Positions 1 through 64,000 of a DNA stretch of 64,000 nucleotides are shown piece by piece. The notes beneath the pieces are model-generated. The model did no database searches and was not told the DNA's origin. It was given only the letters and a program-made list of their open reading frames with translations. The position numbers and the translations under genes are program-made. Positions within the stretch are counted from its first letter, which is position 1, and the number at the start of each line of letters is the position of its first letter. Source of the stretch: Macrostomum lignano. Lineage: Eukaryota. Location: assembly GCA_002269645.1 (NCBI GenBank), contig NIVC01003173.1:1-64000 (forward strand). Direction: 5' to 3'.

Positions 1-50
1 GAGAAACTCGACTGAAAAACAAGCTTAGAATACTTATACACAACAAAAGG

Positions 51-199
51 AAGTATATAATCTTTTGTCTGTTCTTTTGGTTCCTATGGCAGAGAAAGGC
101 CGAGGACGCTGTTCTCAGGCCGAGGCGAAGCCGAGGCCTTAGAATTGCGTCGAGGTCTTTCTGCCATAGACACCAAAAGAACAGACGAAGATCGTACTT
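51..199. other. ~150-bp imperfect inverted repeat (single long hairpin) with central AGGCC-GA-GGC-GAA-GCC-GA-GGCCT
   Basis: Left arm tcttttgtctgttcttttggttcctatggcagagaaagg (61-99) pairs with ctttctgccatagacaccaaaagaacagacgaaga (157-191). The centre (117-139) has tandem G.A mismatches and the GCGAAGC triloop (125-131). Confidence 0.9.
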
Positions 200-317
200 A
201 ATCTACAGATATTGGAAGCGACTGGGAGTGGGAGTGAGGTATTCGTCAAAAGCGGGGGTGTGGGGGCGCAGCCCCCCACATTTAACCATAAACATAAAAA
301 TTAAAGTAAAAGATTCG

Positions 318-821
318 ATGCTTAAATTAAAAGCGATAAAGGAAAGGTTTGGGCAGCTTGGGCACACCCCAGATCATGAGCGCTGCCTTCCGTGCATCTA
401 TAAAATCAACGACGGCTACCGACCGGAGCAATGTAAGCACGAGAACCTCTTTCTGACTTGGTTTCGAAGTAAGTCTGCCATTAAGAGCGACAGATTGTAC
501 CAGAATGGACCTATCGGCCGGCATACTCTCGACTCCATTGTGGCGAATATCACCAAGCCCGTGTCTACGGATGGTAAATTCTCAAACCAGTCTCTAAGGA
601 AGACATGTGCCAGCACGTTGCATCGGGCTGGACTGGCTAGGGACGATATAGCCCGCGTCACTGAACATTCGTCCAACGCAATTGAGAGTTACATACGGCT
701 AGACGTCCAGGACCATTCGCGTATGACCTACGCTCTACACGCCGGAGGAGCCGTGGAGTCCAATGGCGGACCAATGAGCAAGATGTCGTGTCTGAGGGTA
801 CTACCAAGAAGATGCGCATGA
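318..821 (+). pseudogene. Crypton-like tyrosine recombinase (DUF3504-type) C-terminal remnant
   Basis: ERCLPCIYK...PIGRHTLDSIV...FSNQSLRKTCASTLHRAG...VTEHSSNAIESY matches the Crypton/DUF3504 pattern RCPV...PIG.NTL...TNHSLR.T....L...G....TGH.S.....Y. The catalytic His is replaced by Q and the G of TGH by E; the 5' end is truncated. Confidence 0.8.
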
Positions 822-969
822 CTGTCCACGGTGACACCAACACCGTAGAAATCATGTTTGATTGAATCGGCAAGAATGAATCGGTCTTTACTGCTGTTGA
901 TAGTTTATACTTCTAATGGACTAACTGACAAATTATAGTCATTTTAAAATGTTCTCAGGCCTTGTTATT

Positions 970-995
970 AGGCCTGTTAACCGGTTAACAGGCCT
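970..995. other. Perfect 26-bp palindrome aggcctgttaaccggttaacaggcct
   Basis: Read directly from the sequence, about 150 bp downstream of the recombinase stop codon. Confidence 0.9.
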
Positions 996-2087
996 CGTTT
1001 TGAGTTCTTAGGCTTCGTTTTTAGTGAGGTTTGGCCATAGACTATCGTTCCACTAGAAAAGAAGGAGCCTAGGAATTTAGTGTGAACCGTCATATATGTA
1101 GGTTAAGCATCAGTAAATTCTTTCTAGCTTTAGAAAATCAGATTTGACTCGATCACTGCTGGGCACAGACGCTATAGGCAGAAGTTGCAGAAGAGACAGA
1201 TGAGGCAGCAATAACCGTCCCGGGCGAAAACCGATCCAGAAGATTCTGTTTTTTGTCTTCATTCGCCCGAGTGGAAAGCCTATTTAAGTAAAGACTTAAG
1301 AGAATAAAGCTCTGAATATTCTATTGTATGGGTAATTGTTAAAACAAATTGCATTGGCATGAGATGTACGAGCAAAAGCTTCTATAATTATACTATATTG
1401 AGCCCGGATGAAGAATTGGGAAACGAAGGCTACAATAAAAAATTTCTCCCTTTCAATTCCGATATCGTATGAGTCTACTTCAGCACGTAATTCCCTGCTT
1501 AGCTATCGCTGTCAACAGCTATAGAAAAGCCCATTGAGCAGCCCTAAATATTTTAAAACATGCTCGCTTGATCATACAAAATTGCTATCCTATCATCTCA
1601 TTACCATCTTCTCTCCGATAAAAGCAACGATTATTACTTGACGGATTCCGTTTTGTTCCGCTGTATTGAACGCAAAATAGATTAGTTGAAAGGACCATGC
1701 TTGCCTAAAAGCAATTTTAGGCGTTTTTATTTTGTTTTTTTAGAAATACTTGATCAAATTTTCTGACGTTGCATGATATTGTTAGTTAACATAGGCATCA
1801 CGGAGCTGCATGTGACCGAATTTTACAGGCGCAGATTTAAACCAAGTTACATGTAAATGCTGCATTGGCTGACTTCACGACCATGGATAAATTGAATTCA
1901 GCTTTGTCCCTTTTTACAACTTGCTTAGATTATTTAAGTTGTAATGCGTATGAGCCCGAATAGACTGTAGAAACTTGATACTTATTTCATAGCGTGACAC
2001 TGTAGTTAACACATATAAATGCACAAAACTTCCGTATAGCATATTTAAACTGCAAAGTTTGTTTTAACTAATCCAAGATAAACATAC

Positions 2088-3413
2088 CGGATAAAAAATT
2101 GGCGAATCTGTAGTCATAATTCCAATCTTTTTCCAGCGGAACAGTTTTAGTAGGTTAACAGCTGGCGCAATATATATGCTATTGGTGATGGCCATTCTGA
2201 TGAAGAACGGATAAGTTGCCTTGTCGCTTAGAGCTGGCGATGTGTTCGAGTACCCGATCTGGATGAGCGCAATCAGTATTGGTTGGCTGGGTGATTTGTC
2301 ATTTATTTAGAAAGCCACTTGCTCGAGAGTGACTTCTATGACTCGTATTTAGCATGGCACTTAGGAATCATAACCCCTTCCAGTTGGTTAATTACACTCT
2401 CACGGAAGTCCTACATTGCATTACTTTATTGCATTTTTATTTAAGCTCACCTGAGGCAGGTAATAATACTGAGCCAGGTCAGCAACAACCTGGGACTGAT
2501 GAGAGTAGGTCGCTCCCAGCAATATCGCCTTGTTAAAGCCCCTCAGGTAGCCGTCAATGAATGCTTTGGAAGCGCTCCCAGATTTTTGCTGCGGAAGAAA
2601 ATCGAAACAAAGCTAATATTTGTTTTATTAGAATGCGCTTCTGTGTTGCCTGGCGATTGTTGTCTCGGGGATAAGCAGTGCCAGTGAGCAGGGGGGGGGT
2701 GCAAAACTTGCTTTTACAGCCTATGTGGATGCATAGTGTGGATGTTTGGATAACTGCAATAATTTAAAAAGCATTCAGCATTCGTGAATTGTCAAATTGA
2801 AATTTCGTTAATATTAATTGGACAAATCTGACTGCATGCGTTGAGAGACATTGAAACCGGTAGCATACATACGCTCGTACTTGTGTTTTTGCTCCATTGC
2901 TTATTCTTATACAAGTGTACCGTATTGATTTGGCAGCAGCAAAAAGTAGCTGCAGAAACAAAGAGAAAAAGAAACAGGCCTAACCAGATCAAACGATCAG
3001 AAAGAGAGAGACGAATCTTTACTTTCCTTGTTGGGACACAACGAGAGGTCCCAACAAGCAAGTTCTGAGCAAATGGCATCGACCTCCGGAAGTCAAAGAG
3101 GCGAAAAACTAATTGCCAAGAGTACATGTAAAAGCAACAAATTAATTTCAAGTGAGCATTCAGCAGCAATAGCAGCACTGACCCCTGCAGCGAATCGAAA
3201 CTCCGGCACCAGCTGCATCGTCGGAAACAAATCCTCGCGACTGTTCACGTAGTCGATCGAATAGTTCAAGAAGAAGACATCGTTGTAAAACAGTTCGGCT
3301 GTGCTGCCTACGAGCAGGATGTGAACCGACTGTCGCGACGGGGCGGCCAGGTGGACGCTTCTCTCCGACATTTGGCTGCATAGAATTATGGCTATGGATA
3401 TTAGAAATCGCAT
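2088..3413 (-). CDS. GABA-B-like / class C GPCR (or receptor guanylyl cyclase) Venus-flytrap ectodomain, exons 1-3; gene continues leftwards
   Basis: Exons 3413-3183, 2588-2451 and 2258-2088 are all phase 0 with GT-AG. They give a signal peptide MRFLISIAIILC, then NYSIDYVNSREDLFPTMQL, KAILLGATYSHQSQVVADLAQYYYLPQ and IGYSNTSPALSDKATYPFFIRM...LLKLFRWKKIGI, matching the ANF-receptor/GABA-B motif (ISY.S.SPALS.R..YP.FFR). Further exons between 1.1 and 1.9 kb were not resolved. Confidence 0.8.
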
Positions 3414-3624
3414 CGTTAACAGAGTAGAGGAGCTTTGCGGCTGGCTTTTAGCAAATACGCCGTATTCCTGGTCAGGATATCTACTCTTCCTGTCCCTAGG
3501 AGACACTCCTGGTTTCTCTTCTGCAGATATTTAATCCTTACAAAACGGTATATGCTCCATACAGAGCAGCGTCTTATTGGATAGATAATGCCACAGCCAA
3601 TTGACGGTGATGCCATAGGAACTG

Positions 3625-4061
<437 letters not shown>

Positions 4062-4960
4062 CATATATGATTAATATTGCAGAGGTAGCTACTTACAATT
4101 AAACTGGTATGAAATATTGTATTTTGATTGGGAAATTTGTTTGCCTTGGCCTGTGTTCAATTCATCGTCACACTGCTCGTGACTTACTCTTTCGCTATCT
4201 ATCTACTTTATGAACTTTCATAACGCCCACAATTGCTGCCTGCTATAGTTGATGATATTTTATAAATTTCACGTCTTAATCGTTCCCTAACTGAAATTTC
4301 CCGGTCAATTAGCCAGAGGGACTTGTTGCCGGTTCTCTCATAAGCGTCGTTGCTGTGCATTTTTAATATTGCATCAAAAAATTAAAAAAGTGGTAAGAAA
4401 ACTTAGTGAAGGAACTTTGCATCCTACGAGGTACGAGATTAGGCTTCGCGGAATGACAGCTGTACCTCTACTATCGTAGGCGGTTTTGCATATCGGTTAT
4501 ACAGTAAAGAGGTTAGTGTATCTATAGTGTCTGTTACATCTGAGCCGTGTTTATGAGTTGTCCCAATGCTTCTCTACAGTCTTCTCCACCGCTTGACACA
4601 CACAAGTTGCGGCCCGAGCTTTAGAGAATAAGAAAGCTGGCATGAAGAATGCTGGGCTGCTTGCTGCACTGTACTGGAGTTCTTGTTGGGTTTAGGGCTT
4701 TTGCAGCACAATAAAGAGCAAGGCAGAAAGGCAAATCGTACCCGCACACTCGCACACACCCAATTGCGACTGGCAGACAATGAGATTTCGGTCTGTAAGC
4801 TCGAAACGACCCTCGAGGCTTTCTGCTTTTCTTTATAACAGCAAAAATGCCCAGCTTTAGAGCCACTTAGTGCAAGAAAAAAGAAGCTTGTTGAGTAAAA
4901 TTTACTGGATACTTCTATATTACTGGCCCCTGCTGACATCATCGATTTATCGAGGTCATA

Positions 4961-6340
4961 ATGCATCTGGTGCGTCTAGTACTTCTGCTGGTCCTACCAT
5001 CGTGTATTTCAGTTTTTCCTAGCGTTGTCGCATCGTCCTCGGGCCAGCTGGGGCCGAAGAACACCATCTACGATGGCCTACTGGCTTATTTATTTGAAAA
5101 CGAGACAACGCCGTACAAGGCGAACGCTATGCCAATCTGCGAGCTGGGAAAGAAGCTGAAGATTCAACAGGATATGCTGCTTATTCAGCTGTTCGATCTT
5201 GACGAACCAACCCAGATGCTCACGGTTGACGTCTGGGTTGAATCGACATGGAAAGACTGTCGGCTGACATGGGATCCGAAGCGCTTTAACAATATTGATA
5301 ACTTTGTCATCAAGGCGGAGGAGATCTGGTACCCCGATCTTATATTCTACGAGTCTCTGCACGGAAACTTCGAAGAGGGCATGTTCATCTACGGCGAGTC
5401 CAAGGCCAGAATCTTTAGCGATGGCTCCATTCAGCTAGGAGCTCAGGCTGTGTTCAAGTCTTTCTGTCGGATCAACATAGCACAGTTTCCGTACGATAGA
5501 CAGCGCTGCAACATCACGTTCAGTTCTTGGACGAAGGATACCAGTAATTTCTTGCTTGTCAAGAAAGAAGAAGCGCCCGGCAAAAAAGAAGATCATGCTT
5601 TTGTCAGTGCCAGCAACGGTGAGTGGATGGTGGAGGGTTTCCCGTCCTTCGATCGCGTAGCGGACAGAAAAGTCGGTCTCGATGAAGCTTCTGGTCGTTC
5701 GAGACAATATAGCGAGGTTGCTTTCCAACTGCGGCTCAAGCGAAAGTACATGTTCCAGCAGGTCTATATGCTGTTCCCGTGCATGCTGCTCACTTGGCTG
5801 ACGCTATTCGTCTTTATCATGCCAACCGAGTGCGGCGAGAAGATAGCTTACGTCACCACTATTCTACTGTCGTTGATGGTTTTCCTATTGATGGTGTCGG
5901 ACAACATTCCCCGATCAGGCGACGCTGTACCGGTGCTAGGAATCTACTTCTGCATAGCCATAGCACTAGTGAGCCTCGCCAACATCAAGACTATAATCAG
6001 CTACAACATATCGCTGAAGGGTAAGGACTTCTGCATGCCAGCCTGCTTCATTAAGATACTGGAAAGCGGCAAGTACGTCGGATTGCCGCTGACGCATCAC
6101 AATGAGGCCGCTGTCAAAGTCATCTCGTTCGCGATGAAGCCACGACAGGCCGGACAGAATCCGGTGACGCGTCACGAGGATTCCGAGGTGCCGCTGTCGA
6201 CGACAAACCCAGAGAGTCATTTCGGACAGGACGAGAATAAATGGCGTTTTCTAGGAATCATTTTGGACAGAGTTTTTCTCATCATTTACTTTGTCTTGAA
6301 TCTGGCTGTGTCAATATGGATTTTGACCAGATGCGACTAG
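4961..6340 (+). CDS. Intronless Cys-loop ligand-gated ion channel, nicotinic acetylcholine receptor-like non-alpha subunit (459 aa)
   Basis: Signal peptide, IWYPD motif, Cys-loop CRINIAQFPYDRQRC, four TM helices, cation-type GEK before M2 (ECGEKIAYVTTILLSL). No vicinal YxCC in loop C. Confidence 0.95.
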   Translation: MHLVRLVLLLVLPSCISVFPSVVASSSGQLGPKNTIYDGLLAYLFENETTPYKANAMPICELGKKLKIQQDMLLIQLFDLDEPTQMLTVDVWVESTWKDCRLTWDPKRFNNIDNFVIKAEEIWYPDLIFYESLHGNFEEGMFIYGESKARIFSDGSIQLGAQAVFKSFCRINIAQFPYDRQRCNITFSSWTKDTSNFLLVKKEEAPGKKEDHAFVSASNGEWMVEGFPSFDRVADRKVGLDEASGRSRQYSEVAFQLRLKRKYMFQQVYMLFPCMLLTWLTLFVFIMPTECGEKIAYVTTILLSLMVFLLMVSDNIPRSGDAVPVLGIYFCIAIALVSLANIKTIISYNISLKGKDFCMPACFIKILESGKYVGLPLTHHNEAAVKVISFAMKPRQAGQNPVTRHEDSEVPLSTTNPESHFGQDENKWRFLGIILDRVFLIIYFVLNLAVSIWILTRCD

Positions 6341-8409
6341 AAGAATGAATTCGATTAGGTTTGAGCGACTGCTGCCGTGTTTCGATCTTCCAAATGTTGT
6401 CAAGTTGAACAAAAATTGTAAGTACGAGCTATGATTGCTTTTTTAGCTCCGGATTGAAAACTTCTGTAGCGTTTTCAAAGTAGCTTAAATTATTTTACGT
6501 TGTTCATTTTATCACAATAAGTTTAAAATATTGCTTAGAAATTACATATGCATGTAAAAAACCCTTTTTGATTAATTTACCAATCTATTTTGTTTCTATT
6601 CCTAAATTCTGTTTCAGTTTCTGATAATCAAACTTTAATAATTTCAACCTCGATCTATAGTTATCTTTCTTCATGTTCGCATCGCAAAGACGTGAAGAAG
6701 CCAGCTGAATTTCAACTTGTTTTACCTTTAGCACCCAGTTTTAAACTCGATTTGGCAAATACAAAATTACCAATTTGAGTTGATATAGCTAAGACTGGTT
6801 TCTATATGGCGTCTGACCATAAAAGTTGTTCATTTTTTCATTGCAAATTCCTTTTTTCGCAATCTTAATCATTTTTTCGATCTTTGTTATACACAGTTCT
6901 AGAGTCCATACATGTAGTCACCTAGTGCCACCTGCACAAGGTTCCGACGGCGCCAGGATGATCACCTATTGCTTGAGTTAAACTGTTGAAGATGTCCAGC
7001 AGTTTAGCTTAAATCAGAAAATTCCAACAGTCGCAATAATAGGGTGTTCATAAAGTCATCTGGTGCCACCTGTTGAAAGTCCAAAGACTGCCTAAAGTGA
7101 AAAATAGATCGAGGCCCAGATGAGATGCTTCAGATTATCCAAGTGGTCAACGTGCTGATGAAATTTTGAAAGCTTGCATGGAAATGCCGCACTGAGGCGC
7201 AGTGCTGATTGGCGCGCAGGGGTGTACTGAACACAATAGCACTTACATGTACAGAACAATCTGGCAGAATCGCTGAACAACCCGACGGTCTGGGGGGCTT
7301 TCGACTTGATGTTTGTCAGATTCTTGCTTAACTTTTTGTGCCTGTGTGTTGCTCCGTTCAAGCGCAGCAAAATCTAGTCAGGGTCAAGGCGATTAAGCTT
7401 CTACTGTTAACGATCATTCTCCGTTTCCAAAATGAAAGCAAACTAAAATCCAATTTTTCGTGACATATAGAAAGAATAGCTACTAACGCCAGCAGCAACG
7501 AGTGCATACATAGCGTATTTAGCTAACAGTCAAATACAGTAAGTACACATCATCCTACACACACTATTTGCCCACTGAGGAGGATCGATCATCAAGACGA
7601 CAAGTTTACCAGCTGCTGCAAGTTCTTGGATATGGAACTTATTTGTAGCGCTCAATTGTTCCGTTCCACACGTCTTTTCCTCTACGTCTTTCAGGCATGC
7701 TAGAACAATTTAAGCCTTTGTATAGGGGAATCGTCCCGAATCGAACAGCAGCAACGAACTCAATTTCCTATTTCCATATCTGACAGAACTGCCAATTTTT
7801 TCACGGATATGAGTGTCACCTAATTTGATCCTGAAAAGCTTTCGTTGACGATCGATACTTCTCTGCACGTGTATCGAAGAATTTTTTTGGAAACTGATAT
7901 ATCGTAGATCAGGCCTCAGTATACAATTATTAGTACATACATGTATAGTACATTGTAAGTCATCCGCATATATTGAACTGATGAGGACGCACTTTTTTCC
8001 AAACCCCGCGCTAGCACATGGGCTCTAAACTTACTAGCCTACTACTCGTAACAGTGGGCAATGGGCATTTTTATCCCTTTTCTGCGAATAGTCATAGAAT
8101 CTATACTAGATATAATGTCGGGTCATACTAGTAGTCATAATAACATAGGCGCAGCTTTTTGGGTCATAAATCATCGCTTTCGAAGCTGGTCTGACAGCCA
8201 CCTGCGCCTCACTCAGTGTTGAGACGGGCGCCAGATGGTCTGAGAGGATGCGGGCGGTAGCTTTTTTCTCATCATTTTGACAGGCCATCAAGATTTATGA
8301 GGTCAGAGCCTATTGTTCGTGTTCACTCAAGCGTGTGACAGCTTTGACAGCTATGCGTTTTACCCCTAAAAGTACTTCGGGATTAGCGATTAGCAATTTC
8401 TCTCCATTA

Positions 8410-9726
8410 CGAGGGGTGATCAAAAAGTTCTGCAACCTTTTGTTATAGCTTTTAGTTATAGAATCGGGAAAAGACAAAAACTTACACATATGCAGCTGTA
8501 TCTGTTTGCTATATTTATATGCATTTTTGGCTTCCAAATGTGCTTTAGTAAAATTTCACAGCCATATATTTTCCATGTGTTTTCAGTAGCTGATGGAAAC
8601 AACAAGACAGTGTTCGCTTCTATATCTTTATGTGCATGCAACTTGGTTGCAAAGTGACTGAGATTCACACCGATCTGGTGAATGTTTTAGCTGACTCTGC
8701 TCCATCATTTGACATGGTTGCCCGCTGGCTGCGCCATTTCTTGGAAGGCTGGGACAGCTTCAACGATGAACCGAGGTCTGGCTGACCCCGGACATCCGTG
8801 ACCGAAGATGTCGTGGCCCATGCCGATGCAATAATTCGTGAGGATTGAAGCATTATGCTAAGATTCATTGCCTATGAGCTTGGTGTCAGCTGCGGAAGTG
8901 CTCATAACATCATGCATGAGCAACTAGGCCGCACAAAGACCTGCGCTCGGTGGGTACCCCATCTTCTCACTCCGGAGCAGCAAGCAGAGAGGGTGCGCAT
9001 CTGTCGCTTGTGGCTGCAAATTTTTGAGCCCCACGGCCCACGACGACTGTCGGATGTCATCACAGGAGACGAATGTTGGATCTCCTTCTTTTACCATGAA
9101 GGATAAGCAGTCCAACATGGTCTGGCTGGCAGAAGATGAGCCAAGGCCTGAGGTGCTGAAGACCGGATTCCGCAGTCGGAAGCGGATGTTCACCATTTTT
9201 TTCAACTCTCAGGGTGTTGTATCGGTGAACATCCTTCCAGCGGGTGCCACAGTGACTGCCAGGTACTACACAGACACTGTTCTGCCAGGCGTGCTGCAGG
9301 AGCGGCAGGAACGTGCGCGAACCAGGCATGGACCTCGACTCCTGCTGCACCATGACAATGCGGCACCGCACAGAGCGGCATCAACCATGGCGTACCTGGA
9401 GCAGCAGGGGGTCCGGCTGCTGCCCCATCCACCCTACTCTCTAGACCTAGCACCTTGCGACTTTTGGCTGTTCCCGAGGATCAAATCCGTCATTTCTGGG
9501 AGGCCGTTTTCACGCATGCAAGACCTTGCCCAAGCGGTACATTCAGCTCTACAGGGCATACCAACTTCGGAGTACCAGGACTGCTTTCAGACATGGTGCA
9601 CACGGATGCGACGGTGCATAGATAGTGGTGGAAAGTACTTTTAGGGAATGTGACACTGATTAGACGCCTCGGCTGCTGTAGCACAGAGTTGTGAGGTCAC
9701 TTGCAGAACTTTTTGATCACCCCTCG
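8410..9726 (+). mobile_element. Mariner (DD34D) transposon, 1317 bp, transposase pseudogenised
   Basis: Perfect 26-bp TIRs cgaggggtgatcaaaaagttctgcaa (8410-8435; 9701-9726) with TA duplication. WVPHLL, TGDE, HDNA and HPPYSLDLAPCDF motifs with a 34-residue D-D spacing. In-frame stops and a frameshift split the ORF (8855-9106, 9024-9644). Confidence 0.95.
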
Positions 9727-9853
9727 TATCATTATCAATGTATATTTTTTCATTAATTTCTGTCAATCCTACGCGAAAAGTCATAAATCATTTTGTTGCG
9801 ATTTTGAGTGATTTATGGCCGCACCTGTCATCTTTTTACGACCCTGTGGGAAC

Positions 9854-11246
9854 TGACAGGATCTCTCGGTCACGTGATTCTGGGTAGCAACAAGCTTAGC
9901 CAATCAGAAAATTCGGCGCTCATTTTAACAAAACGGCTCAGCCAATCAGAATCGACGTGTTCCATTATAACAAACTGCGGTCCAGTTGGCGGCTATTTAA
10001 ACTGGAGTTTTTGGCCCGCTCGGACTCCAACTTGCTCGGGCCCAGCACGCAACTTCTGGTTCCCGTAGCGCGACCGTCGTTTCTTGATCCTCGGATTGCG
10101 ACTTCCCCCCCCCCATCATCATCAAGGACGAAACCCCCGGTCGTCAGCAGCGAACATCAAGCGAAGATCATCACCTGCTAGCTATCAGCGAAGATTGTGT
10201 CAGCATCATCCTGAGTCTACAGCTGCGAAGCATCAAGCCGATTCGGTCACTGTGGATTTCCTGGTCTCCGGCTGTTGAGTTTCTGATTGGTTGGGTGAGA
10301 GGCTACCTAGACTTGCTTGATTGGGTGATCCCCTATCTGTCCCCTGTTTCAGTAGCTGAATTAGGCGCACACTTTTGCTCATTTTGTTCAGTAGTGCTGT
10401 TGCTGAGGCAGAAATCACTTAATAATACGGCTAGTAGTCTGAAACTCCAATTCGATCTGAAGTGTGAAGTGATCTAAGGAGAAGGTTAAATCTAACAGTT
10501 GTTTTTATCGGTTTTAGTTCTTTGTTCGCCGATGGCTCAGATGAGTAGCTAAGCTAGTAGGCGCCGGTCACAGTGGACCAATGGCAAGGCGGTTCTCAGT
10601 CGATCAATCTATCAAATCAGTGAGCAAAACCGCCAGAAGTGCAGAATCGGCGCCAGAGATGTACTTTGTGCACTCTAGGTTAGCCAAGCGGCTCGGGTAA
10701 TGAATCATGCGGTCTCTGAAGTTCGAGTTAGTTTATCATCAGCGCTATGAGAGGCTAGTTGGCGCGTTGAAGGCCAAAAGTACATATCTTCGTATTTAGC
10801 AATGTAATAGTACATGTAGCTACCTCATAGTCTCGCCACTGCAAGAATCCCCTGCACAAGTCCCCTCTGTACCTGCATGGCCAATGCGATCTAGTCCCAG
10901 CAGTGTCCCTTATCATCGGCTATGACTTCGAGATTGACAGCAAAAAGACACTAGTTGGCAGGTAAGTGCAAAGCCCCTTCTAGTCGGAAGCCCGATTTCG
11001 AGAGTCCCGGTGTGGTGAGCCAGGACGCACGGGCTGGTGGCAGCGAGTTAGCTTAGTCTGCGGGTTAGCTAATTTCTACCTTCAAAATTCTCCCTGCTTG
11101 TCTGCTAGACTGCTCGCCACACGATCAAGCTACCATGGGGCTGACCATCTGACAGGAGTGGGGGGCCAGGACTCTAATTGATTTATTTCTGAGACCTGAG
11201 GCCCGAAGGCTTCCTCACAAGGGGCCTGAAAGGTCGAAACCCATCA
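9854..11246 (+). mobile_element. Probable solo LTR (1393 bp)
   Basis: Starts TGACAGG and ends CCCATCA (imperfect terminal IR), flanked by the 4-bp direct repeat gaac (9850-9853; 11247-11250). Two agccaatcag CCAAT boxes and a tatttaaa TATA-like box lie near the 5' end; no coding capacity. Confidence 0.65.
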
Positions 11247-11339
11247 GAACATTATACGAGTTTCATTTGTTCTTGTTCATTTGTTTGTTCGTGTTCATTT
11301 CATTTGTTTGAACAAATGTCGTACATTTGTTCTTACCTG

Positions 11340-11610
11340 CCTGCCGAGATCAACTACCGAGACGCTGCCGGGGATCGGCAATCATGCTTACCCGTTGCCA
11401 GCGGTTCCTGCACCTCAGCGGCCTCGTGCCGGACGTTGCCGACGATCTGGTGGCCTGGGTCGTGTTTCGTTCTGTGCGCTCCGTGCTACATTCTGAGACC
11501 CTGGATGACGGGCTCAAGGCTTGGCTGTTTCAGGCAGTCGCTGACACTGTCTTGTACAACGCCGAGACCTTGGAGAAGCAGCTGGACGCTGCGCATGCGC
11601 ATGCATATAT
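11340..11610 (+). mobile_element. Fragment of an RTE-like non-LTR retrotransposon reverse transcriptase C-terminus
   Basis: LTRCQRFLHLSGLVPDVADDL..AWVVFRSVRSVLHSETL...LFQAVADTVLYNAET.LEKQLDAAH resembles the RT thumb motif F.YLG...AW.AF......L......LF.A.V..VLLY.AETW, with internal deletions. Confidence 0.7.
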
Positions 11611-11743
11611 TTCTGTCTATGACAGATGGGTTATGTCATGTACGCCCTGCATGTTCCAGCGTCAACGCTTTGAATTTATTTTTCAGTTATTTGATTTATT
11701 TGCTGAGTTTAGAGCCGGTGTAGTGTAAAAGTATACTTGCTAA

Positions 11744-12613
11744 TGTAGAAGGGCTTATGTTTATTCCTAGAAAATTAGTTTGTTTCCGCGAAATTAAATT
11801 CCCGCCAAAATAATAAGTACCGTATGATTTGTTTTAATTCGTAAATTTGTTTTACTGAATAATATTTTGTTTTAATGATGCGAATAATTTGTTTTAGCTA
11901 TTCATTTGTTTTAATGTTAGATACGTAAGCCAATGAATCAAGACTCTAACTAGTATAAATACAAGGCCAAAATAAAACGAAACCTCAACCTTTCGGGTTC
12001 CTAATCAGTTAACAGGAAATTAAGATTTCTTGGTTCTTCTGAATTAGTCCTTTGAAGCAGTATTGCAAACTAAGTTACCGTGTTGGATAGCAGAAAGCGT
12101 TTTGCCAGTACAGTGACAAGCAGGGATTGCTGATCAAAAAGGGTGGAATACCCAGTAAAGAGGGTGGAATACCCAGTGCAAAGAGGGTGGAATACCCAGT
12201 ACAAAGGGTGGAATACCCAGTGTAGAAAGGTTGGATTACCCAGGAAGGGAGAATTTTCAGGTTGCTCAGATTAGCGTGATGCAGTTCTAAGTCGTGAGAG
12301 ACAGGAAGCCGGAAACCCCTCGGTCTGTGGTAAACGCCGTGTTTGGACTGGATAATTTTAGGAATTTAACAGTAGTCAGCAGTGTCTTGCCGCTCGGGCA
12401 CTGAAGCTACCAAGGGTAACTCGTAGCGACGATAGCCCATAACGTAAAAGTACACATAAGCATAGAAATAGGATTCTTAGAAATAGCAAATTTAGCAGTT
12501 TTAGTACAGTTCAGTGTTTAAACTTTAGAATTAAATAGAGAGAGCCAGAAGGCCTGCTACAACTTGGTGACAAGTCGGTGGGATATTATAAACTAGCGAA
12601 GGGGCCTGCTACA
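11744..12613 (+). repeat. 5' LTR (CCAAT ~11930, TATA gtataaata ~11953-11961, AATAAA 11971-11976)
   Basis: Matches 20412-21281; by eye I found one substitution (catttgttttaatg vs catttgatttaatg). Confidence 0.97.
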
Positions 12614-12616
12614 ACT

Positions 12617-12627
12617 TGGTGGCAGCG
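12617..12627 (+). promoter_or_regulatory. Primer binding site TGGTGGCAGCG, complementary to the tRNA-Leu(AAG/UAG)-type 3' end
   Basis: Lies 3 nt after the LTR end. The eukaryotic tRNA-Leu 3' end ...AUCCCACCGCUGCCA-CCA (recalled) is complementary over 11 nt. Confidence 0.75.
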
Positions 12628-12708
12628 TAAAGGATCGAGGAACCGGCGAGAATCTAGTATAGTGTTTTAAGTAGTTAAAAGTACATTTTAAAAGTACATT
12701 CGGATAGG

Positions 12709-13662
12709 ATGGCTGCAGGAATTAATGATGCAATTGCACTTTTAGCTGAGGAGATTAGGAATAGATTAGAGCTAGGACCATTAAGGCATGTGAAGATACA
12801 GAAGTTTACGCCTAGTCAGGATATTAGGATTTGGCTCACTGCTTTCGACCAGAGGTGCGAAGCAGAAGGAATAGAAGTAGAGCATAGGAAGACTGAGCTA
12901 CTAGCTAACTTAGATCTAGCGACAGCATTTGCTGCAGTGCAAAGGTTAAATTTGCCTGATGAACTAACTTACGAGGAGTTTAAGGAGCGCTTAGTAGAGA
13001 GGTTTGGTAGGATAGGTAGTGCATCAGAATTTCGGGAGGAATTCCGTGGAAGAATGCAGGGTAGGAACGAGACTGCGGAAGCTTATGCCGACGCATTGAT
13101 TGAGTTGTCCACAAGGGCTTTTCCGAATATGAACGCTGAACAGCGCGAGGAGGAAGTAGTTGAACAGTTTATTAAGGGGGTAAGAATCCCAACAGACACT
13201 AGGGAGAAGCTAATTTTTGCGCAGCCAGCTAATCTGCAGGAGGCTAGGAGAATGTTGCGTAGGATTGAAGCAGCCTGGCATATGTCACACAAAGGAGGTG
13301 TGAGAACTGTGAGGGAAGGAGAGGATGAGCAGCAGAAGTTGCAGGAGCTGGTGAGACAGCAGAAGGATGAGCTGGAACAGCAGCGGAAGAGAATTGAAGA
13401 GCTCATGGCGTATAAGCCGCTGTACAAACCAGGGCCTCAGCCATGCCCAGCTCAGATGCCGCGTCAAGCATCTCAGCAGCAGTCGGCGTTTCAGCCACGA
13501 ATTTCGAATATGTATCGGCCCAGGCCAAGGAGTGAGTTTGTAGGCAAATCATTCGTGCCGCAGCCAGGAAAGTGTGCAGTCTGCCAGAATCCGGGACCGA
13601 TAAGGCCTGGTTTGGATCACCAGTGCCGCTTGTTCCGCAATCGAGGTAATCAGGGAAACTAA
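12709..13662 (+). CDS. gag: Gypsy Gag (317 aa)
   Basis: Retrotransposon capsid-like motifs (WLTAFDQRC, FRGRMQGRNETAEAYADALIEL, QFIKG), a coiled coil, and a C-terminal atypical Cys/His knuckle. Confidence 0.9.
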   Translation: MAAGINDAIALLAEEIRNRLELGPLRHVKIQKFTPSQDIRIWLTAFDQRCEAEGIEVEHRKTELLANLDLATAFAAVQRLNLPDELTYEEFKERLVERFGRIGSASEFREEFRGRMQGRNETAEAYADALIELSTRAFPNMNAEQREEEVVEQFIKGVRIPTDTREKLIFAQPANLQEARRMLRRIEAAWHMSHKGGVRTVREGEDEQQKLQELVRQQKDELEQQRKRIEELMAYKPLYKPGPQPCPAQMPRQASQQQSAFQPRISNMYRPRPRSEFVGKSFVPQPGKCAVCQNPGPIRPGLDHQCRLFRNRGNQGN

Positions 13663-13698
13663 AGTTCGAGGGTCGAGAGACGAGGCCACGTCCCTCCA
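13653..13698 (+). promoter_or_regulatory. -1 ribosomal frameshift signal: slippery G GGA AAC plus downstream stem-loop
   Basis: The heptamer 13653-13659 is in the gag frame just before the TAA. The pol frame is -1 and open from 13653. gaggg(13668-72)/ccctc(13694-98) encloses a gacg-aggcca-cgtc hairpin. Confidence 0.85.
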
Positions 13699-16600
13699 GA
13701 AAATTTAATTGCAAAGTGAAGGCCTCTAAGTGCGATTCTGAAGGTTGGCAAACTGTCCCCATTCGAAAGAGACATATGCGTGATGCAACTGTATATAATG
13801 CGTTTAATGCACCTGCGTCTGCACCATCTGTATTTTCTGCGTCTGCACCATCTGCGTCTGCACCATCTGCGTCTGCACCATCTGCATCCGCCGCATCGCG
13901 ATATGTCGTCCCTGCATCTGCTGTTGACGAGTCAGCATCAGCCGATGAGCCCCGAGAAGAAGAAGAATCTGCACCCGAAGCAAGCCAACCAAAGCCGAAA
14001 AAGGTAAGCAAGCGCAAAGTTTTTGTCAAATCTAAGGTAGAACTAGTGAATCATAAAAGTTATGAGGCAATAGTAGTAGGCGATATAGAAAAGCAGGAGG
14101 TAGACTTTTTACTAGACACGGGTGCTAGAAACAATTTCTTAGGCCGATCAGTGTGGTCAAAATTATTCGAACAAGATCAAATTAGGGAGACGAATAAGAG
14201 AGTTTCCACATTCGATGGAACGAGAGTTCAGTTAGATGGCGAAGTGCGTGCTGCAGTGAAATTCGGAGACTTTGAGATCGAAATTGATTTCCTACTATGC
14301 AGCCATGAGTGTGATAACATACTCGGAATGGAGTTTTTCCTAGAGCAGTGTGAGAGCATTCATCTAACAAAAGGCATGCTCATCTTGAAAGAAGGAACGT
14401 GTATTCCTATGCAATACACCCACCTTCCGGTAAAGGTTTGCCGAGTATATACGCAGGAGAAGGCAGTCATTCCGCCGAATAGTGCACTGCGAATTCCTGT
14501 GCGCCTAGCGAAAAATTCTGAAGCTAATTATGGAGCTCCGATGACAATTGAGACAATTGGAAATGGCGTGAGAGCAAGAGAAGAGACTCTGGAGATGAAT
14601 CCAACTCTAGTGACTATGCGTGAAGGAGTAGCTATAGTGGAAGTCGTGAACTCGAGTCCAGTTGAAGTTAAATTGCCAAAATCATCGCTAGTAGGTTTAG
14701 CCAAGCCAATGAGAGCTAGAGAACTTACCTATCTGACTAGTGAAAAAAATCAATCAGAGCCAGTTACTGGACGAGTTAATCAGGCGCAATCTAATGACGA
14801 GTCTTGGATTAGCGAAATTAATATTAGCGAAAACTTAACTAAAGAGCAAAAGGAGAAAGTGATTCAGCTCGTGAGAGAGCACGGTGAAGCGTTTTCGCAG
14901 AATGAATTGGATATGGGGCTAACTCAGCTAGTGACGCATGAAATTTCATTAAAAGATGAGACACCTGTGAGGATCCCGACTAGAAGGATTCCCCCTCATC
15001 TTCAGAAGCAGGTAGATGCTCAGTTAGATGACATGCTAGCTAAGAACTTAATTAGACCATGTTACTCTACGTACTCAACACCCTTAGTGATTGTACCCAA
15101 GAAGGATGGTACTATTCGCATTGTGAGTGATTTCAGAGTACTAAATTCGAGAGTAAATTATTTCCCATATCCGTTGCCTAATATTCAGGAAACTTTCTCG
15201 CATTTGACGGGCAGTCAGTACTTTAGTAGCCTTGACCTAAATTCTGGTTATTGGCAGGTTCCAATTAAGGAAGAGCATAAACACATGACTGCGTTTTCAA
15301 CTTTAACTAGAGGGCAATTTGAGTATCAGGTGATGGCGCAAGGTCTATCTAATGCGCCAGGCACTTTTCAAAGGCTCATGAATCTTGTATTGGCGGGCAT
15401 TCAGCATAAATATGCCATGTCGTACATAGATGACATCGTGACCTATTCGAAGCAATTTGAGGAGCATTTAGAGCATTTGAAGGAAGTTTTTCAAAGACTT
15501 ATTAATGCAGGACTAAAGTTGAGAGCTAAGAAATGTAATTTATTCCATAGTGAGCTAAAATATTTAGGCCATGTGATCGGGAGGGAAGGAATTAGGACCG
15601 ACGAGACAAAAATAGAAGCTATTAAGAGTTGGCCGAAGCCAAAGGAGGTGAAGGAATTACGAAGCTTTCTAGGATTATGTAACTACTATAGTCGCTTTGT
15701 CAAAAATTATGCCGAAGCCGCGCATCCCCTGTTTCAACTGACTCGGAATGGAGTGCAAAATTTTCAAGCAAAATGGACTAAGGCTCATGATCAGGCATTT
15801 GAGGAATTAAAAAATAGAATGATGTCAACAGAAGTTCTAGCCTATCCAGAATTCGTAGACGATGAAAATGTTAAAATGGTTTTGGACACTGATGCTAGTG
15901 ATGGACGCATAGGAGCCTGTTTAGGTCAAATCCAGTCAGATGGCATCGAGAGGCCTATAGCATATTTCAGTCGTGCTATGAAGGAATCGGAGAAACGGTA
16001 TCCTATTACTAGAAAAGAGCTATTAGCTTTAGTAGATGCGATGAAGCATTTTAGGTTTTATTTAATAGGGAAGCGATTTCTAGCGCGCACCGATCATAAA
16101 GCAATTCTGTGGTTATTAAGGCAGACAGAAGCTCAAGGAATTTTAGGAAGATGGATAGAACGGTTGAACGAATTCCAGTTTGATATAGAGCATAGGAGTG
16201 GGGCAAAACATTCTAACGCAGATAGTTTGTCCAGGAGGCCGGCAGAAACAGCCGGAGCAGTCAGTGAATCTGTGAACGAAGAAGGCGTGAGTGCCAGTAG
16301 AGAAGGCGTGAAAGCCAGTGAATCTGTGAACGAAGAAGGCGTGAGTGCCAGTAGAGAAGGCGTGAAAGCCAGTGAACCTGTGAACGAAGAAGGCGTGAGT
16401 GCCAGTAGAGAAGGCGTGAAAGCCAGTGAATCTGTGAATGGCGTGAGTGCCATGAAAGAAGGCGTGAGAGCTGTGGAAAACCTTATTGATGGAGAGATGC
16501 AGACTCCGCATCCCACTGATTCAGAATCTAGGATCGAGTCATTAATCTCAGGAGAGAAAGGTGTGAAAGGAACTGATGTGTCAGCACGGAGTTCTAGCGA

Positions 16601-18572
16601 TATGCAACTGAACCGAGACACTGATCCTGCACACATGAAGAATGATACGCCTAAAGTTGAAAAATTATTGACTGATTATTTGCCAGTACCTTTGAAGAGG
16701 GAACAGATTATAAAAGCTCAGAGAGAGGACGCAGCGATTTGCACTTTGGCCAAATGGAAGCAAGATAAGCTGTCAGTTCCCCCATCTCAAGAGAGCAACT
16801 CAGCTGAGTTAAAGCAGTTAAGCAAGCATTATGAGAATATGAAGCTAGAAAAAGAAATGCTCATTATTGAAGAAGATGAGAAATGGAAAGTCGTCTTGCC
16901 TAGATCCTTGGACAAGCTAGTTCTTAGCGATCTACATGATAGCCCACTAGCCGGACACTTAGGCAGAGATAAGACAATCCAGCGAGTCAAGGAGAGATTT
17001 TGGAGACCAGGTTTAGTGACTGAGGTAGAGAAATATGTGGCGGAGTGTATTCCGTGCCTAGAAAGCAAGAGAGGTCACAAGATTCAGGCGCCAGTACAGT
17101 CATTTCCAATTAGTGAACCGTTTCATAGATTGCATATAGACGTGATCGGGCCGATCTCAAAAGTAAGCAAGAGAGGGCACCAGTACGTTTTAACTATAGT
17201 GGACAGTAACACGCGATACCCGTTTGCTTTCCCAATGCGTAATCAGAAGGCAGACACGATTATCAAGTTATTACAAGAGAGAGTGTTCAGTGAGTATGGC
17301 CAGTGCCATTGGATCCACACGGACAATGGTAAAGCGTTTACTAGCAGGCAGTTTAATTCGTTTTGCGATTTGTATAATGTTAAGCACACATGTACGACTC
17401 CATACCATGCCCAAAGTAATGGCTTGGTAGAGCGATTCAATAAACAAATTAAATCGATTATTACTTGCTTAATAGAGAAAGACCATAGCGATTGGGATCT
17501 GTTAATCCCAGCAGCGTTAGTAGCAGTCAGAACCAGTGTGAATCAGACCACCGGATATTCACCTCATTTTCTATTATTCGGAAGAGAAGCAGTTTTACCT
17601 ATGGATAGTGAGCTTAGAGAGTCGAGTAATTACGCTAATTATCCAACGTATGTTGCCGAACATGCTAAGAGGCTGGAGAGTGCAAGGAAGCTCGTGAGAG
17701 AGAAGTACGAGAAGGTGCATAGCCATAGACAAGAAAGTTCAGAAAATCAGAAAAAGCCCAAAAATATCGCACTAGGAAGTTTAGTATTAATCAATAATCC
17801 ACAATTAGAGAACGAGGAGTCAAATAAATTTCATAGGAAGAAGAGAGCAGCTTACAGAGTGCTGAAGCAGATTTCGGAAGTTGTCTTTAAAATTCAGAAG
17901 GAAGAAAATGGAGAATTAACAGGCAATAAACTAATAGTGCATAGAGAAAACATGACATTAGTACCGAACTCAGTCAGAGAGCCAATAGACAAGGGAGGCC
18001 AACCCAGTATGCCAACTGCAGAGCTTCAAGATAAGGGAAGCCAGGCGGCAGAGGCGAAACGCAAGGGAAGCCAGCCCAAGAAGAAGACCAGAACTATACC
18101 AACTAAGAAGTTATGTGAACAAGAAGAAGAGTCATCATCATCAGATGAAGAAGACCAAATCAATTGGCAGTGCAAATTCCGTGATGGAAATGAATCTGTA
18201 AGAGGAAGCAATTTAGAGATAGGAGCAGAAGTAGAAGTTAGGGAAGAAGGAAGCGAAGGTGAGAATCCACAGCGTGAGAGCTCAGAAGAGGAGATTGAGG
18301 AAGAAATCGAAGCAGAGAGTGAGGAAAGTGAGAAGGGTGAGGAATCAGAGCTTGAGCACGAGGGAGAGAGAGAAAGTGAGGAGGAGGTTGCACGCGAGCA
18401 CAGTGCGTCAAAGGAGGAGATATCGCATACCGAGCAGAGTGAGAGACAGGATGACGCAATACCAGCTAAAAGGTATAACACGCGCAGTCAGACCAAGCCT
18501 CCAAACAGATGTCAGTGCTATCTGAAAAGGCTAATCTCTGTGTGGAGCCTATTAGAGAGACTAAAATTCTGA
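13653..18572 (+). CDS. pol: Gypsy Pol (protease, RT, RNase H, integrase, long acidic tail), translated as Gag-Pol
   Basis: FLLDTGA (PR), SYIDD (RT), LDTDASD (RH), HDSPLAGHLG...CIPC zinc finger and IDVIGP/HTDNG/NGLVERFN D,D35E (IN); uninterrupted frame. Confidence 0.97.
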   Translation, partial: GKLKFEGRETRPRPSRKFNCKVKASKCDSEGWQTVPIRKRHMRDATVYNAFNAPASAPSVFSASAPSASAPSASAPSASAASRYVVPASAVDESASADEPREEEESAPEASQPKPKKVSKRKVFVKSKVELVNHKSYEAIVVGDIEKQEVDFLLDTGARNNFLGRSVWSKLFEQDQIRETNKRVSTFDGTRVQLDGEVRAAVKFGDFEIEIDFLLCSHECDNILGMEFFLEQCESIHLTKGMLILKEGTCIPMQYTHLPVKVCRVYTQEKAVIPPNSALRIPVRLAKNSEANYGAPMTIETIGNGVRAREETLEMNPTLVTMREGVAIVEVVNSSPVEVKLPKSSLVGLAKPMRARELTYLTSEKNQSEPVTGRVNQAQSNDESWISEINISENLTKEQKEKVIQLVREHGEAFSQNELDMGLTQLVTHEISLKDETPVRIPTRRIPPHLQKQVDAQLDDMLAKNLIRPCYSTYSTPLVIVPKKDGTIRIVSDFRVLNSRVNYFPYPLPNIQETFSHLTGSQYFSSLDLNSGYWQVPIKEEHKHMTAFSTLTRGQFEYQVMAQGLSNAPGTFQRLMNLVLAGIQHKYAMSYIDDIVTYSKQFEEHLEHLKEVFQRLINAGLKLRAKKCNLFHSELKYLGHVIGREGIRTDETKIEAIKSWPKPKEVKELRSFLGLCNYYSRFVKNYAEAAHPLFQLTRNGVQNFQAKWTKAHDQAFEELKNRMMSTEVLAYPEFVDDENVKMVLDTDASDGRIGACLGQIQSDGIERPIAYFSRAMKESEKRYPITRKELLALVDAMKHFRFYLIGKRFLARTDHKAILWLLRQTEAQGILGRWIERLNEFQFDIEHRSGAKHSNADSLSRRPAETAGAVSESVNEEGVSASREGVKASESVNEEGVSASREGVKASEPVNEEGVSASREGVKASESVNGVSAMKEGVRAVENLIDGEMQTPHPTDSESRIESLISGEKGVKGTDVSARSSSDMQLNRDTDPAHMKNDTPKVEKLLTDYLPVPLKREQIIKAQREDAAICTLAKWKQDKLSVPPSQESNSAELKQLSKHYENMKLEKEMLIIEEDEKWKVVLPRSLDKLVLSDLHDSPLAGHLGRDKTIQRVKERFWRPGLVTEVEKYVAECIPCLESKRGHKIQAPVQSFPISEPFHRLHIDVIGPISKVSKRGHQYVLTIVDSNTRYPFAFPMRNQKADTIIKLLQERVFSEYGQCHWIHTDNGKAFTSRQFNSFCDLYNVKHTCTTPYHAQSNGLVERFNKQIKSIITCLIEKDHSDWDLLIPAALVAVRTSVNQTTGYSPHFLLFGREAVLPMDSELRESSNYANYPTYVAEHAKRLESARKLVREKYEKVHSHRQESSENQKKPKNIALGSLVLINNPQLENEESNKFHRKKRAAYRVLKQISEVVFKIQKEENGELTGNKLIVHRENMTLVPNSVREPIDKGGQPSMPTAELQDKGSQAAEAKRKGSQPKKKTRTIPTKKLCEQEEESSSSDEEDQINWQCKFRDGNESVRGSNLEIGAEVEVREEGSEGENPQRESSEEEIEEEIEAESEESEKGEESELEHEGERESEEEVAREHSASKEEISHTEQSERQDDAIPAKRYNTRSQTKPPNRCQCYLKRLISVWSLLERLKF

Positions 18573-18630
18573 GTCAGGGAAGAATTGGTAGCAAGGGTAA
18601 GGCACAGAGCAAGCAAACAAGTGGGAGTTC

Positions 18631-18807
18631 ATTGGGTAAGGGAAGGAAATCAGAGCAGCCAATTAGAAGCCAGCTATTGGGAAGGCCAGGAGTGGTCAAC
18701 TGGGAAATCAGGGCGGTCAGCCAATGAAAATTCAGCTTTTGATTAAATGAATTGATGGGAAAATTAAAACAAACAACGCCTGGGGTGGGGTGCCACGCCT
18801 ATATAAA
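18631..18807 (+). promoter_or_regulatory. Internal Pol II promoter for ORF3
   Basis: Four CCAAT/ATTGG boxes (18631, 18659, 18676, 18721), GGGCGG (18711), GGGGTGGGGT (18782) and TATATAAA (18800-18807), about 100 nt upstream of an ATG in strong context (gtaATGG). Confidence 0.7.
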
Positions 18808-18905
18808 CAAACACCCAGAGGCGAGAGGAAGTCAATTATAGTCGTGTTGACAGCTAGTAACCGTTTTGGTATCGATTAACCGTGTTGGATTGAGATAACT
18901 CCGTA

Positions 18906-20012
18906 ATGGAAGATACGATTGACATAATGGCTGAAGACGATATCTTAGACAAGATTTTAGCGGACATTGAGGTAGGAAGTGTTGAGGAAATTGAAGGAAG
19001 TGCGAGTGCGAAGTCACCAGGAGACAACGCCGTGATAGCAGCGGGACCGGCAAAAACGTCAGGTGACAACGCCGTGATGGCAGCAACGATGAAGTCGCCA
19101 GGAGATGACACCGTGATGGCAGCAGCAGCGACGGTGAGGTCCGACAGCAGTGCCGTGATGATAGAAGATGAAGAGGACCGTCCGAACAAGCGGCTGAAGT
19201 CGGTAGTCATTAAGAGGACATCAACTGAGGCAGAAGGTGCGCAGTCGGCGAAGCGGCCTGCTCTAGGGAACCAGTCATTAGTTCCACATGATCCAAAGGC
19301 CCGAGCGCGGCTGTTAAGCGACCAAGCTAACAGGCCAGTGCCTGTCATTCCGGCCATTATGAAGCGGCAACCACAGGGCGCCAAGAGCGCTATATGTCTC
19401 GCCAGTCAGTACCGGCCGATACAGCCGAAGCCACCGACAGTAGCCGGCGGGCGAGGACGGGCGACAGCAGCAGCATCGGCGACAGCCGGCCGTCGAGGGC
19501 CAGCAGCAGCCTCAGCAGCAGCAGCAGCAATCGGCGGGCAGCCTGCGCCAAGGTTGACGACAGCGCCAGCGCCAGCGCCGACCACGATCCCGAAGCGGTC
19601 ACAGGATGCGGCAGCTTGCGGTTCAGCCAGTGCCGCAGACCTCAGTCTAGGATCTGACTTCCCGGCCGTGCTCGACCGAATCCCGAGAACTCAACATGAT
19701 CAGTTGAAACGCTTTATTAAAATGCTTAAGGGACATTTGATGCGCATGGCGTATCTACGCACCGATCGGCCAACTCCATGTCGGTGCACACAGGCCAAAC
19801 CAGTGTTGCGCCTGCTGGTGCAGCAGTTCGATCTGGAATCAAGAATCGCAGCCTGGCGCCGAGCCGTGCAATACACGCTGCACGATCTGACGCAAGCTGG
19901 GCAAACATTTCATCGACTATTGCTGCAAATCGAGATCCGCTGGATGGCGGACCAGCTCGGCTGGCTGTACCACGACCAACTGCCTGAGGAGTTCGAACTG
20001 GAACGCAATTAA
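18906..20012 (+). CDS. Gypsy accessory ORF3, 368 aa, unknown function (not env-like)
   Basis: Intact ORF inside the element between the pol stop and the 3' LTR. Acidic N-terminus, three short tandem repeats, basic NLS-like RPNKRLK, Ala/Pro-rich linker, helical C-terminal domain; no signal peptide or TM segment. Confidence 0.8.
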   Translation: MEDTIDIMAEDDILDKILADIEVGSVEEIEGSASAKSPGDNAVIAAGPAKTSGDNAVMAATMKSPGDDTVMAAAATVRSDSSAVMIEDEEDRPNKRLKSVVIKRTSTEAEGAQSAKRPALGNQSLVPHDPKARARLLSDQANRPVPVIPAIMKRQPQGAKSAICLASQYRPIQPKPPTVAGGRGRATAAASATAGRRGPAAASAAAAAIGGQPAPRLTTAPAPAPTTIPKRSQDAAACGSASAADLSLGSDFPAVLDRIPRTQHDQLKRFIKMLKGHLMRMAYLRTDRPTPCRCTQAKPVLRLLVQQFDLESRIAAWRRAVQYTLHDLTQAGQTFHRLLLQIEIRWMADQLGWLYHDQLPEEFELERN

Positions 20013-20411
20013 GTACATCTTGAACTAACTTTTGCATTTGAATTACTTTTATTACTAGGACAATACTTTTTCTCTTTTAAAACCTTGCTTATTCTGTGTG
20101 AATTCCATGCCATCGCTACTTTGAATTTGCTTATTCTGTGTATAACAATGCTATTTTTCTTTGTGAACTTGCGTGAATTTTCTGTACTCATTCTTTGTGA
20201 AGTAGCTTTTATCTTCTGCATGCACAATTTTTATTTCTGGTGAACAGTTGTTTGATGATTTAGTGCTCTTCAAATGTATATATATATCTTTTTGCGCAAT
20301 TACATTTATCAGTTCGTGCCTTTACTACATTGCTCAGTTTTTGATGAATATGTATTGTTGTATTATTTTGTTCACTTAAAAATTCGCAAAATAATATTCA
20401 GGGAAGCCAAC

Positions 20412-21281
20412 TGTAGAAGGGCTTATGTTTATTCCTAGAAAATTAGTTTGTTTCCGCGAAATTAAATTCCCGCCAAAATAATAAGTACCGTATGATTTGT
20501 TTTAATTCGTAAATTTGTTTTACTGAATAATATTTTGTTTTAATGATGCGAATAATTTGTTTTAGCTATTCATTTGATTTAATGTTAGATACGTAAGCCA
20601 ATGAATCAAGACTCTAACTAGTATAAATACAAGGCCAAAATAAAACGAAACCTCAACCTTTCGGGTTCCTAATCAGTTAACAGGAAATTAAGATTTCTTG
20701 GTTCTTCTGAATTAGTCCTTTGAAGCAGTATTGCAAACTAAGTTACCGTGTTGGATAGCAGAAAGCGTTTTGCCAGTACAGTGACAAGCAGGGATTGCTG
20801 ATCAAAAAGGGTGGAATACCCAGTAAAGAGGGTGGAATACCCAGTGCAAAGAGGGTGGAATACCCAGTACAAAGGGTGGAATACCCAGTGTAGAAAGGTT
20901 GGATTACCCAGGAAGGGAGAATTTTCAGGTTGCTCAGATTAGCGTGATGCAGTTCTAAGTCGTGAGAGACAGGAAGCCGGAAACCCCTCGGTCTGTGGTA
21001 AACGCCGTGTTTGGACTGGATAATTTTAGGAATTTAACAGTAGTCAGCAGTGTCTTGCCGCTCGGGCACTGAAGCTACCAAGGGTAACTCGTAGCGACGA
21101 TAGCCCATAACGTAAAAGTACACATAAGCATAGAAATAGGATTCTTAGAAATAGCAAATTTAGCAGTTTTAGTACAGTTCAGTGTTTAAACTTTAGAATT
21201 AAATAGAGAGAGCCAGAAGGCCTGCTACAACTTGGTGACAAGTCGGTGGGATATTATAAACTAGCGAAGGGGCCTGCTACA
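20412..21281 (+). repeat. 3' LTR
   Basis: Near-identical to the 5' LTR; followed by TSD ctaa (21282-21285). Confidence 0.97.
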
Positions 21282-22960
21282 CTAATAAATCCTTATTTAC
21301 TTGCACGCATTTAATATGTTGCCAATTTTAAATATGTAGTAAACAGTCATAACTAATACAAGGTTTTTGAGCATATCCAAAATAGTTTAAGCGGAATTAT
21401 TAAACGGAGTTAAAAATTAGTGAGAAGCGCACTGTTAGTCAGCGATATCTACGTGTTAGCAACTTTTAAGCACGAAGCATGAAGCATGGATGTCACTATT
21501 CCGCCTAACGGCTCTTAACGTATTCTAAGAAATCTGATGATTGTAATTTAACTTTGTTCTGCGTGATTACGACCACCGATGATTCAGGGAATCATCAATG
21601 CAATGCTTTTTTGGATCTAGCATGTTTAAACTTTAAATTATCACTTTTCTGACTTTCTAAAGTTACAGAAATGATTCCTTCTAACTCTGCCTGTAGTCTT
21701 TACTAGTGGATTAGCCTACTTGCTAAATGTAATATTTTTGTAGGCCTAGGTAGGCACTAGCAATTATAAAATTGTATCAACTGCCAAAGTGATCTACAAA
21801 ATGTGTTTAACTTTAATTAATTAAACATGTACAATTAAATTTAATGAATGGAACATGGTGTCAATACAACGAAAATATAACTTAGGCCTAATTACTTAGG
21901 CCCATAAATCATAATATATAATTAATATAGAACTTTATATTTATTAATAATAATCAGCAAATCAGACATGTCTCATTAGTAATTTATACAGGCTCTATAT
22001 AACTTAGTTTTATTAATTTTAGCTTGGATACAGTAGGGCCTAGCTTGAATTGCATCTTTTTTCATCTATTTGTCTAGTTTAAACTTCCTTTTTTTCTAGG
22101 CCTACTTTTTTGGTTGTCTCTTTATTTTTAATTGTATCTTCTTTATAGGCCAAAGTTTCTTATCCTACCTTAGGCCTAAGGTTCTTTTGCTATCTCTTTT
22201 GCATTTTTATTTAAAGTTGGCATAAGGCCTATTAAAATAAATTTTAAAATTTGCCTTGGTTTGGTGATAGGATATATTATATAACCTTGGGATTGAAGTA
22301 CTTCTCCTTCTCGGGTTCTTAAAGATGTTCCTAGAAATAGAACCTGCTGCTCCTGAAGAAGCTAGATAGCACCATTGTACTACCTATCAAGTTGCCTAAA
22401 AATGAACCTAAAATGTTAGCCGTGACTTGGTAGGGTTGCTGCCAGTGCCACCTTGGTGTGTGGACTCGACGCATTGGCAGAGTTGTCTATCCGTCACCTG
22501 AAAGAAAATAACAAAGTCGCTCGGAGCAAAGGCAAATCTGAAAAATGTCTCAACAGTTGATTGTCTTAGTAGAATGCTGCTCAAACGTGAAAACCTGTAA
22601 AACCTGAAATGAGAGAGGAGAGCTCAGGGGAGGCTTCACGAGTCAGCCACGATGCTCCACGAGACGATGCAGTTTGGCTCCGTGTTACTCCATGAGACGT
22701 TGCAGTCTGGAGAAAAATGGCTCGCAGGTGCTCCATATTTATAGCCAAGCAGAACCCCAAAAGTCACGTGAGTTTCATGCAGTGAGCGCATGAAACAGGA
22801 TCTAGGATACAGGATCTAAATACAGGATCCAGTCACTACAGGATCTAGATCCTAGGATCTTATAATCCCAAGATTAGACCCAAATCCTAGGATTCTGAAT
22901 CCTAAGATTTCAATTAACCCAGTTTGCTATAATTTAATCATTCATTCTCAAGTAATAGTA

Positions 22961-24373
22961 TTTGGTTATTGAGAAAGCTCTTGCAGTTTCTAGAACCTTC
23001 TTCTAAACTAAGTTTTTGTAAATATGGAAAGACTTTAAGACAAAGTAATTCCTATCTGAATCAATCACCTGCCATTCTGGCATTTTTCAGGCAGACATAA
23101 TGGCAATGCCATCAGTAGAGGTCGGACAGGATCCCGATCCTGAAATCTTGGGATCCCAAGGAAAATTGGATTCCCCCAAGACTAGAATCCCAACCATAAA
23201 AAAACAGGAACAGGTCTTTTGATTAAAAATTTATAGAATTAGTGATTACTTGAATGTATTTTGTTTTACCTTATACTCATTACATTATTAATTTGTTGGT
23301 TACAAAACTTTGCATCAATTTTGTTGTATTCTACTTTTTTATCTTGACATTTTTAGCTCAATTTTGTTTAACTTTATATGGACCTACAAGCTATAATACA
23401 TTAAAGGACCTGATCCTGATTCCCAAATCCAAATCCCAATCCCGATCCCGATCCCGAGAAAAAATTATTCCTGATCCTGATCCTGCCTGTAGATTTCAAT
23501 CCCGTCCAACCTCTAGCCATCAGCATAGAATTTCTCAGATTTTGAGGCAAAATCCTGATAAGGAAGCCCTGCTAATTATCCAGAGCTTCCTTATCAGCAA
23601 TTTTTTTGCTTGTCAAGGCTTTGGTCAGGGCCAAGAAAAGATAGTAGTCACTAGGTGGGGATGGAGTCTGGCTTTAGACTGTGGCTCAGGGGTTGCGTCA
23701 GCATCTACCCATAATTGTCAATGCTTGATGTTCACGTATAAGCACCATTTTTCATTGCCAGTAACAATTGACTTCAGCCAATTGTGCATATGCCTATAGG
23801 AGAGAAGAGTAATGGCTGCATCTGCCCTGCATTTGCAGTCTTGGTTGGACAATTCATGGGGTACCCATTGAGTCAACTTGTGCGCTTTGCCCAGTTGATG
23901 CAAGTTAGTAGCAATTGTTTGATGGTTTACCCCAAGGACTTGCGCCAACTCATGCATGGTTTGTCGGGGGTCAGCCTCAATGAGTGTGCATAGGTGGTCA
24001 TCATCTACCTTAGAAGGATGCCCTGATCAGGGCAAGTCTTTGAGGCTAAAATCTCCTTGGTGAAAGTGAGCAAACCAATCTTGCACAATGCATTCGGACA
24101 CAGTACTAGCACCAAATGCACTGTTAGTATAGGGGCTTGATTTTGCTGCTTTGATACCAAATTTGAAGTTATAGAGTAATGTACCACAAATATAAGGTCA
24201 AGAAAGATCCATGTAGTTGGTCTGGCTTTGATAGCAGCAATCATGAAAAGTAGTCTGTCAAGATTGCACATACCCACCCTCACTATATACTGACATAGTG
24301 AGCTTTTAGAATGTTCCATAAAGTTTTGGGATCAAATTTTCTAGAAACCCCAAGAACTTTCTCAACAACCAAA
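22961..24373 (-). mobile_element. Degenerate, internally deleted mariner element
   Basis: Imperfect ~35-bp TIRs (tttggttattgagaaagctcttgcagtttctagaa / ttctagaaaccccaagaactttctcaacaaccaaa) with TA flanks. Minus-strand remnants WFAHFHQGDFSLKDLP*SG, WVPHEL and IVTGNEKW. Confidence 0.9.
23116..23515. mobile_element. Non-autonomous hAT-type element (400 bp) nested in the mariner
   Basis: 17-bp imperfect TIRs tagaggtcggacaggat / atcccgtccaacctcta; 8-bp TSD gccatcag (23108-23115; 23516-23523); subterminal gatcc(c/t) repeats. Confidence 0.9.
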
Positions 24374-24644
24374 TATCTGCAGCTGAGCTATTTGTTAGGT
24401 AAAATTATAACCTAGTTGTCCTGCTTTGATTTATTTATCTTTTTAGCATATAGGCTAGTAAAAAGACCAAGGATGCAGGGATACAAAACTAAAGCTGTTG
24501 GCAGATTATAAGGAGATTAAGTGTAATAATGTATGTTTAATTATATATATATATATGGTACTCATAGACTAATGTAATAATAATTCTGAAACTTATTGTG
24601 TTCTTTATTCTATACACAGAGCTTAAAGCAATAGAGGCCAATAC

Positions 24645-26571
24645 TAGTATTCTGCCATAGCTATGGCTGCAGGATCTTATAGCAAATATGGTAAAACAAG
24701 TGCCTATGGCAACTATAGATATGCCTATATTGTAGATAGCTGCTCTTACAACTATGGAAATATAGTTATCACATAGTTATCACATTCCATAGATTCCTAT
24801 AGCCATAGTTATTAATTTAAAAAAATATTAGAAACAGGTAAAGTAGGCTCTAAAACAAAGATAATTTGGTAAACTATATTATAGACTTAAAAACTTATAG
24901 GTTATACTAATAAAGTACAATAAAACACTAGCAAACTCTAACTTTTATCAATGTGAAAAAGTTCAGCATTAGTACTTTCAGTTGTGATTAAGTATTGTTA
25001 CTCTTTGTAAAAAAGATGAAATATAATCTTACAAAGGCAATCAAGTATTTGTTTTATTTTCTAACTTAATTTGCAGTTGTTTAAACACCAGGTTATCTTC
25101 TTGATTAAAAATATTTTGTTTCCTAGACTTTTTGTTAAAACTATGGCTATGGCTACAATTACAGAATATAAAGAATTAAAATAAGCTATATTTTTGCTTA
25201 TGGCTATGGCTATGGCCAGTGTTGGGCAAGTTACTCTGAAAAAGTAATTTCCGGTTAAGTAACTTCCAGTTCCAAGGAAAGTAACTTCTGACACTTGTTC
25301 TGGTACCGGTACTTTTTAAAAAAAGTAACTTCCGGTACTTCCGTTACCGGTCCTTTCTAATTTTAAATAACCGCCAATTAAAAAGTACTTAAACATGTCT
25401 TTGTGAGAAAAACAAAAAAAAATGTGTTGGTCTTGAGTTAAACACGATGTTATTCCTCAAATAAAGATGCTACATAATGTTTTTTGTTATTATCACATCC
25501 AAAATTTGAGTGAATATACAATACCTTTACAAAAAAGATTAGGAGTACATCAGGATGAATCACTCGCGATTCGTAGAAAAAAATTGGAGGCCAATTTTCA
25601 AATGTTGATTCTGACTCTTGAGAAGTAATTTTTGTCCAATAGATGTGTCACAATGATCAGTGTAGAATACTTAAGGCGACTTTTAGTTTGTGTGGGCCAT
25701 TCTCGTCGCCCTACTATAGATTATGCTGTAGTTTTATGGCAGCATACTTTTACAGTAGTGTAAGTACTTTTGTACTGCTGGATCATTTATAGTCAAAAAT
25801 AATATTCTAGCAGCCTTAGAAATGCCAGTTAACAATTAACAAAGAAGATGTTGAACAACAAATGGCTGGAATTTGATAGATGAACCAATGCACAAGACTT
25901 TAAAATAGCTTGAATTAATAGTGCCTTTGCGCTGCAATCAAAAAATTAAAATTAGCCTCAAAAGAGTTAAAACTCAAAACCAGCTTCTTAGAATGCATTA
26001 CTTGTGTCTTCCTGCACAAACATTGAAATGAGGAAATCGGCCTTCAAAAAATGTTCCACGAATCACGAGTGTTAATAGCATCTTGATGTACTGCTACATG
26101 TAGTTATTGCTTGTTAGAAAACTTGCAAGGAGTTGTTAAACAAGGATGTTTATTGTTTTGAATGCATCTTGTTTCCGCATTAGTAGTTGCCATTAACTAC
26201 ACGTACTTCATTCTGATTGTATATGATGCTTAAAACGTCCTTTAACTTAAAAATAAAAAACCACATGATCTATGATCATCTTTTACCTTTTATAACTGTA
26301 CTGCAAGCATTTTGGTGAAAGTTTTGTGCTTTTGGGAAATATTTAGCATTAAATTGACTGTTTGGCACCAAAAATTTCATGTTCAAGTACCGGAGGACCG
26401 GACTTATCAAAAAGTAACTTCCGTTACCGAAGTCCAGCATTCTAAAAAAAAGAACCGGAAAAAAGTGCCCCTTTAAAAAAAAGTAACTTCCGGTACTAAA
26501 AGTGCCAGAAGTGCCAGAACTTTGCCCAACACTGGCTATGGCCCATGGACCTCCCTTACAGCGGAACACTA
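24645..26571. mobile_element. Non-autonomous hAT-type element (outer of a nested pair)
   Basis: Imperfect TIRs tagtattctgc / gcggaacacta; 8-bp TSD gccaatac (24637-24644; 26572-26579); subterminal ctatgg/ccatag repeats. Confidence 0.8.
25217..26534. mobile_element. Non-autonomous hAT-type element (1318 bp) nested in the previous one
   Basis: TIRs cagtgttgggcaa / ttgcccaacactg; 8-bp TSD gctatggc (25209-25216; 26535-26542); subterminal aagtaacttccg repeats. Confidence 0.92.
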
Positions 26572-27539
26572 GCCAATACCCCATTGTTTCCTATCAAAGT
26601 GCTATAGCTTGCTAGATAAGAGTCAAATCATTGTTCATTTGAACTTTTCCTGTATCTCAAACCTAGCTAAATTAGGGGGTCTTGACCTTGCATAGATCAG
26701 AAGCCCCCTATGCAAAAGACCTTGTTCTCAGCACTGTTAGGACACCCTTTAGATGCCCAGCATAGGGTTGGTGGCAGAACTACATGTACTTTAAGCAGTC
26801 CATAACTTCAAAACTCCTTGGCTATAGTTGGGATTAGAACAGTGGGACCTTGCTATTGGACCAGAACCAAAGCTACCAATTCTCCTTCTAAGGCGGGTGC
26901 CCCTGGGAGGGAATGTCTGATCCCCTTTTACCCTGGTGTCAATACCTCAGGCTGTAGCTCTGTAAGCTATCATTCTCCTATGCAGGTGACATCACAATCA
27001 CAATCAAGTGTGATTTTCTTGTGCTTATATTGGTATATAAAAAACAAGTCTATTACACCAGCCCATATATCACACTCCAATTCAGAGCTCACTATCAATT
27101 TCTTGTTAGCAATTTTGATTTACTGTTCTACTATATTTTTAAAGCCCTTTAAAATCAGATTAGATGGCTTTGTAAACCAAAATTGCACCAACAAAGATTA
27201 TAAACTTTACTTTTTTATTTTTTTTAAACTTTCCCAAGAATCCTGGGATTTTCAAAGTCAAACTTAGGATTTTGTATTCCCTATTTGTATCTCCACTGAA
27301 TTGATTATGATTAGGCCCCTTGATAGGTTAAAAGTGGCTTAAGTTGGGACTAGAAGAGAGATACAGGAGGAAATACAAAAAGGGGAGAGAAAGGAAAGGA
27401 AATGAACGAAATAACTTAAGAAGAGATACAAATTTTATGTAAACAGGATTGCCATTTGTCAGTTTAAAGTTTCAAAATGACCCAATAGACCCCTATTTTA
27501 GAGCAATAAAATACTACAATCAATAATTCATCATTTCAG

Positions 27540-30500
27540 GCATCATCACTAATTAAAATCGGCGAAAAAGACACCTCTAAGGTTCCAGAATCAGAGCCCA
27601 TACCAGTGCTGTTTGTTGTGTACTCAAATGATGCTGTGTTAGTTGAGTACAGTGATGAGTCTACACTTCAATTGTCACCATGCGGCACTGTGTTTCAGTT
27701 TGAATTGCCGCCGCATGAAGTTTCTCTGCTTGGTAAGCTTTTTATCGATTACTTTAGTAATGTATTTATAATTTAGTTGTATATCGAAGATGCTGAATTT
27801 TGCGGTGAGATCCCTGAGAGTTGCAGAAGTCATATATCATCTTTATTGTTTTTCAGACACCTCGGGTAGCCGAACAATTCAACAGAAATCGGAATTTGCT
27901 ACTAGTAGATTTCACGGCAAAGTGGCCGAAGCGCTGCATCTCCGCAACATGTTTGCTTGGCAACCCTGCCTGCTGCCGTCACTGATGCGTCACGGAGTTG
28001 AATGGGCCAGCAACTATGATGATGAGTTGTTTGATAGCAGCCACTTTTATTGGCCATCCGATCCAAGCGATTGGCAACTAGGAAGGTCAACTAGGTAAGC
28101 ATTTTGCTGACTGACTGACTGACTGACTGACTGACTGACTGACTGACTGACTGACTGACTGACTGACTGACTGACTGACTGACTTAATTGAGTGGGTGGC
28201 TGACTGACTGACAGTCTTGAGTGAGTGGCTGACTGACTGACTGACTTGAGTGAGTGGCTGACTGACTGACTGACTTGAGTGGGTTTCTGACTGACTGACA
28301 GTCTGGCTGACATACAAAACGATACGACATAAATTTTTTGGTTTCTTTATTACTTAAAATAATGCAGTTCTTCTTTACTTACTACTATAAGTAAAGAAAG
28401 TAGTGGATGGGTAGAAATGTAAATTATTTTTTATTTAAAAATAATGGAATAAACTTGCCAAAATCAACAGATTTTCCTCAATAGACGGGCGCGCCTTTCT
28501 TACGGTGTCAGCCAATGGGCGAGAAATTTGCGCAGAATTTTCCACCAGACTTTTAACTGCCCCTGAAGAGCAGGAGGGCCGATTTCGTACCACTTGGCTG
28601 AAGCTGTCGCTCATGCCGGGAGAAGATCTTCCGGATTGTTGGATTGTGAGAGAGTTGATTTTTTGTGAGGTATTGGCGCCTCCCCTAGCACCCAGACTGG
28701 CGCCTCCCCTAGCACCCAGACTGGCGCCTCCCCTAGCACCCAGACTGGCGCCTCTCCCAGCACCCAGATTGGCGCCTCTCCCAGCACCCAGATTGGCGCC
28801 TCCCCTAGCACCCAGATTGGCGCCTCTCCCAGCACCCAAATTGGCACCTCTTCCAGCACCCAGATTGGCGCCTGATTGGCGCCTCCCCTAGCACACAGAT
28901 TGGCGCCTCCCCTAGTACCTGGATTGGCGCCTCTCCCAGCACCCAGATTGGCGCCTCTCCTAGCACCCAGATTGGCGCCTCCCCTAGTACCTGGATTGGC
29001 GCCTCTCCTAGCACCCAGATTAGCGCCTCCCCTAGCACCCAGATTAGCGCCTCACCTAGCACCCAGATTGGCGCCTCACCTAGCACCCGGATTGGCGCCT
29101 CTCCTAGCACCCAGATTGGCGCCTCCCCTAGCACCCAGATTAGCGCCTCACCTAGCACCCAGATTGGCGCCTCACCTAGCACCCGGATTGGCGCCTCCCC
29201 TAGCACCCAGATTGGCGCCTCACCTAGCACCCAGATTGGCGCCTTTTCCAGCACCCAGATTGGCGCCTGATTGGCGCCTCCCCTAGCACCTAGATTGGCG
29301 CCTCCCCTAGTACCTGGATTGGCGCCTCTCCCAGCACCCAGATTGGCGCCTCTCCTAGCACCCAGATTGGCGCCTTTCCTAGTACCTGGATTGGCGCCTC
29401 TCCTAGCACCCAGATTGGCGCCTCCCCTAGTACCTGGATTGGCGCCTCTCCCAGCACCCAGATTGGCGCCTCCCCTAGCACCCAGATTAGCGCCTCACCT
29501 AGCACCCAGATTGGCGCCTCACCTAGCACCCGGATTGGCGCCTCCCCCAGCACCCAGATTGGCGCCTCACCTAATACCCAGATTGGCGCCTCACCTAGCA
29601 CCCAGATTGGCGCCTTTTCCAGCACCCAGATTGGCGCCTGATTGGCGCCTCCCCTAGCACCTAGATTGGCGCCTCCCCTAGTACCTGGATTGGCGCCTCT
29701 CCAGCACCCAGATTGGCGCCTCTCCTAGCACCCAGATTGGCGCCTCCCCTAGTACCTGGATTGGCGCCTCTCCTAGCACCCAGATTGGCGCCTCCCCTAG
29801 TAACTGGATTGGCGCCTCCCCTAGCACCTGAATTGGCGCCCCTCCCAGCACCTAGATTGGCGCCTCCCCTAGTACCTGGATTGGCGCCTCCTCTAGTACC
29901 TGGATTGGCGCCTCTCCCAGCACCCAGATTGGCGCCTCTCCTAGCAACCAGATTGGCGCCTCCCCTAGCACCCAGATTGGCGCCTCCCCCAGCACCCAGA
30001 TTGGCGCCTCTCCTAGCAACCAGATTGGCGCCTCCCCTAGCACTTGGATTGGCGCCTCCCCAGCACCCAGATTGGCGCCTCACCTAGCACCCGGATTGGC
30101 GCCTCACCTAGCACCCGGATTGGCGCCCCCTAGCACCCTAGATTGGATACCCTCATACGTACATTTAATAATACATTTTTCTTAACATTGGCGCCCCCAG
30201 ATTGGCCCCTAGACTAAAAGTTTGAGTTTCATTTTCTCAGTCAACCAATCAATTTCAGGTTCCTGTCGGTTTGGCTCTTGGCCAACCGTTTGACGGCGCA
30301 ACAACGCCGGAAAAGTTTGGTCGATTGGTTCAAATAAACCACATAGGACATTGGCCTGATTTGGGAGTTAGGTAGGTAAAGTTAAATGCTTTCTCTACTA
30401 TTACTTTTTCTTCTATTTGTTCGAGTTCAGTGAATATCCTATCTGAGTTGACATGTCCGAATTTCTGAATTGGTAGATCCGGATCTCTGAATTAGTGAAA

Positions 30501-33500
30501 CCGTATCTCTGAATTGGTGAATCCGTATCTCTGAATTGGTGAATCTGTGTCTCTGAATTGGTGAATCCGTATCTCTGAATTGGTGAATCTGTATCTCTGA
30601 ATTGGTGAATCCGAATCTCTGAATAAGTGAATCTGTATTTCTGAATTGGCGAATCTGTATCTCTGAATTGGCGAATCTGTATCTCTGAATTGGTGAATCT
30701 GTATCTCTGAATTGGTGAATCCGTATCTCTGAATTGGTGAATCTGTATCTCTGAATTGGTGAATCTGTATCTCTGAATTGGTGAATCTGTATCTCTGAAT
30801 TGGTGAATCTGTATCTCTGAATTGGTGAATCTGTATCTCTGAATTGGTGAATCTGTATTTCTGAATCAGTGAATCTGTATCTCTGAATTGGTGAATCTGT
30901 ATCTCTGAATTGGTAAAACCGTATCTCTGAATTAGTGAAACCGTATCTCTGAATTGGTGAATCTGTATCTCTGAATTGGTAAAACCGTATCTCTGAATTA
31001 GTGAATCTGTATCTCTGAATCAGTGAATCCGTGTCTCTGAATTGGTGAATCCGTATCTCTGAATTGGTGAATCTGTATCTCTGAATTGGTGAATCCGAAT
31101 CTCTGAATAAGTGAATCTGTATTTCTGAATTGGCGAATCTGTATCTCTGAATTGGTGAATCTGTATCTCTGAATTGGTGAATCCGTATCTCTGAATTGGT
31201 GAATCTGTATCTCTGAATTGGTGAATCTGTATCTCTGAATTGGTGAATCTGTATCTCTGAATTGGTAAAACCGTATCTCTGAATTAGTGAAACCGTATCT
31301 CTGAATTGGTGAATCTGTATCTCTGAATCAGTGAATCCGTGTCTCTGAATTGGTGAATCTGTATCTCTGAATTGGTGAATCCGAATCTCTGAATTAGTGA
31401 ATCTGTATTTCTGAATTGGCGAATCTGTATCTCTGAATTGGTGAATCCGTATCTCTGAATTGGTGAATCTGTATCTCTGAATTGGTGAATCTGTATTTCT
31501 GAATCAGTGAATCCGTGTCTCTGAATTGGTGAATCTGTATCTCTGAATTGGTGAATCCGTATCTCTGAATTGGTGAATCTGTATTTCTGAATCAGTGAAT
31601 CCGTGTCTCTGAATTGGTGAATCTGTGTCTCTGAATTGGTGAATCGCATTATTTGAGTTCGCTGATTTCACAATCCTAAATGGTAAGTCATCACACCTAT
31701 GCATACATATTGGTTAATAAATTATCACACAGAGGCCAGTCCGGGTCGCGGTGGGCGGTGGCCACTCCCCGTACTCAGCCAGTGCCCCGCCGCTGTCGTC
31801 AGCCACATCTGCACGAGTTCGGTTTCGGCGCATCCTCAGCTCCAACTCCACCTTCGGGCCTTCAATGGCTGTCTGCGGCGGCGCCTGAGCTGAAATCCAT
31901 ACGCATCGTCTGCCGAGATGGCGTCGTGTACAGGTGATTTGCAAGCGAGCCTACTGTTAGTAGTGTAAACAGATCTGCAAGTTGAATTGGATAAATTTGT
32001 GAAATATCTATTATGCTTGTTCTTCCTGACGGCCTGGAAGATTCGAGAATTGTCCAGGTGGGGTTTTCTGCGATTCACGCCCATAAAGGCCAATCTTCAT
32101 GTTTCGCCCAATCTCCATCATCAGACTCGCTAGACGCAGCAGCGGCAGTGGCGCTGCCTCGCCAGCAGTTCTGGTGCAACCTGGCGACAAATCCGTTTTG
32201 ATTTCTCGCGACCTACGCGGCGCTTATTTTGAACGCTTAGCTGGCGACGGGTCGCAGAGCTGGTGCCGTACTGCGGATCTGGTCTGTCGGGGCGGCGGAG
32301 GCAGCAGCGACCAGTATCTGGCTCGGACTGTTGAGAGAGCTGCTGCTCTGTGCTCACTGCTGGCCATCGAAGCTGAGCAGTCTCAGTTGTCAGTTCCGGC
32401 TCAGTGCTGTTGGAATATCGATCAAGACGATCGAGATGTTGACGTAAGTTAGCTTTTTTTAATATCAATTTTATTGCGTAGTTGCTTTTTGAGAAGTGTG
32501 CTTTTAAGTAGGAATTCCCATCGTGTATTCAAGCAGGAATTCTCATCGTGTATTCAAGTGGGAATCCCCATCGTGTGTTTAAGCGGGAATCCCCATCCTG
32601 TATTCGAGTGGGAATTCTCATCGTGTATTCAAGGGGGAATCCTCATCTTGTGTTCAAGGGGGAATTCCCATCGTGTATTCAAGGGGGAATCCCCATCTTT
32701 TATTCAAGTGGGAATCCCCACCGTGTATTTAAGTGAGAACCCCCATCTTGTGTTTAAGTGGGAATCCCCAGCGTGTGTTCAAGCGGGAATTCCCATCGTG
32801 TGTTTAAGCGGGATTTCTCATCGTGTGTTCAAGCGGGAATCCCATCGTGTGTTTAAGCGGGAATTCCCATCGTGTGTTCAAGCGGGAATCCTCGTCTTGT
32901 GTTCAAGGGGAATTCCCATCGTGTATTCAAGGGGGAATCCCCATCTTTTATTCAAGTGGAAATCCCCACCGTATGTTCAAGTGGGAATCCCCATCTTGTG
33001 TTCAAGAGGGAATTCCCATTGCGTGTTAAGTGGGAATCCTCATTTTGCGTTTTTAATTGGGAATTCCCACTGTGTATTCAAGCGGGAATCCCCATCGTGT
33101 GTTCAAGGGAGAAATCCCCATCGTGTGTTCAAGGGAGAAATCCCCATCGTGTGTTCAAGGGAGAAATTTCCATCTTGTGTTCAAGCGGGAATCCCCATCG
33201 TGTATTTAAGTGGTAATTCCCATCGTGTGTTCAAGTGGGAATCCCCATCGTGTGTTCAAGGGAGAAATCCCCATCGTGTGTTCAAGTGGGAATCCCATCG
33301 TGTGTTCAAGGGAGAAATCCCCACCGTGTGTTCAAGCGGGAATCCCCATCGTGTGTTCAAGGGAGAAATCCCCACCGTGTGTTCAAGCGGGAATCCCCAT
33401 CGTGTGTTCAAGGGAGAAATCCCCATCGTGTGTTCAAGCGGGAATCCCCATCATGTGTTCAAGGGAGAAATCCCCATCGTGTGTTCAAGCGGGAATCCCC

Positions 33501-34168
33501 ATCGTGTGTTCAAGCGGGAATCCCCATCGTGTGTTCAAGCGGGAATCCCCATCGTGTGTTCAAGCGGGAATCCCCATCGTGTATTTAAGTGGTAATTCCC
33601 ATCGTGTGTTCAAGCGGTAATCCCCATAATGTATACATAGTACATGACGCATTTATCTCTCCAGCCAACAGAGTCTGACGTGAAGCCAGCTGTGGGTCTC
33701 GACTGCCGCCAAGTGCCTGGCGTCGGTCGATTCTCTGTCAACGTCAACGGGCGCGCACGAATCGTATTCGACGATCGAGTCCAGCTAGACTACGCCATCC
33801 AGCTGAGGCCGGAGCTTCTCCCAGCCGCCTGTAGCCGAGTTGCATTGGCGCCTCCTATCGACCTGCCGCCGATGGGCTTTGCTCGTCTGCTCGCTCGAGA
33901 CGGTAGCGAATTGACGTTGAACCTGTCGGAACCGCCGTCGATCTACAGCAAATATGCTCGAGCGGCTGTGGAGTGGTCCATGTGGTTGAACAGCTCAGAT
34001 CGGGGCAGATTCTACGAAGTCGAATTTGGACCGTCGCCTGAGGAGGCTCGCTTTGAGTTGGAGAAAATTCGGAATGCTCTGCGCGATGATGGACCACCGG
34101 CGGGTGGTGTGCCGGATGTTGAGGCTGCTCTGCGTAAGACCAGGCGCTTCCTTGGCGAGGATGTCTGA
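27540..34168 (+). CDS. C5orf34: C5orf34 ortholog (DUF4524/DUF4520), at least 7 exons, about 580 aa; start exon not identified
   Basis: Exons 27540-27732, 27857-28094, 28471-28645, 30259-30371, 31733-31933, 32125-32443 and 33665-34168 splice in frame with GT-AG. Motifs ESTLQLSPCG, SIDGRAFL, WIVPVGLAL, CRQPHLH, DGVVYR, CCW, VGRFS, ELEKI and ALRKT are colinear with human C5orf34 as recalled (STLQLSPCG, SLDGHAYL, WKYPLSLAL, CPVPHLH, KGVTYR, CCW, VGRFL, ELEKI, ALKKT). Confidence 0.88.
28107..28310. repeat. (GACT)n microsatellite in C5orf34 intron 2
   Basis: Direct. Confidence 0.95.
28673..30150. repeat. 24-bp minisatellite (attggcgcctcccctagcacccag)n in intron 3
   Basis: Direct; source of the LAPPLAPR / LGEAPIWV pseudo-ORFs. 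Confidence 0.97.
30465..31646. repeat. 22-bp minisatellite (gaattggtgaatctgtatctct)n in intron 4
   Basis: Direct. Confidence 0.97.
32510..33627. repeat. ~25-bp minisatellite (caagcgggaatccccatcgtgtgtt)n in intron 6
   Basis: Direct; units contain gggaatcccc or gggaattccc. Confidence 0.95.
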
Positions 34169-34204
34169 CTTTTTATAGTGAGACAATTTTTCGGGATATA
34201 AGCT

Positions 34205-34550
34205 GGGCCTGTGAGATTTTGTGATTTTAGGGTGAGATATTCGTGCCTAAGGGTGAGAATTTACTGATTTAGGGCGAGATTTTAACAATTTTAGGGTTAG
34301 ATTTTGATTCTAGGGTGAGATTGTTATCTCAGGGTGAGACTGTGATTCTAGGTCGAGATTTTAATTATAGGATGAGATTGTGGTTCTATAGTGAGATTGT
34401 GATTTTAGGGTGAGATTGTGATTCTATAGTGAGATTGTGATTCTAGGGTGAGCTTGTGATTCGAGGGTGAGATTGTGATTCTAGGGTGAGATTTTGATTC
34501 TAGGCTGAGATTATAATTTCAGGGTAAGATTGTGGTTTTAGGGTGAGATT
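34205..34550. repeat. Degenerate ~19-bp minisatellite (gggtgagattgtgattcta)n
   Basis: Direct. Confidence 0.85.
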
Positions 34551-35035
34551 CAAAAAGATTTGGTATGTCCTTGGAATTTCATAATTCTTTGGACTTGAGA
34601 ATCCTAGAATTTGTAGGATTTAATGTGAGATTCGGTGATTGTAGGCTGCAATTCACCGTGTAGGCGTAAGTTTGAAATGGCACACTTATCTTATGTTGTT
34701 GAAGTTTTGCATGCTTTTTTAATATATTTGCGCATAAAAGTACGTGTGAACTTTTATATGAAGCATTTATACACATTTACTTTCAACACTATGTATGTAC
34801 AATAGTATACTCGTACGCCTATACTAAGAATATATGCTATTTTTCTTATAAACATTTTCCTCTCTTAACTTTGTACTTTTTTGTCTTTTGGTTGAATTTC
34901 CCATTGTAAAATATACCGACCTTATCTGCAAAAGTGTAATTAAAACAAACTTAGCATTAAGCTGGAAATGCCTGTGAAATAGTTCTGCTCTGTTTTATGA
35001 TTTATTTTTTATCCTAATCTGCATAATGTTTTAGA

Positions 35036-35510
35036 GATGGATGAGATTTAGCTGATAGATATAGATGAGATTCAGCTGATAGATATAGATGAGATTCAGC
35101 TGATAGATATAGATGAGATTCAGCTGATAGATATGGATGAGATTCAGCTGATAGATATGGATGAGATTCAGCTGATAGATATGGATGAGATTCAGCTGAT
35201 AGATATAGATGAGATTCAGCTGATAGATATAGATGAGATTCAGCTGATAGATATGGATGAGATTCAGCTGATAGATATAGATGAGATTCAGCTGATAGAT
35301 ATGGATGAGATTCAGCTGATAGATATAGATGAGATTCAGCTGATAGATATAGATGAGATTCAGCTGATAGATATAGATGAGATTCAGCTGATAGATATAG
35401 ATGAGATTCAGCTGATAGATATAGATGAGATTCAGCTGATAGATATAGATGAGATTCAGCTAATAGATATAGATGAGATTCAGCCGATAGATATGGATAA
35501 GATTCAGCTG
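35036..35510. repeat. 24-bp minisatellite (gatgagattcagctgatagatata)n
   Basis: Direct; source of the DEIQLIDI pseudo-ORF. Confidence 0.97.
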
Positions 35511-35829
35511 TACATTAGATGTCGATTCTTTTTTTCTTGTGGGATTTCAATAACCTTACATATCATGGAAGCCATATTTTTTCTCGTCTCTAGTCCTTGA
35601 AGCCGGCCTAATGCAGATATTTTCTGTATTATCCTAAAGATATTTTCGACGTCACATGTTTTTGTGTTTTGCTAAATATTTGTAAGCTTTACTATCCGAA
35701 GGTATTTTCGGTTTAGACAAAAATTATCTTTTGTATTCGATTCCCTAACTTTATCAGCTTAGCTGTCATTATTTGTTCCCAATGCGATTCTATTTTTAGG
35801 TAGGAACAATAAACGACCGAATAACTAAA

Positions 35830-35864
35830 TATCTGACTGACTAACTAACTAACTAAATAAATAT

Positions 35865-35899
<35 letters not shown>

Positions 35900-36035
35900 G
35901 CTAACTAACTAACTAACTAACTAAATATCTGACTCACTAACTAACTAACTGACTGACTAACTAACTAACTAACTTACTTACTGACTTACTAACTAACTAA
36001 CTAAATATCTGACTCACTAACTAACTAACTAACTG

Positions 36036-36098
<63 letters not shown>

Positions 36099-36135
36099 GA
36101 CTGACTAACTAACTGACGAACTAACTAACCTAAAT
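35830..36135. repeat. (ACTA)n-type microsatellite with GACT variants
   Basis: Direct. Confidence 0.95.
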
Positions 36136-36332
36136 ATCTATCTGTTACCGACTGAATGACTGATTTGAATATAATTAAGGAGCCCTAAAAATGGGCATCA
36201 TTGCTACTGTTAGCACGCTACTGAAAGTCAATAGAATTTATTTTCCTTTTTTATATCATACACTTAGAATTACAGAGTGGAGAAGTCAATGCATGCACAT
36301 TTACCGTGAACTATTCAACAAAATGTCAGTTT

Positions 36333-37505
36333 CTATGGCAGCATTGCTGTACCATCCGACGCCAGGCAGCTGTTCGCCGCTCGCTTCCTTCTCCGCTGTT
36401 GACTCCTGTGCTGTCGGATCCCGTCGTAGTCGTCTGCGCTGCCGCAGTGCAGGAAGCGCGGCAGGCTTTGACCCAGTTGGCGCCTGAAGCCTTGGCCTGT
36501 TGCCAGGTAGATGACAAACTTCATAGCGTAATGACTGACAGCCAGACAGTCGACTATTCGGCTCACTGTCAGGTAGGTCAGGTAGGACCTGGCCACCGGC
36601 CACTGGCCATCGGTAATTTGATGCAGCGCGTCCGAGTCTGAAATGCCGCACGGAAGCTGCGGCGCCTCGGTGAGAATTGCCAGCCCGACAAACAATAGAA
36701 TCGTGACGGGTAGCACCGCGCCAATCTGATAGAAACTGACGGTTAGCAGAGTGGCCGTGGTAGCGGCGGATTTTCTCTGACCAGTACCGGCTGGTCGTTT
36801 CCGGATGACACGTCGAGCCTCGACTAGCACGAGAATGTTGAAGACTAGAATGGCTACTGGAGCCAGGGCGAAGAACAGCACCTCGGTGAGCTTGGACCAG
36901 CCGCTGTAGAACCGATGCTCGAACGTGCTCGGATCGAATATTCGCAAATCCTCCGAGCAAGTGGCTTCGACTGGATTGTACCGGTAAAAGTGCAGCTGCA
37001 CTAGGCCCAGTACTAGACAGGCAACGGTCATGCATGAGACAACGATAATAGCGCGTCGAACTGTGCAGAATTCTTTCCGGCTGAATGGATGACAGATGCC
37101 GATGTAGCGTTCGACAGTGAAACCGAGGGTTAGCAGGGGCGACAGGTACTGCAGCCACATGTTGTACACTGGGAATGCTCTGCACATGAGTGGATTGTAC
37201 ATTACCTTGATGTCGTAGTATAAATACAGGTGAAACGGCAGCTGCTGGCAGAGCAGGAACATCAGGTCTAGAATAGCCAGTGCGCAGAGGTAGACGCTTG
37301 AGGACGAGCGCATCGGCTTGCTGCTCCACACCAGCAAGCTCAGGAGCGAACCTGGCACGCCTAGGGCTATCCACATCGGAATGATGATTCGGGCAAAGGT
37401 GACAACACCCGGTAGAAATGCGCTGCACACTCCCAGGGTGCTGTTGTAGCGATCTTCGAGACTCTGCATACAGTCCGTGGCGTTTTCGCCGCTGTAAGTG
37501 TCCAT
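36333..37505 (-). CDS. Intronless class A peptide-type GPCR (FMRFamide/sex-peptide receptor-like), 390 aa
   Basis: 7 TM segments, TM1 GVPGSLLS, TM2 YLCALAILD, TM3 FTVERYIGICHP, ECL cysteines, TM7 HYAMKFVIY. First ATG at 37505, behind an acceptor-like cctgtcag. Confidence 0.9.
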   Translation of the reverse strand: MDTYSGENATDCMQSLEDRYNSTLGVCSAFLPGVVTFARIIIPMWIALGVPGSLLSLLVWSSKPMRSSSSVYLCALAILDLMFLLCQQLPFHLYLYYDIKVMYNPLMCRAFPVYNMWLQYLSPLLTLGFTVERYIGICHPFSRKEFCTVRRAIIVVSCMTVACLVLGLVQLHFYRYNPVEATCSEDLRIFDPSTFEHRFYSGWSKLTEVLFFALAPVAILVFNILVLVEARRVIRKRPAGTGQRKSAATTATLLTVSFYQIGAVLPVTILLFVGLAILTEAPQLPCGISDSDALHQITDGQWPVARSYLTYLTVSRIVDCLAVSHYAMKFVIYLATGQGFRRQLGQSLPRFLHCGSADDYDGIRQHRSQQRRRKRAANSCLASDGTAMLP

Positions 37506-38587
37506 TTCTTCCAAGCAGTCGAGCTGACAGGTTTATAATGTTGTTTGTTTCTATGCTTTCAATTTAGATTGAGTTCAGAGCTACCAGCTGTTATAACTCT
37601 GCCGTCTGTTCTACTGCGCGCAACAAAATAATCAGCGTTGCTTTTTTATTTAAATACGGTCAGTTCGTGCAGAAGTCGCTCGGCCAGCCAATGGCGGAAA
37701 AGTACTAAGGCCGGACAGAATTTCCAGCGCCTATCTTAGCCCCTGTTGTGGCCTGAGCAAGGTCTCTTATAATCGTTATCTAGCGGTCTTTTCTACCGCG
37801 CCGGTGAATGCTGTTGGTGGGTTTTATTAGTTTTGCTTGAACACCTGGCAAATTTTATTCTTGAACGCGCAGCTTTGCTTTGTCGCGTTTTTTAGTACAA
37901 TTCATGTAATTCAAACCCCATAGGGAAGGCTTTTTTAGTTGAACAGAATTTTGATCCTGACCGACACTAGGCTATTGGAAACTTTGGTTAAACATTCCTG
38001 CAGACCGACCTCCAGTGCTAAGTCGCTTAATTAATTCGTACCTAAGTTAAATACGATCTGCTCGTACGATTATTTACTCAGCCTAAAATAATTTAATGTC
38101 CGGATCAGCAATGCAGCCAGAAAGCAATCGTGGAACCATGCAGAGTCAGTCAAAACAGAAACAAAGTGCAAAGCAAATTATTTGCTATATTTGCTATGTT
38201 GACTTGCCAGAAAGTAAGAATGCAACTTCTTATAGTCGATTAATGTGCGAGTAGCTGTTTTAGTTGTTTTGGGATCGACTGGCAGAGCCACACCTTGTTT
38301 CAAATGACTTTAAATACCAATCAGATTTGATGTCTATGTCCGTAATAGTATGTGATTATCTTTTACTACTCATTCAAGGACTCCGAAAATAATTTTAACC
38401 CTCTTTTACCTGTATTTAAATGAAGTTTGGATTAAAAATAATAAGGAAAACCTGCGGAATTTGAGGTGTTCCGTCACAGAATTATTTGCATGCATGCTCG
38501 TATCTTCTGCTTTTTATTTTCTCTTGTCAAATACGAGCGTAGTAGTGTGTAGTGTGAAATACAAATCTCGAACAGTGTAAATAGTAA

Positions 38588-38736
38588 TATAGCATTTTTC
38601 AAGCCAATTGAGCCTAGGAGCAAGCAATTTAATCCTTAGGCCATAGACGATGAAAAGCAAGTCTTCAATAGCTTGATTTTCCCACTAAGGATTAAATTGC
38701 TTGCTCCTAGGATCAATTGGCTTGAGAAATGCTATA
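38588..38736. mobile_element. Foldback / MITE-like 150-bp inverted repeat
   Basis: About 52-bp arms (tatagcatttttcaagccaattgagcctaggagcaagcaatttaatccttag and its near-perfect reverse complement) around a 45-nt spacer. Confidence 0.8.
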
Positions 38737-38749
38737 GTATTCGTAGGAG

Positions 38750-38905
38750 ATCTGAGAGCACCCTGGACTCATGCACACGCTCACACAGGGTGTACAGGGG
38801 CCCTGACTTTCTAATAGTCAGACATGTACACTGTCCTGGGGGCCACTTATAGGTGTGAACAACCAGTCCGAGTCACGCGTTTACCGCTGTGACCGTTGTA
38901 CTCTG
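38750..38905 (-). mobile_element. tRNA-derived SINE, truncated copy 1
   Basis: Shares the cacacgctcacacagggtgtacag-hairpin-tgtacac core with the copies at 58.2-58.9 kb; minus-strand A-box-like ggtcacagcggtaaa. Confidence 0.7.
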
Positions 38906-40356
38906 TCTCTACATGCTGGTTACTTAAATTGTCGTGTCTTATGCATTGCGTCTGAATTTTGCAAAAGCCTTTTGAATGAAAAGAACCTGAGAAAACCTGT
39001 AGGAATAATACGCGTATGACTTCCAGTCCTGAATTTTGCGCTAAAACCCAATTTTATGCCCATATTTCGCTTCTGCAAAAATCACTCAAATGATCAGAAC
39101 TTTGGGTTGTCAGTTTTTTATAATCAAATTAAATCGAGCTTTTCATCTATTGTTGGTCTCAATAACTGCTAGCTATGGAATTTAACAAGGACTTAAGACT
39201 ACCATAGGCATCCTTGACATTAAACTAAACAGACGGTGCGCCAGCTGCTTTAGGGGTGTTAAGCACCATAAAAATGTCTGGAGCGCCCTTATCAGCTAGA
39301 ACTGAATTCCATTTCCGGGTGTGCGGCCATGCTGTGGGCCCCGGATAAATTATTGGTTAAAACTACTGACTACTAAATACAATTCTGTCAGTTGCTGCCG
39401 TCAGTATTTTCCTTGCAGCAAAACAAACTCTCTGGTTTGAGTTTAGTTTAAATAAAAAGATAAAAAAGTCTCAATCTCGCGTTTATTTCTTTTCGTCAAG
39501 CACAAAATCACGTCTGACATGTCACAGAAATTTGACTGCTTGTCTTGCCCAGTGTCTCAAACTAGCTCTACGAAAAGACACAGGGTTTGCCTTCTCCTTC
39601 TGTGAGTACCAGCTTGCCGTTGCAGGTAGTCAGCTTAAGCGATCGAGGCTTCTTATTTTTCTATTCATCATAGTGGCAATGCAAACAGCAACTTGTCAGT
39701 GTTTGGCACGCGTCTGTCCCTGGTCCATCTTTTCTATAGGCTTTATAGATAAAAATCTAATTATAAAGCGAGAGTTTGACTGTCTCAAGTGTAGATGGCT
39801 TTGAGTGTTCGAATGCTCGCATTTTTTATATCCTAGCTAATGCCCTACGTAATTCTATCTATGCATAGAAAAGCTACGTAGTATTTAGCTTTGATTTCTC
39901 TCCTTCCGAGGATAAGCTTTTTTTGCTTTTTGCACTACTGGCAGTAATAATTGTAAGATTTTTTAAGTATATCTTCAACATTTTGCAATATAAGAATGGG
40001 TATATTTTATTGTTTCTTCACGAATATAAAGAGAGACAACTTTTTGTTTATAAAAGTCGCAAGAGAAACACGATTATTCAACTCTTTGAAAAACCAAATT
40101 TCACATCATTCCGTTGCTTACTTATCACTAGAAAAAAGTTGGTGTTCATGTACATGATGGTGTACGAGTTAACTGTACATAGCGATCGAATGGCCGCAAT
40201 TAGGGTGCGGTCCCAGTAACTATTCGGCTCCATACTCCAATGAATTGACGTCACTAAAGATTGCCGTGATTCACCAATTAAAATCCCGACTTTACACCCG
40301 GATTTGCCCCTTATGTTGTTAGTCAAATTGAGTGCACCAAACAAGCAACACTCGAA

Positions 40357-41969
40357 TCAGTTTCTGCCTCCAGACGGAGCCAGCACGCAGTCGGCGGTAG
40401 CAAACGCCGATTTAGTCGAAGATTTCACCAGCTCAGATCGAGTCTTTATCTGCGCAGGCGCCTGTTGTCGCTTCAAGGCTTGGTCGCCACCGCCGCCGGC
40501 AGTCTTGTAGCTGAGCTTCCACAGTCTTGGCGGGCGCTTCTTCACCAGCTTTCCAAACAGGTCCGGCTGCATGTCAGCCGTGATCACCTCGGCGGAGTCC
40601 GGGTCCAGTTCGTCAACGGGAGCCGTTGGTTTCGACAGACGCGTCGGCGGGTATCGTTTGTAGCCCGGCGGCGGCTTGATTCGGCCGACAGCGTCCAGGG
40701 ACGGCCGACGAACTGACGACAAGCCGGCGAGTTGCGCCGCCGTTCGGGACTCAAAGCGGCGCATCTGGGCGAGCTGTCGGCTCCGTTTCTGCCGCCCAAC
40801 GACAGAGGATTCGAGATAGCTGCACAAAGTTGAGAGCAGTTTCTGTATGCGGCAGTGTCAGCTGTCGAAAATCGAAAATAATTTACCTGACTATCCCCCC
40901 TGGGGGGTGCACTGTCTAGTCCCCATATACTAAAATGGTTTCAGTTTTTTTAAACTGGAAATCATTCAATCTCGTATATGGTCCTCACTTATTGAACAAT
41001 TTTCCAAGTCGTTCAAAATTGCTAATCTTCCTGTTCACTTTCTCCATGCATACATCGATCAATGGCATGCAACAATAGTTTAACTGTAGAGAACTATATA
41101 GAGAATTTATTATAAAGAGCTATAATGTTCGTTCACACTGGCATCAAATACACAGAAGGAGTTTTTTCCCTTCTCACAAAGCCTGCATATCTCTTTTCGT
41201 CGCTTTGTACATAAGTCTCTGGCTGATGCACTTTTTAGTCTTAAGCTGTCTTAGTACTATCTATGAGTTTTATTATTGTATTAGTGTACCCTAGTGTGTC
41301 TTATTGTCTTCTTTTTTACTGTCTGTCGTTGCAGAAGGCCTTCTTGAGATTTCATTGAGCTTGCTAATGCATACGAGATATGGCCGTTGGTAGTGATCCG
41401 ACCATAAATTATCGTTAACCTTCTCAGCGAGGCTTCTTTGTCTATCAAAAGACACTTTGTGGTCTTAAATCTGCGTGCCTAACGCCATGCAGCACTTACT
41501 CGCCGAGCGAACTGACGCCCATGCGGCTTGGCGGTGGCACTCTGAACGGGTAGCACTCGGCAATGGCGGCGGTTCGACGGCCTCGTTCGGACCCGACACT
41601 CGACAGATCGAGTCCCAGATCGGTGCTGAAATTGCGCCAAACTCGAAAATCGTCGCACTCTATGCCTTCCCTTATGTCGCTGGTCTCCAGATCGTTGTCG
41701 AATGGCAGGTGACAGGCTTGCAGCCACAACTGCTTGTAAGCTTCGTCAGCGTTAGCGGATTTTCGGCACTGCTCGATCGAGCGATGCGTCGACCTGTTCA
41801 TCTGCTGATGTGAGCGCACTGATGCGGATGCAGGCGCATTACCGAATGCTCTTGGATGCTGTGGCGGCGGCGGTAGCGGAGCCAGGTAGCGACTGTTTGC
41901 ACCTTGACTGCGTTGGGGAAACATTGTCATCAACTGTTGGGAGTCGCTGCCATTTTGCCTGCTCTTCAT
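40357..41969 (-). CDS. TEX52: TEX52-like protein, 2 exons (41969-41500; 40819-40357), 310 aa
   Basis: GTAAGT donor and AG acceptor join in frame. AYKQL, FRVWRNFST, PFRVPPPSRMG and RRPSLDAVGRIKPPPGYKRY are colinear with recalled human TEX52 motifs AYHQL, SNVWRWLT, HPIPPPSWMG and [20 protein letters not shown]. Confidence 0.75.
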
Positions 41970-42446
41970 AATGACGCAGTCAGCTAAACAGAACAATAAA
42001 GCGTTTGCTTTTTTAACAGGTGAACTTGCGGCTTGCCTGAAGCGAGAAGTCGGAGCTGCAAGACGTTTTGAATGCGATACACAAACTGCCCTACCCTGCC
42101 CCCGCCACTGTACACTTCTATTCCATTTTCCAACTTCCTCAAAAAGAAGAATAATAGGCCTTAGTGATGGAGGGAGAGGAGGGAACATTGCTTACCCACC
42201 TCGTTAGCAACGTGGGTTCACTGCTTAAAATCACTCTCCGTCCCTCTACTCAAAACTCCCCATCACCTACATGTACTAAGCAACCGCACTGTTCATACCA
42301 TGCGCATTTCTATCCAGCGTTTTATGGTCGTTTATAGAACCTCCATGTACATTGAAGAAATCACCTGTTTGTTGTTATATCAATTGGCTAAAGTCTGAAA
42401 TGAATTTTGCCGTTTTTGGGTTAGCTTTCTTGCAAAACTTAGGCAT

Positions 42447-43269
<823 letters not shown>

Positions 43270-45365
43270 ATGAATACTGGACTCTACTGTATCATACGGC
43301 CCTCTATCCCAGCCCTCTAGATGTGTATGACCTAAAAGCTACCAGCCATTGGTCTCTAGCATCTCCTAGTTACTACTTTTTAGATGAGCAATTTATCGTC
43401 CAATTATAATCATACCTTTACGCTACGTCCCTACTTTTTCCTACCGTGTCTTTTAAGACCACTTCTGAGTTTCTACTATAAGTAGGATCCATCGCAAAAA
43501 TTTAATAATTGATTGTAAATTTGAAACTAAAAAATTCCTATTTGTCTACTTAGGGTAGAATTATTCAATTATGTGATTTAAGTCTATAAAAGTTAGACAA
43601 AACGGTTACTGCTTATGGGTGCCTCAGATTGAATTCCAAATCCATTTTAAAGGCAAATAGAGGATTTTAAAACTTTGCCAAACTTTGGAGTTGCGGCAGT
43701 GCTTTGAAAAGCTTTTTTATTCATATTCTTGCATAGGGAATCAAAAGTAGATACAACTAGTTTCATAGAGCAAGCATGCGAGTCATTATTATATTGAATA
43801 TCTATCAATAATAACTTTTGAGTAACATTCACCATTTACTGGTCGTCTTTAGCAAAGATATTTTAAACGGCACTGACACATGCGTATAAGCGACAGAAAT
43901 ACGGGCATTTATTTTGCTGGATATTTCTTTCACTGTGTATAACAAATTGAAATAAATCGATTCAAATGTAATCTATTTTCATTACGTAGTCGTTGACAAG
44001 CAGACGCAGACGATACACGATTCGTGCAATTTTTGTTAAACTGGCATGCTTTTAGGCGTTGTCGTCCATAACTGGAATTAGCTGTCTGGCGCCACCGCCA
44101 CCAGACGAACGAGACAAAAGAAAGAGTAAAACAAAAAGCTCACAACGAAACAAACGAGAACGAGGCTCTTGTTTTGAAGTTATTAATTCCTAGCTGTGCA
44201 TTCCAACTGGCGATCTGGGCATAAAAAAGCGGGACTGACCGGCGGACCGCAATCTATCTCTATCAATACAGGTCTTTCTGATCGAGCATTTTAGCCCCCC
44301 CCCCACAAACTTGCCTGCAGAACAGAGAGACCGGGTGTGGGGGAAATCACGCATCAGAGGGGAGTGGAGGTGATCGGGGCGAGGTCTCTCGGAGGGTCGG
44401 GAAAGTTTTTCTACTCTACTAGAAATGTGAAGCGTGATCACGCAAAAGTAAAAAAAAAGTGCATTACAAAATCGCAGCCCTTGGCGGTGTTTGCCCGATC
44501 TCCCCCGCTTCAATCATATATTATAACCGTCAAAACGCGTTGGAAGATAGCCAGTAGCCGCCCATAGGCGTGGGGATCAATTTTGTCTCTGCAACGATCC
44601 GACAGCCCTAATGCTTAGCGACATATCGCCGCTACGGCCAAGGCAACTAGAGGGCGAGGGCCTGTCATCGATAAGCCTCCACTGATCGCTAGTTTTCGCT
44701 GTAAAAGCGGTTTTAGGGAGTTGTTTTAGTAGCTAGCTCATAAGTGTATATAATAAAGTGCATGGCTACTTACGTGCGTAGTATTAAAATCATGATGAAT
44801 GTCCATGACTAAGAAGCGTACAATAATGCATTAATAAACATTACTGCAAAGATACAGTATTACAGTTACTACAGTAACAAAGATTACAGTCGTAACAAAG
44901 TTACTGTAGAGAACGTTTTTCAAAGCACGAAAATGTTCAGCCAATTAGTTTGTTTCATAAAGCATGTCTCAAAAATAAATTTAAACCGATCCTAACCATG
45001 AGCCACAACACTGACGGGCAAGATTATTGAAGAAGCAAAAAGCAATATTTAACTCTGCCACTCTACCGTTGTGTCTTTGTACAATGACAAGGTTATTTTG
45101 AGACGCCCTTTAACCAGAGTTTCAATTTGAAATTGGACAAAACGATAACTGAGTAACAGGGATGACGGTGCCAGTATTACGACCGTCTGAACTTCTGTAA
45201 CTAATAAAATTGATTATAACCAAACTTCAGTTTATAAGCTGCAGTGTCCTCAGCCCAGCCTGTCATTCAGAGCTTTATCATTGCGGCACAGATAAGAACT
45301 GTTTCAGTCACTCTAATTACCGCTTTGATTTGTTGAATTATAATTGGTTTGCCACCTGTACCTTG

Positions 45366-47213
45366 TCATAGCCGGGAGACATCCGCCCGACGGTGGCAGT
45401 TCATCGGAAGCTGGTCGCTGCCATCGCCGTCCGCATCGACGTCCATGTCATCCCCGTCAGATCCAGAATTAGCGGCCCTAAGGCGCATGGCATCGGCTGA
45501 CATGGATGTCGCAGCTGCGGCTGCTTGACTCTCCGCTGTCGCAGCCGCTGTTGTCACCGCCGCAGCGGCCGTGGCATTAGCGGAGTTCTCAGTGCTGTCG
45601 TTTCGCCTTGACGTCAGGTAGATATAGACAAACTCGACAATTTCAACGGCGACAGCGCAAGTGAGGCCGATGGTTAGGGAGCAGAGCCCGCCAATCTGAG
45701 ACATCAGGGCATTCAATGTCAGCACCTGCTTCTCCTCCTTTAAAATTAGGTTGTCGCCCTTTCGTTTCAGCAAAACGTACGCGAAACTCTTCGATTCCAA
45801 CATGCGATCGTTGGTCTGAGCAGTCGAAGTCAGGTTGTCTTCCTCTAGGTAGCGCAGTAGACGCTGCTTGACGTTGTCAAAATTCTTACGCCATCCCGGT
45901 GATCGAGAGTCTTCAGGCGTTGTCTCTCTTGCCTCGATTAGCTTCACCAGAGTTTCAATATCGTTCACGTACCTGCCTGACCAGTCTACCTGCCAGTCTG
46001 TGGCGCCCCACTCGGTCACAGAGATCTTCGTTTCGTATTCGAACAGCACGCAACGGGATAGGCAAGGCGGCTCAGGTCGACTCATGATTTCGCCGACGCA
46101 GCTAACACGGTCTATGAAGTCTTTGAAGGTTTTGTTGAAGGCCTCGCTGAAAGCAGCACAGTAGGCATTCTCCTTGGTGGGCACTCGGGGCCTGGGGTAG
46201 CCCGGCACGCCCAGGATGCAGTTGCAGTTCTCCATCACTAGTTGCTGCCTGTTGAGCTTGATGCACTCTTTTTGGGAGTAGTCAAAGTTCCGACCTAGAT
46301 CCATGTAGGACTCACCCTCGCCCTCGATGCACGGATTCACGGGCGTGTTGCTCCGGTTCCAGATAGTCGGTGTGTAGGCCAGTTCAGTCATTTTTCCCGC
46401 CTCAATGTTCATGCCTTGATGTTCGACATCTGGATAGCGGTTCGGTTCGTGGATTACCACGCGCAGACCCGCCGCCTGATCAAAGACGTCGTTTAGAAAG
46501 CCCTGCTGATGGTTGGCGTAGTCGGGCTTGGGTCCCAGGTCAACAGCCAGTCCAAGGGAGTAGGTTTCTAGAGAGGTTTTCTGTTCTCTTGGCTCTACGG
46601 TGTAGCAGTTTAGGTGCTTGGGATGCGAAAAAAGTTTTATATCGAAGCCGTGCTCGCTGAGGTCGCAGGGATCTTTGAAGAAGATAACGCCCATTTGGCG
46701 GACGATGCACTTTCGAATAACGCTCTGTGCGTGACTGAGCCTGATGATGCTCTCGTAAGGAATGTTCTGATAGTAAACCTCAACAGAGTCGTAGTACAGG
46801 GCATATTCTATGGGGTCCATGTTATCGTTGCTAATAGCTGAGAAATCGCCAGTCCTATTGATCGCTTTCAACGCGAGATCGCGCAGTAGTCGGTTGTAGC
46901 TTCTCGGCGACATCACCGATTTGTTGGACCACAACGGGAACGCGCTTCGTGAGAACGGCTGGTGCAGGCACACCGTTATAGCTGGAAACTTTGAATTGAA
47001 CTTCTGCTTGTCGGAAATATGCACTATGACGTCATAGTTGAGATAGCGATGGACAGAGAAGGACACGGAAACTATTAACGCCAGACTCATTCCAACGACA
47101 AATGCGAGCCACATTTTGCGTAGAAATTTTGATGACGAGCGAGCGATCTTTGGCATTCCTCGGATCGAGCTGCACTCGCAGAACAGCATGACGCCGTTCT
47201 TGCGCCGCTCCAT
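45366..47213 (-). CDS. DEG/ENaC (amiloride-sensitive channel family) subunit, coding region intronless, 615 aa
   Basis: Pre-TM1 SSIRG, TM1, FPAITVC, HPKHLNCYT, GLRVVIHEP, Cys-rich thumb, TM2 SQIGGLCSLTIGLTC...VEIVE. Confidence 0.95.
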   Translation of the reverse strand: MERRKNGVMLFCECSSIRGMPKIARSSSKFLRKMWLAFVVGMSLALIVSVSFSVHRYLNYDVIVHISDKQKFNSKFPAITVCLHQPFSRSAFPLWSNKSVMSPRSYNRLLRDLALKAINRTGDFSAISNDNMDPIEYALYYDSVEVYYQNIPYESIIRLSHAQSVIRKCIVRQMGVIFFKDPCDLSEHGFDIKLFSHPKHLNCYTVEPREQKTSLETYSLGLAVDLGPKPDYANHQQGFLNDVFDQAAGLRVVIHEPNRYPDVEHQGMNIEAGKMTELAYTPTIWNRSNTPVNPCIEGEGESYMDLGRNFDYSQKECIKLNRQQLVMENCNCILGVPGYPRPRVPTKENAYCAAFSEAFNKTFKDFIDRVSCVGEIMSRPEPPCLSRCVLFEYETKISVTEWGATDWQVDWSGRYVNDIETLVKLIEARETTPEDSRSPGWRKNFDNVKQRLLRYLEEDNLTSTAQTNDRMLESKSFAYVLLKRKGDNLILKEEKQVLTLNALMSQIGGLCSLTIGLTCAVAVEIVEFVYIYLTSRRNDSTENSANATAAAAVTTAAATAESQAAAAATSMSADAMRLRAANSGSDGDDMDVDADGDGSDQLPMNCHRRADVSRL

Positions 47214-48343
47214 GCCGCCACCTGAGGGGTGGGGGTCGTGTCCGGGATGCTTGCAACTTTTTAAATTGCATGGCTCAGCAAATGCAATTCTATCACTGTG
47301 TTTGATATTTTGACTGAAAGTACATACGAAATCTTGAAAGCGTGTACATGTATTTTATCCTGTTCAAATACCCACTAGGCGTCAATAGCGTCAATATGCT
47401 TCAATGCTTTAGAATCATTGTAAGTTGGGACACAGCATCTGTAAAGCCTTCTTTGTTATTAACAGCATTATACATCACAGTTGTTATTCCCTTGTTCCGC
47501 TGCTATTGAAATACATTTACTTACTGAAATTTGACAAAAACCCAATGGCAATGCTTTTATTAACGACTCAAGTATGCCATTTACAGAACCAGCGAGAGCG
47601 CGTAGCATAACTGAACTGATTTATTACGGCAAGTTAAAGCAAGCGCTGCATTAACTGATTGAGTTTACTTCAGACGGGGATGTGCTAATGCACTATAGAG
47701 TTATAAGTCTGGTAAAAGTCCAAGATGACGGCCGTATCTGAGCTGATCTGTCTTCTTGAAGTGCGAAATGCAAAATGCAAAAAAAGGTGCCAAACATTGA
47801 AAACGGAAGGTAGAAATTTTAAATTTCCTGTTAAAAAAACGGTGTTAGAAGCAAGGCACAATTAACAGCGGATTTAAAGTCCCTATATGATCGAATGGCC
47901 GAGACAGCTTCAATATTCTAGCGCGTGTAACAGAGTGAAGCATTAAAAATATTTACTAAACGAATTAACCTGGATGGATGGCTCCGGCCTAATATTCTGC
48001 CTTCCTGTATTGCATGCTAAAGGACTAATGAAGGGAGTTACGCTTATTTATTATACGGCGCTACTTGGTGGACATTTCAGGGAGGCTCACGATGTTGGGC
48101 TGAGTGGGCAGCCGATGGCGGTGCAGCTGCGCCAGATTTAGCAGCCCGCAGACGCTCTGAGCATCCCGCATTCTCGAGTACTCGCCCAGCTGGTCCATTT
48201 ACTCTCTTCTAAATCTGACAGACAAGCGCCTTCTGTTCCGGTCGGTCTTGATCAGAGCTGCAGCAAATGCAACTTCGAGGCTTGAAGAAAAAGTTCCACT
48301 TTTGCCTTGTCCAGCCATAAAAGCCCGAGTTCGTCCGCGCGGA

Positions 48344-48510
48344 TATTTATACTCATATGCTCATATACATATTGCTAGGGGGGATGCCGCCCGACTCATT
48401 ATGCCGCGCCTCGACACTCCCTGAACATCTGGCTTGGCTGCCCCCTCCCCTTCCCGGTGCATTCGGCCGGCTTCTTCTGGCCTGCTGGGGCCTCCTGTCA
48501 GCCAATAAGA
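48344..48510 (-). promoter_or_regulatory. Candidate promoter of the DEG/ENaC gene (CCAAT, GC-rich boxes, TATAAATA)
   Basis: TATA at 48351-48344. A possible 5'UTR intron runs from GTAAAT (48202) to cctcag (47222), placing exon 2 eight nt before the ATG. Confidence 0.4.
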
Positions 48511-48523
48511 AACCGACTGACAC

Positions 48524-50388
<1,865 letters not shown>

Positions 50389-50961
50389 TTGTGCGTATAC
50401 TGATCGCACCAGGTTTCGCGGCGCGAGAGTCAGAAGCTTCTCTGTCTACATTTTACCAGTACATGCTCCGCAGCACTCATGATTGCTGTGAACAAGAGCT
50501 GAGCAGATGCGCTGCCACCTCCGCCCAAGCATTTACCTGAAACGGGCGCCTTTATCTTCTTCTGTTGACGAAGTTCAGCGCGGCCTCCGAGCTGCTCAGG
50601 ACTGCTTGGCTTCTCAATAAACACCTGACGCAGCTCAGCCTCCAGGTCTTCTGCGGGGGAGCGGTGGTCACAAAAAAGGTATTTATTGTGTAAAAAATCG
50701 ATAAGAAATGGCCCGCATTGATTGACAGCTGCCATTGAAAGGCTTAATTATCTTTTCAACAATGACAGCGGACTCCCCATTGACTGCTATGAATGGGATT
50801 TGGAAAAGTGAATGGAGCTGCCGACCTCGGACAATCCGCCTCTGAATTTTCTAATGACGGCAGGAGTTCATATTTGATTCCCTCTTTGAAGCAGTCGACT
50901 CTGTCCATCTCCTGTGTGCCTTTGTTTATCTGCCCGATCATCCACATGTCAAACTGGCTAT

Positions 50962-51295
50962 TCATATCTACCTATCTATCTACTTATCTATCTACTTATC
51001 TATCTATCTACTTATCTATCTATCTACTTATCTATCTATCTACTTATCTATCTATCTACCTATCTATCTACTTATCTATCTATCTACCTATCTATCTACC
51101 TATCTATCTACTTATCTATCTATCTACTTATCTATCTATCTACTTATCTATCTATCTACTTATCTATCTATCTACTTATCTATCTATTTATCTATCTATC
51201 TACTTATCTATCTATCTACCTATCTATCTACCTATCTATCTACTTATCTATATACCTATCTATCTACCTATCTATCTACCTATCTATCTACTTAT

Positions 51296-51381
<86 letters not shown>

Positions 51382-51390
51382 GTCTACCTA

Positions 51391-51423
<33 letters not shown>

Positions 51424-51430
51424 CTATCTT
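50962..51430. repeat. Degenerate (ATCT/ACTT/ACCT)n microsatellite
   Basis: Direct. Confidence 0.95.
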
Positions 51431-52457
51431 TTTAAAGTCTCTTACTTTCCCATTGTTCTGGTATCCTTCATCATTAGACACTCCTCCCAGCAGCTTTCGG
51501 ATCCGGGCAGCATTAGCCCCGGGAGCGAGTCAGTGCCGGTCAGTCCATCATTTCCCCCACCCATCGGAGACTGACGCCACTGCAACCGGGCACTCCGCAG
51601 AAATGGACGAGCATTTTGCTCTCCCTGCCTTCCCAAGCAAGCGGCCCCCGAGCTAGGCAGACTCATACTGACTAGAAATGCGACATAAAGCATTTTTGGC
51701 CAGCTGATTTACAAGCTGCCCCGCGTCGCAGCTCTGACACTTGCTGGCCGCGGTGAGAGCAGCAGTGAAAACGAGGAATAAAAAACTGTTTACTGCACAC
51801 CTCGCAGAAAAAAACAAGTCGTTACTTAATGCAGCTAAATAATATATGCCTTCCTATACCAGGCTAGTCTCAACCGAGGTCTCATAGATCACTCTGAGTC
51901 GAGAGCCTAATAAAACAAATACGATTTCATTATTGCTGACTGTCTACAGGTTTGGGGAGTGAAATACTTACTCATCTCGAACTCATCAGGAGCAGTAGAA
52001 TTGCTGCTTGTAAAATTCTGCCTCATCCAGATAATCGGAATGGACGGTTTTAGTCGGAGCAAATTTTCAGCTGAAATAACTTTAATTTCCTCTAGATTTT
52101 TATGGCTAGGGCCAGCCCAGTGGCTTTGGGGGATGGGATATTTAATACAAATAGAATTGAGCTCCTGTAGCTACCAGGATCCTCATTGGTCCGCTGAAAC
52201 TGACTGGGGGCTTGGTGAGTGATTTATACTGCGTTTAAGATCATTGAGCTTGATAGGAGTTAGCTGGGGTGATAAATTATGCAGAATGACGAGTAGCTGT
52301 GTCTTATGCTGCATTGAGAGTGCATGATTGGCTCCTTAGAAGTGTTTTTGCAAACATGCGACGCAACAGTTTCTTTAAATATCCTTTACAGTTGCATTTT
52401 CGATGAGTTATATCGCTGACAGAGATGTATATTGGAGCCCCTGAAAAGATAAGAAAT

Positions 52458-52970
52458 CGTGTACATTGGCATCCCTGAGAGAAAGAGAGTCGTGTACATT
52501 GGTATCCCTGACAGACAGAGAATCGTGTACATTGGTATCCCTGACAGACAGAGAATCGTGTACATTGGTGTCCCTGACAGACAGAGAGTCGTGTACATTG
52601 TTATCCCTGACAGACAGAGAGTCGTGTACATTAATATCCATGACAGACAGAGAATCGTGTACATTGGTATCCCTGACAGACAGAGAGTCGCGTATATTGG
52701 TATCCCTGACAGACAGAGACTCGCGTATATTGGTATCCCTGACAGACAGAGAGTCGCGTACATTGGTATCCCTGACAGACAGAGAGTCGCGTACATTGGT
52801 ATCCCTGACAGACAGAGAGTCGCGTACATTGGTATCCCTGACAGACAGAGAGTCGTGTACATTGGTATCCCTGACAGACAGAGAATCGTGTACATTGGTA
52901 TCCCTGACAGACAGAGAATCGTGTACATTGGTATCCCTGACAGACAGAGAATCGTGTACATTGGTATCCC
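52458..52970. repeat. 33-bp minisatellite (cgtgtacattggtatccctgacagacagagagt)n
   Basis: Direct; source of the VVYIGIPDRQR pseudo-ORFs. Confidence 0.97.
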
Positions 52971-53531
52971 TCTAAAAAAAAATTTCCGGCATATTTCGAA
53001 ATGTAGGAACCAAAATAAGGAGTAAAATTAGGAGCAGAGAAGTAAAAAAGAATGATGGCGGTTGATGCTCACGAAAGCCGACGAATTTCAATTTAACTAA
53101 TGGATCGGTCGAGAGACGGTTGCTGGTCGGTCGGCGCTTGCTTTGATTCAACTCTGAGTGGAAGGCTCCCGACAACAGCAAGAATTTTACAGAGCAGATG
53201 GAACTCTAGATGGCGTGTGCCAAGCCACATATGAGAGCAACAGAGACTCGCGAAATCCTCTCTGTGGGTTAAATCAATCCCATTATTTGATAGTTCAATC
53301 CCGAAGCACCAGTTCCTCCTTCCATTTTTTCTCAGTCGGTTCCCGAAATACCCGGCTTGTTCTTTTATGCTGGCTATTTTTTTGGCAATGAAATAGCTAG
53401 ATACGACCGAAAATTCGGGACACGCAATAAAAATGGCTTCATGGTCTGGCTTTTTCATATTCGATTTTAATATATAAAATGGACTCGAATGTATTGGCAA
53501 CTGAATTTATGAAGACTGCTAATGAGAGTCC

Positions 53532-53846
53532 ATGGCGCCCAATCCAACGAAATGACGCCCAATCGAATGAAATGGCGCCCAATCCAATGAAATGGCGCCT
53601 AATCAAATGAAATGGCGCCTAATCAAATGAAATTGCGTCTAATCAATGGAATGGCGCCTAATCAAATGAAATGGCGCCTAATCAAATGAAATGGCGCCTA
53701 ATCAAATGAAATGGCGCCTAATCAAATGAAATGGCGCCTAATCAAATGAAATGGCGCCTAATCAAATGAAACGGCGCCTAATCAAATGAAATGGCGCCCA
53801 ATCAAATGAAATGGCGCCTAATCAAACGAAATGGCGCCGAATCAAT
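53532..53846. repeat. 20-bp minisatellite (aatggcgcctaatcaaatga)n
   Basis: Direct. Confidence 0.95.
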
Positions 53847-54199
53847 GAAACTTTCGCCATGTGAAATATAAATTAACTGTACTTTACTGGCCTTGCTTCA
53901 TTGCAGATTAAAATTTCATGAGAACACATTTCAACGGAAAAGGAAAGAATGGTCTCCTTTGACTTTTTGCTTTTTTTGCAATTTTTGTTCAAAGCTTTCC
54001 CAACTGAGCCAAGCGTGACTTACTCGGTCCTGTGTGTCCAGCTTGATTAAAAGCTAAATGATTTCTTTAGAAGCTGCTCTCTGTTAGCCAAACAGAGTTG
54101 AGCATTAATTTTTAATCAATTTAGACTCTCAAAAAAGAGCTGCTCAGATCCTGTTTGAGTCATCAACTATCGTTTTCTTACGAAACTGCAGCTTCAATT

Positions 54200-54410
54200 T
54201 TGTGGTGGCTTGAACCCCCGCCCTCCGCAGAGCCCTGCTTGGACTCAACCGCAGGGACATCAGGGCGGTGACCAGTGTCGTTCGCTACCCTGAGGACTAC
54301 CGGGCGAGCGACCATCCACCTCCTGGACTCTCCGGAGGGGGACCGCGCTGAGGACACCGGCACCACCGGATCTCTGTGCGCGACACCGCAGCACCAGCGA
54401 CGCCTCAAAC
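54200..54410 (+). mobile_element. Possible 3' fragment of an RNase H-bearing LINE (R1/LOA/I-like)
   Basis: GC-rich island with LLGLNRRDIRAVTSV (54235-54279), resembling the L..L.R.D.R..T..LTGH motif after RNase H; a short match only. Confidence 0.35.
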
Positions 54411-55214
54411 ACTAAAAACGGCGCTTCTCAAGCCTAATTTACGGAGGATAAAAGTGCAACTACAAGCAACAATTTCTCCGATTGCCCACCTCGCTAACTG
54501 CTAAACTGTTCCGGACCTGCGGGTCTGAAAAACTGACGCAAGTCGTGATGCTTCCCGAGCAGCAGCCAAAGTGAAATAAAAACTGCCAACGCTTCTCGCG
54601 CGCTTCTTGGCTTCACGGAACGTCGCTTTAGGAGGATGAAACTTTTTTACATCTCTTTCCCCTCACGCGATCCCAGTACTGCAGCTCCGAGCCCAGTGCA
54701 CCGAGCTGCAACCAGGCAGTCAGCTGAGAAGGCCTCTCCTCTCCTCTCCTGCAAATTCAGGGGAAGTCGAGGAAGAGAAGTGCGAGAAAAGCGCCTCCAT
54801 TGGCAAGTTTGGCAACTCAGACTTAATTTCCCTCTGAAAGCTGATAGTATTAATCGCTTAATCTGTCATTTTATTCTCTCTGTATTAGCTTCCTCTAAAT
54901 CGCCAATGTATATTCGTTATATTTGTTTATTAAATTATTGACCAGTTTTCACTGGACTCTGGGAAATTAAATTACAATAAGTACGAGCGTATTATCATAA
55001 TGTATGACTTGACAGACCTGTTGGAATATTTGATCGCGCTTGACACATTTCTAATACAGGCTATGACGTAACACGATAGGCGCTTAGAGACTATTCGATC
55101 GACTAAAAGATTGAAGTTGAAAATCATAATAGTGAAATAATGAAGTTTCCTGTATGAACCTATGCAGCCACTAATGCTTAATACGAACGTACCTTCGAAC
55201 ATTGTCTAGTATTT

Positions 55215-56058
55215 TCATGAAAGACCTACACAGACACTATATAGTGTTTTCATGTAAGACCTACACAGACACTATATAGTGTTTTCATGTAAGACCTACA
55301 CAGACACTATATAGTGTTTTCATGTAAGACCTACACAGACACTATATAGTGTTTTCATGTAAGACCTACACAGACACTATATAGTGTTTTCATGTAAGAC
55401 CTACACAGACACTATATAGTGTTTTCATGTAAGACCTACACAGACACTATATAGTGTTTTCATGTAAGACCTACACAGACACTATATAGTGTTTTCATGT
55501 AAGACCTACACAGACACTATATAGTGTTTTCATGTAAGACCTACACAGACACTATATAGTGTTTTCATGTAAGACCTACACAGACACTATACAGTGTTTT
55601 CATGTAAGACCTACACAGACACTATATAGTGTTTTCATGTAAGACCTACACAGACACTATATAGTGTTTTCATGTAAGACCTACACAGACACTATATAGT
55701 GTTTTCATGTAAGACCTACACAGACACTATATAGTGTTTTCATGTAAGACCTACACAGACACTATATAGTGTTTTCATGTAAGACCTACACAGACACTAT
55801 ATAGTGTTTTCATGTAAGACCTACACAGACACTATATAGTGTTTTCATGTAAGACCTACACAGACACTATATAGTGTTTTCATGTAAGACCTACACAGAC
55901 ACTATATAGTGTTTTCATGTAAGACCTACACAGACACTATATAGTGTTTTCATGTAAGACTTACACAGACACTATATAGTGTTTTCATGTAAGACCTACA
56001 CAGACACTATATAGTGTTTTCATGTAAGACCTACACAGACAATATAGTGTTTTCATGT
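55215..56058. repeat. 35-bp highly homogeneous minisatellite (catgtaagacctacacagacactatatagtgtttt)n, about 24 units
   Basis: Direct; each unit holds the palindrome acactatatagtgt. Confidence 0.98.
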
Positions 56059-58184
56059 AAAATGTATCCAAAAAAATTGTATTATTTTTTGTAAAATTTA
56101 CTGACATACTAATGCATCATGTGCAATCCAACAGTGTTTTGTGCAAGATCTAGCTAAATCCACTTTTTGGAAAATCTATAGTTGCTCAAAAGCTCTATTT
56201 GTTCATTTTGTATAAAGCCAACTTTATGCTGCACTTCTTAAATAAACAGGTGTGTTCAGTAAAAAAAATTACACTGTGTCTTCCAATGCAAATAAATTGC
56301 TCCAAAGTTTTTATTCAGGGATAATCTCCAAGATTATTGTTTCCAATCCAATCAGTTCTTTTTTGTGGTCAAATTCTTCAACAAATTAAAAAGAACCCGC
56401 GAGCATTTGGGGGCATGGATTACAATCTCGGGCAAAGAATTTGTTAAACTAGCGTTGGTGAAAAAACACATTAACCTGGAATATGAAATCACAGACCTCT
56501 AGAGAGTCTTCCAACATCAATGGTGCCTCGTGCAATATTATCTGTACACTTTGGCCTTCGCAATAATGCCTACAGCAGCTTTCGACCTTAATTAATTTAC
56601 CGACACGACGCACCTGCCCAGAGGGGGGATCGGGGGTCAAGCAACGAGGCTAACACGATAATCCCAACCTTTCCGCGCTAGAATAACATTTATCTAGAAG
56701 GTAAGTATAGCAATTAAAGTCAGTCGCGCTTTTAGGTGGGGGCGGGAGTGTGGAAGAAATCCGCTAAAGAAGCAACTGGATGGACTTATGAGATGATTGG
56801 GATTGCTCCCAACTCTCTTAGACAGAAATCGATGATTCTCTACTTAAGCCTGAAGCGTTTTCCAACTTCGTATCCCAGCTCTCTCTCTAACTCTGCTTTT
56901 TCCCTCAGCAACGTTTAGCAGAGGCTGCAAACTAGGAATATATAGTGTTGCAAAGCGCTTGCCGTCACAATAGAGTAGTGGGCGAACTTTTCCCCAAGGG
57001 AGAACTGCGAAATACGAAGATTGCTGCATAGAAACTTGACTCGAACTGAGCAGTGATTTCACTCTGTTGATCCGTTGCAAACCGCTCATCTCGGCCGCAC
57101 TGGAATGCCGCTGGACAGCCACTCTGATCCCTCATAACCTCCCAGAGCCAGCCGATGCCAGTAAAACATGAAATTTTCTTGGCATTTTCTGTGTCTCATG
57201 TCTGTCGCCCCTTAACTTCCTCTCTCTCTCACTCACTCGCTGCCCACCAACCTACTCTTTTATTCGACTCGACTCGTGAGCGAATTCCCTGGGGAAGCCT
57301 GGCTTGGGACTGGTTTTGGTTTAGCGAACCACTAGCTGGCTCTTCATCAATATGGATCTCTTCTTTGCGTCGCAGACTCTCTATTAACCCCATCCGCCCT
57401 CGCTCTGTACCGCTCTCTTAGCCCAGGAATGCCCTGTCAATCTGCCATTATCTTTCGCCCGCATAGTCTTTGATCCAAGGCAACCCGCGCCTTCCATAAC
57501 CATATTTGTTTTTATAGGGCCTCCCACCGAAACACGGTCAGACGGAGGCTATAAGAAGTCAAACGCATAAAAAAACATGATTACTTACTGAAGTCGTCCG
57601 GTCAAGTTTCCAGTGCCGTCAGTTGATATCTAAACAGTTGGGAATCGTGCGCTTTGTACTGCGCTTTGTCAGTTTTAGGGGCTCAGTGTCCCAGTAATGT
57701 TTATAACTTTTGGATTCTGACCTGATTTTCTGATCACTGATGCGTCAGTTAATAGTTCGTCTGCTCTTTGCTCAGTGGGACCAGATTTTTATATCAGACG
57801 GCAGACCCATAAATGGTTAATTATTCACTGGCATCGCCGATCTTAATATTATTTCTCTGTCTCCCTCGCCTCTGCTGTCCCGCACCCAGATAGAATTCTA
57901 TTCGGAATCAGCATCGACCAATGACGGGCAGCCTGAAAAGCTTATTTAACAAAATCACACTAATGGAATTTCGACTCTCAGCTCAGTCCTACCTGCCTAT
58001 TTGTCTTTTGTTTCAGCTTGGATACACTTTAGCTTGATTAATGCAACTTGAACCTCATAAAGAAGCCCCTACCCGGAACAAAGCCATCGGTTCCTGTTTG
58101 CAACTGGAAAGGAAGCCCCTGAATATAATTAAGGAAGCCTTGAAAAAATGCAAGAAAACTGCTTTCAGCAGTTCCAGCAATACA

Positions 58185-58445
58185 TAATAATAATAATACT
58201 AATAATACTTGCAGGAGGGCTGTGGCCACGGCGACATTGTCCTCACGACCAGCGCTGAGGCAATTCTGCCAAGTCCGCTGACTCCTGAGCACACACCAGC
58301 GCGTCAATACTGCACACGCATCCGCGTACTCAAACACACGCTCACACAGGGTGTACAGCGGCCCTGGCTTTCTAATCGGTCAGGCATGTACACCCTCTCT
58401 GTGCCTTGGGGGCTGGGCCTCGTGGGTGTGAATCGAACGACAATC
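58185..58445 (-). mobile_element. tRNA-derived SINE, copy 2 (degenerate head, (TAT)n tail)
   Basis: B-box-like gttcgattc, the shared hairpin core, a shared second block ctcaggagtcagcggacttggcagaattgcctc, and a (tat)n tail. Confidence 0.7.
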
Positions 58446-58562
58446 CCCGGTCTGAAGTATTTTCCAGCAGTGCATTTTCCCAAAAAGTGCTCAAATTCCA
58501 ACGTAGCTATCTTGCTCAAAGCGGTAGAGCTCCTGTGCGTTTTGATCTTATTTAACCAATAA

Positions 58563-58927
58563 TTTTTTTTATTAGAGGCAGGGGGGTTGTGTGCACCCTG
58601 GCGCACTTTAAGCGACATAGGCACACAACCGGCGAGAGGCATTGCTGCCCATTCCGCCGACTCCCCTGAGCAGGCATACAAAAAGCGCGCGGGTACGTAC
58701 GCAGGCACACACTCACACAGGAGTGTACAGCGGCCCTAACTTTATTTCATCGTTAGGCATGTACACTTCACTGCGCCTTGGGGGGTTGGCTCTCAAGGCC
58801 ATTAATTGCACGAGCAGAGCCAAGCCGAGATTCCAATTCAGCCCTAAATTAATGTGACTGCACTTGGAATTGAGCCTGGGTCGCTGGCACACCAGAGCCT
58901 GCGCTAGACCGCTGGGCTACGGCCCCC
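58563..58927 (-). mobile_element. tRNA-derived SINE, near full-length copy 3 (poly-A tail)
   Basis: Head ggggccgtagcccagcggtctagcg...ccaggctcaattccaagtgcagtca with A box TAGCCCAGCGG (58919-58909) and B box GGCTCAATTCC (58876-58866); hairpin core; aataaaaaaaa tail. Confidence 0.8.
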
Positions 58928-59570
58928 TCCGCCTGACTCTCAGAAAATAACTCCAATTTAGTCTTGAGCAGTTCCTATCTATTTTGGAAAACTCGCTACG
59001 AACGAAAAAGCAATGAACTTCTATCGATACGTAAATCCATCACATCGATGCCAAGATCTAAATAATTCTTCTTATGATTTTATTTCAGTCTCTCATCCGT
59101 AAAAAGCGTTCTGATAGATAAATCATACTAAAATGACTGTCTTTCCTGGCTGCTCTTCCTTCTACGAGTAAGTTGGCATTACCGGTATTTCTGCAGATAC
59201 TAGTAATTGAATTCTGTAATTCACTACAGTCTTGGTAAAAACGTGCGGCACACATTAGTGAAAAAAACACGTCACTTACATTCGCAAGTGCTTACTTAGA
59301 TTACCGCTACTAAGTAGCTTGGTTTGAATGACGACAACTTATCCAATTAATAACTTGTTACTGAGAGTATTGAAGATTTTTATCGTTATGAGTTGATCCA
59401 GCTTTTTTTCAGGCCAGTGAAAAAAAAATTACATAGAGTCACAAAATGATTTAACAGAACAGGAAATGTCAATGAGAGTGCATTAGTACTCGCAGGACAT
59501 TCACAGGACCAAAAGTTGTGGCGGCGGGAAAGTCAGACGCGTTCATCTTCTATCTATCTATAGAAGATAG

Positions 59571-59597
59571 ATAGATAGATTGATTGATAGATAGATT

Positions 59598-59645
<48 letters not shown>
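59571..59645. repeat. Short (GATA)n microsatellite
   Basis: Direct. Confidence 0.9.
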
Positions 59646-59646
<1 letters not shown>

Positions 59647-59958
59647 CTCCAACGTACTCATGAAATACTTCTTTAGTGACAACATTGACATCAATTTTAC
59701 ATTTACAAAAAAATTCAATTACAACAAAAAAATACAATTACAAGTACAAGGAGATACAACGAAAAACGCCAAAACGATTTCGAACTAACATTTTTTCTGT
59801 CTGGAAGGCGAGGCCGCATACCAATTAGCCAAAAGTGCCATGAAAATGTCCGTAAAAACTGACTGAAATCGAAAAAATCTGAAACTGCTCATAAAAATAG
59901 GGCACACGTTTTAAATCAGTACATAAACTTAAGGTCACTGCTGTCATCTTCAAGTGAC

Positions 59959-62900
59959 TTAACCGTCCAAAGCGGTCTGCGTCTCGATCGACGCCGACCC
60001 ACGGGGCGTCGCCAAGCACCGGCGTCGGTAACTGCCAAGCGACGACAACGCCGCGTGACGCATTTCAACCCTGGAGCTGATAGCCTGCAACACCTTCGCC
60101 TCGTCGATTTTGCGTCGAGTTTCTCGGCAGAACATTCGCATAGTGGACATTGTGTATAGATACGGATTCAAAGTGGGATTGATGGGCAGGACAAATATGA
60201 TGAAACCGGTGATCATTGGCATTGGCATGTGAACTCCGATTGCCAGACAGAGATACATCACAATGGTTGGTATCCAGGTGACAAGATTAGTAGCTACCAA
60301 TACCGATAGTCGTCTAGCCAACAGATGATCCTGTTCCATGGCTTTTCGTTTGGCGCTCTTTCTAGTAGCGCGAATATGAGCGAATATGCGTCCGTAGCAC
60401 GTTGTGGCTAGAATGAATGCTGCAGCATTGTAAGCAACGAATAAGTATTGCAGCAGTGTGACCGACCACAGATCGTCTGGATTCGTAACCAGAGGTACGC
60501 AAGCAGAAGTTCTACTGTAGGCGTTTCCTAATTTGTTTTTCCGTACCAGAATTATGCTGGAGAGGGCCAGGAACACCAGCCACGTGCTGACCGCTACAGC
60601 CACTGTCCTTCGCATTGTGAGGCGCCGGCCATTGCGATTGAAGCTGTCCACAATTGACAGGTAGCGCTCAAGCGAAAGTAGAGCTAAAAATGTGATAGAC
60701 GTCTCGGCGCTAATAAGAAATGTCATGCCCGCCAAACTGCATACCGGGTGCTGACGCCAGAAATCATCGAACAGGATGTAGCGATCCTGGTAGATTGCGT
60801 CTACTATAGCAATGCACAAGAGGTATAGCGCCATCAGCAGATCCGCAAAGCTGACATTGAATATGATAAAATCTGACGGAGTCTTCAATTTGCGCCGATA
60901 GAGGCGGTAGCCGATGACTAGAATGTTGCCGACAAGGGCCACCGCTGCGTAGATCCAGACTGCGATGCGCTGACCCACGCGACCTAGGAGATCTTTGCAA
61001 GAATTGAAGTCATTATCCTGCGGCGTGCAATTTGCCTTTGTGTGCTCCAATAGGCAGCAGAACTTGAAACTATTCGATAAAAATGTTTTAACCCGTTCCA
61101 AACTCGCGAAAGTGTTCTCATGTACGTATATTTGCTCGCTGACTCGCAAATCGATCGTCGAGTAGCAACAGGAACCATTGCTAAATGATAGCTCGTGCAG
61201 CTTCTGAAGAGGGTTCCAGCTCAAATTCAGATTTCGCAAATTCTCCATTCCGGCCAGAGCAAAATTTGGCAGCTCCACGATTTGCAACTCCTCAAGTGAC
61301 AGGTGCGTTATTGCTGCCAGGCTGTTGAAAGCAAACGGCTCTATCGTTGTCAGCGGGTTTCCGGAAAGACGCAAGTCGAGTAAGTTTACCAAACCTACCA
61401 GCGATTCCGACTGCAATGCCTGAATTTGATTGTCTCTTAGATCGAGAACCACGAGATTAGGGCTGTGGACAAACATTCCTGCCGGTAGACTAGAAACCCC
61501 AGCTGCTCGAAAAGAAAGAAGTCCCAGATAAAGAAACGATGCCAGAAAGTTCGAATGAAGCTTTACTCGATGGTTGCCGTCCAGTATTAGAGCTCGCGTC
61601 TGTGTAGACACCTGATCAGGGAAAAACCCAATTGCTGATGCATTGCCTGTGCAGCTCACGGAGTAGCCAATGCAGTAACAACCTTCAGGACACTGTTGGT
61701 CGCAGAAGAGTTCGTCTTCTCCTCCTGGACAATTTTTCGCACCGTCGCAGACTCGATGCCGTTGCACAAAGACGTCGCCAAAGCGGCCCGGCCCACGACA
61801 ACGGAAATAGTATGGGAGCGAGTAGTCGGCGCCGCAGTCAGCTTCGTCCGTTGCTCCCGGACAATCAGCGGTGCCGTCGCAGATGCGAAACGCCGGAATG
61901 CAGTAGCCGACCCCGATTCTGCACTGGAACTGTCCGGGACATACAAAGTCATCGCATTCGCTTAGATGCTCTAAGTTCGGACAGGCCTGCTTGCGCCACA
62001 CCGCAGTGTTGTACATGCACGCCTCGCTCCTTGCAAAACATTTGACGTGGTTTATCAAGCACCGCTCCTCGAAGGCGTTGTCGCAGTCAGGAAACTCCCA
62101 TGCGCGACTGTTATGCAGGCAGTCACCATCTCGCAGACAGCTACCGTCCTCGTCTTCCATCATAATGCCGGGACAATCAACTTGTGTGTCGTTAACAAAG
62201 AAGCGCGGCAGGCAGTGCGTCGTCTCGCTGCGGCACTGGAAGCCGCGACACTCCCCGTTGCAGCCTTCCTCGTCTTGGTTGAGCTCGCAGTCCATTCGCA
62301 CGCCATCGCATCTACATTTAGCGGTTAACAAAAACGGTATTTGACAACTAAGCGACCTGAATACTGCATTTAAATGATTATTTAAAGTGCAATTAGCACA
62401 AGGCCCAAATCCTTTCAGCAGTATACCGGCATATGTTGACATACCTTTTTTCAATCGGAATGCACCGTCGGCTTGCTTCGCAAGTGAACTCGGTCTCCGG
62501 ATTGCACTCGGCGAACTGGCAGTTCCGCTCGTCGCTTCCATCGTCGCAGTCTTGCCGATGATTGCAGTAGCGACTCCACGTGATCATCTGGCCATTCACG
62601 CATTCAAAGAATCGGTTCTGCGACTCTCCGGTGCAGTCTGCCTCGTCCTCGCCACCTGTTTTGGATTGAAGAAAAATTACGAGGTACGTCTCAGCGAGTC
62701 GTTGCTACCTGTTCTGAAAATTCTACTCATTTCCCTTTTAGTGATTTCTAAAGAAGTAAAACTTTTCTCTGTAAATTATACGAGTTAATCGGCCATGGTA
62801 ACTACCTGGACAATCGATCTCTCCATTGCAAGTATAGTCACTGCTAATGCAGGTGCGATCGGAGCATTCGAACTCGTGACCATCGCAATTGTCAGGCAGC

Positions 62901-64000
62901 GGATCCAAGGACCGCCAGCACAATACAGATCTTGGCGGTATGATGGTGGTCCACTTAAAATTTGCATTTGCCTCCGAGTCTGAATAGTCTTGTGGGTCGA
63001 CAAAAATTGAGTTCCATTCCAGATTCGATGGGGTACTATGTCTATTGGCATGGTCAGAAACCGTAATTGTAGCATTCTGTTGCTCCATTTCACTCTCTGC
63101 ATAGATGTAGATACGGCCTCGATGGATCGGGTACTTCCAGACTCGAAGCATAGTTGCTAGCTGGGCGGTGTTGTTTAACACCCGAGCAATGCTGCCGTTC
63201 AGCGAACTGCACATTTTGACAGCATCAGACGCACTCAAGTGTGTTACATTCGAAGCGGCGCTGACTATCATGTAGCAGTGATCGTCTAGCTCGTACCAGC
63301 CATCTCGGCACTCATGAGTTCGGCTTTGCATCATGCCAACCTGCTGCTGAAAATGCAGCCGATTTTTATCCACCTGAGCCGTGACGTTTGCTGGTTTCTC
63401 ACAGATGTGCGACTGGCCATGAATTTCCATGTTGCACGGCACCTGCACCCAGTTGCTGTGATGTCGAGGATTTTGAAGCATCATGCCAACGCAAAGGAAA
63501 GCGTTATAATAGTTCGGCTGGGGAAATTTCTCATGGACTACTGTGACAAGATTTCTTGGCACCTGAGAATACAAGCTGTCGTTGTGCGACGGATACCACT
63601 CCTGATAGGTGAAGGGCTCACCGCTGCTCCAAATAAAGTCCTGAAATTTTTAATCAAAGAAAACTTTATTGACAGAAAAGCAAGGTGCGCCAAGGTACGC
63701 TTAACCAAATTTCAAAATTTGTCTGTCTGACTTACATGTACATTTCTGGAGACGTTCCTATTGGTTAACAACGTCCAGCAAGATGAACCGCCGGTCTGAC
63801 TAATGGCACATTTCTGAGCAGAGAACGCGTGACTTTTTACCTGAAGGCCAATGTAGACGAACATTTCTTCGGATGAGTACACCGTCTCACGCCAGGAGTT
63901 GTTCTGCAGTATCAGTTCCATTAAGTCCCGCATCTCGGCATGCGAGTTGATGCTCACAAGGTTACCGCCGAAAGATCGGCAGTTACTTTCAGCTCTGTCC
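59959..64000 (-). CDS. GRL101-like LGR receptor: C-type lectin domains + multiple LDLa modules + LRRs + 7TM; 5' end beyond the window
   Basis: Exons >64000-63736, 63562-62806, 62655-62445 and 62311-59959 splice in frame. CTL motifs (FVYIGL; WVQVPC...ICEK; CRDGWYELDDHCY), about 6-7 LDLa modules (C..C...CDG..DCP...DE..C), LRRNT CPEGCYC, LRRs, hinge FKFCC...SCKDLL, ERY and NPTLNPYLYT. Confidence 0.92.

What the first reader, a model, noticed from the sequence alone, without database searches (positions are those of the whole stretch)
18575..20012. Young Gypsy element carries a non-env accessory gene behind its own internal promoter
Seen: between the pol stop (18572) and ORF3 (18906) is a dense promoter (4 CCAAT boxes, GC box, GT box, TATATAAA) and a strong-context ATG. 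ORF3 is intact (368 aa) in an element whose LTRs differ at about one position. It has no signal peptide, furin site or TM helix, so it is not env. Its layout is an acidic-hydrophobic N-terminus (EDDILDKILADIE, activation-domain-like), short repeats, NLS-like RPNKRLK and SAKRPAL, a disordered Ala/Pro linker, and a ~110-aa helical C-terminal domain with CRC. Established: foamy viruses use an internal promoter to drive the Tas transactivator, and simple Gypsy elements have only gag/pol(/env). Inference: this may be a complex retrotransposon with a nuclear regulatory protein (transactivator or silencing antagonist), possibly an undescribed accessory-gene system.
Basis: partly seen in the sequence, partly recalled or inferred. 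Interest (0 to 1): 0.82.

Follow-up and report, generated by a model that had tools for sequence, protein, structure and literature searches.

The report
Retrotransposon with unknown third gene
A recently inserted, intact jumping gene (Ty3/Gypsy type) carries an extra gene that is not a viral envelope gene, sits behind what looks like its own promoter, and encodes a protein of a small undescribed family that probably helps the element control its own expression.

Summary
The element (11744-21281) is intact and young: 870-bp LTRs with 1 mismatch, a 4-bp target duplication, gag, frameshifted pol and an intact 368-aa ORF3.

ORF3 is not env: it has no hydrophobic segment and no furin site. Its helical C-terminal domain is conserved in two distant proteins (27% and 39-40% identity). 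One of them lies in a gene model next to a gag 48% identical to this one. So ORF3 is most likely a real, selected accessory gene with no named family.

The gap before ORF3 copies the LTR promoter design (strict CCAAT box, TATA, TCA 32-33 nt on) and shares three 10-12-nt motifs with the LTR. An internal promoter is likely but not shown.

The transactivator reading is weakly supported. The acidic N-terminus and CRC are not kept in the relatives, and the NLS pattern is common by chance.

The premise is too strong. Internal promoters (Tor, Grande) and nuclear accessory proteins (Cer1 CERV, MDG1 sORF1, Grande GENE23) are already known in LTR retrotransposons. Verdict: a new variant of a known kind, with a new protein family of untested function.

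The parts
11740..11743 (+). target-site duplication, 4 bp (CTAA), left copy
   Evidence: right copy 21282-21285
11744..12613 (+). 5' LTR, 870 bp, TG...CA, 1 mismatch to the 3' LTR (11909)
11828..11915 (+). U3 array of TTTGTTTTA (5 copies, 3 extended to TTTGTTTTAAT); the LTR mismatch falls in the last copy
11928..11990 (+). LTR core promoter: AGCCAATGAA, TATAAA at 11954, TCA with A at 11987 (predicted start region)
   Evidence: start site inferred
12617..12628 (+). primer binding site, tRNA-Leu type
   Evidence: its reverse complement matches at 11 of 12 bases a 12-mer listed as Leu-type in the supplement of PMC13524379
12709..13662 (+). gag, 317 aa
   Evidence: Retrotrans_gag E=0.0012, below the curated cut-off; 48% identity over 174 aa to the gag part of P0003
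13653..13659 (+). -1 frameshift heptamer G GGA AAC, followed by a predicted hairpin
   Evidence: frameshifting inferred from established knowledge
13650..18572 (+). pol in the order PR-RT-RH-IN, intact
18573..18905 (+). predicted internal promoter and 5' leader of ORF3: 5 CCAAT pentamers, GC box 18711, strict NF-Y box 18719, GT box 18782, TATATAAA 18800, TCA with A at 18834
   Evidence: activity not shown
18762..18773 (-). inverted copy of the U3 repeat motif (12 of 12 identical to 11828-11839)
18879..18890 (+). 12-mer ACCGTGTTGGAT shared with LTR 12077-12088, downstream of the TATA box in both places
18906..20012 (+). ORF3, 368 aa: acidic residues 1-32, four ~14-aa repeats 36-86, basic stretch 92-135, Ala/Pro/Gly linker 136-243, conserved helical domain
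19635..20009 (+). conserved all-alpha domain (residues 244-368), five predicted helices
20013..20411 (+). T-rich 3' untranslated region ending in a short purine tract before the 3' LTR
20412..21281 (+). 3' LTR; AATAAA at 20639 is the only AATAAA in 20013-20760 and the likely poly(A) signal for both RNAs

Best explanation
This is an intact, recently transposed, env-less Ty3/Gypsy retrotransposon with a functional third, accessory gene. SHOWN: the gene is intact, soluble-type, and has a ~110-aa helical domain conserved in distant relatives, one of them beside a related gag. INFERRED: an internal RNA polymerase II promoter built like the LTR promoter starts a ~1.8-kb unspliced RNA near 18834 that ends at the 3' LTR poly(A) signal, so ORF3 can be made apart from the genomic RNA. 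INFERRED, weaker: the protein enters the nucleus, the helical domain binds nucleic acid or a chromatin factor through its conserved basic helix, and the disordered part recruits host machinery, raising the element's own expression. Within this, I favour action at the DNA or chromatin level on motifs shared by the two promoters (a Tas-like or anti-silencing loop, about 0.25) slightly over action on the RNA (see rivals). My separate odds: selected accessory gene 0.85; internal promoter real 0.7; nuclear self-regulator 0.5.
For: Conservation: phmmer against 1.84 billion proteins found 3 hits at E<=0.001. P0002 is a 235-aa stand-alone protein, 27% identical over domain residues 20-118, with the same disordered-N/helical-C layout and no hydrophobic segment. 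P0003 is a chimeric model with a 39-40% match directly followed by a gag 48% and a protease region 33% identical to this element's. P0002 and the P0003 piece match each other without ORF3 (3 of 2000 shuffles reach the score). All three rows share L..[HY]L.R.A.LR.D, and ORF3 and P0002 also share a W...Q.GW.Y end. The 3-row alignment raised the AlphaFold2 model from pLDDT 47.1/pTM 0.32 to 72.6/0.62. Promoter: of 147 TATAWA sites on both strands of the window, 6 have a strict NF-Y box 15-150 nt upstream, and 4 of these are the two LTRs and this gap (two overlapping sites). TATAAA-to-TCA spacing is 33 nt in the LTR and 32 nt here. Two separate 12-mers are shared with the LTR; 0 of 3000 shuffles and 0 of 184 other windows had two. 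Other routes look poor: 7 further stops in the pol frame exclude readthrough, and no AG in the gap has more than 8 of 15 upstream pyrimidines. ORF3 four-fold GC is 0.55 against 0.37 in gag+pol (p=1e-5) and like four host ORFs (p=0.32), yet with the element's A>T skew (71:22).
Against: There are no RNA data. The shared motifs read like ordinary host-factor sites (NF-Y; AT-rich forkhead/Sox-like, label recalled), which needs no element-encoded activator; at k=10 the sharing is modest (6 of 184 windows have as many segments). The acidic N-terminus has no aromatic residue and is not matched in P0002, whose N-terminal part does not align above chance (176 of 2000 shuffles). The NLS-like match occurs in 23% of shuffles, and CRC is not conserved. 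Only two distant relatives were found, both near the E-value limit (6e-4, 8e-4). P0002 has no known context, and in P0003 the ORF3-like piece lies before gag, not after pol, in a chimeric model. The models are uneven: the other four AlphaFold2 models had pLDDT 66.9, 52.9, 52.7 and 46.6.
Confidence: 0.45

Rival explanations
1. ORF3 is an RNA-level helper, like Cer1 CERV or Rev: made from a short intronless RNA, it protects or exports the unspliced genomic RNA or shields it from small-RNA silencing. This shares the gene and promoter with the best explanation and differs in the target.
For: A nuclear export factor of this kind is proven in an LTR retrotransposon (PMC10309623, abstract and section 9). 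The genomic RNA holds 6 internal GTAAG donor-like sites, two of them just after the pol stop. The helical domain is basic (net +8 in residues 244-320) and has leucine-rich NES-like patterns at 300 and 335. The shared 12-mer lies in the transcribed leader of both RNAs.
Against: No likeness to CERV was tested or found. CERV comes from a spliced RNA and shares exons with gag. The NES-like patterns fall inside predicted core helices and are common. No Rfam family lies in the element.
Confidence: 0.2
2. ORF3 is a selected accessory protein with a non-regulatory job: a cytoplasmic or particle-bound adaptor that binds a host restriction factor, or helps the integration complex reach the nucleus or germ line (Vpr/Vif-like).
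For: Only the helical domain is conserved, and a long disordered region fits a protein-binding adaptor. TE accessory proteins are reported to evolve fast and to have many predicted host contacts (PMC13547354, passages).
Against: Nothing points to a partner. The promoter motifs shared with the LTR are not needed for this role.
Confidence: 0.2
3. The gene is real but is expressed by cis-splicing from the 5' LTR or by spliced-leader trans-splicing; the promoter motifs are remnants or enhancers.
For: Splicing is the usual route for third ORFs (PMC5408684 part 2; Tor3a in PMC4402516). A donor-like site lies at 12416 in the 5' LTR. AGs at 18841, 18853 and 18857 precede the ATG.
Against: Those AGs have 4-8 pyrimidines in 15. 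A full TATA/CCAAT/TCA set lies at the right distance.
Confidence: 0.2
4. ORF3 is a recently captured host gene fragment, or neutral cargo that is intact only because this copy is young.
For: Host-like four-fold GC. Another copy (in P0001) looks decayed, with 6 of 14 changed residues of CpG-transition type in 85 compared. The host genome could not be searched for a cellular source.
Against: No Pfam, NCBIfam or PHROGs family. No hit in two single-sequence searches of the 5.8-billion set. A 39-40% relative sits beside a related gag. Conserved columns are hydrophobic core and W/G/Y residues. The A>T skew is the element's, not the host's (p=8e-5).
Confidence: 0.1

Closest known systems
Oikopleura Tor3b/Tor4b elements (PMC4402516; passages and section 18 read)
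   Same: Ty3/gypsy-like elements whose third gene is transcribed from an internal promoter; in Tor4b it starts in the gap after pol, as predicted here.
   Different: The Tor third gene is a membrane glycoprotein (Env); ORF3 here is soluble and unrelated by Pfam.
Maize Grande gene23 and other plant 3' additional ORFs (review PMC7264820, parts 1-2 of 3 read; the primary paper seen as a title only)
   Same: Accessory gene between pol and the 3' LTR, with its own promoter and a nuclear protein of unknown function.
   Different: Antisense to gag-pol, and in plants; ORF3 here is sense and shares the 3' LTR poly(A) signal. Homology not tested directly.
C. elegans Cer1 CERV (PMC10309623; abstract and section 9 read)
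   Same: Nuclear, lineage-restricted accessory protein of an animal LTR retrotransposon, with folded domains joined by flexible linkers.
   Different: Made by splicing and shares exons with gag; 517 aa with a GTPase-like domain; proven RNA-export role.
Drosophila MDG1-group sORF1/sORF2 (10.1101/2025.03.14.642691; passages read)
   Same: Non-env accessory ORFs of Ty3/Gypsy elements; sORF1 is about 110 aa, helical and nuclear, with a separate short transcript.
   Different: Upstream of gag and made by early polyadenylation from the LTR; sORF2 is a small membrane fusogen, which ORF3 is not.
Foamy virus Tas/internal promoter (PMC13220597; passages read)
   Same: Two promoters, with a regulator gene behind the internal one; here the two promoters share short motifs.
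   Different: A retrovirus with env; the promoter is in the env 3' end; Tas has a C-terminal acidic activation domain and proven DNA binding. No homology or activity is shown for ORF3, and its acidic part is N-terminal and not conserved.
Bdelloid rotifer ORF3s (PMC5408684; parts 1-2 of 5 read)
   Same: Non-env third ORFs after pol in young invertebrate LTR elements.
   Different: They are GDSL esterases, DEDDy exonucleases or TM proteins, described as made from spliced messages; ORF3 here is all-helical with no enzyme match.

Membership tests
Ty3/Gypsy LTR retrotransposon | LTRs with TG...CA ends, target duplication, PBS | tested here: met
Ty3/Gypsy LTR retrotransposon | pol order PR-RT-RH-IN; RT closest to Ty3 among solved structures | tested here: met
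   Pfam order; best PDB hits are Ty3 RT, E=1e-81
Ty3/Gypsy clade (Mag, CsRN1, Gmr1/Osvaldo, errantivirus) | placement on an RT tree with reference elements | not testable with these tools
   no GyDB/Repbase/Dfam reference set on hand
env-bearing errantivirus / Env protein | signal peptide and transmembrane anchor | tested here: not met
   maximum 19-residue Kyte-Doolittle mean 0.82; acidic N-terminus; no dedicated signal-peptide predictor was run
env-bearing errantivirus / Env protein | furin site and Cys-rich glycosylated ectodomain | tested here: not met
   no RX[KR]R; 4 Cys, 1 sequon
env-bearing errantivirus / Env protein | fold likeness to F- or gB-type fusogens | tested here: inconclusive
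   only residues 244-368 were modelled; no match at E<=0.001
sORF2/FAST-like fusogen | 60-210 aa, single TM helix, N-terminal MGxxxS/T (criteria) | tested here: not met
   368 aa, no TM helix, starts MED
GDSL esterase or DEDDy exonuclease ORF3 | alpha/beta hydrolase or nuclease domain with catalytic motifs | tested here: not met
   no Pfam hit; the only ordered domain is predicted all-alpha
Foamy virus Tas system | functional internal promoter driving the regulator | tested here: inconclusive
   promoter design present; activity not measurable here
Foamy virus Tas system | C-terminal acidic activation domain | tested here: not met
   the strongly acidic stretch is N-terminal and not matched in P0002; the C-terminus is the conserved helical domain
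Foamy virus Tas system | sequence or fold homology to Tas | tested here: inconclusive
   no Pfam hit of any family; no viral fold match; no direct comparison with Tas was run
Foamy virus Tas system | protein binds response elements in both promoters and activates them | not testable with these tools
   shared motifs exist; binding needs an experiment
Cer1 CERV / Rev-like export factor | required for export of unspliced genomic RNA | not testable with these tools
   needs knock-down and RNA FISH
Cer1 CERV / Rev-like export factor | homology to CERV | not tested
   CERV was not fetched; it did not appear among the hits

The most novel reading that the evidence does not exclude
A lineage of env-less animal Ty3/Gypsy elements has independently evolved a foamy-virus-like two-promoter switch: an internal promoter makes ORF3 first, and ORF3, through a helical nucleic-acid-binding domain of a new family, binds motifs shared by the internal promoter and the LTR and turns on or de-silences the element. 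The cassette would be portable within the lineage, lying after pol here and possibly before gag in a sister family.
Probability: 0.2. Interest if true: 0.8.

Novelty: new variant of a known kind. Interest (0 to 1): 0.52.

Why it matters
Accessory genes decide how retrotransposons escape host silencing, but only a handful have known roles in animals. This element offers an intact, young example with a protein family that has no name in Pfam, NCBIfam or PHROGs and no clear fold match, plus a sharply defined candidate promoter. Its start site, protein location and reporter activity are each easy to test. If ORF3 proves to be a sequence-specific activator or anti-silencing protein, it would be a convergent counterpart of foamy virus Tas in a plain retrotransposon. 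If it is only another uncharacterised ORF3, it adds one family to a known list.

Tried and rejected
Env, sORF2/FAST, GDSL and DEDDy identities were rejected. Readthrough from pol was rejected: ORF3 is in the pol frame but 7 further stops intervene. CRC as a metal-binding motif was rejected because neither distant relative has it. The antisense ORF 18854-19357 (167 aa) has no significant Pfam match (best E=0.22) and is treated as a shadow. No canonical heat-shock element lies in the element.

Searches that found nothing new: the 5.8-billion set with the whole protein (0 of 7999 candidates), with residues 244-368 (0 of 78) and with the 3-row profile against longer proteins (1 of 3688, P0002 itself); proteins shorter than 202 aa were never searched there. 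Pfam, PHROGs and NCBIfam gave no family. The PDB sequence search gave best E=0.81 (She2p). The ESM Atlas gave only unnamed clusters at 0.91-0.92 with 114-130 shared features, below the useful level, and nothing for P0002. Foldseek gave no match at E<=0.001 in PDB or BFVD. VIA-align best was Z 6.2, rmsd 2.6, 60 residues, within the range expected for helical bundles; this neither shows nor excludes a known fold. Rfam had no hit. The homodimer prediction gave no answer (score 0.00, alignment not used).

Not obtained: cluster membership and source names of P0001-P0003; a scan of prokaryotic genomes (alignment too divergent); viral and metagenome contig collections; the host genome. Copy number, dN/dS and the genomic context of the relatives therefore stay unchecked.

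Full report
1. The element. The finding lies in a 9538-bp LTR retrotransposon at 11744-21281. The LTRs are 870 bp, begin TG, end CA and differ at one base, 11909. A 4-bp target duplication flanks them. [quoted passage not shown] The clade could not be tested. The host is an invertebrate animal; from composition and neighbouring genes I suspect a Macrostomum-like flatworm, but this is inference and no call tested it. There is no second copy of the element or of ORF3 in the window.

2. ORF3 is there and is not env. It runs 18906-20012 (368 aa); 0 of 500 dinucleotide shuffles gave a stop-free frame of 300 aa or more. Its best 19-residue hydropathy is 0.82, and it has no RX[KR]R, 4 Cys and 1 sequon. 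Residues 1-32 are acidic (net -11, no aromatic residue), 36-86 hold four ~14-aa repeats, 92-135 are basic, 136-243 are 49% Ala/Pro/Gly, and 244-368 look folded. It has no Pfam, NCBIfam or PHROGs family.

3. ORF3 has relatives. Two word-indexed searches found none. An unindexed phmmer search of 1.84 billion proteins with residues 244-368 found 3 at E<=0.001. P0001 is a chimeric gene model holding a close copy (56-76% identity in two blocks, about 145 residues missing between them) joined to a Brix-domain gene. Of 85 residues compared, 14 differ and 6 of these are CpG-transition type, against 24 of 529 possible changes, so it looks like a decaying older copy and is not evidence of selection. P0002 is a 235-aa stand-alone protein, 27% identical over about 100 residues (E=6e-4), also disordered in front and helical behind; its context is unknown. 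P0003 is a chimeric model in which a 39-40% match (E=8e-4) is followed at once by a gag 48% identical over 174 aa and a protease region 33% identical over 260 aa to this element's. This ties the domain to a related Gypsy family. There it lies before gag, which may mean another position, a place inside the LTR, or two neighbouring copies joined by the gene predictor; I cannot tell which. P0002 and the P0003 piece match each other without ORF3 (3 of 2000 shuffles reach the score). The three rows share L..[HY]L.R.A.LR.D, and ORF3 and P0002 share a W...Q.GW.Y end. A profile search of longer proteins returned only P0002 (1 of 3688 candidates).

4. Structure. Alone, the domain modelled poorly (pLDDT 47.1). 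With three rows the best of five models reached pLDDT 72.6 and pTM 0.62, with five helices; the other four scored 66.9 to 46.6. Fold searches gave no assignment (see Tried and rejected).

5. The promoter. The 333-nt gap has 5 CCAAT pentamers (0.2% of 5000 shuffles reach 5), a GC box, a GT box and TATATAAA; one CCAAT fits the strict NF-Y pattern. The stronger argument is the likeness to the element's own LTR promoter. Of 147 TATAWA sites on both strands of the window, 6 have a strict NF-Y box 15-150 nt upstream: the two LTRs, two overlapping sites in this gap, and two others. TCA follows TATAAA at 33 nt in the LTR and 32 nt here, which puts the predicted start at about 18834; 17 of 147 TATAWA sites have such a TCA. 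The gap and the LTR share AGCCAATGAA, an inverted 12-mer that is repeated in U3, and ACCGTGTTGGAT downstream of both TATA boxes. Two separate shared 12-mers were seen in 0 of 3000 shuffles and 0 of 184 other windows; at 10 nt the excess is smaller (1.7% of shuffles, 6 of 184 windows). These motifs were noticed before being tested. The first ATG after the TATA box is ORF3's. Readthrough is excluded by 7 stops, and nearby splice acceptors are weak, though weak acceptors do not exclude cis- or trans-splicing. The only AATAAA in 20013-20760 is at 20639 in the 3' LTR, which predicts an RNA of about 1.8 kb.

6. Codon use. Four-fold GC is 0.55 in ORF3, 0.37 in gag+pol (p=1e-5) and 0.59 in four host ORFs of the window (p=0.32 against ORF3). 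The A:T ratio at these sites is 71:22, unlike the host's 249:207 (p=8e-5) and beyond gag+pol's 272:189. This fits a separately expressed gene that has long been copied by the element's RT; it does not exclude an old capture from the host.

7. Mechanism. Shown: an intact soluble gene with a conserved helical domain in a young element. Inferred with fair confidence (0.7): its own promoter. Inferred with moderate confidence (0.5): a nuclear protein that raises the element's expression. A separate promoter with LTR-shared motifs is what a feed-forward activator or anti-silencing protein would use, so I rank that first (about 0.25), an RNA-export or RNA-protecting role next (0.2), and a host-factor adaptor alike (0.2). 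The shared motifs may simply be host-factor sites.

8. What is known. Internal promoters for a third gene are proven in Oikopleura Tor3b/4b, in Tor4b in the gap after pol (PMC4402516; passages and section 18). Grande gene23 is a nuclear accessory protein from its own promoter (review PMC7264820, parts 1-2 of 3; primary paper seen as a title only). Cer1 CERV is a nuclear export factor (PMC10309623; abstract and section 9). MDG1-group sORF1 is nuclear (10.1101/2025.03.14.642691; passages; its supplements were not seen). Bdelloid ORF3s include enzymes (PMC5408684; parts 1-2 of 5). Tas features are from PMC13220597 (passages). A survey of Macrostomum lignano LTR elements (PMC12801592; parts 1-2 of 6, passages, supplement 1 and part 1 of 8 of supplement 5) has no word starting with 'orf' or 'accessory' in its main text; the one LTR alignment I saw there was not this element's. 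The one Macrostomum row in the main table of PMC13524379 is an env-bearing element with another PBS (passages and supplement searches). PMC13547354 and PMC8220671 were seen as passages. Seven literature searches listed no paper describing this protein family. Subscription journals, Repbase, Dfam and GyDB were not searched and may hold an annotation.

9. Verdict. The feature is real. It is a new variant of a known kind: a Ty3/Gypsy accessory gene with a probable internal promoter, encoding a protein family without a name in the libraries searched. The Tas-like reading remains open (0.2) but has no direct support. Interest 0.52.

Noticed in passing
window 12546-12635 (and 21214-21281): The LTR end holds a 52-bp-spaced duplication: an older-looking terminus followed by a PBS-like sequence lies inside the LTR, ahead of the present terminus and PBS. 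The LTR seems to have grown by taking in its former end.
   Followed up: partly
window 12135-12243 and 20803-20911: Five tandem copies of a 21-23-nt unit in U5 of each LTR.
   Followed up: no
window 11909 / 20577: The single LTR mismatch falls inside one copy of the repeated U3 motif that is also found, inverted, in the internal promoter.
   Followed up: partly
window 18597 and 18636: Two GTAAG splice-donor-like sites just after the pol stop; with acceptor-like sites at 20058 and 20337 they could remove ORF3 from a genomic RNA. Speculative.
   Followed up: no
window 16262-16438, 13836-13885, about 18000-18500: pol carries low-complexity inserts in frame: a 54-nt repeat (3.3 copies) between RNase H and integrase, a 15-nt repeat before the protease, and a long acidic tail after integrase.
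   Followed up: no
window 11366-11740: A decayed LINE reverse-transcriptase fragment just left of the element matches the LINE part of P0003 (58% over 31 aa), hinting that P0003 comes from a related host. It does not visibly continue to the right of the element.
   Followed up: partly
window 18854-19357, minus strand: A 167-aa antisense ORF overlaps the ORF3 5' half and leader; no significant Pfam match.
   Followed up: partly
window 318-821 and 9054-9644: Fragments that look like a tyrosine-recombinase element and a mariner-type transposase (labels recalled from the translations, not searched).
   Followed up: no
window 4961-6340, 36333-37505, 45366-47213, 59959-62541: Long single-exon host ORFs that look like a nicotinic receptor subunit, a peptide GPCR, a DEG/ENaC channel and an LDLa/LRR GPCR (labels recalled, not searched); used only as codon-usage controls.
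   Followed up: no
protein P0003, residues 506-634: The ORF3-like piece lies between an interrupted tyrosine recombinase and gag, so a sister family may carry this gene upstream of gag or inside its LTR.
   Followed up: partly
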